Of a stretch of DNA of 64,000 nucleotides, positions 1 to 64,000 are shown piece after piece; position 1 is the first letter of the stretch; the number at the start of each line of letters is the position of its first letter. The position numbers and the translations under genes are program-made. The notes under the pieces were generated by a model that was not told the DNA's origin, searched no databases, and saw only the letters and a list, made by a program, of their open reading frames with translations. Source of the DNA: Stegostoma tigrinum (lineage: Eukaryota); contig NC_081388.1 of the NCBI RefSeq assembly GCF_030684315.1, positions 22,675,015 to 22,739,014 of the forward strand, written 5' to 3'.

Positions 1-2869
1 AATTCCCATGTATTGCTTGCATGGTGAAGCTGTGTTTATCTGGTCCTGTTTCAGAACAATGCTAAGATACCATTTTATTGAATCACTCTGGTTATAAAGT
101 GAAATGCATTGGGAGGCCATTCTGGTCATTGTGGTTCAGGTGGTTTTCTAGCTGCATCCTCATCTTGTCTCAAAATCTGCTGCTCAGAAAGCAGCCAAGG
201 TAAATTGCCCTTTCTACCCCTTTAATATCTATCAAGGCGATGAAGGTTTCTGGTATTTAACACAAAGTTTGAATGTTGCACAAAACTGAATTTTCTCTCC
301 TGCAGTTTCTGACAATTGTTAATTTCCTAGAGAGATTCACCACAGCCATTCCTTGCTGCCTTCCCCAGGAGATTACCCTCCCGCATAATGTGGAACACTT
401 CCCATTCCTTTTTCCAGCCCTCTGTCCCATGCCCTGTTCTGTTTGTGGCAATAATCAAGGATTTATTCTTCTGACTGGTGCAGTCTGTGCTTTACAGTGC
501 AACGCTACAGCAGCAGTGAAGCTGAGACCAGAGTGTAAAACCAGGTCACCATACGTTGTCATTCTGTTTTCATTGTCACCCTCGGTGCCCTTCCTCCTTG
601 CCTGGGACCTTTCAGCACTTGCCGTCTGTTGCTGTTCAAAACAATCTTAGTGTTGATTTAATTTCACCTCTTCACTGAGCATTCAGCTCTCCACTGTCTG
701 AGCCACTTCAAAGACTGTGGGTTTCCCTTTTCAATTTGCCTGTTTCTCTCATCCTCTCCAATTCCAATGATTTGCTTCACCTTTTCACCAGAATCTGCCT
801 GGGATTGGCACCTTGCAGCAGCCTCATCACCATCCACGCAAACAGGAGTCAAGAGCAGAACTTCTTGTCTGTCCCTGTGCTTTGTAAAATGGGAATACTG
901 AATAAATAATCTCCTCGCAGTGATGTTGTCTGACTGAACTCATGGCATTTTCTGTTTTAATTTAGTTTCTCCACAATTTCATGTTTTAATTTAACTTTGT
1001 ATGTTGCAACAGTTGTTGCTGTTTAGAGGAATTCATTGACTGTGAAATGACAAGGCGAATTACAAAGGCAAATTTTTGGCAACTCTTTTCTAAAATAGGC
1101 TGCAACTGAAGGATCCACCAGAGGGAGACCCAGTCATATTTTTAAGACCATAAGACACAGGAGCAGAAGTGGGCCATTCAGCCCATCAATTCTGTTGTGT
1201 CATTCAATCATGCCTGATCTGATAATCTTCAACTCAACTTTCGTACCTTTTTCCTACATCCATGAATCCCTTACAGGTTAAAAATCTGTCTCAGCCTTGA
1301 ATGTACTCACTGATCCATTCTCAACAATCATCTGCAGTAAAGAATTCCACAGATTCACTCCCTTTAATGAGAAGACATTCCTCTCTCTCCTAGTCCTGAC
1401 TGGGTGAGACCTTATTCTGAGATCATTCCCTCTTATTTTGGACTCACCCACAATGGGAAACAATCTCTCCACATTAACCTGTCACGTCTTCAAAGAATCT
1501 TAACACTTTTTGTTGATTTAGGAGATTAACCCATTTCGTGTTTTATTTCGAATATTGATACATTTCATTTCCAACTATTCAGGAGGGATCTCCCTTTGAT
1601 AATCTATTTGTAACTCAGTGCTAAGAAGAGTTGTTGCACTGCCAGTGGTTGGGATAGTACTTGAACAGATATCACTGACTGTCCAGGAGTGATGACCCCT
1701 GTGGCTGATCCTCCCATTTGGGAATGATGCCACCTACAGCTGACTATCTAGTGTGGGAGTGAGTGTGAGGATACTTGATGTGAGCAGAATTTACAGCTGC
1801 AGTTACACGACTTCTGCGGCTATCAAGCTTTGCACAATGGTGTTGATTTCAATGGAATTGTTTTCTGGGGCAGGAATAGGGTTGTGCCAGGTGGAGGAGG
1901 AGGGTGTGGTGGTGTTGATCTTGAACAGAATAGATAAGCAATGGGAAATTTTCCCTGCGTATCTCCCTCCACTAAGCACCTGTGAGAGGGGGGTTTTGAA
2001 TGAACAGGAATTGATCAGGTTAGACTTGATATTGCACTATGGAAACATTAGAGGCAGCCTGACAGTGGAGGAAAGCGTAGTTTGGTAAGGCCTGGGGAAA
2101 GGAAGAGAGGAACAGAGGATTCGCATGGGAAGGAGCAGAGGGAGAGCTAAGGAGGGGAGAATGGAGGGGCCTGGCCGATTGCTGAGGAACTCCAGGTTGA
2201 ACAGGATTCTGACAAAGTGGAAACTTCCAAACACCGCCCCCCCATCTCCTACCAGCCATGATTTCAGAACATAGCATTTGACAATACTTGGGGCTTCTTG
2301 CCCAGAATGAAACTATCCCTGTGGTTAGGAACATGATACCAATTGCTGCACTCCAGGGTCAGACAGTGGCTGTGTGGCTGTTTGTGTTTTGAGTTTCCCT
2401 CTTGTCAGATGATGTCTGTTGCTTCCATGTCAGTGACCAATTGCTGCTGTTATACTGCCTGTCCAGCCGATGGCAAATCGCCTCACATAGCCCGTCACAT
2501 CCTCTGACATTTCAAAATATCAGTAACATTTCAGAACTGGTTACAAACATTGATAGCATTCAGTCAGTGAGTGGTAAGAGCTAAAATAAGAGTGGCAGTA
2601 AAGTGATTCCCTCTTTGCTATTGTCACTGTGCCAATCTTTGAGATTATAGCAACAATTTGAATCAACATTATCAGTATCTTTAGACACTACAGCCCTTTC
2701 ACTAAACACGTCCCCCTTCATTGACGACCCCATGCTTCACTTCAGATCTGTCGACAGCTGGATGTTGAGATCGAGGTATTTGTGGTTTAGGAATTGAAAC
2801 TCTCTCTGAGTCAGCCTGTTCCCTTTCCAGACCTGAGCACAATGATCCCGGCCAAAAATTCAACACTAT

Positions 2870-3670
2870 TACACTGTCAAAGGGTCAGTTCTGAGGGAGT
2901 GCCGCACTGTCTGAGGATCACTGCTGAGGGAGCACCACACTGTCGGAGGGTCAGTGCTGAAGGAATGCCGCGCTGTCGGAGGGTCAGTGCTGAGGGACCG
3001 CTGCTCTGTCGAAGGGTCAGTGCTGAGGGACTGCTACACTATCATGGTCGGTGGTGAGGGAGTGCCGCACTGTCGGAGGGTTGGTGCTGAGGGAGTGGGC
3101 ACTGTCGGAGGGCCACTGCTGAGGGAGAGCCACGCTGTCGGAGGGTCAGTGCTGAGGGAACGCTGCACTGTTGGAGGGTCAATACTGAGGGAGTGCTGCT
3201 CTGTCGAAGGGTCAGTGCTGAGGGAGTGCTGCACTGTCGGAGGGTTGGTGCTGAGGTAGCGCTGCACTGATGGGGTTCAGTACTGAGAGAGTGTTGCAAT
3301 CCCATTAGTACTGACTCTCTGAAGTGCACACTCCTTCAGAATTGACCGTCCAACAGTGCTTCACATCTGCAGTACCAACTTTCTGACAGTGCATCACTCA
3401 CTCAGTCTGAACTTTCCGACAGTGCAGCAATCCCTCCGCACTGACCCTATGACAGTGCAGCACTTCATTAGTACTGACCCTCTGACCGTGCGGACTCCCT
3501 CAGTACTGATCAGTGGGGCACTCCTGCTGTACTGACCCTCTGACAGTGCAGCACTCCCTCAGTACTGACCCTCCAAAAGTACAGCACTCCCTCAGTATTA
3601 ACCCTTTGACAGTGCAGCACTCTGTCAGCACTGGCCCTCTGACAGTGTGGCACCCTCTCAGCACTGATCC
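2870..3670. repeat. 33-bp minisatellite in two oppositely oriented blocks
   Basis: Unit CAGTGCAGCACTCCCTCAGTACTGACCCTCTGA read on - in ~2870-3300 and on + in ~3305-3670; explains the 11-aa-periodic ORFs. Confidence 0.9.
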
Positions 3671-4309
3671 TTCATATTGATTCCCTCACTAGGAGTTCTT
3701 TTCATATCTGAGAGGGGGCAATTTCATTGATTTCCCTAACCAAATACTTGGAAATTAAACAATGATCTATCATTTCCAGTTCAGGAGGTCACTTTCTGTA
3801 AAACCTGTTCCCAGTTCAGGAGGGTAGTGAGTTTATTCAGTGAGAAAGTGAGCACGACCTTGATCATAAGCAGATTACAGTGCTGTCTTATGAGCCTTGT
3901 TTATCTGTCTCACCTATACACCATCCATGGCTCAGCCTAGGGAGATGTGAGGTTCCAATACTAAGATGGTGCATTGATAAAGCATCTTGACTGGATTAAA
4001 ACATCCCAAAGTGCTTCATGGGTGAGTCAGCCATCCGAACCTGGCACCAAGACGGACGGAGATAGTAAGACAAGTGAGCAAAGCTTGGTGAAAAAAGTAG
4101 GTTTCCAGGAGCGTCTGAAAGAGAGAGAGGGGAGAGTTTCAGGGAAATCATGGAAGGCCTGAGTGGCCAAGATCTGTGAAGTTTGTTGAGTGGAGCAGTT
4201 TACAGAGATAGGAACAATGCAAAAGTCTACAGTGAGGCTGGGTGTTGCTCAACCAGGACTCACTGCTCAGTGCAGAGAACCAGCTGATGAGTGAACTAGA
4301 CTTGGTGAC

Positions 4310-4500
4310 AGAGATAATGGGAACTGCAGATGCTGGAGAATTCCAAGATAATCAAATGTGAGGCTGGATGAACACAGCAGGCCAAGCAGCATCTCAGGAG
4401 CACAAAATGAAGGGTCTAGGCCCGAAACGTCAGCTTTTGTGCTCCTGAGATGCTGCTTGGCCTGCTGTGTTCATCCAGCCTCACATTTGATTATCTTGGA
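4310..4500. mobile_element. Penelope-like terminal mini-element (family A), inverted arms
   Basis: AGAGATAATGGGAACTGCAGATGCTGG... arm followed by its reverse complement; direct repeat GACTTGGTGAC at 4299-4309 and 4499-4509. Confidence 0.85.
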
Positions 4501-4824
4501 CTTGGTGACTGTTTGGATGTGGGCTTTGGATAAGTTTATGAAGGCTGAAAGATGGGAGGCTGAACAGGAAACCATGGGTCCAGTATCTAAATGCTAGCTT
4601 ACAAGCCTATCCCCTGGTGTGACCATGCAAGTGGAGGTCTTTCCATTGCCTCCGCTTATGATCAGATACCAGTCAAACAGCTTCACACTGACCAGGTTTC
4701 GGATAGTGGTCCCTGGTGGCGACAGAGGTGACTGCCCAGGAAGATAAAAAGGTTAGGTTAATTGTGTTGTATGAAAGTAAATATCAAGAGGAGGAACAGG
4801 ACATGAAAGTGAAGTATACTGTGC

Positions 4825-5022
4825 CTTCTCGGTGTCAGCTTGTGTTAAAAGCCCCATTGATCGAAGTCCTTCTCCCAGTTCAGTCACGTCCACACGCCCA
4901 TCCTTATTGGTATCAAATTGCTGAAACAACTCAGCCCATTTCTTCTCCCTTTCCTTGTCTTGTTCCTCCTCTCTGCCACCTTCTGTGGATGTTCCAATCC
5001 ACCGCCAGAAAGGTTTCCTCAT
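4825..5022 (-). CDS. SLC25A23: First coding exon of a calcium-binding mitochondrial ATP-Mg/Pi carrier (SCaMC family, most like SLC25A23); remainder of gene lies left of the window
   Basis: MRKPFW...EREKKWAELFQQFDTNKDGRVDVTELGEGLRSMG contains a canonical EF-hand loop (DTNKDGRVDVTE) resembling human SLC25A23 RWGRLFEELDSNKDGRVDVHELRQGL. In-frame TAG 4 codons upstream of the ATG. Exon end inferred from the family's phase-0 intron position (AAG|GC). Paralog assignment (A23 vs A24) less certain than family. Confidence 0.75.
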
Positions 5023-5739
5023 TTCGACGTACTACAGCTGGCTACAGACTCGCTGGTGAAAGCTGGGACACAATCTGCATTAGGAAGGAAGCTTTGAGGT
5101 TTCACATGAAGCGTAAGCCAGCAGAGAGGAGTCGCAGGTCTCTCTGAACCTGATAGACATGATCAGAAAGCTGTCACCACTATCCGCCTCAGAGCGAAAC
5201 AAATCAATCTGATAAATGTTCACATCCCTCCCTCCTCCACTGAATCCACCAAACATTTATCAGCTCCAGTTAGTAGCAGTGACCACGGGAGAAAGCTGCG
5301 TGTGTATAGTTAAAACACAGGGCGAGAATGCTCACAGCTAAATCTGCTGTTTAATGTCACCGCCTGCTACTTTCTAAGACATGACAGAACCGGATCAACA
5401 TCTGTCAGCTTCAGGGGTTTTGATATTGTTTCTAGCTTTGTCTAATGGAATTATAGCAAGAAATACATTGTGGATTGGTTGTTGAGAATGATATTAATAG
5501 TTACACCAAAGACACCATGTTAGAGAAAAGTACAGAAGTGAAATGAAGAACAAGAGATAGGAAAGGATTTGGACTGGAAATGAAATACAGGTGGGACGGA
5601 GGAGGATCCTGACAAAAGCAGGAACAAGCTGGAGAGGGGAATGGGGTAGATCAGGAGGCTGGAGACAGGGAAGTGGGGTGGCTGGAGGAAAATAATTCAG
5701 TCACAGCAAGCCGGATGAACAGTGAACAAAAGTTTAAAT

Positions 5740-6410
5740 AAAAATGAAGTATTGCATTTTGGGAAGCCACATCAGAGCAGGAGTTGATTATAGGGCCATG
5801 GGGGTGCTGCCAAACAAAGAGATCTGGGGTGCAGGTTCATAGATTCTGGAAATTGGAGTCTCATGTAGACAGTGTAATGAAAAAGGCATTTGGTACATGT
5901 GCTTTTATTGGTTAGTGCATTGAGTTTAGGAGTTGGGAGGTCAACTTGGTGAACGATGTTGTTGGGATTGAAAGGTTTGAGTTATGGGGAGAAATTGAAT
6001 AAACTGGGGCTTTTTTTCCCCTGAAGTGTTGGACTCTGAGGGGGGACCTTATAGAGGTTTGTAAAATCATGAGAGGCATGGATAGGATGAATAGCCATGG
6101 GTCTTTTCTCCAGGGTAGGGGGAGTCCAAAACTGGAGGGCTTGGGTTTAAGGTGAGAGGGGAAAGATTTTAAAGGGACCTGAGGGGCAACGTCTTCATGC
6201 AGAGGGTGGTGCGTGTATGGAATGAGCTGCCAGAGTAAGTGGGTGGAGGCTGGTACAATTACAACATTTAAGAGGCATCTGGATGGGTATATGATTAAGA
6301 AGGATTTAGAGGGATATACAGCACATGCTGCCAAATGAGTAGGATATCTAGTCAGCATGGACAAGTTGGACTGTGGGGTTTGTTTCTGTGCTGTATAACT
6401 CTATGACTGT
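5740..6410 (+). mobile_element. CR1/HER1-type LINE 3' fragment
   Basis: CTGAGGGGGGACCTTATAGAGGTTTGTAAAATCATGAGAGG (RLRGDLIEV.KIM), CAGAGGGTGGTGCGTGTATGGAATGAGCTGCCAG, tail CTCTATGACT. Confidence 0.85.
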
Positions 6411-7279
6411 AAGCAGTTTAAGAGGAATCTGGTGGTTAATCACCACATGTGAGCCTGGCCACAGGACTGTTCTGATTTGGGGAGTAATAGATAGTTGACA
6501 GCTGCTGAATCTGGATGGGTGCGTACACATACACACCTCTTTCTGATCAGAATCACTGGCTAGGTGACCATGAAAGAAAGACACCCTCGCTGTTTGCCTC
6601 CTGGCTTAAAGATGCTGAGGTAGTGAGTCATTATCCCAGATCTGCAGCTTGGCTGTAAGGCCCCCAATATGACTGGGCAGTGTGCCTCTGCTATAGATAA
6701 ATGACAGGTCAGTCAAGTGGAACACTTCATTTGTGGTTGGGCCAATGAACCAATACTTGTGGTATCATGATCCTAGCCTGAGTAATGTACTCACATTCAC
6801 TGATCACCATCTCACACCCAGTCACAGTCCCTGATCACTATCTCACACCCATCTACTATCCCTGATCACCATCTCGCACCCACTTACAATCCCAGATCGC
6901 CATCTCACACTCATCAAATTTGAACTCAGAGCCAGGAACCTGGTGCATTCAAATACTCTCTTCCACTGTGAGTGTATATATTTATCTGAGGTTGCAGCTA
7001 ACTCTGCTGTTACTATCCATTTCTGCTTGCCATGGTGAAATAGATTGGACCTTCCTGCAGTCCATTTGCTGAGGTAGCTCCAATGAAGTTCAAGCTGGGA
7101 GGCCAAGCATTAATGACAGAAGGGGGTCATCTTGATTCAAGTCAAGATTTCCTTTTTTGAAAAGTACTTCTTTCTCTTTGACTGGTACAGTGAACGGAAT
7201 GCCTCTGTTCCTCTAACAGTGTCTTTAGAGCTTTAGTTTACACTTGTGGGGGAGGATGGTTCTTCAATTTAAGATTGAA

Positions 7280-7425
7280 CTGGAAGGCAACTTCTCTGAC
7301 TGTACTGCACTTCCTCAATACTTCATTGAGCATGTGGATTAGGTGCTCAAGTGTCTCGTTTGTGCCCTGAACCCACAACATCTGATCTTTGAGGAGAAAA
7401 GGCTAGTAACTGAGCCATAGCTCAT
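7280..7425 (-). mobile_element. DeuSINE-like (SacSINE1-type) 5' fragment
   Basis: CTCTGACTGTACTGCACTTCCTCAATACT...GTGCTCAAGT...TGAACCCACAAC...AACTGAGCCA (reverse of a tRNA-like head TGGCTCAGTT...GGTTCA); recognised from memory of the family. Confidence 0.55.
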
Positions 7426-7535
7426 ATAAGTAAAGCATAAGAGTTGGAAGTAATACTGTTCCCATGACATTGCTGATCTCTCCTTGTCACTTTGAGAGGT
7501 TGTGGCCAGGCTGAATCAGCCAACTCAATCCACTC

Positions 7536-7760
7536 GAGATAATGGGAACTGCAGATGCTGGAGAATCCAAGATAATAAAGTGTGAAGCTGGATTAACACA
7601 GCACGCCAAGCAGCATCTCAGGAGCACAAAAGCTGACGTTTCGGGCCTAGACCCTTCATCAGAGCTCTGATGAAGGGTCTAGGCCCGAAACGTCAGCTTT
7701 TGTGCTCCTGAGATGCTGCTTGGCCTGCTGTGTTCATCCAGCTTCACACTTTATTATCTT
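7536..7760. mobile_element. Penelope-like terminal mini-element (family A), near-perfect palindrome with two hammerhead cores
   Basis: Symmetry centre AGAG|CTCT at 7664/7665; direct repeat TCAATCCACTCGAGA at 7525-7539 and 7760-7774. Confidence 0.9.
7665..7696 (+). ncRNA. Minimal type I hammerhead ribozyme motif (family A; mirror copy on - strand at ~7633-7664)
   Basis: CT-CTGATGA-A-GGGTCTAGGCCC-GAAA-CGTC-AG: CUGAnGA core, stem II GGGT/GCCC, GAAA, palindromic ACGT in place of stem III, GUC triplet. Confidence 0.75.
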
Positions 7761-9169
7761 CAATCCACTCGAGAACCCTTCAGAGTCCAATGAAATTCCA
7801 CTTGGAGTTCAGGGCTTCCCCAGAGTTCCCGAGTGGCTATATTCCACAGTCACCACTGTCTCATTGCATGATAACATGATGCTGATATTGCTGTCGAAAG
7901 TTAATGAACTGCTGAAAATATCACCACTAAAAATACTTTCTGTTGACCCAATTTCATTGAAATAGCTTTTGGTGATTAAACTGAAATATTGACTTGGAAC
8001 AGTGTTGAACCTTACAGCACAAGTTTAACTTTAATCCATGTGAGATTCTTTCCAGAAGGGAAAAATTAATACACTGGCAGTCAAATGGTGAGTTGGAGAT
8101 GAATAAACAACTTCCAAATTGCTTTGTCACCATGTTTCTGTTTGGCCTCCCTGCTCAGAATCTGCAGAATTACTTCATGTAAAACTGAAAATCAAGCTTT
8201 ATTGCTTTCACTGCAAATCTCATTGGTGAAAGGAGGTGGAGGGGGCGGAGTGAGATATCTGAGCTAATCCTGGATGGGCAAAGCTGATAAATCATACTGT
8301 GCAGATGAAGGTCTTTTTATTTTCCGCCTGACGTATGTTAACCCTGAACTGTCCCACCCAGCAGGTGACTGAGGCAGACACGAGGCAAAATTATGTTTCA
8401 TTCCTGGTACATTTCTAGTTAATACTCTAAAATCAATCAGTAAATGTTGCTAGGGAGAGTAACAGTCTGTTTTCTTCCTCCTCGTACATTTTCTAATGTA
8501 CTTCCCATTTGCTTCAGTGTGACAGCTGGTAAACATTTAGGCAATCTCCTCACAGCTCCTCTCCCCATCCCAATGTCAAGGCTAAGGGCCGGTTCAAACT
8601 GATTAAAAGGTGAATAATTTTACTGAGAAATCATGAATTCATTGTACAACAGAACAGGCTCAAGGGACTGATTAGTCTCCTATTCTAATGCGACCATCAC
8701 TGAATTCTACTTCCTTTACTGAAGGTACTGATGACTGTGGAGACTGTGTAGAGTAAGATGGCAGGCCTTGGCACTGAATGATGGCATTGGGTGGGGTTGG
8801 GGGTGGGGTGGGGGCTGAAGGGTGAATTCAGTGATTCTTTCCCGGTCATGTTCAGTGGGTGTCAGTTAATACATGGAGGAAAAAAGCCATTCTGGGTGGA
8901 CATGGTGTTCAAGTACCTGTCACACAGTCCATGAGCTTTGGCCTCCATGGTCAGGAGAATGTAAACAAAGCAGCAAGAAACAAAAAGCAAATGACCAGCA
9001 TTGAACTCAAAGAATTTAAAACTGAGTATCAAAGTCATTCCTTTCAGCTGAAATATCTTTTCTCCTTGCTATGCTCTGGTTTGGCTTTACCAACCAGTTT
9101 TATTGCAAGATGCCAGAAGACCATTCCTCACTGATAAATGATAAGTGAGCTGGACATAGATTATCGTCT

Positions 9170-9450
9170 GGACATGCAGTGGTCCCTGTGTAACACACAG
9201 CACACACACATGCAGTGCTTCCTGTGTAACACACAGCATGTACACATGCAGTGCTTCCTGTGTAACACACAGCACACACACATGCAGTGCTCTCTGTGTA
9301 ACACACAATGCACACACATGCAGTGCACACACATGCAGTGCACACACATACAGTGCAGTGTACATATGCAGTGCTTCTTGTATATGACGCAGTGTACACA
9401 TGCGGTGAACACACAGAGCACATGCTTGCAGTGCTCCCTGTGTAACACAC
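9170..9450. repeat. ~36-bp CA-rich minisatellite
   Basis: Repeated CATGCAGTGCTTCCTGTGTAACACACAGCACACACA with truncated units. Confidence 0.9.
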
Positions 9451-10526
9451 CTCCCACTACACATATCACCCTGACTAACCCGCATTCAGAGTACCTTCTG
9501 GATTATGTGACCTGGGACAAAGGTTGAAAATAACTTGGTGAATCTGTTGCTGAGATGTAAATGTTCTCTATTTGAGTTACAGAGATGTTGGTGGTCTCGG
9601 GTTCGTGGTCCTCTTCCTGGATATGGCTCCATGTTGGGCTACTGTGCGTATGTGGGATGGGTAACATTTATTGTGTTCACTGATCGCCCCTCCGACTGGT
9701 GTTGTGAAGATGTATTGGACATGGACACGATTAGGTTTATGGAGACACTCAAGTGATAATTTCAACATTGACAGTGGCCAATCGATTCATGAACTAGTAG
9801 TTTCCCTATTCCTGTGCGTATGAGGTTAGTGAACTGGCAAACTGGCAAATAAAACAGGAATCCTCTAGCTTGAGGTCTCTGCCGATCCATGAGCAGAGGC
9901 ACCAGGAGATCCTCTGAGCTCAGTAGAAGACCAAAGGCGCAGCTGAAAGAAATTAAAAATTAAAGATCTTCACCCTCAAATAATGAAGAAAAGTTCTGAT
10001 CCATCACCACTAGGTTCATTAAAAGGAAATAGAAATATCACAAAATCACATCAAATCCACACAGGAAGTTATTTGGCCGATTAAAGCTGTGCTAAATCTT
10101 TGCAAGGAAAGAATTACTCAACTTAGCTCTCTTCCTTGTTCTTTCCCACTTGCTTTGTCTTTTTTTTGTTGCTTCAGTTATTCTTCCACTTCCCTTTTTG
10201 AAAGTCTTGTCTCTGAAATGCGTCAGCCAGTATGTTAATGGCTCAGTAATCCGTGTTGTCATCATTTTCTTTGAGGAATGAATACATTTTCACTTGATGA
10301 GTGGTTGGCCTGTTTTATTGTTTCATGTCATGATTGGTCTGTATCACTCACTTCCTCCCCTTACTCTCCTGTTCTGCCTTGAAAACGTTCAGTTCACACT
10401 GGTGTCATGATGATTTGATAAGGTTCCTTCCATTTTATGCACTTGTTCCTCACTAATTCAGATGCTCTGGAGGAGCCCATGTTTGTTGGGACCTGTTTGC
10501 TAACCTGTTGGGAAGTAAGCATTTGT

Positions 10527-10755
10527 GATCAGAGATAATGGGGACTGCAGATGCTGGAGAATCCAAGATAACAAAGTGTGTAGCTGGATGAACACAGCAG
10601 GCCAAGCAGCATCTCAGGAGCACAAGAGCTGATGTTTCGGGCCTAGACCCTTCATCAGAGCTCTGATGAAGGGTCTAGGCCCGAAACATTAGCTCTTGTG
10701 CTCCTGAGATGCTGCTTGGCCTGCTGTGTTCATCCAGCTACACATTTTGTTGTCT
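10527..10755. mobile_element. Penelope-like terminal mini-element (family A), palindrome
   Basis: Centre AGAG|CTCT at 10660/10661; 18-bp direct repeat TGGGAAGTAAGCATTTGT at 10509-10526 and 10755-10772. Confidence 0.9.
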
Positions 10756-10939
10756 GGGAAGTAAGCATTTGTTTATTGCTCATACAAAAACAAAATACCA
10801 TCAATGCTGGAAATCTGAAACAAAAACACAATGCTGGAGGCACTCAGTAGCTCTAGCAGTATCTTTGGAGAGAGAAACATAGTTCACATTTCAAATCAGA
10901 TAAGACTGTTCTTTTCAACTCTTTGGAAGATCATAAGAG

Positions 10940-11580
10940 TAGGTCATAGAGTCATATAGCTTGGAAACAGACACTTCAGTCCATGCTGGACATAATCCCA
11001 AACTAAACGAGTCCCACCTGCCTGCTCCTGGAACATATCCCTCCAAACCATTCCTGTTCGTGTACTTATCTAAATGCCTTAAATGTTGTAATTGTGCCCA
11101 CATCCACCACTTTCTCAGGAAGTTCATTCCAGATGGGAACCACTCGTATTTGCTCCTCATGTCTTTTTTAAATCTCTCACCTTAAAAATGTGTCCCTTTG
11201 TTTTGAAATCCCACATATGAGAGAAAAGACATTAATCCTATCTGTACTTCGTATAATTTTATAATCACAGCCTATCCAGCCTTTGTTGATAACTCAAACT
11301 TTCCATACCTGGCAACATCCTGGTAAATCGCCTCTGAACCTTTTCCAAATTAATAATATCCTTCCTATGACAGAGTGATCAGAACTGGACACAGTACTCC
11401 AGAAAAGGCCTCATGAGTGAGCTGTATAACCTCAACATGACTTCACAACTCCAATACTCAAAGGATTGAGCACTGAAGGTGAGTGTGCTAAATGCCTTTT
11501 TAACCACCCTGTGTATACATGGCACAAACTTCAAAGAATTACATATCTGAACCCCAGGTCTGTCTGTTCTACATGTCAGA
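10940..11580 (-). mobile_element. CR1/HER1-type LINE 3' fragment
   Basis: GTCATAGAGTCATA tail on +, CAGAACTGGACACAGTACTCCAG (reverse of LEYCVQF). Confidence 0.8.
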
Positions 11581-14500
11581 GAATGTTGCTAAGAAGAGTC
11601 GTGGCTTTGCCTGGATTGTGTGTGATGACCATGGAGTCATCGTGGTCACCATGAAATGTCATTGGAGAGACCATGGGGGTGACCATGACATGCCCTCTTT
11701 GGAGGTGGCTGATCTGAACCTCTGCAGTACTGATGGATTTTGATGAGGGTGGGATGGTGTTTGTGAAACTGATTGAGTTGGGGGGTGTCTCTGATCCTGA
11801 AGGATTTTTGAGGGGCCCTGATTGAGATGGATTTTGGAGGGTCAGGGAAGTGCCTCTGATCCTGAGAGATTTTGAGGGTGGGTGAATCCGGTGGATTTTG
11901 TGGGGTAGGGGTTTGTCCCTGATCCTGATGGATTTGGGGGGTTTCTGATCCTATGGAATTTTTGGGAATTGTCTGATCCTATGTATTGTTTTGGGGGGGT
12001 TTATAATCTTGTAGATTGTTTTTTGGGGGTGTCCAATCCAATGGATTGTTTTCAAGTTGTCTTGTCCTATGGATTGTTTTTGGGGGTGGGGCATCTGATC
12101 CTATGGATTGTTTAAGGGGTCTGATCCTATGGATTTTTGGGAGGTGTCTAATCCTATGGATTGCTTTTTTGGGGGGGTGTCTGATCCTACGGACTGATTT
12201 TTAGGTTGGGGTCTGATCCTATGTACTGGTTTTTAGGGGTGTGTCTGATCTTATGGACTGGTTTTTGGGATGTGTCTGATCCTATGGACAGCTTTTTGGT
12301 GGGAGGGGTGTGCCATCTGATCCAATTGACTGGTTTTTGGGGGGTTTGATCCTATGGACTTGTTTTGGGGGGTGTTATGATCCTATGGACTGGTTTTTAG
12401 AGGGCGTCTGACTAAATGGACTGGTTTTTTGAGGGGGGATTCAGATCCTATTGACTGGTTTTGGGAGGATCTGATCCTATGGAATGATATTTTGAGGGGG
12501 GGGCTGAGTCTATAGATTAGTTTTGGGGGTGTCTGATCCTATGAACCGGTTTTTGGGGTGGTCTGATCCTGTGGACTGGTTTTTAGGGGCGTGTCTGATC
12601 CTATGGACTTTTTTTTCGAGGGGGGGGTCTGATCCTACGGACTTTTTTGGGGGGAATTCTGATTGTATGGACTGGTTTGGGGGTGGGTCTGAGCCGATGG
12701 ACTGGCTTTTTTTGGGGTGTCTGATCCTATTGTCTTTTGGGGGATTTTGATCCTATAGATTGTTTTTTTTAGAGGGACCTGATCCTAGGGATTGGTTTTA
12801 GGGGCTTCTGATCTTATTGACTGGGTTTTTTTGGGGTGGGTGTCTGATTCTATTGATTGTCTTTTCGAGGGGTTCTAATCCAATGGTTTTTTTTAGAGGG
12901 ATCTGATCTTAGGGACAGGTTTTCGGGTGTTCCGATTCTATTGACTGGTATTTTTTGTGGGGCTTAATGTCAGATCCTATTGATTGTTTTTTGAGGGGAT
13001 CTGATCCTCTTGACCGGTTCTGGGAGGGTCTTATGCTATGGACTGTTTTGGGGGGGGGGGGTGCGGGGCGGTCTGATCCTGTGGACTTTTTTGCGGGGGT
13101 TATATCCTCTGGACTGGTTTATGGGGAGAGTTTGATCCTAGGGACTGGTTTTGTGCGGGGAGGGTTCTGTCCTATGCACTGTTTTTGGGAGGGGGTCAGA
13201 TCCAATTGACTGCTTTTGGGGGGGGGTATGATCCTAGTGACTGGTTTTTGTGGGGTCTGATCCTATGGACTTTTTTTGGCCGTCTGATCCGAATGACTGG
13301 GTTTTGAGGGGGGTTCTGATCCTATGGACCAATTTTTGGAGGGATCCGATCCAACTGACTGGTTTTGTGGGAGTTCTGATTCTCAGGAGAGGTTTTTGGG
13401 CGGAGTCTGACCCTATGGACTGGTTTTTAGGGGCGTGTCTGATCCTGTGGACTAGTCTGATTCTAGGTACTGGTCTTGGGGAGTTCTGATCTGAGGGAGT
13501 GGTTTTTGTGGGGGGAGAGTCTGATCTTGTGGACTGGCTTTTTGGGGTCGTGTCTGATGCTAGGGACTGGTTTTTGGGAGGGTGGTCTGATCCTAGGGAC
13601 TGGTTTTTGTTGGGGGGCGGTGTGTCTGATCCTGTGGACTGGTTTTTGGGAGGGTGGTCTGATCCTAGGGACTGGTTTTTGTGGGGGGGGAGTATGTCTG
13701 ATCCTGTGGACTGGTTTTTGGGAGGGTGGTCTGATCCTAGGGACTGGTTTTTGTGGGGGGGTGTGTCTGATCCTGTGGACTGGTTTTTGGGAGGGTGGTC
13801 TGATCCTAGGGACGGGTTTTTGTGAGGGGGGTTCTGGTCCAAGGGACTGGTTTTTGGGAGGGGGGTGTGTGAATCCGAGGGACTGGTTTTTATGAGGGGG
13901 ATCTGATTCTGAAGGACTTGTTTTTGTCGGGGGTCTGATTCTGAGGGACTGGCTTTTGGGGATGGGGTGTCTGATCCTAGGGACTGGTTTTTGGGAGGGG
14001 GTCTGATCCTAGGGACTGGTTTTTAGGAGGGGGGTGTCTGATTCCGAGGGACTGGTTTTTGGAGGGGTCTGATCCGAGGAACTGGTTTTTGGGAGGGGGT
14101 GTCTGATCCTAGGGACTGGTTTTTGGGAGGGGTGTCTGATCCGAGGGACTGGTTTTTGGGAGGGAGGGGTCTGATCCGAGAGTCTGGTTTTTGGGAGGGG
14201 TGTCTGATCCGTGGGACTGGTTTTTGGGGGGCGTGGTCTGATCTGAGTGACTGGTTTTTGGGAAGGGGGTGTCTGATCCTAGGGACTGGTTTTTGGGAGG
14301 AGTGCCTGATCCTAGCGACTGGTTTTTGGAGGTGTTTGATTCCGATGACTAGTTTTTGAGGGGGGAGGTCTGATCCAGTGGTCTGGTTTCTGGGGGGTGT
14401 CTGATCCCACGGATAGATTTTTGGAGGTGTCTGATCCGAGGGACTGGTTTTTAGGGGGGGGGTGTCTGATCCAAGGGACTGGTTTTGGTGGGGGGGGGGG

Positions 14501-15461
14501 TGTCTGATTCTGAGGGACTGATTTTTCGGAGGAGTGTGTCTGATTCCGAGGGACTGGTTTTTGGTGGGTGTCTGATCCGAGGGACTGGTTTTTGGGAGGG
14601 GGGTCTGATCCTAGGGACTGGTTTTTGGAGGGGTCTGATCCTAGGGACTGGTTTTTGGGAGGGGGGGTCTGATCCGAGGGAATGGTTTTTGGCAGGGGTG
14701 TCTGATCCGTGGGACTGGTTTTTGGGGGTGGCGTCTAATCCTAGGGACTGCTTTTTGGGAGGGCGGTGTCTGATCCTAGGGACTGGTTTTTGGGAGGCGG
14801 GGTCTGATCCAAGGGACTGGTTTTTGGGAGGGGGGTTTGATCTGTGGGACTGGTTTTTGGGGGCGGGTCTGATCCTAGGGACTGGTTTTTGGGCGGGGGG
14901 TGTCTGATCTTAGGTACTGGTTTTTGGGATGGGGTGTCTGATTCCGAGGGACTGGTTTTTGGGAGGGGGTGTCTGATCCTAGGGACTGGTTTTTGGAGGT
15001 GTTTGATCTCGATGACTAGTTTTTGAGGGCGGGGGTCTGATCCTATGGTCTGGTTTCTGGGGGGAGTCTGATCCCACGGATAGATTTTTGGGGCTGTCTG
15101 ATCCTTGGGACTGGTTTTTTTGGGGTGGTATAATCCTGTGGACTGGTTTTTGCGGTGGGTCTGATCCTAGGGACTCTTTTTTGGGTGGATCTGATCCTGT
15201 GGACTGGTTTTGGCGGGGGTGTTTACAATCCTAGTGACTGTTTTTTGTGGGGTCTGATTCTATGGACTTGTTTTTTTGGCCGTCTGATCCGAAGGACTGG
15301 GTTTTGAGGGGGTTCTGATCCTATGGACCAATTTTTGGAGGGATCAGATCAAATTGACTGGTTTTGGGGAGTTCTGATTCTCGGGACCGGGTTTTGGGGG
15401 GAGTCTGTCCCTATGGACTGGTTTTTAGGGGCGTGTCTGATTCTGTGGACTGGTCTGATTC

Positions 15462-16067
15462 ATCATGGGCCTCCTGCACTGCCACAATGATGCCACCCAA
15501 AGGTTGCAGGAACAGCAACTCATATTCCGCCTGGGAACCCTGCAGCCATATGGTATCCATGTGGACTTCACCAGTTTCAAAATCTCCCCTTCCCCTACTG
15601 CATCCCTAAACCAGCCCAGTTCATCCCCTCCCCCCACTGCACCACACAACCAGCCCAGCTCTTCCCCCCCACCCACTGCATCCCAAAACCAGTCCAACCT
15701 GTCTCTGCCTCCCTAACCGGTTCTTCCTCTCACCCATCCCTTCCTCCCACCCCAAGCCGCACCCCCAGCTACCTACTAACCTCATCCCACCTCCTTGACC
15801 TGTCCGTCTTCCCTGGACTGACCTATCCCCTCCCTACCTCCCCACCTACACTCTCTCCACCTATCTTCTTTACTCTCCATCTTCGGTCCGCCTCCCCCTC
15901 TCTCCCTATTTATTCCAGTTCCCTCCCCCCATCCCCCTCTCTGATGAAGGGTCTAGGCCCGAAACGTCAGCTTTTGTGCTCCTGAGATGCTGCTTGGCCT
16001 GCTGTGTTCATCCAGCCTCACATTTTATTATCTTGGAATCTCCAGCATCTGCAGTTCCCATTATCTC
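15462..16067 (+). mobile_element. 5'-truncated Penelope-like element (family A) inserted in the satellite; GIY-YIG C-terminal remnant, pyrimidine-rich 3' region, hammerhead at 15939-15970
   Basis: Encodes MGLLHCHNDATQRLQEQQLIFRLGTLQPYGIHVDF (PLE endonuclease C-terminus, 'E...I..L.T..P.G.N'-like); flanking TCTGATTC at 15454-15461 and 16066-16073. Confidence 0.88.
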
Positions 16068-17397
16068 TGATTCTAGGTACTGGTTTTGGGGTGTTCTGAT
16101 CTGAGGGACTGGTTTTTGTGGGGGGAGTGTCTGATCGTGTGGACTGGGTTTTGGGGGGAAGGGTCCGATCCTAGGGACTGGTTTTTGGGAGGGGTGTCTG
16201 ATCCAAGGGACTGGTTTTTGTGAGGGGGTGTCTGATCCTAGAGACTGGTTTTTGGGAGTGGGTGTCTGATCCTAGGGACTGGTTTTTGGGAGGGGGGGTC
16301 TGATCCGAGGGAATGGTTTTTGGCTGGGGTGTCTGATCCTAGGGACTGCTTTTTGGGAGGGGGGTGTCTGATCCTAGGGACTGGTTTTTGGGAGGAGTGT
16401 CTGATCCGAGGGACTGGTTTTTGGGAGGGGCGGTCTGATTCCGAGGGACTAGTTTTTGGGGTGGGGTTGTCTGATCCGTGGGACTGGTTTTTGGGGGGGT
16501 GCCTGATCCGAGGGACTGGTTTTTTGGGGGGTTGTCTGATCCGAGCGTATGGTTTAATGGGGCGGGGTCTGATCCAAGGGACTGGTTTTTGTCGGGGGGT
16601 GTCTGATTCAGAGGGACTCCGTGTTGGGAGGGGGTCTGATCGTAGGGACTGGGTTTTGGGGGGGTTGTCTGATCCGAGCGACTGGTTTTTGGGGGTGTGC
16701 CTGATCCTCGGGACTGGGTTTTGGAGGGGTGTCTTATCCGAGGGACTAGTTTTTGGAGGGGGTGTCTGATCCTAGGGACTGGTTGTAGGGAGGGGGTGTC
16801 TGACCCTTGGGACTGGATTTTGGGAGAGGTGTGTCTGATCCTTGGGACTGGCTTTTGGGAGGGGCTGTCTGACCCTTGGGACTGGATTTTGGGAGGGGTG
16901 TGTCTGATCCTAGGGACTGGTTTTTGGGGTGGATCTGATCCTGTGGACTGGTCTTTGGAGGTGTTTGATCCCGATGACTAGTTTTTGAGAGGGGGTCTGA
17001 TCCTGTGGACTGGTTTTTTGGCGGGGGGGGGCTCTGTTCGTAGTGTCTGGTTTTTGGAGGGGGTATAAGCCTGTTGACTGGATTTTGGGCTGGGACTGAT
17101 CCTGTGGACTGGTTTTTGGAGGTTTTTGAGGGGGGGGTCTGATCCTGTGGTCTGGTTTCTGGGGGGTGTCTGATCCCACGGATAGATTTTTGGGGGTGTC
17201 TGATCCTATGGACTGTTTTTGGAGTGGTCTATTCCTGTGGCCAGTTTTTGGGGTGGTCTAATTCCTGTACACTGGATGTTGGTAGGGGTTCCGATCCTGT
17301 GGATTGGTTTTTGGGGCGCGACTGATTTTAGGGACTGGATTTTGGGGCGGGATTGATTTTAGGGCGGGACTGATTTTTGGGGCCGGGGTCTGCTCCT

Positions 17398-17471
17398 GGG
17401 CCTGCTGTGTCCACCCAGCCCCACACTTTGTTATCTTGGGTTCTCCAGCATCTGCAGTTCCCATTATCTCT
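17398..17471 (+). mobile_element. Short family A terminal fragment just upstream of the CDC37 promoter
   Basis: GGCCTGCTGTGTCCACCCAGC...CCAGCATCTGCAGTTCCCATTATCTCT. Confidence 0.8.
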
Positions 17472-17474
17472 GAT

Positions 17475-17636
17475 CCTCGGGACTGGTTTTGCCGTCCCGA
17501 CAAGGGAGACGTTGACATCATGGAGCTGGGCGGTGACAGTCGGCGGAAGTGACGTGTGTCCGGAAGTGACGTGTAGAGAGGCGGCCCAGCGAGTGTTCTA
17601 GAAGCTGGGCCTGGGACAATTGGAGACGGGGAAACG
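17475..17636 (+). promoter_or_regulatory. CDC37 CpG-rich core promoter/5' UTR with GC box and two ETS-CRE composite motifs
   Basis: GGGCGG at 17528; CGGAAGTGACGTGT at 17544 and 17561; local CpG enrichment extending into exon 1; no TATA box seen. Confidence 0.8.
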
Positions 17637-17738
17637 ATGGTGGATTATAGCGTGTGGGACCATATCGAGGTGTCGGATGATGAGGACGACACCCACCCGA
17701 ACATTGACACGGCCAGCCTGTTCCGCTGGCGGCACCAG
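17637..17738 (+). CDS. CDC37: CDC37 exon 1 (Hsp90 kinase co-chaperone)
   Basis: [34 protein letters not shown], the invariant Cdc37 N-terminus with the Ser13 CK2 site; donor CAG|gtaaac; 102 nt. Confidence 0.98.
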
Positions 17739-18119
17739 GTAAACTCCGGGGCCGGGCACCTCCATTCCCCCCACCACCAGGGCCGGCTTCCATCTATCCC
17801 GTCCCCATCACCTTCTTAAACCCCCGGGCCCTGATACACCCCCCATCCTCATCTCCTTCAAATAGTCCCGGATTGACCCCCCCGCCGCTTCGGTAGACTT
17901 CGTTCCCCTCTGTCCGACCTCCCAACAGCCTTCCCTCCAGCGGCGACGCCCCACAACCCCCACCACCACCACCAGCCCACCTCCAACCCCCCGACCACCA
18001 CCTCCTCCCCCCACCACCTCGTCCACCACCCCCCACCACCACTTCCTCGTCCACCACCACCTCCTCGTCCACCCCCACCCTGCCCACACTCCTTTCATTA
18101 CCTGAAATTCTTGATCCCT

Positions 18120-19660
18120 CCATTTAGATTTCCACAAGACCTTTGACAAGGTGTTGCACAGGTCTCTGAGTAGGATCCCATGGTGTTAGGGCACGGAAAG
18201 GGGATTGGCTCTCCAGGCAGAGTTGGGGGCTCAAGGGCCCTTTTTCAGGATGGCAGCCACTGACTAGTGGACTTCCTCACAGCTCAGTGTTGGGACCGCA
18301 GCTATTCATGTCATGCATTAACAAAGAAACTGATGGCATATTTGGTCTTTTTTTTTGTTTATTCATGCTTGGGATGAGATGGGATTTATTGCCCATCCTA
18401 ATTGTCTAGACACCACTTATGAGTCAACCACATGACTCTGCGTCTCGAGCCACGTATAGATCAGACTGGCTAAGGATGCCAGTTCTTTTCCCTGAAGGAC
18501 ATCACTGAACCAGATGGGTTTTTCTGACACTTGACAATAGTTTCTTGATTTTCATTAGACTCTTAATTACAGATTTTTTTATTGAATTCAAATTCCACAT
18601 CTACTGTGACAGGATTTAAACCTGGGTCTCCAAGACATTACTTGTGTTTCTGCATTAACAGTCCAGCAATAATACCGCATGGCCATAGTCTATGCTTTTG
18701 CACATGATATTAAGATCGATGGAGGCAGATAGTGTTGAGGAGGTGCTGAATCTACAGAAGGACCTGGACCGACTGGATGAGTGTGCACCAAAGTAGCTGG
18801 TGAAATGCAACACAAGGAAGAATAGAGAGTCAACTGTGACTTACTCTGCCTTTTTCACATGAGTTGGACGTCTTTAATTGTTAATCATCTGGTGTCACAA
18901 TTTCCTAACAAGAATGATTTGAAATTGCGGTTTTGGGTTGCTAGCACAATATTTTCTAAATGTCCAAAGGCTTCGGAAATCTGAAGCACAAAGGGACTTG
19001 GGCATCCTAGTTCAGGATTCTGTTGACATGCAGGCTCATTTTACAGTTAGGAGGACATATTTGCTTTCGTTTCAAATGAATTGGAATACCAGAGTGCAGA
19101 TGTGCTGTTGTGTTTGTATAAAGTTCTGGCAAGACCACATCTGGAGTATTGTGAGCAATTCTGGACTTCGTATCCACGGAAGGATGTATTGTCTTGGGAG
19201 GCAGTCCAGAGGTGACTGACAGGAGTGACCCCAGGGCTGATGGGCTTGTCGTATGAGCAATGGTTGAGGAGTCTGAGTCTGTACTACATGGATTTCAGAA
19301 GGATGAAGGGGGATTCTCATTGAAACTTGGAGAATGTTAAGAGGTCTGGATGGAATGGGTGTAGATAAGATGTTACCACGTAGCAAAGGTGAGGACCTGA
19401 GGCTCAAACTCAGAATGAAGGGATAACCCTTTAGAACTGAGACTGGGAAAAATTTCTTCAGCCAGAGGGTGGTGAATCTGTGTAACTTATTGTTGCTGAA
19501 AGCTGTTGAGACCTAGTCATTCTTTCTCTTTAAGACAGGTAGATTCTTGATCAGTGAGGGGATCAGGGAAGAAGGCAAGAGAGTGGTATTGAGACATTAT
19601 CAGCCATGACTGAGTAGTGGAGCAGACACACTGTGCTGAATGGCCTAGTTCTGCTCCAAT
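18120..19660 (+). mobile_element. Fragmented CR1 LINE in CDC37 intron 1, interrupted by a SINE
   Basis: TTAGATTTCCACAAGACCTTTGACAAGGTG (LDF.K.FDKV), CAAGACCACATCTGGAGTATTGTG (RPHLEYC), CAGAGGGTGGTGAATCTG. Confidence 0.8.
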
Positions 19661-21848
19661 ATCTTTTGCTGAGAGAAACTCTTTTTTTCTTTCTTGTCAT
19701 TCTGTATTCCCATAAAAAGTTAACACCTTCTAGCATAGCTTGTGGAAGATCATACTGAATCCTGAAATATAACACTCGAATTGTATTGGTCAGCATGACT
19801 ATTTCTTACTCTGCCTTTTAAAATCAGTTGGGACCATTTTAATAGTTAATTTTCTGGTGTCACAGTTTTTTAGAATGATGAAAATTGTGGTTTTTGGGTT
19901 CCTAGCAGAATATTGTAACTTTGTTAGCAGCATACTTTATTTTGTACTTGTTGTATTCTTTCCTCCACAATGTATGTTGAGCAGAAATCCCTCATTCGGC
20001 TTCAAAGTGAAGCTATAGATAAGTATGTAGGAATGGTTTGTTTTCTTGGTGTCAAGTCTTGTGTACATTTGTTCCAACTTGAGATGCTTGGTTTATTTAA
20101 ATCTGGTGAGTCTGAGCGAATAGCTGGTTGAACAAAAGCTTCAGATATGGTGAGGTTGTTGAACACATTCATGTCATGCCGGAACTGATCTGATGTGATG
20201 AAGCTGAAAAACAATGACCTTGATGGAGTACAAGGACCATGTTGAACAATCGAATCACAGACTTCAGAAAGGAAGTCTCCTTCTCGTTAGCCTTTTCATT
20301 AGGGGGTCTGTTTCCAGACAAAACAGGTGCCACTCCTTTTAACCTTTGGGGAGAGGAGGCTGGAGAGTCTTGAATCTGGGACTTTGATCATTGTACAGCA
20401 ATATTCACTGGCAAGGTGGCCATGTCACTGAACTAATAATCTAGAGCCCCAGGGTAATATTCTGGGGGCATGGTAGGTGAAGTTTTGAACTTTGGAATTA
20501 GAAAGCTAAACTAATAGTAACCATTGTACTGTCAATTGTTGTAAAAAACCCTCTAACTAGTCCTTTTCGAGGAGAAAGACCACTGTGTGACTCCAGACCC
20601 ACAGACATGTAACTGACTAGCAGCACCTGCATCTCACATACTAACAAAACAAAAAAATCCTCCTTTTTTTAAAAAAGGAAAGAGCTGCAGATGTTAGAAA
20701 TTAGAAGCAAAAACAAATGTCTGAAAAAGTCAGCAGGTCTGTCAGCATCTGTGGAGAGAAATCAAAGTTAACATTACATCCAGTGTCACTCCTTAAGAAC
20801 AAAAGTCCTTTACTGCTGGAGCTGACTTTGTCTAATCTTCATACTTTATAATAACTAATGACTGAATGGGGAACTGTTCTATCCCATCAACACTTCAAGA
20901 AGAGCCAGAGACAGGATTCTCATGAAAACATAGATGAAAGAAAAGCTGCTTTGTTAGAACCATGTCCAACCATATGACTCATGAGAATAATTCAGTATTG
21001 TGTCGAAGGAACAATGGGGGTAAGAATTGTTGCCATCAACTGTTTCCTGATTAGAATATGACATTTCTCCTGCATTTCTTCATATCAAATATCAAATCAG
21101 AGTTTTCGGCACATGGGGCACATGCATGTTCAAGCACTTGTATGACAATTATAAAGCAAGCAACATAAGTGACTGTGATTTTTATCTTATAATTTGCCTA
21201 GGAGATCATGACAATTGTAATGTCACTGGTCTAATAGTTCAGAGGTCTAGGCAAATGCTCTGGAGACATCAGTGCAAATCCTATCATGGCAGATGGTGGG
21301 GCTTCACATCAATTTAGTAAATTTGGTATTTGAAAAACAACTTATCTCAGTTAAGGTAACCATGAAGACATCTTTGTTAAGCAGGCTCAAGGGGCTGGAT
21401 TGCCTAGTCCTACTCAGAATTCATAAGTTCTTTGGCAGTGGAAAAACAGCCAGTTTTTGACGACAGTTCATACTTAAAGATAGTAACATTTTCTGTGGAA
21501 ATGTCATTTTGTAAGCTAGGGTTGAAGTGCCCTAGTATTTATTTTTTATCAACATGTTTAGGTTTAATATTTGTTCAGGCGTGATGACTTTTTCAGAGGA
21601 AATCCCATGATACAGCGGAGCACTTGAGTCCTACATATGAGTTTTGTTTTATATAGTTAAGTGGATTTGTCAATCATGTAACATCATTGCTGAACCATTT
21701 GGATAAGTATTTGGGATTATTTGGTCTCCAGCTAATTTATCTATATCACTGAGCAGTGAAGGCTTTGCTGTTGTGTGTTGTATCAACTGGATAGGTAATC
21801 TAGGAATAAGTTCATTCCTGTGTCCCAGCACTAGACTGAATTCAAAGC

Positions 21849-22246
21849 TAGCGAGTTTTGAGAAGATTTGTAGCTCAGGTTGAGGTTCTGGATGTGAGTT
21901 TGCTCGCTGAGCTGGAAGGTTAGTTTTCAGACGTTTCGTCACCATTCTAGGTAACATCATCAGTGAGCCTCCGACGAAGCGCTGGTGTTATGTCCCGCTT
22001 TCTATTTATCTGGTTCGGTTTCCTTGGGTTGGTGATGTCATTTCCTGTTCTTTTTCTCAGGGGATGGTAGATTGACTTGGAGCCAATGTGTTTGTTGATG
22101 GAATTCCGGTTGGGATGCCATGCTTCTAGGAATTCTCGTGCATGTCTCTGGCTTGTCCTAGGATGGATGTGTTGTCCCAATCAAAGTGGTGTCCTTCCTT
22201 ATCTGTATGTAAGGATATGAGTGATAGTGGGTCATGTCGTTTTGTT
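21849..22246 (-). mobile_element. Penelope-like element 3' end (family B, Poseidon-type) with hammerhead
   Basis: Minus ORF QRHAREFLEAWHPNRNSINKHI (GIY-YIG C-terminus); 12-bp TSD TGAATTCAAAGC at 21837-21848 and 22247-22258. Confidence 0.88.
21927..21966 (-). ncRNA. Minimal hammerhead ribozyme motif (family B)
   Basis: Minus strand TCA-CTGATGA-T-GTTACC-TAGAAT-GGTGAC-GAAA-CGTC-TGA: 6-bp stem II, 3-bp stem I, intact core. Confidence 0.78.
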
Positions 22247-23511
22247 TGAATTCAAAGCCTTAGGTCATGTCAAAACTTTGAGAGATGATTCCTTGACTTT
22301 AAAATTGAAAAACAATCCGTTCAGAGACTAAGAGGATGTCTGTGCATTTGAGAGCTTGTCAGAATTATTGCATTGTTCTCCAAACCGTTAGCCTCTCTGC
22401 TGTTACATTTATCCTGCATATATTTGCATATTGTAGTTAAAGAATTGTTTATAAGTTGAGGAAGCCTCTTGCTGCTTTCTTCCCAATGCTCTTTAGTAAC
22501 CTGACTTTCGCTATACACTTGGCTACAGAACCAGTCAATTTGAGCCCTGAAGGCATTGTCTCAGCTAGGATTGAATGAGGCAAACTGTTTTAAGTTGGAC
22601 TGTTTGTTATCATAGCATAATACTCAAATCATTTGTGCCGAGCACAGCAGATAAACTGAAGCCGTGACTTTGATTTTAGTGAAATTCTTGTTGAGGTGTG
22701 AATTTCTGCGTCCACCCACTCTCTGGAATATGTTTTGTGTTTGCTCTTCCAAATGTGTTCCGTATGGAATATTTGGAGCTCTGTACTAACGGTATAAAGA
22801 GCCTGAATGCTTGTGTACATATTATTTCAGTAATAGATGAATAGAGATGTGCAAGTGTTTTTGTGCAGGCCAACTTAGCATTTAATTTGTTCAGAGCAGG
22901 TTTCCCATAATAACCATTGAATTACATGGAAGTTGAACGTCTCTGGCATGTAGGTTGATGGTTCTTGCCTCCTTCTGTTCCAGTTCTGGTGTGGGAGTAT
23001 GAATATTCACCTGAACAGCGGGGCTTTCTTGCCTGATCTTAATGTGCACATCTCGGAAAACACATAATTGCTCCAAGACTGTACTGAGTTGAGAATGTGT
23101 TGATGCATTCTGGAATAGTGATTCGACCCTTAACTTCTGTTTTTGGTGGAACCCAAGTATCTGCTTGTTCCCTGTCATGTTACTCGTTTACAAAAGAAAA
23201 ACAGCATTTCTGGACTTTTGGATGTTGGTGGAGCCTGAGACAAACAAATACGCTTTAATGACTCAATGACCCAAGAATTTGACAGTGTAACGTGTCTGCC
23301 CTTGATTTCAGGTTGTGTTTGTAGCAGTGATTCCATGTTGTATCACGTGCAGCTGTACCATGATTTCAAGTAATTAATCATCACAATGATACTGTATTTT
23401 CATAAATGTCCACTTACTTTAAATATCACGACTGCATAATATCTTTTTGCTGATTTTGGTTTTGAAAATTCTCTGAAAATTACTTAAAGAAGCAGTACTT
23501 GTTTGTTGCAG

Positions 23512-23793
23512 GCTCGTATTGAGCGGATGGAGGAAGCACAGAGAGAAAGAGAGGAGTATGAGAAGGCGTGTGGGGATTGTAAGCGTAAGCTCAATGAGTG
23601 CCAGAAGAAGCTGAAGGATTTGCAGCTGCTGGAAACAGACGATGCAAAGAAAGAGATTGAAAAGTTACAAGCTGAGCTCAAACAACTGAAAAAGGAAGAG
23701 AAGGAATGGGATAAGAAAGGGATTTCGCTGATGAAGAAAGAAAAGGCAATGCCGTGGAATGTAGATACGCTGAGTAAAGAGGGATTCAGCAAG
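23512..23793 (+). CDS. CDC37: CDC37 exon 2
   Basis: ttgcag|ARIERMEE...KKEKAMPWNVDTLSKEGFSK|gttagt; 282 nt, phase 0-0. Confidence 0.97.
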
Positions 23794-23819
23794 GTTAGTT
23801 GCTGTGTTAAAATCTAAAA

Positions 23820-25520
23820 CTATAAGAAATAGGAGTAGGCTGTTTGGCCCCTCAAACCACCTCCACCATTTAACAGGATCATGACTGATCTGTTCACTTT
23901 CCTGTTCTTTTCCTGTAACCTTTGCATCCCAAACCGATCAAGAATGTATCTAATAAGCACGAGGACTCTGCCTCTACTGCTCTTTCTGGCAGAGAATTCT
24001 GAGGAGTCTCAAACCTCAATTTCTCACTTTTATTCTTAAATTGGTGCCCATTTATTCTTAGATAGTCCTCGACCTCCCCAGAAGACAAAACATCTTCAAT
24101 GTTTACCCTGTCAAGCTCATTGAGGATCTGATATGTTTCAGTGAGATTGGTGGGAGGGTAGAATTAGAGCATTGAGCTCACTGTTCAACACAGCGATCAC
24201 AGTGAATGGCTGAGCAAGCTAGAGGGTTTGAATGACCTACTCTGATCTTCGATGTTAACGTAAGATCACCTCTTATTATTCTTAACTGTAATGAGCAGAG
24301 TCCCAACCTGCTTAACCTTTGCTCACAAGACAATCACTCCAAAGTGGCCATCATTCGAGTCAACCTCCAATGAAATGGTACCTTGCCTTAAATAAGGGGA
24401 TTAAAACTACTTACTATCTCAAATATGGTCTCAACTTGTAAAATTGCAGTCAAATTAATTGTCTAATCAACCTGCCCAGAGATTTCATCCCTAGAGTAGG
24501 TCAATATTGAACCTCGGTCTTCTGCTGAGAGTTAATGCACTATGATTGTGCAACAGAAGCCCATTGCATGTAAAGCCTCAATATTCTTATACGCCACCCT
24601 CCTTGAAATAAGGACCAACATTGCTTTATTCTTCCTGATTTACCTGCTGTGTTTGTGTGCTGGTTTTGTGTTTCATGCAGAAGTACCCTCTAAGTCCCTT
24701 TATGTTGTAGCTTTCTGCAGTTTTTCTTCTGAAGCAATATTTTTTCTTTGGCTGTCCCTTTCATGATGAATAACTTCATATTTTCCCCCATTATATTCTG
24801 TGAGGATAACTTTTTGGATTTGTGCTTAACCAATCAAAATATCTCTCTTAAACTGTTGGTATTCGTCTCGTAACTTGTCTTTCCACAAATTTTTGACCTC
24901 TACATATTTGGCTACAGTACATTTACTTCCTCCTTCCAGATCTTTAATATATTGTCAGCATTGTTGCCCCAGCAGTGGTCCCTATTGAACCCCACTGATT
25001 CCAGGTTGTTACCCTGAAAAAGAACCCCTTTTCCTACACGCTGATCGTCAGTCGTCTATTCAAGCCAGTATACTATCTCCAACACCTGTCTTAAGACTTC
25101 ACCTTTTGTTACATAACTTGTTTAATGTCTTCTGAACCTCCAAATAGAGCATGTCTAATGCTTCCCCTCTGTCTACTTGGATTGAGAGTTCTTCAGAAAA
25201 AGCTCTCGTACGTCAGTCAGAAACAGCTTCCCTTTCGTGAAGCTGTGCTGACTTTGCTTGATTAGATTATGATTTTTCAAATGTTTTGTGCTATAATTGA
25301 TTCCAGTAGTTTTGCAACAATGAGGCCAATCATCTTACAGTTACCTACTTTTTGCTGCCCTCACTTTTTGAATAGAGGTGTCACAAAGCAGTTTTTCAAA
25401 CCTCTGATACTTATCTAGGGTCCAAGGATTTTTGGAACATTATGACCAATCTCTGTTGCAGCATCTTTTTAGATCCTGGAATGCAAACCATCAGGGCCCT
25501 ATCTGCCTTAGGCCCCTTTA
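23820..25520 (-). mobile_element. Decayed CR1 LINE in CDC37 intron 2
   Basis: Tail ATAAGAAATAGGAGTAGGC..TTTGGCCC on +; reverse-strand RT remnants (e.g. TTTCGTGAAGCTGTGCTGACT = SQHSFTK). Confidence 0.7.
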
Positions 25521-25979
25521 GTTGGTCTAATTGTACTTCTCCAGTGATGGTAGTTAATTCCTACCCTGTATGTTCTGTTTTGTTACATAACAAATGTTTT
25601 ATGAACAAAATGTTTTAACGTATGCCAGCACTCATTCTGAATTGGTTACTGGGAGAAGAAACCACTTGTGATGTTGCAAACACAACTATTTTAAATCAAG
25701 TTCTGAAAAACCTCAGTGTGCGCTTGCAATGGTTGAGGAGTAAATATTTGGACAGGAAAGGAGGGAGTTCTCCCCTGGTGTCCTTTTTTGAATAAGACTG
25801 TGGGATCGAGGGCAGACCAAGCCACCTTTTTTCTTGTTGTGAATATAGCTGTCATGCTGATTGTCAATATCCTACTGTTATAGGCCAAGTCTTTCTAATG
25901 TTGGTTTGCTAACTCAGATTGACAGACGAAAATTGGACGTGGTGTGAACATTGATTTTTGTCTTGTTTCTATGCTTCAG

Positions 25980-26088
25980 AGTGTTATTAATATAACTCCA
26001 GAATCAAGCAAAATTGAAACAGAGGAAGATAAAGAAAAAAAACACAAAACATTTGTTGAAAAATATGAGAAACAGATCAAGCACTTTG
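25980..26088 (+). CDS. CDC37: CDC37 exon 3
   Basis: cttcag|SVINITPE...KHKTFVEKYEKQIKHF(G)|gtaagt; 109 nt; not in the ORF track. Confidence 0.96.
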
Positions 26089-26209
26089 GTAAGTGGAAAT
26101 AAAGTGGCCAGTATAATAACTGAGTTGGGTTTTCAGAAGCTGGCTGGTGTACTGTAGTCCATGTGATATAACAAACATTCTGTGCCTGCGATGGGAAATC
26201 AGATTCATA

Positions 26210-26368
26210 AATTCATAGAATCATAGAGTCCCTCCAGCGGGAAAACAGGCCCTTCGGCCCAGCAAGTCCACAGAGTGTCCCAACCACACCCATTCCCCTA
26301 TATCCACCCTAATCTGCACATCCCTGGGCACTATGGGACAACTTAGCACAGCCAAACCACCCTAACCG
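26210..26368 (-). mobile_element. HE1-like (V-SINE) 3' fragment
   Basis: CATAGAATCATAGAG tail, CAGGCCCTTCGGCCC, CCTAATCTGCACATCCCTGGGCACTATGGGACAACTTAGCACAGCCAA..CACCCTAACC. Confidence 0.65.
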
Positions 26369-27050
26369 GCCAGTTTAGTGTCTTGTTGCATACCTAGTCT
26401 CTCATGGAGTCAAGGCGGGTTGTTATTGAATCTGTCCTGAATAACATATATCCAGCAACTAGTGGATTGTTTATGCTGTTCAGAATGTATTTGTTTCTTG
26501 CACATTTTTACCTTTCCTCATTTGTTCTATCTGTCTTTGTATTAAGTGTTCTGTTCTGGGTTTGGTATATGGCACCATTTAGCAAATTCAACGTCAGCTA
26601 AACATCTTTCTTTTATCAATGACCAGCTTGATTGCTATTCTGCGCTATTGATGTTTCCAATATGAAAATTAGCTCGTGCATTTTTCACTCTTGTTTATTC
26701 ATTACTCATTGCCTTGCCACAGGCTCAATTCATTTTGGCCTTTCTGTTCTTTGCATTGCGTAATCAAGTGCCACAAACTTCTCAGATTAAGTTAATGCAT
26801 GCACAGAGACAGTGAGATAACAAAACCATTAAGTCTGGGTGGTGGTACTAAATTGTGATTCTTTGTCAGACTCTTTGCATGTTTGCGGAAGTTCAGATGA
26901 AGACCAGATCAGCTTAACAGCGATGGCTCATGGCAGCTGCTTGTATGAATTGTCACATCAGCTAAGGTGGTGCAGGGACTTGCGGAACTGAATGTTGGCT
27001 AGGATCAAAGGAGATGAAAATAAATTAACTACTTGTTTGTCTGTTCACAG

Positions 27051-27166
27051 GTATGTTAAGTCGCTGGGACGACAGCCAGAAATACCTCTCTGATAATCCC
27101 CATCTTGTGTGTGAGGAGACTGCGAACTACCTTGTCATCTGGTGCATTGATTTAGAAGTTGAAGAG
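27051..27166 (+). CDS. CDC37: CDC37 exon 4
   Basis: tcacag|(G)MLSRWDDSQKYLSDNPHLVCEETANYLVIWCIDLEVEE|gtacac; 116 nt. Confidence 0.97.
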
Positions 27167-30100
27167 GTACACTGAGTTAGGCTGTTTTGACTTCTTTGTT
27201 CATTAAGTGCCAAGCGAATGAAGGTCATGTTGGCAGTTGGGAATTTAACTTTAGTTAGTTAAATAAATTCAGAATAAAAACTAATGTTAGTAATGGCAAG
27301 CATCTGACTACCAGATGTTAAAGATACATTTAGTTCGTGAATGCCCTCCAGAAACTAAATCTGCTGTTACCTGATATGGCCTATGTGACTTGAGGTCAGC
27401 AAATTTGCTGTTGATTTCAAGTGCCGTCTGAAATATTCTCAAGGAGGCAGCTGACTGCCACCACCATAAGTGATTAGGCTTGGACAATAAATGCGCACCT
27501 TACCAGGCAAATATACGTTGTCCAAATGAAGAAAAGAGCAACTGGTTTGCATTGCTTTTTGAAGTTCGTGTTCAAGCTTCAGAGAACTGAATCAATGAAG
27601 GAATCTGGATTTCAGATTAGCCAAGCTCCTACTGACATTCAGAATTAGAATTGGAGAACAAGGTTATTTGGCATCAGTAAAAGCTCCTTGGTGTATCCAA
27701 TTGCTTTGTCTGTTCCTATACCTGCCAATTTCCTTTCAAAAGTCACAATTAATAGTGACTCCACTACATACACAGATTTCAGAATATAATGCTTTTAAAA
27801 TACTGCAGATTTGTCTTCAGTCTGTCAACTTAAATCAGTTTTTGTTCTGACTCCTTTCAAATTGTTCTATGGATGCAGTTTTTCAATTTCTTTTTTCTAT
27901 CTGGACTGCTCTATTTTAAGCACCTGTATCAAATATTCTATCAACTCTTCCTTATCTAAAGAGTGTCTCAGGTTTCACCAGTTTATGCTCCAAGCCATTT
28001 TTGTCTTCTGCACCCATCTGTAAGGCCATCACATCCTTCCTAAGTGTGGCGCATTGAATTGCACACAATCCATCATTTGAGATTGAAACAGAATTAGGTC
28101 CGGGTTTATGAAAACCTCGTTTATGTACCCTCTGCTTCTATTCATCAACTCGAGCTTATTTCTCAGCTTGCCCTGCCACCTTCAACAGTTTCTGTTCATA
28201 AATCCTTGAACCCGTGTTCCTCCACCCTATTTTATATTATCTCTCCTCCTTTATACTACCACACTTCTACGTTACACTTCCCCTGCCACACATTTGCCCA
28301 TTCCATCAGCTTCCCAGTGCCCTGTTTAACTCCATCACCATCCTCCATGAAGTTCACAATCTTTTGAAGTGTTCTATCTGTTGCAGTTAGTAAAATTATT
28401 CCCTGTACAGCTATGTCTTGGTCATTAAGGCAGGAAGCCTAAAATCAACTCCTGAGAAAGCATGTCAAAAACTCTTCCATTCTGAAAGCCAATTAGTTAC
28501 TACTACTTAGCAACTTCCGCCACTCAGCCACCTTCATAACTCCATGTTACAACAATCTTTTTGTTTTCATGGTCTTGACAAGTCCATTATGTGGTTTTCA
28601 CTCCTTGGTTGGATGGATGCGGCACCAATAACATTGGAAATGTTTGATATCATCTTGGACAAACCTGTCAGTTGGTTGGCAGCTTATCCACCACCTTGAA
28701 CATTAACTCCCACCAATGTACAGTGGCAGCAGTGTGTACTGTCTAAAAAATGCACTGCAACGACTCAAGGCTCCCTTCGTCACGCAGAAGGATAAATGTA
28801 ACAAATACATGGGAATGCTATAACCTGCAAGTTTCCATCTAAACCAGTCACCATCCTGTCTTGGAAATACATTGTTGTTCCTTTACTGTTGCTGGATGAA
28901 AATCCTGGAACTCCATTCCTGACAGCATTGTGGATCTACCTACCCACCGCAGGTGACAGCACGTCTAAGATGGTCGTCCATTACAACTTGGTTGGGCAAT
29001 TGGAAATGCTTGGCAAATGCTGTCTAAGGCTGTAATCTCGCATTTCATAAAAGTACTTCTTAAAGAATCTTTTTCAAACGGCTTTGGGAAATCACAAGGA
29101 CAACAGCAACATTATCTCTCAACTTTTTTCACCTGATTGGAACATCTTGGATTTGTGAAATGCAATTTGCCTGTAACATGTGTGCTGGCTTTCTTAATTA
29201 AGCACCATTGGTCCAAGTCACAATTAAATCTTGCACTGGATCTTTTAAATAGAAGCTCTCATTATGGAGGTTCAACTGTCTGATTTGTAGTTGCTGGGTT
29301 TATCCTTGTATACTTGGTTTCAACAAAGCTGTAATATTGGCAGGCCTCTGGCATCACCTTTGTACTTGAGACAATAGACAGTAGGTGCAGGAGTAGGCCA
29401 TTTGGCCCTTCGAGCCAGTGCCACCATTCATTATGATCATGGCTGATCATCCACAATCAGTATTCTGTTCCTGCCTTATCCCCATAACCCTTGATTCCAC
29501 TATCTTTAAGACTTTTTAATATTATGGTCAATGTCTCTATAGTTTCCCTCAGCACTCTTGGACCTATTTTGTTTGGTCCTGATCACTTCTCTTTCACTTC
29601 TTTGGCTGGCCCTGGAGGAAATTATATTTGGGTTTGTGGCTCATTCTTAAAAAAACAATTGAGAAATAAGTGCCACTTTGACTCCTCAACTTGTGAAAAT
29701 GGCTCCAACATTCAGGGGGTCCCTGATTTACAAATGTCAGACTTTACAATGGGATCCCATTATAGGGATGTAATTTTAAAGTACTTGGATATTTTATGTT
29801 GTGTTCCAATTTGCTTACAAATTGACTTGCGATTGGACTTGAACAGATTTCATTTGCACCTGGGTACTGCCTGTCATTAGAATTGTTAGTGAGACCACCT
29901 CAAATATGCATTTTCCTTCCTGTATCAGCTCCATAATGGCTGTTTGTCAACTTGATGTGCGTTCATCCTTTCTAATGCCTTTTAGTTTTCACTATTCATT
30001 GTCTCCACTTTGGCCTCTTCCACAAGGACTTGGATGCAAAGTACTCATTTGGTACTTCAGTTCATGTCTAAAGCTCCTTTTTGGTTCTGAACAGGTCTGA

Positions 30101-30648
30101 TTTTTACATGTGGAATGGGCTTGGGGTTTATTATCCAAGCAGGAGAATTAGTTCTGTCTTTATCAACAGTTTGGCCCAGGAAGTTTAATATTGATGTGTT
30201 AATTAAGTTAATGTGTTGCAGGTATACTTTGTGGGAATTCCTTGGTGTTGATGATTTACAGTTGTATAATTTTGAAGCAGCTACTGAGGACAGACATAAT
30301 GTGATGTAAAATGCCTTTTTCAGCCAGTGTCAATGTATAGCTTGATTATTTTATTTTCTGACATTGTTATTCCACACTGCAGATGGTGTGATATGTTGAC
30401 TCTGTTCCTTTGAGTACGTGCTCATTGCAGACAATTGGTGCAGGCCTTTGAATGTTAGCCCAATCTCCCTTAAATCAATGTATATTAGTTCAGACTGCAC
30501 ATGAAATGAGATTCCAACATGTGTAAAAATGGACATTTCTGGTCGGGGGTTTGTTGCAGCGCAGCCAAAGAGGATGAGGTTGCATAAGATTTGGCAAGAG
30601 GATTTATTTGCGCCGTATTAAAGTTATCTGTATGGGTTCTATTTGCAG

Positions 30649-30771
30649 AAGCATGCCCTGATGGAGCAGGTAGCCCACCAGACAATAGTGATGCAGTTTA
30701 TCCTGGAACTAGCCAAGAGCCTTAAGGTGGATCCCAGAGCTTGTTTCCGACAGTTCTTTGCTAAAATTAAG
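30649..30771 (+). CDS. CDC37: CDC37 exon 5
   Basis: ttgcag|KHALMEQVAHQTIVMQFILELAKSLKVDPRACFRQFFAKIK|gtacgt; 123 nt. Confidence 0.97.
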
Positions 30772-31147
30772 GTACGTAAACGGCTGGAAATCTCTTAATT
30801 TGAGACAGTTGACATTTATCCCACATGCATAATAGGTCAATCCTAGTGAGCTACGAATTCCTATCTGTGCCCTTAGGTGTTTAAGATGTTTTATCAGAGA
30901 TTAATTTTAGTGATCCTTTGGATGAAGGAATTGACTTTGCAGGTTTTCTTTGTCTTTTAATGGGTTTATTTCTTTTGTGTTGGCCACGAATTTTAAATTG
31001 GTAAAGTCCTTTTATAGTTAACCTTGCTCCCTGCTTTAACATAGTGATAGATTTACATTTAATTTCTATCCATGCTATTACAGTACATTCAGTCATGATG
31101 TAGGGATGCTGGTGGTGACCTGGGGTGGACCAAACCATAAGCCTAAT

Positions 31148-31268
31148 GACACCAAGTTGTAATCCAACAGGTTTACCTAAAATCACCTTTTGGACACCTG
31201 ATGAAGGAGCAGTGCTTCAAAAGCTTGCAATTTTAAATAAACCTGTTGGACTCTAACCCAGTGTCGAG
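31148..31268 (+). mobile_element. Short inverted-repeat element with degenerate hammerhead (family C)
   Basis: ACACCAAGTTGTAATCCAACAGGTTTA ... TAAACCTGTTGGACTCTAACCCAGTGT inverted arms around CTGATGA-A-GGAGC-AGT-GCTTC-AAAA-GCTT (31198-31226). Confidence 0.6.
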
Positions 31269-32916
31269 AGACATTTGGTGGCATATTTGAAAGGGCCAAA
31301 ATGTTTTGGTATGGAGTTCACATTGCGAACATGACAGTCATGTGGTAAAAGTTGAATCTATGGGAAGAAAGTGAGAAAATGTGGATGAACAACTGCTGAC
31401 ATGGACTCCAGCCACCTCAGCCGTCTTGACCCTGAGAGATTTAACATTCTAGCATCACAGTCATTGAGTCATACAACGCGGAAACGGGTGCTCCGGTCCG
31501 ACAAGTCCTTGCTGACCATAATCCCAAACTAAACTTGCCTCACCTGTGTACTCTTGGCCCATATCCCTTCAAACATTTGATATTCATGTACTTATTCAGA
31601 TATCGTTGCAATGACCTGCATCCACCACTTCGTCAGGAAAATAATTCCCCACAAGAATCACTACTACTTCAAAAAAAATTGCCCCTCAAGTCTTGTAAAT
31701 CTTTCTCCTCTTTAAAAATATGCCCCCAGTCTTGAAATTATCACCTTAACAAATTACAACTCCGAAATAACTTGCATGGATTTCGATGATGGAATTAGAC
31801 TTGCAGATCGGAAAAGTTCTCTAGCGGAATCCCTTCCAGTCCTGTTTATACGTGTTAGTAGCTGGTGATCTGTTGCCACGGTAATGTTACTTGTCTGGCT
31901 TGTACCATCCTCTCTCAACCCTTGTAGCTCCTGTCTGAAGTTCGTAATCAAACTACGTTGTAGTTGACCCCTCTTTCTGTTACTTTAAATTTTGGCCTCC
32001 AGAGATGAGCCTGTCAGCTCTGGTTAAATGTCTTAAATTCTGACGTTTTTTTCTGGATGTCACTTTTTAAAAATAATCCTTTCTGCTTTTGTAATTTTCA
32101 CCACAACTGTTGTCTTATAGACTGTGTCTGTAATTATGAGCATATTTGGAGTATTCATGTCTCAAAAGCCTCTGTTTCCTTCTACAGGTTTTTGTTTGCT
32201 GCCCAGAGTTGAGTAGACAGGAATGGAGAAATTTGCTAGTCTTTTTTTCTCCCTGTTAGAAACTTGGGTTTTCTTTATTCCACATCCGTCACCTTCACAA
32301 AATTACTTCTGGGTAACTCTATCTTCCTAACTTGCACATCACATCCACCATCTTTTATTATTTGTCCTGAACACATTTCCAATTGTTCCAGTATTCACTT
32401 AAATCAGAACAAGCTTTGGGAATGCCATTTCATTTCATTTTACTTGTTTTTGTTTAGGACAGCAGTTGGGAATGCGATTATATAAACAAGGGGAAACAAG
32501 TCAGCAGTCCTGTTTATTCAAATCAGAACAGGAAAAAGTAATAATTCCTTTTTCTGTTTTGCCTGTTAACTAAGATCGTACTGATACATGTGAACTGTGT
32601 TCAGCTTAATGCACATGCTATAAAAGATCTAATAGAAATCCATTGATCTCAATCTTGAACATTTGAGATCCAATATAGATCTTCTCAGAAGGTGTGGGGA
32701 GTTCAGTACTATTCAGTCTGGCATCCGAGCAATTCTCAGAACTGAATTGCCGAGTTGTAGCATTAAGACTTATTTCCCATTCCTCATTTTCCATGGCAGT
32801 TAATAGTCAACTACATTTCTGTAGGTCAGATCAAATAAGGATGGTGGGCTTTGTTCTCTGGAGGACATCAGAGAAACAGCTGAGTTTTAAGACAATCCCA
32901 GTCTGTCTCCCCACAG

Positions 32917-34331
32917 CCCCGTCCCTCATCTGCTTAAGAGTTCATCCTTACCCTCAATTATTCCTTTAACCCCTTGCACTTTGTACAAACTAACAGGGTG
33001 GCCATGGGACCGAGCTATGCCTGCCTCTTCGTAGGATACAAGGAACAGTCCATGTTTTGCTGCTACACTGGCACTATCCCCCACCTCTTCCTCCATCACA
33101 TCAATGACTGACTGTATCAGCGTTGCCTTGTGCTCCCACGAGGAACTTGAGCAGTTCATCAACTTGACTAACACCTTTCACCCCAACCTCAAGTTCACCA
33201 GGACCATCTCCAGTAGCTCCCTCTCCTTCCTGGACCCCTCTGTCTCTGTCTGTGGTGACCACCTTGAAACTGACATCTGTTTCAAGCCCACCAACTCCCA
33301 CAGCTACCTGGAACATCACCTCTCACCCACCTTCCTGCAAGAATTCCTCCGCCTCTACCACATCTGTCCCCAAGATGGGATGTTCCACTCCCACAAATCT
33401 CAGATGTTGTCCTCCTATTTCAAAGACCATAACTCTTCTCCCTGCCCATCCCCTTCTGTGATCGAAAATGCCCTCAAATGGATCTTGCGTTTCCCGCACC
33501 GCTGCCCTTATGTCCTTTTCTTCCCCTGCCAATAAAAACACAGAATCCCCCTTGTCCTCATATATCACCCCACCAACCTCCACATCAATGGAGCATTTTC
33601 CGCCACCTACAGTCTGACCCCACAACCGAAGAGATATTTCCCTCCCCACCTATATCTGCCTTTCGTAGGAACCACTGTCTGTGACTCCCTCGTCTACTCC
33701 ACACTCCCCACCAACCCCTCTCACCTGGCATCCTTCCCTGCAACTGCAGGAAGTGTCTGTCAGTGGTCTCCTGCATCCGTTGCTCCCAATGTGGCCTCCT
33801 CTACGTTAGTGAGACCAAGTGGAGGCTCAGACTGTTGGGTAGAGCATCTATGCTCTGTATGTGACAGATGACGATAACTTCTGACTCTGAACCATTTTAA
33901 CTCTTTCCCTGCCCCCTGAGTAATATGTCCATCCTGGGCCGCCTCCAGTGCCACAATGCCACCCACAAACTGGAGGAGCAGCACCTCATGTTCTGCTTTG
34001 GGTGCCTACAGCCCAATGGCCTAAATGTGGACTTCAGTGTTAAAATCTCCCCAACCCGGCCTTATCCTATAACCAACCCTGCCTTGTTGATCTGACACAA
34101 CCTGCCCATCATCTTTCCCACCTATTTGTCCCATCCACCTCACTCACTAATCCCAACCACTCCCTAAGTGCACTCGCCTTTCACCATCCCACCTACCTTT
34201 CCAGCCCCACCCCTCCACTCTTTATTTCTGAGCTTCCTTCTCCTTCCCCACTTCTGAAGAAGGGTCCTGATCCAAAACGTCAGCTTCTCTGCTGCCTGGC
34301 CTGCAGTGTTCCTCCAGCTCCATATTGTTAG
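32917..34331 (+). mobile_element. Decayed Penelope-like retroelement (Neptune-type): RT C-half, Cys linker, GIY-YIG, terminal degenerate hammerhead
   Basis: G-VAMG...PSYACLFVGY motif (~32995-33040), ELEQFINLTNTFHPNLKFT..SLSFLD..FKPTNSHSYL, PCNCRKC linker, CSQCGLLYVSET; CTGAAGAAGGG...AAAACGTCAG at ~34254; possible TSD CCCACAG (32910, 34332). Confidence 0.88.
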
Positions 34332-34726
34332 CCCACAGTGGTTAGGTGGCTGTTTTTAGGCCAGCTCTTTGTTCTGAACTCTCTTTTGCTTCTAATTTCA
34401 CCACTGACCATGATGGGATTCAAATCTGTATATTTAGAATATTGGCCTAGGGTTCAGGCTTGCTAGTGTCGTGACACTAAGTGTACTATATTTCCCCCAT
34501 TTCCTCCCTGATATGCCAATGCCATTGATGCAATGACTAATATTCTTTGGTCGCATTGTTGTGCTGACCTTTCTTCGATCAGCTGAGATGAAGGATGGCT
34601 CCTTTTGGGATTCTGTGGAGCCTGATGCAGCATGATTGGGTGCACTGAGAGGGGCCTTTTGGGCTGCATTTGAAAATTGCTGTTTAGTCTGGCCACATTG
34701 ACTTGTTTTTCAATTCCATTTTTCAG

Positions 34727-34909
34727 ACAGCTGATAAACAATATGTTGAGGCATTTAACGATGAGCTCGGATCATTCAAGGAGAGGGTTAAAGGTCGTGC
34801 TCAGGCAAGGATAGAGAAGGCGATGAAGGAATATGAAGAGGAGGAACGACAGAAGCGGTTGGGACCTGGTGGGCTTGATCCTGTGGAGGTGTATGAAAGC
34901 CTTCCTGAT
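34727..34909 (+). CDS. CDC37: CDC37 exon 6
   Basis: tttcag|TADKQYVEAFNDEL...RLGPGGLDPVEVYESLPD|gtgagt; 183 nt. Confidence 0.97.
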
Positions 34910-35811
34910 GTGAGTATATGATTTTCTCATTTTGCTTCCACCTTGAAGAGTGACCTGTGGAGTTGTGCCAAAGATGCATTAGATAGTTCCTTCCTTCTTT
35001 GCCCCTTAAGTTGTTGACTGACCACCCCCCCCCCCCCATTTGATATTTACAAAAGGTATACCGTACAAATCTGTTGCTTTAAGTAGCTCTACCTTTCCAA
35101 ATCCATCATGTGTTCAGTTGATAAAGTGAGCACTGTGAAGTTGGTCACCAGTAAGAGGGGGGTACTTAGTAAATCTTCCAGTTGATAAGAAAATCTCAGC
35201 AGAAGCAGTGTCTGGCTTTATCTTTTCTAAGTACCCTGGCAATTAAGAGATTTTTCTGCACTCTTATACAGAGTGAATGTCTCATGCCAGACAAGTTTCT
35301 CCTTCCCTTCTCCAAATTACAGGGCTTCGTGACCAATTCTGCAAAAACTCACTTTTCCTTCCCAAGAACAATTGAGAACAAATGACATCCTTACCTGGTC
35401 TTGCCTACATATGACTGCACACTGACTGCAGTGTGGCTTGCACTGGACAATTAGGGATGTGCAATAAATGTTGGCCTAACCAGTGACATCCATATTCCAT
35501 GAATGCCTGAGAAATTCACATCAATGACCTTTTAACTGAAGAGCCTCAAACTTCTAACATTAACTCCACAGATTTCCTCATTTTCCGTTTTATATTTAAA
35601 ATTTTTGAGATCAGCTTTTGATAATTCAGGTTAACTGAGCTGCTGTACGTCATGATCCTCAGGATTAGCCATGATTGAATGGTTTAGCAAATTACTCCCC
35701 ACTCAGTAAATGATTAACGTTTGGTTATAGGTGAGATTCTGCCTCTGTTTTAATGCATCTGAAACTTGTATAAGATTGCTTCTGATTTTCTTGATATTCT
35801 GTTTTTTGCAG

Positions 35812-35883
35812 GAGATGAAGAATTGCTTTGATTCAAAAGATATTCAACTTTTGCAAGATGTAATTAGTAAAATGGACCCAACA
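35812..35883 (+). CDS. CDC37: CDC37 exon 7
   Basis: ttgcag|EMKNCFDSKDIQLLQDVISKMDPT|gtgagt; 72 nt. Confidence 0.96.
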
Positions 35884-36572
35884 GTGAGTATTTCCTGTAA
35901 TTTGTGTATCAATGTGTATGAGTTTGCTTGCTGGTTAACCTGGAATCATCAGTTCTGTGTGTGTGTGCGCTATCTTTTCCTTTGAGACCTGCTTTCACTA
36001 CCATTTTTGACAGCACCTGCACTTGGATGTAAGAGATTTGATGTCATGTTAGTGCCATTTGTAGACATCTCCCAGTAGTTGAATATCATGGCTAATTCTA
36101 ACAGCTAGAATGTCTGCCTGTGAGAGTGGCAACTTGGAAAGGGGGAAAACAACCTATGAAGGGCCCCACTGGCTTGGACAAGATGCTCGTGGATTCAACC
36201 CATGCCCTTGTTGAATTTGTGATCTCAGCTCGGTTATGTTGACATTGTTTCAAAGCAGCACTCAAGCCCTGGAGACAAAGTCTTTGTATTTTTATGATCA
36301 GAGGTAAGAGGAGACTTAAATGCAGCAGTTAAAAGATAAAAGATTCCATGTAGGAATTTGAATTGGGGAGTGGGATTTGTAACAATTACTGACTGTCCAG
36401 CGTCCCTCAATGTAATCAAAGCCAAAAAAAACTGCAGATGCTGCCCACAATGTAATTTTCCTTTGGAAGTCTTGGTGAAGGGTTCAGATCTTCAAGTACT
36501 GTTTGCCATTACTTTTTAATGAAGCCCTAGTTCAAATATACCAGAAAACTAAATTAACTGTGCTGTTTTCAG

Positions 36573-36719
36573 GAAGCCAAGTACCATATGCAACGCTGTA
36601 TTGACTCTGGGCTCTGGATTCCAAATGCCAAGGCTGCAGAGGAGGAAGGAGAGAAGAGCAAGGAAGATGAGGATCCTGTGTATGAAGAAGTTAAAAAGGA
36701 AAGCAGTGAAGAAAAATAA
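36573..36719 (+). CDS. CDC37: CDC37 exon 8 (last coding exon)
   Basis: tttcag|EAKYHMQRCIDSGLWIPNAK...EEK*; the eight exons sum to 1134 nt = 377 aa + stop with consistent phases. Confidence 0.96.
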   Translation, partial: EAKYHMQRCIDSGLWIPNAKAAEEEGEKSKEDEDPVYEEVKKESSEEK

Positions 36720-37340
36720 ACTTGTATTTTGTTTCTATATCTGCTAGTTTTAAGTGCTGTGTTGAGTTACAGACTGCATCCCGTTCACTGACCCATAGGG
36801 GTCCACGTAAGTTCAATATACCAATCTATTGAGTGGAAGATTAAAGTCCTTTACCAATCAACTGCTTTTTGTATGAAAACACACACAGGTTTTGAGAGCA
36901 TGCAGGCTGCTTTACTCCTGTGCAGTAACTGGATCAGCTGGCATCTGTGCAAGTGACACCTTCTCCATTGTCAGACTGAGAGCTTAGTACTTCCCCCCCC
37001 GCCATTGCTTCCTTGAGATAATGTGCATCATTCTTTATGGTGCTGAGCCACACAGCTGGGAAGGTGCCAAGTTACCCAATTGGGACACTGCAGTGATATC
37101 CTGTTGAGCAGCTTCCTGATGATCTTGGTCTCAGTTGAGGCCTGTGGCGCTCGTTTCATGGGAGAGGGACTGTTGGGAGTGAGTGAGCTACCACTGCCTT
37201 TGGAACTGGACCCTACACAATACTTGGGAAGAGAGAATCTGCAACATGGTTTGTTGAAAATTCTACAAAACAATGGGGTGAGACTCATCTGTAGGACTGA
37301 CTTAGTTCATATCGTTGTAAAATTGGAACATGCATATAAA

Positions 37341-37831
37341 AATAAAAAGTGGAGACCCTAATCAAAATTATTGTTGATATTTCCATGTGTCTTTTTAAAT
37401 TTTGACTGGCAGTGACTTCATATTTGAGTAGTCTTTCTGTGACTCAAAAGCCAAATGTTTTGTTCCTTCAACCTGAGCCCATTCTTGGGGTGATGGGAGG
37501 TGTATGCAGACTGCTGAGTTTTTCATGTTTTGGGTTTGGGTGAGGGATTTGCATCAATTTGAACATACGCTTTTATGTTCAGTTTTTTTGAATTCTGAGC
37601 TGAAACCACAATGGTGTTCTCTACATGTTGAGTCTGACTTCTTCCATTTGTCTCAAATTTTAATGAATCCTGTGTAATGCACAGATTACAGCTCGGAGAC
37701 ACTTGTTCTGTTGGGGCCAATGTTGCTGATACTGCTGCTATTGACCTATTTGGTCTGGACTGGTTGCTGCTTGTGAGCGAAGTAGTAGTTGTAACATTCG
37801 TTTCTTGTTGGCCACCACATATGCAAATAAA
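37341..37831 (+). terminator. Candidate CDC37 polyadenylation signals
   Basis: AATAAA at 37341-37346 and 37826-37831, each followed by T/GT-rich sequence; repeat-free stretch 36720-37950 is consistent with a 3' UTR. Confidence 0.5.
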
Positions 37832-37994
37832 ATATGCAGTGAAAAGCTGTCTTGGTGTCATGGATATCAGATTGCCTTGTGAGCCCATTTAAATCTGGAG
37901 TAGTGATTTTTGTTATTTTTTGATATCATTCTACTGTATTGGTAATGCTGCAGTTTTGAAGACCTCAATGTGGAAGCAGCAGCAAGTTTTATGA

Positions 37995-38870
37995 GGCCTG
38001 TGTTTGATTGCAGACGTTTTGTCACCCTTCTAGGTAACATTGTCAGTGTGTCCCCAATGAAGCATTGGTGTTCTGTTGCACTTGTTATTTATAAGCCTCA
38101 GTTTGCTGGGGTGGTTGGCATCACTTCCTGTTCTGTTTTTCAGTGGTTTATATTTCAGGCCCAGTTCAATTTGTCTGTTAATAGAAATCCAGTTGAAATG
38201 CCAGGCCTCCAGAAACTCCCTGGTATGTCTATGTTTGGCTTGTGCTTCTATGGATGTGTTGTCCCAGTCGAATTTGTGTCCTCCTTTTGTGTATATTCAG
38301 ACTAGTGAGAAGTGGTTTCCTCTCTTGGTGGCTAGTTGGTGTTCGTGTATCCTTATTGTCAGTCTTTTTGCACTTTGGCCTATATAGTGTTTGTCTCAGT
38401 CCTTTGCATGATATTTTGTATGTTTATGTTAGTTCTATAGACTGTGGGTATGGGATGCTTGCTGTTCATCAGTAGCTGTCACAGGGTGGTTGTTTGTTCG
38501 TGGGCTACCCTGATAGCTAAGGGTCTGAGTAGTCTTGTGGTCATATACGGTAGAGTGACTAGTGTCTGGCCGTGTTGTGCCATCTTGTTATGGTCTGTCA
38601 TGGACATCTGGCATTCGAACTGGAAGTCCGTTAACAAACACATTGAACTGGATTGATATACAGACCACTGAAAAACAGAACCGGAAATATTGCCAATCAC
38701 CCCAGAAAACTGAGTTACATAAGTAACCAGCGAGACAGAACACCAACGCTTCACCAGAAGTGTGCTGAGGATGTTAACTGGCAGGGGGACAAAACACCTG
38801 CAATCAAACCCACTGACTCAGCAAGCAAATCTATAACCTTATCCACAAACCGAGTGACAAATCTTCTCAA
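37995..38870. mobile_element. Older family B Penelope-like element with inverted structure
   Basis: 37995-~38600 matches the 21849-22246 element (minus orientation), then ~38605-38870 (WHSNWKSVNKHIELD...) is the same terminus on +; both hammerheads degenerate. Confidence 0.8.
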
Positions 38871-40354
38871 TCTTTACTTGTCTTTATTGCTGGTGCTTAG
38901 AAACACAATTCAGTCGGAGTAGGCCATTTAATAAACTGGTAGCTGATCTAATTGTAACTTCAAGTTTGCATTTTTTAGGCCACCCTTACTTAATGAGAAT
39001 TTGTTGACTTATGCCATAAAATTCTTAAAGGACTTTTCTTCAGTTTATTTTTTGGTTTAGGAATAGGGTTTGAAAAAGACTTTCAAGGGCGTGAGTGGTG
39101 GGGGAGTAGCTGCCTAATCTGTCTTAAATGGGTAAATCTTGATTTTTTAAGTGATATATGGTTCTAGATTCTCACACAAGAAGAAACACTCAAACCTCAC
39201 ATCTGGTATGCTTCAGGCATTACAGCCCCTTAAACTTTAGTAAAGTCTGTCAAGTGTTCCTCAAAGATAAACGTGCATTGAGCAGGTTTAATCTAAACTT
39301 CTGAGCTGCCTGCAATGAAGTTGTGTTCTTTGATAAGGAAGGCGACTAATAACAGATACTACTGCAGATGCAATCTCCTCCACCCTGTGTTAGTGCAGTA
39401 TAACCTCTCTCTTTACATATTCAGTTCCTCTCGCAATAGGTCAAAATGTTGCATTAGCTTTCCTAATTATTTTCTTGGTCCTGGAGATGGGCCTTCTACA
39501 ATTTGTGCAGCAGGGTGAATGTCCAAGCTATGTCAGTCTCCTACCACATACATATTTATGATTTGTTGACAGTTACACATTTTTTGACATTGAAATCTAT
39601 TAGCCGCCTCCTTGCCTTTTCAATGTCCTCTTCGCAACTTTGGCAGACATGAAGAAGGGTAGAAAACAATTTGTATTGACCATATCATACCTCCCTTCAT
39701 CCTAGTCATTTAACATGTTGCAGAGGTTCCTGCTCCAACACCTGTGGCACACTACTGGTACATTTTGCTAATTTAAAAAATACCCATTAATGTCTACTAT
39801 CTGCTTCCTGTTAGCCCATCATCCACTTATCCATGCCAACTTGATACCCCTTTGGACCATCAGCTTTTATTTTCCATTTATGGTTGATGGGTATCTGATC
39901 AAAGTATCTGACGTTGGTATCCTTCCTGTTGTTCAATTACACAACCTTCAAGCCTTTTAGGTGTTGTAATGAAATGTACATTGACTCTGCAGGTAACATG
40001 CAGGATTTTTGTGTCTTTGAGTGTGCAGGATGAACAGCTTGCAATGATTTAAGAATCATCGCATGTTGTCATGGACCAAGACAAGAATAAAAGAATCATA
40101 TTCTTGTAGTGAGCCTTCTTTCCAAGCTGCTCTAGTTCCTAAATCAACTTTGACAACTCCATTGCCCTGATCGTTTCCAATTTGATGACCCCCTTCTGCA
40201 TTGGCTCCGGGTTGAATATTATTGCTTGAGGTTTAATTGGTTGTTTCAACAAACTGCAAAGTGCTTTGTTGTATTAGCACAAGGCCTGTGTCAGCTATTT
40301 TTGTGGACATTTCACTTATTTTCCTGGAACTAACTACACATGGATTGCATTCCT

Positions 40355-40452
40355 CTCTGAGGAAGGGTCTAGGCCTGAAACATCAGCTTTTGTGCTCCTG
40401 AGATGCTGCCTGGCCTGCTGTGTTCATCCAGCTCCACACTTTGTTGTCTTGG
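40355..40452 (+). mobile_element. Family A single-arm mini-element
   Basis: Begins at CTCTGAGGAAGGGTCTAGGCCTGAAACATCAG; direct repeat TGGATTGCATTCCT at 40341-40354 and 40450-40463. Confidence 0.85.
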
Positions 40453-42376
40453 ATTGCATTCCTTCCCTACTTCCTTTTCCAAGCCTTGCTGTCTATTCTA
40501 AACATTTGACCACCTTTCTATCTCTACCACACCACCTTAATGGATTATCATCAGCTCTGACATCTGATTATTATTTCATCTTTCACCCACTCTTTTCCAT
40601 TCCCTGCTGTGTCTGACCCTCCTGAATGTCATGTTGATGTTTTTGTCATCTTAATAAGATGGGACTAATAATGACTCTTCAGGGTTTGAATAATACTGGG
40701 GATTAGGAGATTTAAAATAATCAATGATACGCAGCAGATGATAAAACAATAAACCATCTGTGTGTGCAGCTTGCAAATCTATTGCAAACTGACTGCTGGG
40801 TAGAGTTCCAGAGTCCTTAAGATGAGTTCTTCGTTGCAATCACCTCCTTTCCATAGAAGAATTCCTGTAATTTCATGCTGCATTGGAGACTCTCCTCACT
40901 TCCTGTTCTCATTTCGTTGTATGTTGATGAATTGCTGTTTATTTAAAATATCTAAATATCAACGAGGCTATCTGACCCATTTATTTGTTTCCTCTAATGA
41001 CTGTATTATCCTGACTGTGCCCAAACCAATTATCCTCATCATTTTCAAGGTGTACACCTAATCTCAAGAACCTTGTATTTTCTCTGCTCTGTCTCATAGC
41101 TGTCACAAAACATTATGCAATGACAAATCTGTTCAAATGTTCTCTTGTTTATAGCTACTGCTGACCATCTCCCAGTCTTACTGAGTTGCCCTAGAAAATT
41201 CACGTTTTCTTAGTGAAAATTTGTCTACATCTAACAAATGATTTGCTATTTGCTTTAATTTCAGGCTTGACCATGTGGGACAGGCTATGTATTTGGTCAA
41301 ACCATTTTGCAAGATGTACCTCAAGCAGCATTTCTGGAGAACGATTCACTTCCTGAAGCTCCGGTTTCTCTACTCATTTTTTTTAAAAAGCCCATATTTT
41401 ATTGTTGGTTCTCTTTCTCAGTCAGTTGGTTTGTACCGTAGATCTGTAGGGCTGTTCGGGGAAAAGTCCCCAAACAAATGCTGTCACTTTTTCACTACAC
41501 TTTCCTACCTTCATTGTCTCTTCAGCATGGCTGCTGTTTGAGTTACAGCCTATAAAACTGTAATGTCTATACCTCTGAGCCAGGAGGCCAAGGTCCAAGC
41601 ACAACAACTCGAGCGTGTGTAAAAATGTTTCTGACAAGGTTGATTTGGAAATAATGTAAAACCATAAGACATAAGAACAGAAGTAGACCATTTAGCTATT
41701 AATGAGATTATGGCTCTTGTGAAATTCTTCCTCTCTTTCTTTCAAATGGGTGACCCCTTACTTTGAGATTATGTCACTGTGGTCCTAAGTGTTTCCCACA
41801 AGGGGAAACAATCCACATCCACTCTGGCAAGACCTTGAAGAATTTTATGTTTTAATAAGTTCACCTCATTTTTTTTGTCAACTCCAACGAGTGCAAGCCC
41901 AATTTCTCCTTTGTAAGAAAATCTCACTATATTTGGAATTAACCTTGTGAACCTTTCCAGATTGTTTCCAATGCTGATGCCTTTCTGGAGATAAGGAAAC
42001 CGGAACTGTACAGAATTCCAGCTGTGGTCTGATGAGTGTTTTAATACTCCGCACTCGCCTGGATGGGTGTCGCTTCAACAACAATGAAGAAGCTTGACAC
42101 CATCCAGGACAAAACGGCCCCCACTTGATTGGTACTACACCCACAAGCATCCACTCCATCACCACCAATGTTCAGTAACAGCAGCGTGCACTGTCTGCAA
42201 GATGCACTGCAGAAATTCACCAAAAATCCTCAGGCAGCATCTTCCAAACCCACAACCGCTTTCATCTAGAAGGATAATGACAGATATAAGGGAACACCAC
42301 CCCCTGCAAGTTCTCTCTTCTCTCCCCCCCCCCCCCCATAGAATAAATCAAAACAACTCGGACACTAGTTTTTTCT

Positions 42377-42753
42377 AGTGAGTTTTGAGAAGATTTGTAG
42401 CTCAGGTTGAGGTCCTAGATGTGAGTTTGCTCGCTGAGCTGGAAGGTTAGTTTTCAGACGTTTCGTCACCATTCTAGGTAACATCAGTGAGCCTCCAATG
42501 AAGCGCTGGTGTTATGTCCCGCTTTCTATTTGTGTTTAGGTTTCCTTGGGTTGGTGATGTCATTTCCTGCGTTGGTGGTGATTTCACCAATGCAGGAAAT
42601 GACATCACCAACCCAGGGGAAACCTAAACACACAAATAGAAAGTGGGACATAGCACCAGCGCTTCGTTGGAGGCTCACTGATGTTACCTAGAATGGTGAC
42701 GAAACGTCTGAAAACTAACCTTCCAGCTCGGTGAGCAAACTCACATCCAGAAC
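42377..42753. mobile_element. Family B palindromic Penelope-like mini-element
   Basis: ~170-bp inverted arms centred near 42580; direct repeat ACTAGTTTTTTCT at 42364-42376 and 42752-42764. Confidence 0.9.
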
Positions 42754-43539
42754 TAGTTTTTTCTCATTCATGCATAAGGATTCCAAATCCCTTTGTGCTG
42801 CAGCTTTCTGCAGTCTTTCTCCATTTGAATAATATTCGGTTCTTCATGCCAAAGTGCAGGAATGTCATATTTTCCATCTGCCAAGTTTTTTGCCCCCTGC
42901 TTAATTTGTCAATTTCTCTGTCAATATTCTTTTCCATGCCATTCTCTCAACTTCCCTTCTCGTCTATTTTTGTGTCATCCACAAACTCGAAAATGCCAGT
43001 CAACTAGGCTTCTGATTTAAGTGAGGATATTCATGGTGCAATTCCTATATATAATTACAGGGTCATATTGGCAGTAAGCTGCCTTTCTGACTTGATAATA
43101 TGGTCAAGCAACAAATATGTACCAGAATTGCATTGAGGTTCCACTTGGTTGTTGTAAAGTTGGACGGTAGTTGGTCGAGCCACTAGATGGAGCAGCATGA
43201 TAGCCACCAAACTGCTCAAATCCCATGTTTGATGTGTTACTGTAAAATTAAAGGCTGCTGCAGAAGTCTATTCCTGATAATGACATTAGTTGTGGTAGGA
43301 CTCCTTTGGTAAATGTCCTCGTGTCCTGATGTCATTCACAGTGGTCCAATGTTTGAGTTTTGGGTATAGTGAAATGGATTTTAGACTTAGATTTTATTGT
43401 CCTGTGTACTTGAGCACAGTGAAAAGCGTGTACAGTGAAAAGTGTACAAAGTCACCATTCTTGAAAGTGATGTTAGTATACAAAAGACAGGATTTAAAAC
43501 AGAAGCAGAAATAAAAGAAACAACCAAAAGAAAAGCAAA

Positions 43540-46500
43540 CGTCCAAATCACTCCTCCTGCCTCTGGCATGAATCCTTGCCACTAGAGAATGGTGCAATGT
43601 TTGGCCTTCAGTCTGAGACATTCAGCTGCCCAAGTCTCTGCGCACACTGCTGCAGCTGGAACACCACGCTTTCCCATCAGGTACCAAGGCCCAGCCGCAG
43701 CCCTGAGCCATACCACTGCCAAGTATTCCAAACAAGATTGCAGAGTGCACACAGGGAGAGCAATTTCACTGCAGTGAGACTCGGGCAGAGTGAGTAACTG
43801 GGGATTTGTGTCAATGGCGGAATTCATGACAGTAAGGGAAAGCAATGTTTTATGTAAGATTTACCCCAACAAATAAAGTCTCTTGGAGTGAGAGAAAGAA
43901 CAAGGCATAGACTGAGGGGCCTACTGGCACTGAGACCAACAGCAGCATGATATCACATGTGCATGGAAAGCAGCTGATTGGTGAGCAGGTTTGGGGAGTA
44001 TTTCCAACCTTTAAAGTGAAAGTTGGGTATTTAGTTTGTATGTTTAAGAATGTAGACCTTTTTCTCTCCTTTTTTGAGTAAGTTTTCAGAGTCAGTCCAG
44101 ACATATTCTCAGGTCACAAGTACTTGTCAGGGTCCAGTGGAGTGACCATCCTGTGGTCTGTACAAAGGCACAGATGCACCATGTGTCCCAGATGGCCATC
44201 TGCTTGAAGTGTCCCTGGCTGCACAGGGTTTGTCTCCAGCTTTCTGTACTGGAGCAGCGGCTGTAACCTCTGTTGTGTATCTGCAACGCAGAGGGTTACA
44301 TGAATATCAAATATCGGGAGGTGGAACACAGGGCAGACAGCAGACACGGGATAGGAGACGAATAAGCGGTTCAAGAAAACCAGGCACGTTGTGCAGGAAT
44401 CCCCTGAGTCTGTTACAGCTGGTAATTGGTGAACCATTTGGGAAACTGGTGAGGGTAATGGTTTCTCATGGGAGTTCAGCCACAACCAAATCCACGGTCC
44501 CACTGGTACCTCTGCGGTTGGAGGGAGGGAGAACAGAAGATCAAGAGTGATAGGGGACTGCATGGTCTGTGGATCAGCTAAGGAGGTTTGTGTCATAAAT
44601 GTGACCCCAGGATGATGTGTTATCTTTCTGGTGCCCAGGTCAGGGATGTCATACAGTGGCTGCAGGACACCCTTTTCACATGGGGGTGGTGAGCAGCCAG
44701 AAATCCTGGTCCACATGACATTGTGAGGAAGAGGGATGGGGTCCTCAAGACTGATTTCATGGAGCTGAGAAGGAAATTTAAAAAGCAGGACTGCCAGAGC
44801 ATCAATCTCAGATTCCTCCCAGTGCCGCATGCTAGTAGACGCAAGAACACAAGGCTTGATCATTTGAATAGGTGACTGGGGACCGAGTTTGTGAGGTTTC
44901 TGAGGAATTAGGAATGGTTCTGCAGTAGGTGAGACTTGTGTAATAGCAGGGTTACAGTTTAAGGGACCTGGGACTGAATCTCTCAAAGGGAAAACTGCTG
45001 GTGTTGTTGAAGGAGGGGTAATTTAAACTGGTTTGTCAGCAATAGGAACCAAACTGGAAAGAAAGGGGAAACAGATTCTGAATGTAATCAAGCAACAAGT
45101 AACAAAAATGGATATGTAACAAGGATATGTTTGGTGAAATAAATGATGTCTATTAAAGGTGCTATCAGGAAAATGTGTCATGGGAGATAGAGAAAATGGC
45201 ATGGAAGTGAAATGATTACAGTCTGTCTGTTTTCACTCAGGGAGATACCAGAACTCACTCCCAACCCGAGATCTGAGTGATGCAGGAGAATAAGGAGTGG
45301 ATAAAAATTAGCATCAGTAAGAAGATTGTATTGGAGAAATTAATGGCACTGAGTAAATTCCCAAGTCATGACTATCTACATCCAGAAGGTTGAAGGAGGT
45401 AGCTGTGGAGACAGTCAACATTGATTCTGTAGAGTTGGGAATGATTCCTATGGAATAGAAGGTTGCAAATGTCATCCCACTATTTAAGAAGGAAGTGACA
45501 GATGAAAGAGGGAACTACAGACCCATTAGCCTGATATCAGTAATCGGGAAAATGCTAGAATCTGTTGCAAAGGATGAGATAAATAGATATGTGGCTGATA
45601 ATAATTTGATTAGATATAGTCAATCTGGATTTGCGGACGGGAAATTATGTTGGACAAACTTGTCGGAGTTTTTTTGAACATGCGATGAATAAAATTGATC
45701 ATCGAGAGCCAATGGGTATGATACATTTAGATTTTCAGAAAACGTTTGATGAGGTTCCCCACAAGAGGCTGGTTAGAAAGAGTAAAATGCATGGGATAGG
45801 AGGGAAGTATTAATGACTAACTAAGAGACAGATAACGGTCAGGATAAATGGGTCATTCTCATGTTGGCAGCTGGCAGCTGGCAACTAGGATCAGTGAGGA
45901 ACCTCAAGGATTAGAACTTGGCCCCAGATATTCAGAATCTGTATCAATGGTCTGGGATTGAACAAATGTGATATTTCCAAATTTGTGGGTGATACAAAAC
46001 AAAATGGGAATGTGTGTTGGGAAGTAGATGTAAAGCGATGGGAGGGAGGTGATGGCCTTGTGGTATTATCGCTGGACTGTTAGTCCATGGACTCGGATAA
46101 CATTCTGGGAACCTGGATTCAATTCCTGCCACGGTAGATGGTGGAATTTGAATTCAATAAAACATCTGGAATTAAGGGTCCAGTGATGACCATGAATCCA
46201 CTGTCAATTGTTGGAAAAATCTGGTTCACTAATGTCCCTTTAGGGAAGGAAACTGCCACCCTTATCTGGTCTGGCCTCCATGTGACTCCAGACCCACAGC
46301 AATGTGGTTGACTCTCAACTGCCCTCTGGACAATTAGGGATGGGCAATAAATGGTGCTTCGGCAGCAACACCCTCATCTTGTGAATGAATAAAAAAAGCA
46401 ACTTCAGAAAGATTTGGACAGGCTTAATGATTGGCCAAGAACATGGCAGATGGAACATAATGTGGAAAAGTATGAGGTTACCCACTTTGGTCAGATGAGC

Positions 46501-47450
46501 AGAGTATTTCTGGAAAAGTAAGAGATTGGAAAGTGTAGATCTCCAAAGGGACCTAGATGTCCTTATCAGTAAGGCTCTGAAGACTAACCAACAGGTGCAG
46601 CAAGCTATTAGGAAGGCTAATGGAATGTTAGTCTTCATTGCAAGAGGATTTGTGTACACAGGTAGTGAAGTCTTGCTTCACTTGTATCGGAGCTTGGTTA
46701 GACTACAGCTTTGGTCTCCTTTCCTTCTCGGAAAGATATCATTGCCGGAGACAGAGTCAACCACAATTCACCAGACCTGTTCCTGGGATGGTGGGTTTGT
46801 CCTCTGAAGACACATTGGTCAAGCTGGGTGCGGGATCTTTTAAGCTTCAAAGAATGAGAGGTGATCCTATTGAAATTTAGCAAATACTGAAAGGGATAGA
46901 CAGGCAGAATGCAGGGATGGTGTTGGGATTTAGAGAACTGGGGACACGATACGAAAATACAGACGGTGCCACTGAGGAAAGAGATGAGGAGAAATATTTT
47001 CACTCAGAGGGTTGAGATCATTTGGAATTCTCTCCCAAGGAGAGCTGTGGAATCTTAGTTTCTGAGTTTGTTTAAGGTTGAGATTGACGGATTTCTGATT
47101 TCCTGTGCTGTACAGTGAAGTCCCAGTTTACAAACGTTGGCCTTACACATGTTCGTAATGATGAATTGCAACCCCAGACAGGGGTGTGATTTTAAAAATC
47201 CGACAAACAGACATTTCCTCGTACTTTCAAGCACCTCCTTGACATTGTCCTGTATCATGTTCTGACCTTTTGCAAATCAACTTGAGACTGCAGATCAGAA
47301 CAGAATCCATTCACAACCCAGGGACTACCTCCACAGCATTATGATGATGAGGTGGACAAAAGGCAAAGTGTTTGTTACAACCGTCATCATGTTGAATGTC
47401 AGGCCAGGCTTAATGGGCTGAAAGGCCGACTCCATTCCTATGTTAACAGT
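43540..47450 (+). mobile_element. Long decayed CR1 LINE with ORF1 (SGNH-esterase-like) and ORF2 RT remnants
   Basis: GTGATAGGGGAC and GGTGCCCAGGTCAGGGATGTC (VIGD / GA.VRDV) at ~44550-44650; GNYRPISLISVIGKMLES; LDFQKTFDEVPHKRL; DLQRDLDVL..QQAIRKANGML; 5' boundary approximate. Confidence 0.8.
46045..46398 (+). mobile_element. tRNA-derived SINE with L2-like tail, inserted in CR1
   Basis: A-box-like TGGCCTTGTGG, B-box-like GATTCAATTCC, core TGGTTCACTAATGTCCCTTTAGGGAAGGAAA, tail CAATTAGGGATGGGCAATAAATG...GAATGAATAAAAAAA; further copies at ~18345-18690 (-), 20415-20660 (+), 27230-27535 (+), 51478-51805 (+), 62815-63078 (-). Confidence 0.8.
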
Positions 47451-48899
47451 TGGATTTGTGGCTGGTTATTTACTGCTTTGGATACAATTTCTCATTAGGC
47501 CATGGGTTTGGGGCAGACAAATAGCTCAGTGAATTATCGTCTCAACTCCGTCAATATGCTCCTCATTACTGTGTTTATATTCCATCTCAGTAGATGCTGT
47601 CAAAGACTGCTTTCACAATCTCAGCATCCAGCTTCACCTTTCATAGATTCTGCTTCGGAGCATACTGCAAATGACTAATTTCAATGGTTTCGAGCATTAA
47701 GTTGAGTATCAAGTTTCAGTTTCCACTCATCAAAGCATTAAGTTCTGTGAATCCATTTGAATGATATCCAACCACTCTCCCTCTGGATAAACTGCCTTCC
47801 TTCCACACAGTATTGTTGGTCACAGACTTGTCTCAAGGTCATTGCTGTACATTGTAATGTGCAGGGACTGAGACTGGAGTCTCCATGTTAGCTGCTGCAG
47901 GCAAATTTCAGTCATGTCAATTTCTTTTTCATCTTGTTTTCTATCATGCCAATGGTGCTTTCTGCAGCAAGCAGTTCTATTCCTTAATTCTGTGGCCCTT
48001 TATTCTTTCCGCAACATTGAAAGTTCTTGAAAGAATGTGAAGAAAAATAGGTAGAAAAAAATTCTTAGCTTATTGATTTATTTCTTGTTGCAATGCTTTT
48101 CATCTTGCTCACGTTCTGCCTCTCAGATACCTCCAGATCTATGGAATTTGTCATTATAAGTTGAGTGTTACTTGCTTTTAGTAGGCCATTCCAACTAAAT
48201 CCAATCTGTGGGTTTCAGTTACAATCCTCACCACAGTGTCACCATTCCCCTTTGCTGTGACCTCCTGGTGCCTATCAATCCTCCAGCTCTTGCTACCTTT
48301 GGATCTCTCTGTTCTTTCACTGCACCAATGTCTCAGTCCAGATCTGAATTCCCTCCTGAAAATGTCCATTCTCTCAGACCTTCCTCAACTTCTACCCTTT
48401 GAGCGATTTTGTCACCTTTCCTGATAAATCATGATGTCTCTCACTGCCACTTCTTTGGTCTCATAATCAGACCTGGGAATTGTGTGGGACAATCCCCACA
48501 TCAAAGGTGCTATGTAAATGCAAACTATTGTTGGGACAATCAAAAGTAGCAACATTGGCTTTTCAAAAAACTTGTAAAAGTTTCCTAAATTCACAGGGTA
48601 GCGAGCGAAAAGTCAAAGTGACCTGAAAGATATTTGTGGATGCTGATAAGACTAAGTACAAAATCGTGAGGGTTTGAATATTTCTGAAAAGGGAGAGTCT
48701 GCCTTAACTTTCCATCCTACACTTGTCTGCATCAAACAATATTTAACAATTTCAAATTATTACAAACTTTAGACTGCAGGAGAAAAGGTTACTGATTGGT
48801 TGGGAAATCAACAATATTGCTGTGGAGAGAGAAATGGTGAACATTTGAAATTACACAAAAAAGGTTTGAGAAGGATTAGGAGACAATTTAAGGTAACAG

Positions 48900-49745
48900 T
48901 TTTAAAGAAGGTGTCTGAACAGAGAAACCTGGAGGAGAGTGTGCACTAACCTGAAGGTGCAACACAGATTAATGAAACATATGGAATCTTGCACCAAAAT
49001 ACAAAATCCTTGCGGATACATAGTGGATATGCTAAATCTGAATAAAACATCAGTCTGGCCCCAACTAGTGCATCTAATTCTTGGCACCACATTCTAGGGA
49101 AGATGTGAATGTGTTGGAGACGGTACAGAGGTTCTCCATTTTGAATGGTTTGACAGATAAAGGGTTACAGAGAGGTTGAGGTACATCTTTGAGCAGAGAT
49201 TGACTGAATTAGCACGTCGTTGCATTTTTACAGAACATTAGGGAGGCCACTGTTAGAACTCTGCCTGCAATTTTGTTCGCGCTGCTTTGGGAAAGATGTT
49301 GTTAAACTTGAGAAGGTGCAGAAAACATTTATAGACAGAGGCTGAATAGGCTGGGGACTTTTACCCTGGAGCATCAGAGGCTGAGGGATGACCTTGTAGA
49401 GGTTTATAACATCAGGAGGGCATGGATAGGGTAAATAGACAAGGTCTTTTTCCTAGGGTGGGACAGTCCAAAAGAAGAGGGGCAAAGGTTTAAGGTGAGA
49501 GAGGAAACCTGAGAGGTAACTTTTTCACACAGAGGGTGGTGCGTGCATGGAATAAGCTGCCAGAGAAGGTGGTAGAAGCTGGTACAATGACAACATTTAA
49601 AAGGCATCTGGAGGGTATATGAATACGAAGGGTTTAGATGGATATGGGCTAAATGCTGAAAAACAGGACAAGATCAGATTGGGATGTCTAGTCAGTGCAG
49701 ATGGGTTGGACGGAGGGGTCTGTTTCCCTGCAGTATAACTCGATT
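48900..49745 (+). mobile_element. CR1 LINE 3' fragments
   Basis: GGCTGAGGGATGACCTTGTAGAGG, CACAGAGGGTGGTGCGTGCATGGAAT. Confidence 0.8.
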
Positions 49746-49859
49746 ATGGGCAAATTAGTTTAAATGTGGAAGTGTCAAATTTTGCATTCTGTGAAGTAAA
49801 GCAACAAACATATTAAACATCAATGAAACTAAGTACAAACCGGTAAATCATGAAATATA

Positions 49860-50074
49860 TATAACAAAGTGTGGAGCTGGATGAACACAGCAGGCCAAGC
49901 AGCATCCCAGGAGCACAAAAGCTGACGTTTCGGGCCTGGACCCTTTATCAGAGAGGGGTCCAGGCCCGAAACGTCAGCTTTTGTGCTCCTGAGATGCTGC
50001 TTGGCCTGCTGTGTTCATCTAGCTTCACACTTTGTTATCTTGGATTCTCCAGCATCTGCAGTTCCCATTATCAC
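49860..50074. mobile_element. Family A palindromic mini-element
   Basis: Inverted arms joined near 49955; TSD AAATCATGAAATAT at 49845-49858 and 50075-50088. Confidence 0.88.
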
Positions 50075-50216
50075 AAATCATGAAATATGGTGACCAAATT
50101 AAGACACCATGCCACTGTTACCTTTTTCTTCTGCTGACAAACAGTGAGACTCACTTTCTGTCTGTTTGTAGACTGGGTGTTTATTGGCAGGGAGGGTAAT
50201 TTCACAGGCACAATTC

Positions 50217-50572
50217 CACAGAGCCAGCATGGTGACCCAGGGGATCCTGCTGTTCCTCCCACAGAGCCAGCGCGGTGACCCAGGGGATCCTGCTGTTCCT
50301 CCCACAGAGCCAGCGCAGTGACCAGGGGATCCTGCTGTTCCTCCCACAGACCCAGCATAGTGTCCCAGGGGATCCTGCTGTTCCTCCCACAGACCCAGCA
50401 TAGTGTCCCAGGGGATCCTGCTGTTCCTCCCACAGACCCAGCATAGTGTCCCAGGGGATCCTGCTGTTCCTCCCACAGACCCAGCATAGTGTCCCAGGGG
50501 ATCCTGCTGTTCCTCCCACAGACCCAGCATAGTGTCCCAGGGGATCCTGCTGTTCCTCCCACAGACCCAGCA
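50217..50572. repeat. 43-bp VNTR, ~8 copies
   Basis: Unit CCCACAGACCCAGCATAGTGTCCCAGGGGATCCTGCTGTTCCT; GATCC at 50371 and 50414 gives the 43-bp period. Confidence 0.95.
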
Positions 50573-50759
50573 GGGTAGAAACGTTGCTGAGTTATGTTGA
50601 CCTAAACCATCATGTCCTATGGCCCTTGAAGCTGGAGTTTCTCAGTGAGAGCAATGAGCACTGGCCATCATGCCTGCTTCTAGGTCTCCACGCTGCCTCA
50701 GGGGCTGGTTTGGGTTTGTCATGGTAGGCTAGGGGCTGACACCCCCTCCACACACACAG

Positions 50760-50950
50760 GAGACTACAAGCCCCAGAATGCGTGGGGCCTCCCGAGCATG
50801 CGCAGAACTTCGGAGTCTGTCGTCAGTTCCGACCGGAGGGATCGAGAGTGAGCCCCCTCCCGGGAAAGGCGTGAGGGAAGATTGGTGTCCCGTTTAAACG
50901 GCATGGGGTGGCAGGGACAGTGAGGAGGGACATCGGGGAACAGGTAGGAC
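50760..50950. promoter_or_regulatory. CpG-rich promoter of an unidentified third gene (ZNF143/SBS + NRF1)
   Basis: ACTACAAGCCCCAGAATGC (50763-50781) matches the ACTACA-extended ZNF143 motif; GCATGCGCA (50796-50804) NRF1-like; CpG cluster; candidate donors GAGA|gtgagc (50848) and CAG|gtagga (50944). Confidence 0.7.
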
Positions 50951-53900
50951 GGAGAGGAGGGCGGGAAAGGGGGAGGGGATTGTGGGAGTCGGGATGAGGG
51001 TAGGGAGGGTGATGAGTAATGCGGGGATTCAGTGAAGGGAGGGAGTGGTGTGAGGGTGAGGGTGAGGGGCTTGCGGGAGTGGGGTGAGGGTTGGGAGGGG
51101 GGTTGAGTAATGTGGTGATTTGGTGGTGGATGGATGGGTGTGAGGATGAGGGGCTTTTCAATAAGGGGAGGGAGGGGCAGGAGGAAATGGGGATTTGGCA
51201 TGTAGTGAGATTGAAGGGGTGAGCATAGGGAGGGGTATGGGATTTGATGTGGGGGAGGGTGAGAGTTAATAATGGCACCTTGAATTGATTGATCACGTTG
51301 GTAATGATTGACAGTTGATCCTTGGTTCAGAAAAATGAGTCATAACTCAATACTGCAAGATTTATGTCTGAACAGCTGTCTGATGAAGGATTGTGTTAAA
51401 AATCTGTGTCCACGTTGGGCATTTCACAGGAAGGAGGAAGTTTGATATTGAAACCTTTCTCCCAAATGATTTGATAGACTGATGGTCCAGTGCTAATATC
51501 ACTAGATTATTATTTCAGAAACCCAGCTAATCTTCTGGTCACCTGCATTTGAATTTCACCACAACATACTATGGGATTTGAGTTTAAAAAATATGGAATT
51601 GAGATCTAATGATGACCATGAAACTGATTGTCAGGAAATTTAATCTGTTTCACTAATGTCCTATAGGGAAGACTTAACTGGTCAAACCTACAGGAGACCC
51701 CAGACTCTCAACAATGTGATTGACTCTTAACTGCCCTCTGGGCACTGAGAGATTGGTAATACATGTTAGCCAGCATCGCCTACAATGAGTGAATTTTTTT
51801 AAAAAAGTTGTCTTTTCGCTTGCACTGCTTCTTAGAGATTAAGGAAGAAGTAGCATGCACAAAGCAGTGCTAGGAACTGGATCTTAGGACAGAAATGATA
51901 GTTTCATGTGGAAAACTTTAGATTTCAAGGATCGGGAACCGAGAGGCTGTGGTTGTGTCCAGAGCGGAAGCAAGATAGTGTTGTGTCTACTTCTTTAGTA
52001 GCTGCAAGAAAGGAATCATTCTTGACCCAGTGTTAAATGGAAGTGGAACTTATCCTTGTTAATTGATGCTTCAAAATTTTGTAATTGCATGTTTGGAAAC
52101 GGAGAGATATAATATGCGTGTCCTTAGTACAGAAGGTTGTAAGGTTACAAGCGAGCAAATACTTGTGTGTGATGTTGTGTGAAAGCTGATTTGATATATT
52201 GATGTGTGTACATATGTCAGGAGATAATATCAGGACATATATTGCCTAATAGCAGAATTGAGATTCTCACCAACTTATTGTAAGTTTGTCTGCATTTCTG
52301 CCCTTCAGTTAGAATGAGGCAGACTTGCAGTTTTAATACTTCAGGTTGATTTCCATTGTTTTTGCCAGAAACTGTGGTGGTTTAATAATGAAAAAGCAAC
52401 GTTGCTCAGTTTATCCTGAAGATCACTCCAATGAAATAATCCCTTTTTAAAAATGATCATAGTCACACTTACTGTGGTTCTTGAGCAATCCCCTATTTTC
52501 ATCATTCAATCACTAACATTTGTTGCTGTCTTCAGGTGTCTGTACCCAAAACTCTAGAACTTCCTTGCTAAACACCTCCATCTCTCTGTCCTGAAAAATC
52601 TTTTGAAAAGGCACCTCTTTGAACAAGCTTTAGGTTCACTGACCTCCTATTTCATGATTCATTGTGGGATTTTCTTTGCTAATGCCCTTGGACTGTTTTG
52701 TTACATTTCAGGTACCTTTAAAGTTGTTAATGTCTCAGTGATAGCTTTGTGCTGTGTCATTCATTGTAAAGTTGCCATAGTCTTAATGGGCCACGGGCTG
52801 CTATCTCACCAGAGAGAAATGGGTAGTGGGTGGTTGAATCTGAAAGTCACCAGTCTTCAGGTGAGGGAGAAGTTGAGAAGGAGAGTCCTTCATAGTAATT
52901 CCAGCCTCTGTGAGAGTTGAATCCACACTATTAGCATCATTCAGCACTGTAAACCAACCTTCAGGCAAACTGAGCTAAAACAACTCTTATTTGAGAAACT
53001 ATAAGCCAAGCTGAAGTTAGACAGTTTGCATTTTTCTCCTCATACCATTGCTGCCTGGAGATTGCCACTCTGTTTATAGTGTGTTAGTTTCAATAAACAA
53101 GTAGTTGTTTGTTTCTAGTTTTTGTTTCTGCTTGTACATGGGCAGAGATGGATTTTCAACACTGTAAGGTTGGCTTTACCTCTGTTTCATCAAGTCTTTC
53201 ACTCAAGCCAAAGATGCTTTACTTCTGTTACTGTTGTAATCTGTACTATTCATCAAATGTATATCATCCAGCCTGTCAGACTTATGACTAACTTCTGTGC
53301 AAGCCCTTATTATTATCCTGCATTATTCTTAATGAGGGGAAGGATTTTTAATATTCATTCCAATGCTGGCTTCCTCTAATTGCTGTGGAGAAGATGGTGG
53401 TGAGTTACTGCCTTAAACCACTGCAGTTCATTTGGGACACCCACCATGCCATTTGGAATGGTGTTCCAAGGTTTTGATCTGGTGATACTTAAGGAACTGC
53501 GATTGTATTTCCAAGTCAGGATGATACATGGCTTGAATTTGCAAACAGTGTTCTTATATATCTGCTGTCCTTGATCGTGTGGATGGATGTGGTCATTGGT
53601 TTGGCAGGTGTTGTGTCAGAAGTTTCAGTGAATTTCTAAAGTGCCACCATTGATATTACACATTGCAGCTACTGAGCATCGATGGTTAAGTGTCTGGATG
53701 TTGAAGGTGGTGTACGGGTTGCTGATCCAGTGGGATGTGTGGTCGTGAATGGTGCTGAGCTTCTTGAATGTTGACAGAGCAGCCCCCATCCAGGCAAATG
53801 GGCAGGATTCCATCACACTCCAGACTTGTGTCTTGAAGATGGTAATCATCACTGTGGGGAGTCAGGAGGTGAGTTACTCGCTGCAGGATTCCTTGCCTCT

Positions 53901-54050
53901 GACCTATTTTTGTAGCCACAGCATGTTTATAGCTAGTCCAGCTCAGTTTCTCATCAATGGTAATTCCGAGGATGGGATTCAGTGATGGAAATGTCATTGA
54001 ATATCAAGGGCAGATGTTTAGATTCAATCTTGTTGGAGATGATTATTTCT

Positions 54051-55496
54051 CAAAAGGTGGCAAATGGAGTTTGATATAATGTGAGGATAAATGTGAGGAG
54101 ATTCACTTTGGGAAGAACAATGGGAAGGCAGAATACCGGGGCAATGGAAAGATTCTTGGTAGTGTGGATGTGCAGAAGGATCTTGGTGTCCATGTACATA
54201 GATCCCTGAAAGTTGCCACCCAGGTTAATAGTGCTGCTAAGAAGGCTTACGGTGTGTTAGAGATAATGGGAACTGCAGATGCTGGAGATTCCAAGATAAT
54301 AAAATGTGAGGCTGGATGAACACAGCAGGCCAAGCAGGATCTCAGGAGCACAAAAGCTGACGTTTCGGGCCTAGACCCTTCATCAGAGAGGGGGATGGGG
54401 AGAGGGAACTGGAATAAATAGGGAGAGAGGGGGAGGCGGACCGAAGATGGAGAGTAAAGAAGATAGGTGCAGTTCATCCCCTCCCCCCACTGCACCACAC
54501 AACCAGCCCAGCTCTTCCCCCCCACCCACTGCATCCCAAAACCAGTCCAACCTGTCTCTGCCTCCCGAACCGGCTCTTCCTCTCACCCATCCCTTCCTCC
54601 CACCCCAAGCCGCACCCCCAGCTACCTACTAACCTCATCCCACCTCCTTGACCTGTCCGTCTTCCCTGGACTGACCTATCCCCTCCCTACCTCCCCACCT
54701 ACACCCTCTCCACCTATCTTCTTTACTCTCCATCTTCGGTCCGCCTCCCCCTCTCTCCCTATTTATTCCAGTTCCCTCCCCCCATCCCCCTCTCTGATGA
54801 AGGGTCTAGGCCCGAAACGTCAGCTTTTGTGCTCCTGAGATGCTGCTTGGCCTGCTGTGTTCATCCAGCCTCACATTTTATTATTACGGTGTGTTAGGTT
54901 TTGTTGGTAGAGGGATTGAATTCCGGAGCCGTGATGTCATGCTGCAACTGTACAAAACGCCAGTGCGGCCTCATTTGGAATATTGCGTACAGTTCTGGTC
55001 GCCCCATTACAGGAAGGATGTGGAAGCATTGGAAAAGGTGCAGAGGAGATTTACCAGGATGTTGCTTGGTCTGGAGCGCAGGCCTTGTGAAGAAAGGCTG
55101 AGGGACTTGGGTCTGTTCTCATTGGAGAGAAGGAGGCTAAGAGGGGATTTAATAGAGACAGACAAGATGATCAGAGGATTAGATAGGGTGGACAGTGAGA
55201 GTCTTTTTCTGAGGATGATGACTTCAGCTTGTACAAGGGGGCATAGCTACAAATTGAGGGGTGATAGATTTAAGATAGATGTCAGAGGCAGGTTCTTTAC
55301 TCAGAGTGGTAAGGGTGTGGAACGCCCTGCCTGCCAATGTAGTTAACTCAGCCACATTAGGGGCATTTAAACAGTCCTTGGATAAGCATATGGATAATGA
55401 TGGGATAGTGTAGGGGGATGGGCTTAGATTAGTTCACAGGTCGGCGCAACATCGAGGGCTGAAGGCCCTGTTCTGCGCTGTATTGTTCTATGTTCT
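54051..55496 (+). mobile_element. Young 5'-truncated CR1 LINE
   Basis: ORF LQLYKTPVRPHLEYCVQFWSPHYRKDVEALEKVQRRFTRML...RRLRGDLIE; tail TATTGTTCTATGTTCT. Confidence 0.92.
54259..54885. mobile_element. Family A Penelope-like insertion with inverted terminal segment and two intact hammerheads, nested in a CR1
   Basis: TSD TTACGGTGTGTTAG at 54247-54260 and 54884-54897; CTGATGA cores at 54794-54800 (+) and 54380-54386 (-); body near-identical to 15600-16030. Confidence 0.9.
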
Positions 55497-56151
55497 TGGC
55501 ACTTGTATGAGGTGAATAATACTTTGCACTTAACAGTACAAGGCTGACTATTGTCCAGCTCTTGCTGTATATGGACACAGATTGCTTCAATGTCTGAGCA
55601 GTTTGCAAATGGTCCTGAGCATTGTGCTGTCAAGTGTTTTTTTTAAACTTTGTCAACATGAAGCCATTCTAAAAATACTAAACATAAGACCAGGTCACAG
55701 ATGTTCATGTAGATTCGAGTTGCTACTTGCAAAACCGGTGCCAGTGATCGTTTTGTTGCCAGGTGCAAAAACTGTCTCCTCTTCTCAAACATGTTCCATG
55801 ACTTGACATGCAGGATGTAGATTAAAACATTTATAACTCATTCATCAAGCTATTCTACTCATGCATTTCGACCACTCCAGATTTGTTGCCATAGTTTAAC
55901 TTTTAACTGGATTTAATGCTGAGCTGTCCTGTCCTGTTCCTTCAGTTCTCCAAGTTAATTTTGCCTGTGCAGTCCTTATCTTTTCAACAAGCTTAAGCTT
56001 CTGCAATAACTCCAGAATGTAAAAAGTTTCCAAATATAGAGCTTATGGCTTAGAGAGTGTGAATGCTCATGTTTTGGGTACGTCTGTTGTGATTGCAGCT
56101 CTTTTCCATTTAGCTTCTTTGGAATCGAATACTTGGTCTGTAGCAAACTCT

Positions 56152-56282
56152 GGTTCTGAAGAAGGGTCTCGGCCTGAAACATCAGCCTTCCTGCTCCTTT
56201 GATGCTGCTTGGCCTGCTGTGTTCCTCCAGCTCTACACCTTGTTATCTTGGATTCTCCAGCATCTGCAGTTCCCATTAACTC
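56152..56282 (+). mobile_element. Family A-related terminal fragment
   Basis: TTCTGAAGAAGGGTCTCGGCCTGAAACATCAGC...CCAGCATCTGCAGTTCCCATTAAC. Confidence 0.8.
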
Positions 56283-59170
56283 GATGTTTTGTTCTCTGTC
56301 ACATACTTTAAAGATTTGCTTTTGTTATTTAAAGTTGAGTCATTTTTACTCAATTATTTAAATTGCTTCAGCTGTGTTTACTCTTCCTGTGTGATGTTTT
56401 TGGATAGATTTTTCACAGCAGATTGGTGAGGTGCAGGAAGAAGAAAGTGTGTTTACCAAACATCTCATCTTATGAACAGCTCACAAGAGAAACAGAGCAG
56501 AAGTAGGCCATTTAGCTCATCAAGTGAGCCCTGCCTTTTAATTAATTACAGCTAATCTGATATTCTATTCCCCCCCCCCCCCACCCTTCTCTCCAAAGAT
56601 GCTACTGGACGTGCAAATTTACTTATAGAATTTTCTGTTTTTTTTATTTCTATGCTCTGAATTTGCAAGCCAGGAGTATATTGGAAGACCACCCACTTGC
56701 CTGAATGGTGTAGCTTTGACAACAACCACAAGAAGCTCCACACCATTCAGGACAATTTGATTGGCACCCCATACATAAACATGTACTCCAGCTACACCAA
56801 ATCTCAGCAGCAGAGTGTGCCATCTACAAATGGCGCTGCAGAAATTCACCAAGGCTCCTTTGACAGTACTTTTCAACCTCCTGACATTTTCCACCTTGAA
56901 AGACAAGGGGAACATATACATGTGAACACCATCACCTACAAATTCCTCTCTAATCCATGCAGTATTCTGATGTGGAACTGTACCTCTGTTCTATACCATT
57001 GGCTCAAAAATCTTGAAACTCCCTCCTTCACCGTGTTTTCATGAGCTACAGCTGTTCAAGAAGGCAGCTCACCACCATCACCTCCAGGGCAATTAGGGAT
57101 GGGCATAGTATCTTAATTTACACATCCTATATATGGACTTTTAAAGATGTTGTTGTTGTAAAAAAAGAAATATCTCCTCTGTCATTTGGAGGGGAAGGTG
57201 GTCCCAGTACACATTTGTCATGCTGAGAAGTTTGCCTTATTTCTTGTTTTTAATGTATTCTTTTAGTACTTTGTTTTTCTGGACCTGTTTCTATGGTGGC
57301 ATTCTTAGCTTGTCCTTATTTGAATGGCACTCCAGGAATGTGTGGAGGATAATTGGTGCTGAACACTCCCAGTGCTGTGTTGGGGAGTGCTGCAGTGGCC
57401 CCTTGTTGGAATGGATGCAAAACATCTCCAAAACGCTATTGAGAAAAGAGAGGGGGCGTTTGCTTTTCCTTGAGTTTGAGCAAACAGTCCTCCGTCATCC
57501 AGCAGCATCAAAGCCTGATGCTGCTGTTTTTATTTAATTTTTGGCTGCCTCGTTTCTTTACAAAGCACCACTTTACAAACTGTGAAAGTCTTTAGTGTAT
57601 CCAAACTGCTGTAGGCATACAAGGTTTTTATTTCTGCTCCAGTTTGCTATAGATACTTAGAGGATTCTTGGATTCAGTGTTTGCAGCCAGCTGTTGGGAT
57701 TTTGGAGTAATTTCCCCTTCATTCTCTCCTGCTGTATCCTGCCTCCCGCATCCTCCCAATCCCCAAACACCAGAACCCTTAGCGTGGATGGGATTGGAAT
57801 GTGAGTGCGTATCCATTTGGTCAACAGTGCATTGAACCGCTCGGCTGCTCCCTGGCCAGTTTGACATTTTATTGTCTTGTGATATTAGAGTTAGTTTCAT
57901 AGCACAGTGAGATTGAGCCAGAGAAAGTGATTTGGATGTGTGCCTGAAAGATTTTTAAAAAAATATAAACTATTGATTTACGTAAGAAGAGGACAGTCAG
58001 GAATCAGCTTGTGAGCAGAATCGATGCAGTGGTTGAAGACTTGTACTTAATGACCTCCAATCCAATAGCAGCCTTTCAGTCATTGTTTTGCTGGATCAGT
58101 TTCTAAGAACTTAAGAATTATGAGCTTGAGTAGGTTATTCAGTCTGAAAAGCTTGCTTCACCATGCACTATGACTGTGGGTGATTTCATGCTTCACTGAA
58201 CATATCCAGTCATATGCTATCCCTAATTGGCTCAGAGATCGAAAATCTCCAACTCAGCCTTAAACATATTTAAATATGATGTATCCACAGTCCTCTGGGG
58301 TAAAGAATTTCAAATATTCATCCCCTTTGAATGAGAAAATTTTTAATTATCTCAGTTCTGAAAGGGTAGGTTGCTTATCTTGTTGCACCTCCTTATTCTA
58401 AATTCCAAGTTCTTCAGCCATGGGAAATGACCTCTGTCTGTCAGCCCTGTGAAGCCCCTTCATATCTTGAATGTTTGAATGAAATTGCCTCTTGTTCTTC
58501 AACTGGAGAGAATACAGACCCATTTTACTGTGCCTTTCACAGTAGGACAGCGCTGTCAATCCAGAGACCAATTGACTGAAACATTTGTGTAAATTTCCAA
58601 TGTACGTCTATCCTTTTTTGAATATGGAAATCGAAATTGTATTTTAGGTAAGATTACATCAGAGCCCTATGCTATTGTAGCAAGTCTTATTTCTTTGTGT
58701 CCCAGTCCCCCTAGGGTAAAGGCCAAATTGCCACTTATTTTCCTGACTGCTTGCTGTATCTGCACGCTAAGTTTGTGTTCGTATGAATAACCCCAAATTT
58801 ATGTGAATATCAACACCTCCAAGTTTCACAACCTTTTTTAAAAGAAACCTATCTGCTTTTCTCCTCTTGGAGCAAGCGCTAAATGTGTTGTTAGGTACAA
58901 CTGACGCACCTGCCTTTGATCTCCTGCAGTCAGAAATCTCTTCCTCACTGCTTTCGTCCAATGTCTCTGAATTAAGTCTCAATCAGTTCCATTTCTAGCA
59001 TAGTCAAGCCAGTCAGCTGTGATTCGCTGTCAACTACAGTCTCTGTTCAGTGCAACCTTATGGTCCACCATGAGCAATGGCTCTGCTCTTAATCAATTAA
59101 CATGCCCCATAGTCCACATTGAACATGGGTTAGTAAGAAACTATTCTCAAACTCCGTCAGCCAGCCAACC

Positions 59171-59458
59171 TGGGGTCTAGGCCCGAAACGTCAGCTTTTG
59201 TGCTCCTGAGATGCTGCTTGGCCTGCTGTGCTCATCCAGCCCCACACTTTGTCTCTGTATCAATTTGCCCTGTTTGATGAACTTATTTCCATACATTGCC
59301 CTTACTGTCTTGGTATGGAACTACTATTACCTGTTTGTTGCACATCCCCCTCTGATAGCTTTTGTGCTCCTGGGATGCTGCTTGGCCTGCTGTGTTCATC
59401 CAGCCTCACATTTTATTGCCTTGGAATTTTCCAGCATCTGCAGTTCCCATTATCTCTC
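59171..59458 (+). mobile_element. Two family A terminal fragments (~59171-59252 and ~59357-59458)
   Basis: GGGGTCTAGGCCCGAAACGTCAGCTTTTGTGCTCC... and AGCTTTTGTGCTCC...CCCATTATCTCT. Confidence 0.8.
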
Positions 59459-60555
59459 TCTCCCCCCCTCTGACAGTCTGTTTGTTTTGTTTCATAATAT
59501 GTCAGCTGGGGTGGCCTTTGAGGAATTGTTGTTGCTTTGGCCCTGGACTGATGGATTATTTTACTTTTGGACCCCACTCTCCATGCTAATGGGGAAGAAA
59601 GCTCATGTTATTTTGCACAAAATGAAACAGGATGTTTGGTTGTTTCAATGGTGATTATTAGTAAATATTGATGAATAAACTTTGATCCTGAAGTTATCTT
59701 AGTATTAAAAAGAATCATTTGATTGACTCACTTCTTCCAGTTCCTATGTCTAACCTCACCACCACTTGAACTGCTTTCTTTATCAAGTGTTCTCTCAACT
59801 TTTCCGCTGCTTATTTTCCCAACATACCACCACCCCATTCTGCTGTCATTGCTGTTGTGTTCAAATCAAGTTGTTTCTCACTCCAACTCATTTGATTCCA
59901 ACAGCTTGACGCTGTGGCCTCCCATCCCACCTCCCTGTCGCCACTGTCTTTAATTCCAAGCTTAGTGTTGCTTACTGACAGCTGTCTCTTCAATTCTGTA
60001 TCATCTTGGTAATGTCTGTACTTCTGACTGTTTCATTTCAGCTTCTCAGTAAAAGCTCGACATCTGCCCCAGAGGCAACAGAACAATAAGGCTGCAGCTG
60101 AGATTTTCTTGGCTTATCCCGTTGTAGCAGCTCATGTCAGGTATCAGATGGGAAGTGCCTTGGCCAGGCCAATAGTAATGCTTGGAGGCTGTTAGTCCAG
60201 TGCTAATTTTTGAGGTCTCTGTGCTTTCTTAGAAAAGGGCAAAAGTGTGGGGTCAGGACTCTGTTGAACGTGAGCACTCGAGCTGCATGATGACAGCAAT
60301 AGGAACAAACAATGGGAGCCCAGCAAACTTGATGAGCAGTGTTGAACAGGCCAAGGGTGAAGCTAGAAGCAGTCTGTTAATGAAAGACTTCACAATTACC
60401 CAAGTCGTGTCATTGAAGAGCAGCAAGCAACAAAACAAGGGAGATGTTGATCTCGGAAAGCCATGGCTGTCATATGATCCAATTGCTTCTGCTGTAGTCA
60501 GAGTCCAGCTAATTACTGCATTCACTCCTGGTCACAACATGATAGTTTTCAAGGC

Positions 60556-60757
60556 ATAACAAGGTGCAGAGCTGGATGAACGCGGTAAGCCAAGCAGGAA
60601 AGCTGACATTTTCGGGTCTGGACTTCAGAAATTTCTGAAAAAGTGTCTAGGCCTGAAACGTCAGCTTTCTTGCGCCTCTGCTGCTTGGCCTGCTGTGTTC
60701 ATCCAGCTCTACACCTCGTTATCTCAGATTCTCCAGCATCTGCAGTTCCCACTATTT
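60556..60757. mobile_element. Diverged family A-like palindromic mini-element
   Basis: ATAACAAGGTGCAGAGCTGGATGAAC...TTCAGAAATTTCTGAA...GTTCATCCAGCTCTACACCTCGTTAT; flanked by CATGATAGTTTT(C/A)AAGG at ~60538 and ~60758. Confidence 0.75.
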
Positions 60758-60764
60758 CATGATA

Positions 60765-63660
60765 GTTTTAAAGGTTTGGATGGTGAAGAACTTGTCAAAC
60801 GTGTTCAAGAAAATTTTCTTCATCAATATGTGGATATTCCTCCTCGAGAAGGAGCAAAATATGACTGTCTTTTGGTCGATAAGGCAGGGCAGGTGACCAA
60901 AGTGAAAGGGGAACACTTTGGCCTAGTGATCATAATTCCATTTGTTTTAAAATAGTTATGGAAAAGGATGAGACTTCCATGTAAGTTAAAGTTCTATATT
61001 GGAGTACGGCAAGTTTTAAAGTTATGAGACAAGAACTTTCAAAAGTTAGTTTGGAATAGACTGTTGGCTGGTAAAAGGATGCCTGACAAGTGGGAGGCTT
61101 TCAAAAGTGTGATGACGAGAGTTCAGAGTAATGATGTTCTTGTTAGAGTGAAGGATAAGGCTGGTAACATTAAGGAACAATGGTTGTGAAAATATTGAGA
61201 GTTTCTAGTCAAGAATAAAAGATCATCTTATTGTAGATATCAACAACTGGGTGAAATGACACTTTTAATCAAGACAGAGTGCAGGGGCATTCTTAAGAAA
61301 AAAATTCAGGGAAGAAAAGAGGGGATGTGCGATAGCCTTGGTAGATAAGGTTAAGTCTAATCCAAAGAGATTCTACACGGACAGTAAGAGTAAGACGGTG
61401 ACTAGGGAGTGGTTAGGGCCCCTTAAAGATCAAAGAGGTCATCTTTGTGTGAAATCCCAGGAGATGGGTGAGATATAAGTCAATAATTCATGTCAGTTTT
61501 TAATGTGGAGAAAAAAATGGAGGCTAGAGAAATCAGGGAAATAAATAGTGATATTTTGGAAACCATTCACATTACAGAAAAAGAAGTTCTCGAGGTCTTA
61601 GAGAATGTAAAGGTAGATAAATCTCCAGGTTGTGATTCAATGTATCGCAGAACACTGTGGGAAGTAAGGGAGGGAATTGTGAGACCCCTTGCAGAACTAT
61701 TTGGATCATCTGTAACTACAGGTGAGTTGCCTGATGACTTGAGGGTGGCGATTGTTGTGCCTTTGTTTAAGAAAGGGTTGTAAAGAGAAACTGGGGAACT
61801 ATAAACCTGTAAATCTGACTTTGATTGTGTGTAAATTGGAGGTTATGCTAAGAGGGAGGATTTATAAACATTAGAAAGGCAGAAATTGCTTAGGAATAGT
61901 CACCCTGGTTTTGTGTGAGGAAAGTCGAATCACACAAACTTGACTGAGTTATTTTGAGGAAGTTACCGAAAAGATTGAGGGCAGAGCGGAAGATGTTGTT
62001 TACTTGGACTTTAGTAAAACCTTCGACAAGGTTCCACATGGTAGACTAATCAATAAACTTAGATCACTTGGGGTTGAAGGTGAGCTTGCCACATGGATAC
62101 ATAACTGGCTTAATGGCAGGACACAGATTGATGGTTGCCTTTCGGACTGGAAGCCCATCACCTGCGGTGTTCCACAAGGATGTTCTGGACCTGCTTTTGT
62201 TTGTCATTTGTATAAATGATTTGGATGTGTTTGTAGAAGGTATAGTTCGTAAGTTTGCAGACAACACCAAAATTAGTATACAGTTAATGGTAGAGCCTTG
62301 GATAGTGTTGGAGAACAGATGGACCTCAGGTGTTCACGCGTGTATTTCTTTGAAGTTTGTGTCACATGTAGACAGGGTGGTTAAGAAGGCATTTAGCACG
62401 CTTCCTTCATTGCTCAGTCCTTTGAGTACAGGAGTTGGGAAGTCATGTTGAGGTTCTACAGGACATTGATGAGGCCTCTTCTGGAATACTGTGTCCAGTT
62501 TCGGTCTCCCTGCTGAAGGAAGGTTATTATTAAGCTGGAGATGGTTTGGAACAGATTGACCAGGATGTTACCAGGTAAGGAGGGTTTGAATTATAAAGAA
62601 AGGCTGGGTAGCTTGGGACTTTAAACACTGGAGTATCGGAGGTAAGAAATGATCTCCCAGAAGTTTATAAAATCATGAGGGGCGTGCATAGGGTTAATAG
62701 TAGGTGTCTTTTCCCTAGGGTGGGGAATTTCAAAACGGCAGGGCCATGTTTAGAAGGTGAGAGGAGAGAGACTGGAAAAAGATATAAGACACAAATTTTT
62801 TACGCCAAGGGCAGCCCATTACTGTGGGTCTGGAGTAACATGTAGACCAGACCAAGTAAGGACAGTTTTCTTCCATAAAGGACATTAGTGAACAGATGGG
62901 TTTTTACAACAATTGACAACGGAATCACGGTCATCATTAGATTCTTAATTCCAGATATTTATTGAATTCAAATTCTGTTATCTGCCATGGTGGGATTTGA
63001 ACCCCACTCCCCAGAATGCTGTCTGGTTCTCTGGATTAACAGTTCAGCAATAACACCACTAGGCCATTGCCTCCCCCCAAACTGCTGAAACTGTACAAAA
63101 CACTAGTCAATCCGCAGCTGGACTACTGTGAACAGTAGTGGCCCCCTTAACTCAGGCCAAATATGCAGGCATTTGAGGCAGCCCAGAAAACGTCCTTTTG
63201 ATGGATTTCCAGGTATGATGGGTTTTATTTTATGGAGAAGTTGAATAAGTTGGGCTTGTGTTTATTGAAGTTCAGAAGATTGAGAGAAGACCTTATTGAA
63301 AGAGAAATCATTAAGGGGCTTGACAAAGTAGATACAGAGACATTGTTTCCCCGCTGTGGGGGATTCTTTCACCACTGCTCATAATCTCAGTTAGGGATTG
63401 ACCATTTAAGAGTGAGATGAGGAGGAAATTCTTTTCTGCGGGTAGTGAATCTGTGGAATTCTTTTTCACAAAGGGCTGTTGAGGCTGAGCTATTTAGTAT
63501 GGGCAAGGCTATGACACACAGGTTTGTAACCAGTAAGGGAATCAAGGATGAAGGGGAAAAGGCAGGAAATTGGAGTTGAGGAATGTGAGATTAGCCAGGG
63601 TCTTATTGCATGGTGATCAAACTCGATGGGCTGAATGGCCACCTTCTGCCCCTATGTGTT
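60765..63660 (+). mobile_element. CR1 LINE ORF2 remnants (probably two merged copies)
   Basis: VKVDKSPG.D..Y.RTLWEVRE.I..PL, LDFSKTFDKVPHGRL, GVPQG, INDLD..RKFADNTKI; frameshifted. Confidence 0.9.
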
Positions 63661-64000
63661 ACGATTAGTCCAAAAATCAGAAGTTAGGGGGAGGAATATT
63701 TGTGTAATTTTATGTTAGTTTTGAAATGTGGGTTTGGAGGAGAATGAAAAAGATCTGCACAGAGGAAGTAACAAACTGTTGTAGAGAGAGAGAATAAACA
63801 AAAATCTGTTGAAACCTAGTTGGGAAAATATGGGAAGCCTGGGTACGGCACTTTTAAGAGGAACTGACATGTAAAAGGTGTCATGCTGTGAGATTTCAAG
63901 AAACAGAGTAAGGAAGAGAATATCTATGTCTGGTGGCTTCGAAGTTGGAGAGGCTGGCACAGGTTTGGGAGGTATATAAAGACTGCAATGAGCCAAGAAC

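Follow-up and report, generated by a model that had tools for sequence, protein, structure and literature searches.

The repeat analysed in the 64-kb window (the whole stretch of DNA under study) is the 3' terminus, or pseudo-LTR, of a Penelope-like element (PLE). With high confidence, we assign its motif to the minimal type I hammerhead ribozymes (min-HHRs), carried in the pseudo-LTR of a young PLE whose linker is of Neptune/Nematis type. Cleavage of the element RNA after GUC likely requires dimerisation or assistance by the protein of the element, and the window copies are likely inert by-products of abortive insertions. The pairing of PLEs with hammerheads is already known (Cervera and De la Pena 2014, PMC4209133), and the present family, termed family A, adds another case. 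The kind of motif is unsurprising. What is added is its scale, about 10 times the largest per-genome counts in the cited sections of PMC4209133 (counting methods differ), and an excess of insertion junctions at the predicted cut, which offers a testable lead on an open question.

The exact 32-mer motif occurs five times in the window, at every position where a first-pass annotation had placed an intact copy (Table 1). Allowing up to three mismatches gave nine matches in the window versus none in 100 shuffles, and a loose core pattern gave eight matches versus a shuffle mean of 1.0; one of these eight (21934-21963, minus strand) belongs to a different family. The family A motif has the min-HHR layout, with CUGANGA, stem II, GAAA and UH in type I order. 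An unpaired A lies between A9 and stem II and is followed by the G10.1-C11.1 pair, as in the other family consensuses. In the family A parent, stem I has 2 bp, stem II has 4 bp with a CUAG loop, and ACGU takes the place of stem III. The core, paired stem II, GUC triplet, stem I of ~2 bp and self-complementary ACGT proposed by the annotation are thus all present as described, and C17 was found at 7694 and 15968, its two proposed cleavage positions. Eight further copies had been described as altered or truncated. Five of them (4408, 34252, 49953 on the minus strand, 59163 and 60633) have a broken or truncated core, and those at 10661, 40355 and 56154 retain the core letters. An Rfam scan of the window at E up to 5 gave 13 matches, of which none was to a hammerhead family; the lack of helix III in the motif makes this the expected outcome. 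The matches were hairpin-type miRNA and snoRNA families only, all below the gathering score, and are attributable to the palindromes.

The segment 7536-7760 is a single insertion consisting of two 5'-truncated PLE 3' ends placed head to head without spacer and joined at 7664|7665. Its plus arm ends ~35 nt short of the minus arm, which reaches the tail end. Target duplications of 10-18 nt were found for 8 of the 10 window insertions tested, and each insertion tested has its own junction and its own duplication. In a genome sample, 3' ends concentrate at two places ~35 nt apart, with and without the tail. Inverted copies, junction palindromes and an optional tail are hallmarks of PLEs according to the cited sections of PMC8557442 and PMC3846280.

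Table 1. Coordinates of the focal hammerhead motif, its parts and the PLE-derived insertions in the window
Feature	Position	Strand	Details
Minimal type I hammerhead motif	7665..7696	+	exact 32-mer; predicted cut after 7694
Stem I of focal plus-strand motif	7665-7666 with 7695-7696	+	
CUGAUGA of focal plus-strand motif	7667-7673	+	
Stem II of focal plus-strand motif	7675-7686	+	
GAAA of focal plus-strand motif	7687-7690	+	
ACGU of focal plus-strand motif	7690-7693	+	
Mirror copy of motif	7633..7664	-	exact 32-mer; predicted cut after 7635 on minus strand
Inverted arm: PLE 3' end with ~35-nt tail	7536..7664	-	96% to 15939-16067; 5' end lies 2 nt ahead of C3
Direct arm: PLE 3' end without tail	7665..7760	+	arms 98% complementary, 0 nt apart
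Left target-site duplication, 15 nt	7525..7539	.	overlaps element end
Right target-site duplication	7760..7774	.	
Second head-to-head insertion, same centre as focal	10528..10760	.	motifs CpG-decayed; 18-nt duplication
Longer 3' fragment	15617..16068	+	pyrimidine-rich 3' region, intact exact motif 15939-15970 (+), tail
Head-to-head insertion	54259..54884	.	intact exact motifs 54357-54388 (-) and 54792-54823 (+); 14-nt duplication
Head-to-head insertion, truncated motif	4309..4500	.	11-nt duplication
Head-to-head insertion, core mutated or truncated	49861..50072	.	14-nt duplication
Short copy, start just 5' of core	40352..40455	+	core letters kept; 14-nt duplication
Older-subfamily copy, N7 = A	56155..56284	+	core letters kept
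Copy starting at first base past predicted cut	59357..59457	+	10-nt duplication
Copy truncated within stem II	59173..59250	+	
Older decayed head-to-head insertion, core broken	60556..60763	.	12-nt duplication
Old decayed copy, core broken	34242..34326	+	
3' fragment without motif	17391..17477	+	

A full-length parent supported the proposal that the repeat is a ribozyme-bearing PLE terminus. One locus elsewhere in the genome (L290, minus strand) holds a complete unit with two motifs 3,528 nt apart around an ORF encoding reverse transcriptase (RT) and GIY-YIG, and both pseudo-LTRs carry the motif at this locus and at a second one (L292). Longer copies extend upstream to the GIY-YIG and RT coding sequence. 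The L290 ORF, in a frameshifted copy, contains DKG, the RT motifs, a CNRRKCYTC linker and a GIY-YIG core with two cysteines. Pfam assigned GIY-YIG to one piece of the ORF (E 0.00075, below the curated cut-off) and nothing to the other two. The parent ORF has 137 homologues of 847-2,415 aa (best E 1e-133); among the best 120 of the 137, all contain PF26215 and PF28514, most PF00078 and some PF01541. The element has the features of an EN+ PLE, namely a single ORF with RT plus GIY-YIG at its C terminus (in a frameshifted copy, with the GIY-YIG score below cut-off), pseudo-LTRs, an inverted 5'-truncated copy, an optional tail of 30-40 bp and a target duplication. Ahead of the DKG region, the N-terminal part of the ORF also contains a short TADGTPP-type tandem repeat.

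Close parallels are found among Neptune and Nematis, EN+ PLEs that, in the cited sections of Craig et al. (2021, PMC8557442), share the RT, the C-terminal GIY-YIG with internal cysteines, the inverted 5'-truncated copy and the optional 30-40-bp tail. A CX2-5CxxC linker is common to both, and by that definition the CX4CxxC sequence of the parent points to Neptune or Nematis. Poseidon, as described in parts of Frangieh et al. (2024, PMC11167929), lacks the linker. The Anolis Poseidon element PAc of the same study nevertheless has two 3' ends that define a tail, there tied to two RT start sites, and a hammerhead near the ORF start, as does the present parent. Here the long ORF has its first ATG ~138 nt past the cut, whereas in PAc the ATG is within stem II. 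Both target strands are extended in vitro by PAc, which fits the head-to-head pairs seen here.

Metazoan PLEs, among them fish Xena, Poseidon and Neptune, are known to carry min-HHRs in their pseudo-LTRs, and the cited sections of PMC4209133 match family A in type I order, the extra base between A9 and stem II, the G10.1-C11.1 pair, the palindromic 15.2-16.2 and the lack of helix III. The motifs likewise occur in both pseudo-LTRs, in copies that are mostly solitary with some opposite-strand pairs, and the sequence homogeneity of family A resembles the D. virilis case. Both stem I (2 bp) and stem II (4 bp) are shorter in family A. A literature search found no paper on shark PLE hammerheads, although supplementary listings may contain shark motifs, and one supplement of PMC4209133 has no shark term. 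The sole match for shark, Penelope and hammerhead ribozyme was PMC6155905, where 'hammerhead' refers to a shape in the part concerned.

Across the 3.2-Gb assembly we counted 45,079 + 45,237 = 90,316 exact copies of the 30-mer and none of its reversed control, which bears out the expectation of a very large number of hammerhead motifs in this genome. By comparison, the cited sections of PMC4209133 give ~4,000 motifs for coelacanth and ~9,000 for Xenopus, with different counting methods. The density was 30 per Mb in a 1.134-Mb sample and 28 per Mb genome-wide. In that sample, the family A core was intact in 79 of 124 core-spanning copies, extrapolating to roughly 200,000. The downstream 25-mer of family C has 16,983 exact copies. 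One sampled block (contig C10) contained a duplicated segment, half of which was left out of later counts. Near-identical segments ~93 kb apart in this contig (L051-L070, 30.0-30.2 Mb), and a 99.97% identical pair in contig C1 (L278/L279), are segmental or assembly duplications.

A descriptor of the core and four stem II pairs gave 97 matches in 1.134 Mb versus 0-2 in five shuffles. The matches group into four families (A, B, C and D) plus subfamilies. The descriptor does not demand the stem I pairs or the stem III palindrome, and the consensuses were compared by eye. The first two stem I pairs are Watson-Crick in all seven majority lines (143, 28, 68, 20, 2, 6 and 6 copies); across the seven consensuses, pair 2.1-1.1 is U-A, A-U or C-G and pair 2.2-1.2 is C-G, U-A or A-U. 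As stem III palindrome, families A and C carry ACGU and family D carries AGCU, and the family B majority is CpG-decayed. Stem I and the palindrome thus change compensatorily between families, while N7 is the sole core position that varies between consensuses. The family C hammerhead in the window (21934-21963, minus strand; element ~21850-22200) has a 6-bp stem II and a 3-bp stem I and represents a second young PLE family. A script search found no ORF for family C.

In folding predictions, the monomer preferred base pairing between its core and the cut region to the hammerhead-like fold (-11.4 versus -3.6 kcal/mol), which fits the low or protein-dependent activity reported in parts of PMC4209133 and PMC11167929. 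Stem I, 2 bp in family A and 2-4 bp in the others, is unpopulated in the monomer fold. Stem II does not form in longer context, and for two monomers the ACGU dimer (-13.3) was less stable than an extended duplex (-38.0). On these folds, activity would likely need help, as reported for PAc. Family A could also be less active than its relatives, since its stem I has 2 bp compared with 4-5 bp in Schistosoma (PMC4209133, cited sections). We rejected the idea that the focal locus is itself active, as the entire insert is predicted to fold as one hairpin (96 bp, -187.6 kcal/mol) rather than as a ribozyme.

The same-strand tandem layout required by a dimer model is absent in most copies, which are solitary or head-to-head. 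Nine regions selected for their close or tandem matches included three tandem arrays with an intact motif in each unit: six units of 329 nt (L281, 1134-3550), four of 293 nt (L282, 1411-2432) and four of 362 nt (L283, 1256-2520). These tandem units are natural dimer substrates. They also have at least two head-to-tail units with complete motifs, as defines non-LTR retrozymes; the window copies do not. Animal non-LTR retrozymes, in the cited sections of bioRxiv 10.64898/2026.07.22.740005, are likewise tandem units of ~300-360 nt derived from pseudo-LTRs, each with an intact motif, and include those of one chondrichthyan with a mean unit of 363 bp. The solitary or head-to-head window copies differ from them in this respect.

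With so many young copies, the 5' ends of insertions provide a direct and cheap test of cleavage. Starts were counted as copies whose two bases before the given start differ from the parent. Genome-wide, 3,494 family A copies start at the first base after the cut, compared with 699 at +1, 584 at +2 and, in a narrower class, 265 at -1 (~400 scaled). Cut-site starts make up no more than ~2% of all family A copies, whose number is estimated at 209,000. An unbiased 1.06-Mb sample showed no peak at the cut, where 4 of 226 matches start; this sample is too small to show one. Of 30 cut-site starts sampled, 9 survive once near-palindromes and cases with microhomology are set aside. Scaled up, microhomology-free starts number ~1,050 at the cut (95% range ~500-1,700), versus ~580 at +1 and ~350 at +2. 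Perfect palindromes centred on GGCC number 257 in stem II and 23 downstream, and junctions with 1-20 nt extra at the centre number 222 in total.

Family C has no palindromic word at the cut and serves as a replicate. Its narrower class holds 76 cut-site starts, compared with 50 at +1 and 14 at -1; these single-arm classes also contain small internal deletions. By eye, all 30 close head-to-head junctions of family C have 24 of 60 arms at the cut, with 4 at +1, 6 at -1, 7 at +2 and 19 farther upstream, and spacer-free palindromes lie exactly at the cut in 4 of the 30. Family D contributed six junctions, too few for this comparison, and family B was left out, its palindrome spanning the cut. The excess of cut-site starts may record, at the DNA level, cleavage that took place in vivo, a reading that we hold tentatively and at somewhat less than even confidence. 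With the same reserve, we suggest that the genome could keep a fossil record of germ-line PLE hammerhead cleavage, in which the thousands of starts at the first base past the cut would reflect run-off on self-cleaved RNA and the class with an extra 5' G would mark a capped end two bases before the core. If this is true, insertion junctions would be in vivo evidence for PLE hammerhead cutting, and assemblies alone would allow cleavage to be compared between families. Our literature search found no paper on genomic 5' ends at a PLE hammerhead cut.

Such an excess could also arise if the hammerhead were a relic that no longer cuts in family A, the 5'-end peak coming from cDNA joining at the self-complementary AGCT and from local microhomology; we regard this as possible but lean against it. 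Consistent with a relic, 17 of the 30 sampled family A cut-site starts share 2-4 nt of microhomology with the partner arm, and a control position lying 7 nt downstream, for which the anchor was shifted, reached 1,621 starts, so that positions differ several-fold for sequence reasons alone. The focal type of spacer-free palindrome, centred two bases before C3, has 347 genome occurrences. Within the older AGCC subfamily, where the test covers only partners extending past the cut, there were no palindromes at the cut in the best 50 of 55 junctions, and by eye 6 arms lie at the cut, ~12 at +1 and ~23 at +2, mostly via CCTTC microhomology. In Anolis, moreover, the cited sections of PMC11167929 report no RNA-seq reads ending at the site, whereas here genomic 5' ends are in excess at the cut. 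However, the equally self-complementary ACGT five bases upstream centres 39 perfect palindromes, compared with 709 for the post-cut AGCT. In family C, the 24 of 60 arms and the palindromes of 4 of 30 junctions lie at the cut without any palindromic word there. The youngest family retains the core, and pairings covary between families.

Alternatively, the structure might be kept for a non-catalytic role (protein binding, dimerisation or an RT stop), with the peak reflecting stalling at a helix. The 6-bp CUGAUG/CGUCAG helix reaches two bases into the 3' product, so that RT would halt near its end, and core mutants leave in vitro insertion unaffected in the cited sections of PMC11167929. We think this improbable, as helix stalling predicts +2 starts, yet the +1 and +2 classes fall far below the cut-site class; the family C helix also ends at +2 but its peak is at the cut, and the catalytic core letters, beyond those needed for pairing, are retained across families. 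About as unlikely is a non-autonomous family, SINE-like or of retrozyme type, made up of the short copies and spreading as its own small RNA. The many 5' ends within ~10 nt of C3 and the arrays of 293-362-nt units with intact motifs would suit that idea, but the 5' ends of short copies are scattered over ~80 nt, longer copies reach the GIY-YIG and RT region, every tested insertion has its own junction and duplication, and neither unit length nor junction is shared among the three arrays, as would be expected of one-off products. That a chance likeness was amplified by the copy number of an unrelated repeat is hardly credible and, short of biochemistry, already refuted by the covariation between families. 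The core is short enough for the loose pattern to match roughly once in 64 kb by chance, and the motif is unscored by Rfam, yet four families with different stems and flanks share the core order and show compensatory pairs, and the motif lies in the pseudo-LTR of an RT and GIY-YIG element.

The reading that we prefer, a min-HHR in a young PLE, would operate as follows. Reverse transcription would start 60-100 nt downstream of the motif, with priming from both target strands, and two short cDNAs would be joined head to head, so that almost every new copy, however short, would include the motif wholly or partly. Abundance would then be uninformative on function at each locus, since an RT start downstream would carry the motif into most copies. 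Most templates would be uncut, with many stopping slightly short of C3, perhaps where a capped RNA begins, and the minority of at most ~2% may derive from RNA cut beforehand at the ribozyme site. The likely setting for the ribozyme itself is a tandem transcript, in which it would work as a dimer or aided by the ORF protein and cut a minority of molecules.

Most short copies in the sample start within ~10 bases of C3. Starts two bases before C3 after a purine number 3,142, with G in 85 of the first 100. Among 30 junctions inspected by eye, where the partner arm does not supply the template the base is G in 17 cases and A in 2; some of these G's are part of the target duplication. Full-length LINE insertions carry a cap-derived G, which the extra G at these starts resembles. 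The starts two bases before C3 are possibly a capped RNA start. Two cDNAs each ending in an added C and annealed by GC might explain the palindrome centre in the window. The extra G before such copies (L231-L260; in the window 7664|7665 and 10660|10661) lies in a pyrimidine-rich context.

Several further features were observed. Some head-to-tail joins (L202/L203, L204/L129, L136 and L137) fuse tail-end or beyond-tail sequence at or just before the cut base, two of them as 100-nt units, and fit a template jump after run-off. In the window, an RT-region fragment at 33003-33755, with 72% identity to the family A parent, lies upstream of the decayed copy at 34242. An inverted repeat at 42412-42753, with 124-nt arms around a hairpin and a centre that by eye resembles the family C 3' region, is likely another head-to-head PLE insertion. 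A pyrimidine tract at ~15895-15918 ends with CAG ~22 nt before C3 and is a possible 3' splice site, comparable to that close to the D. virilis motif in the cited sections of PMC4209133. A large G/T-rich tandem array of ~31-34-nt units at 11780-17380 hosts the inserted copies at 15617 and 17391, and two other tandem arrays were found, one of 33-nt units with an inverted part (2806-3672) and one of 43-nt units (50194-50615).
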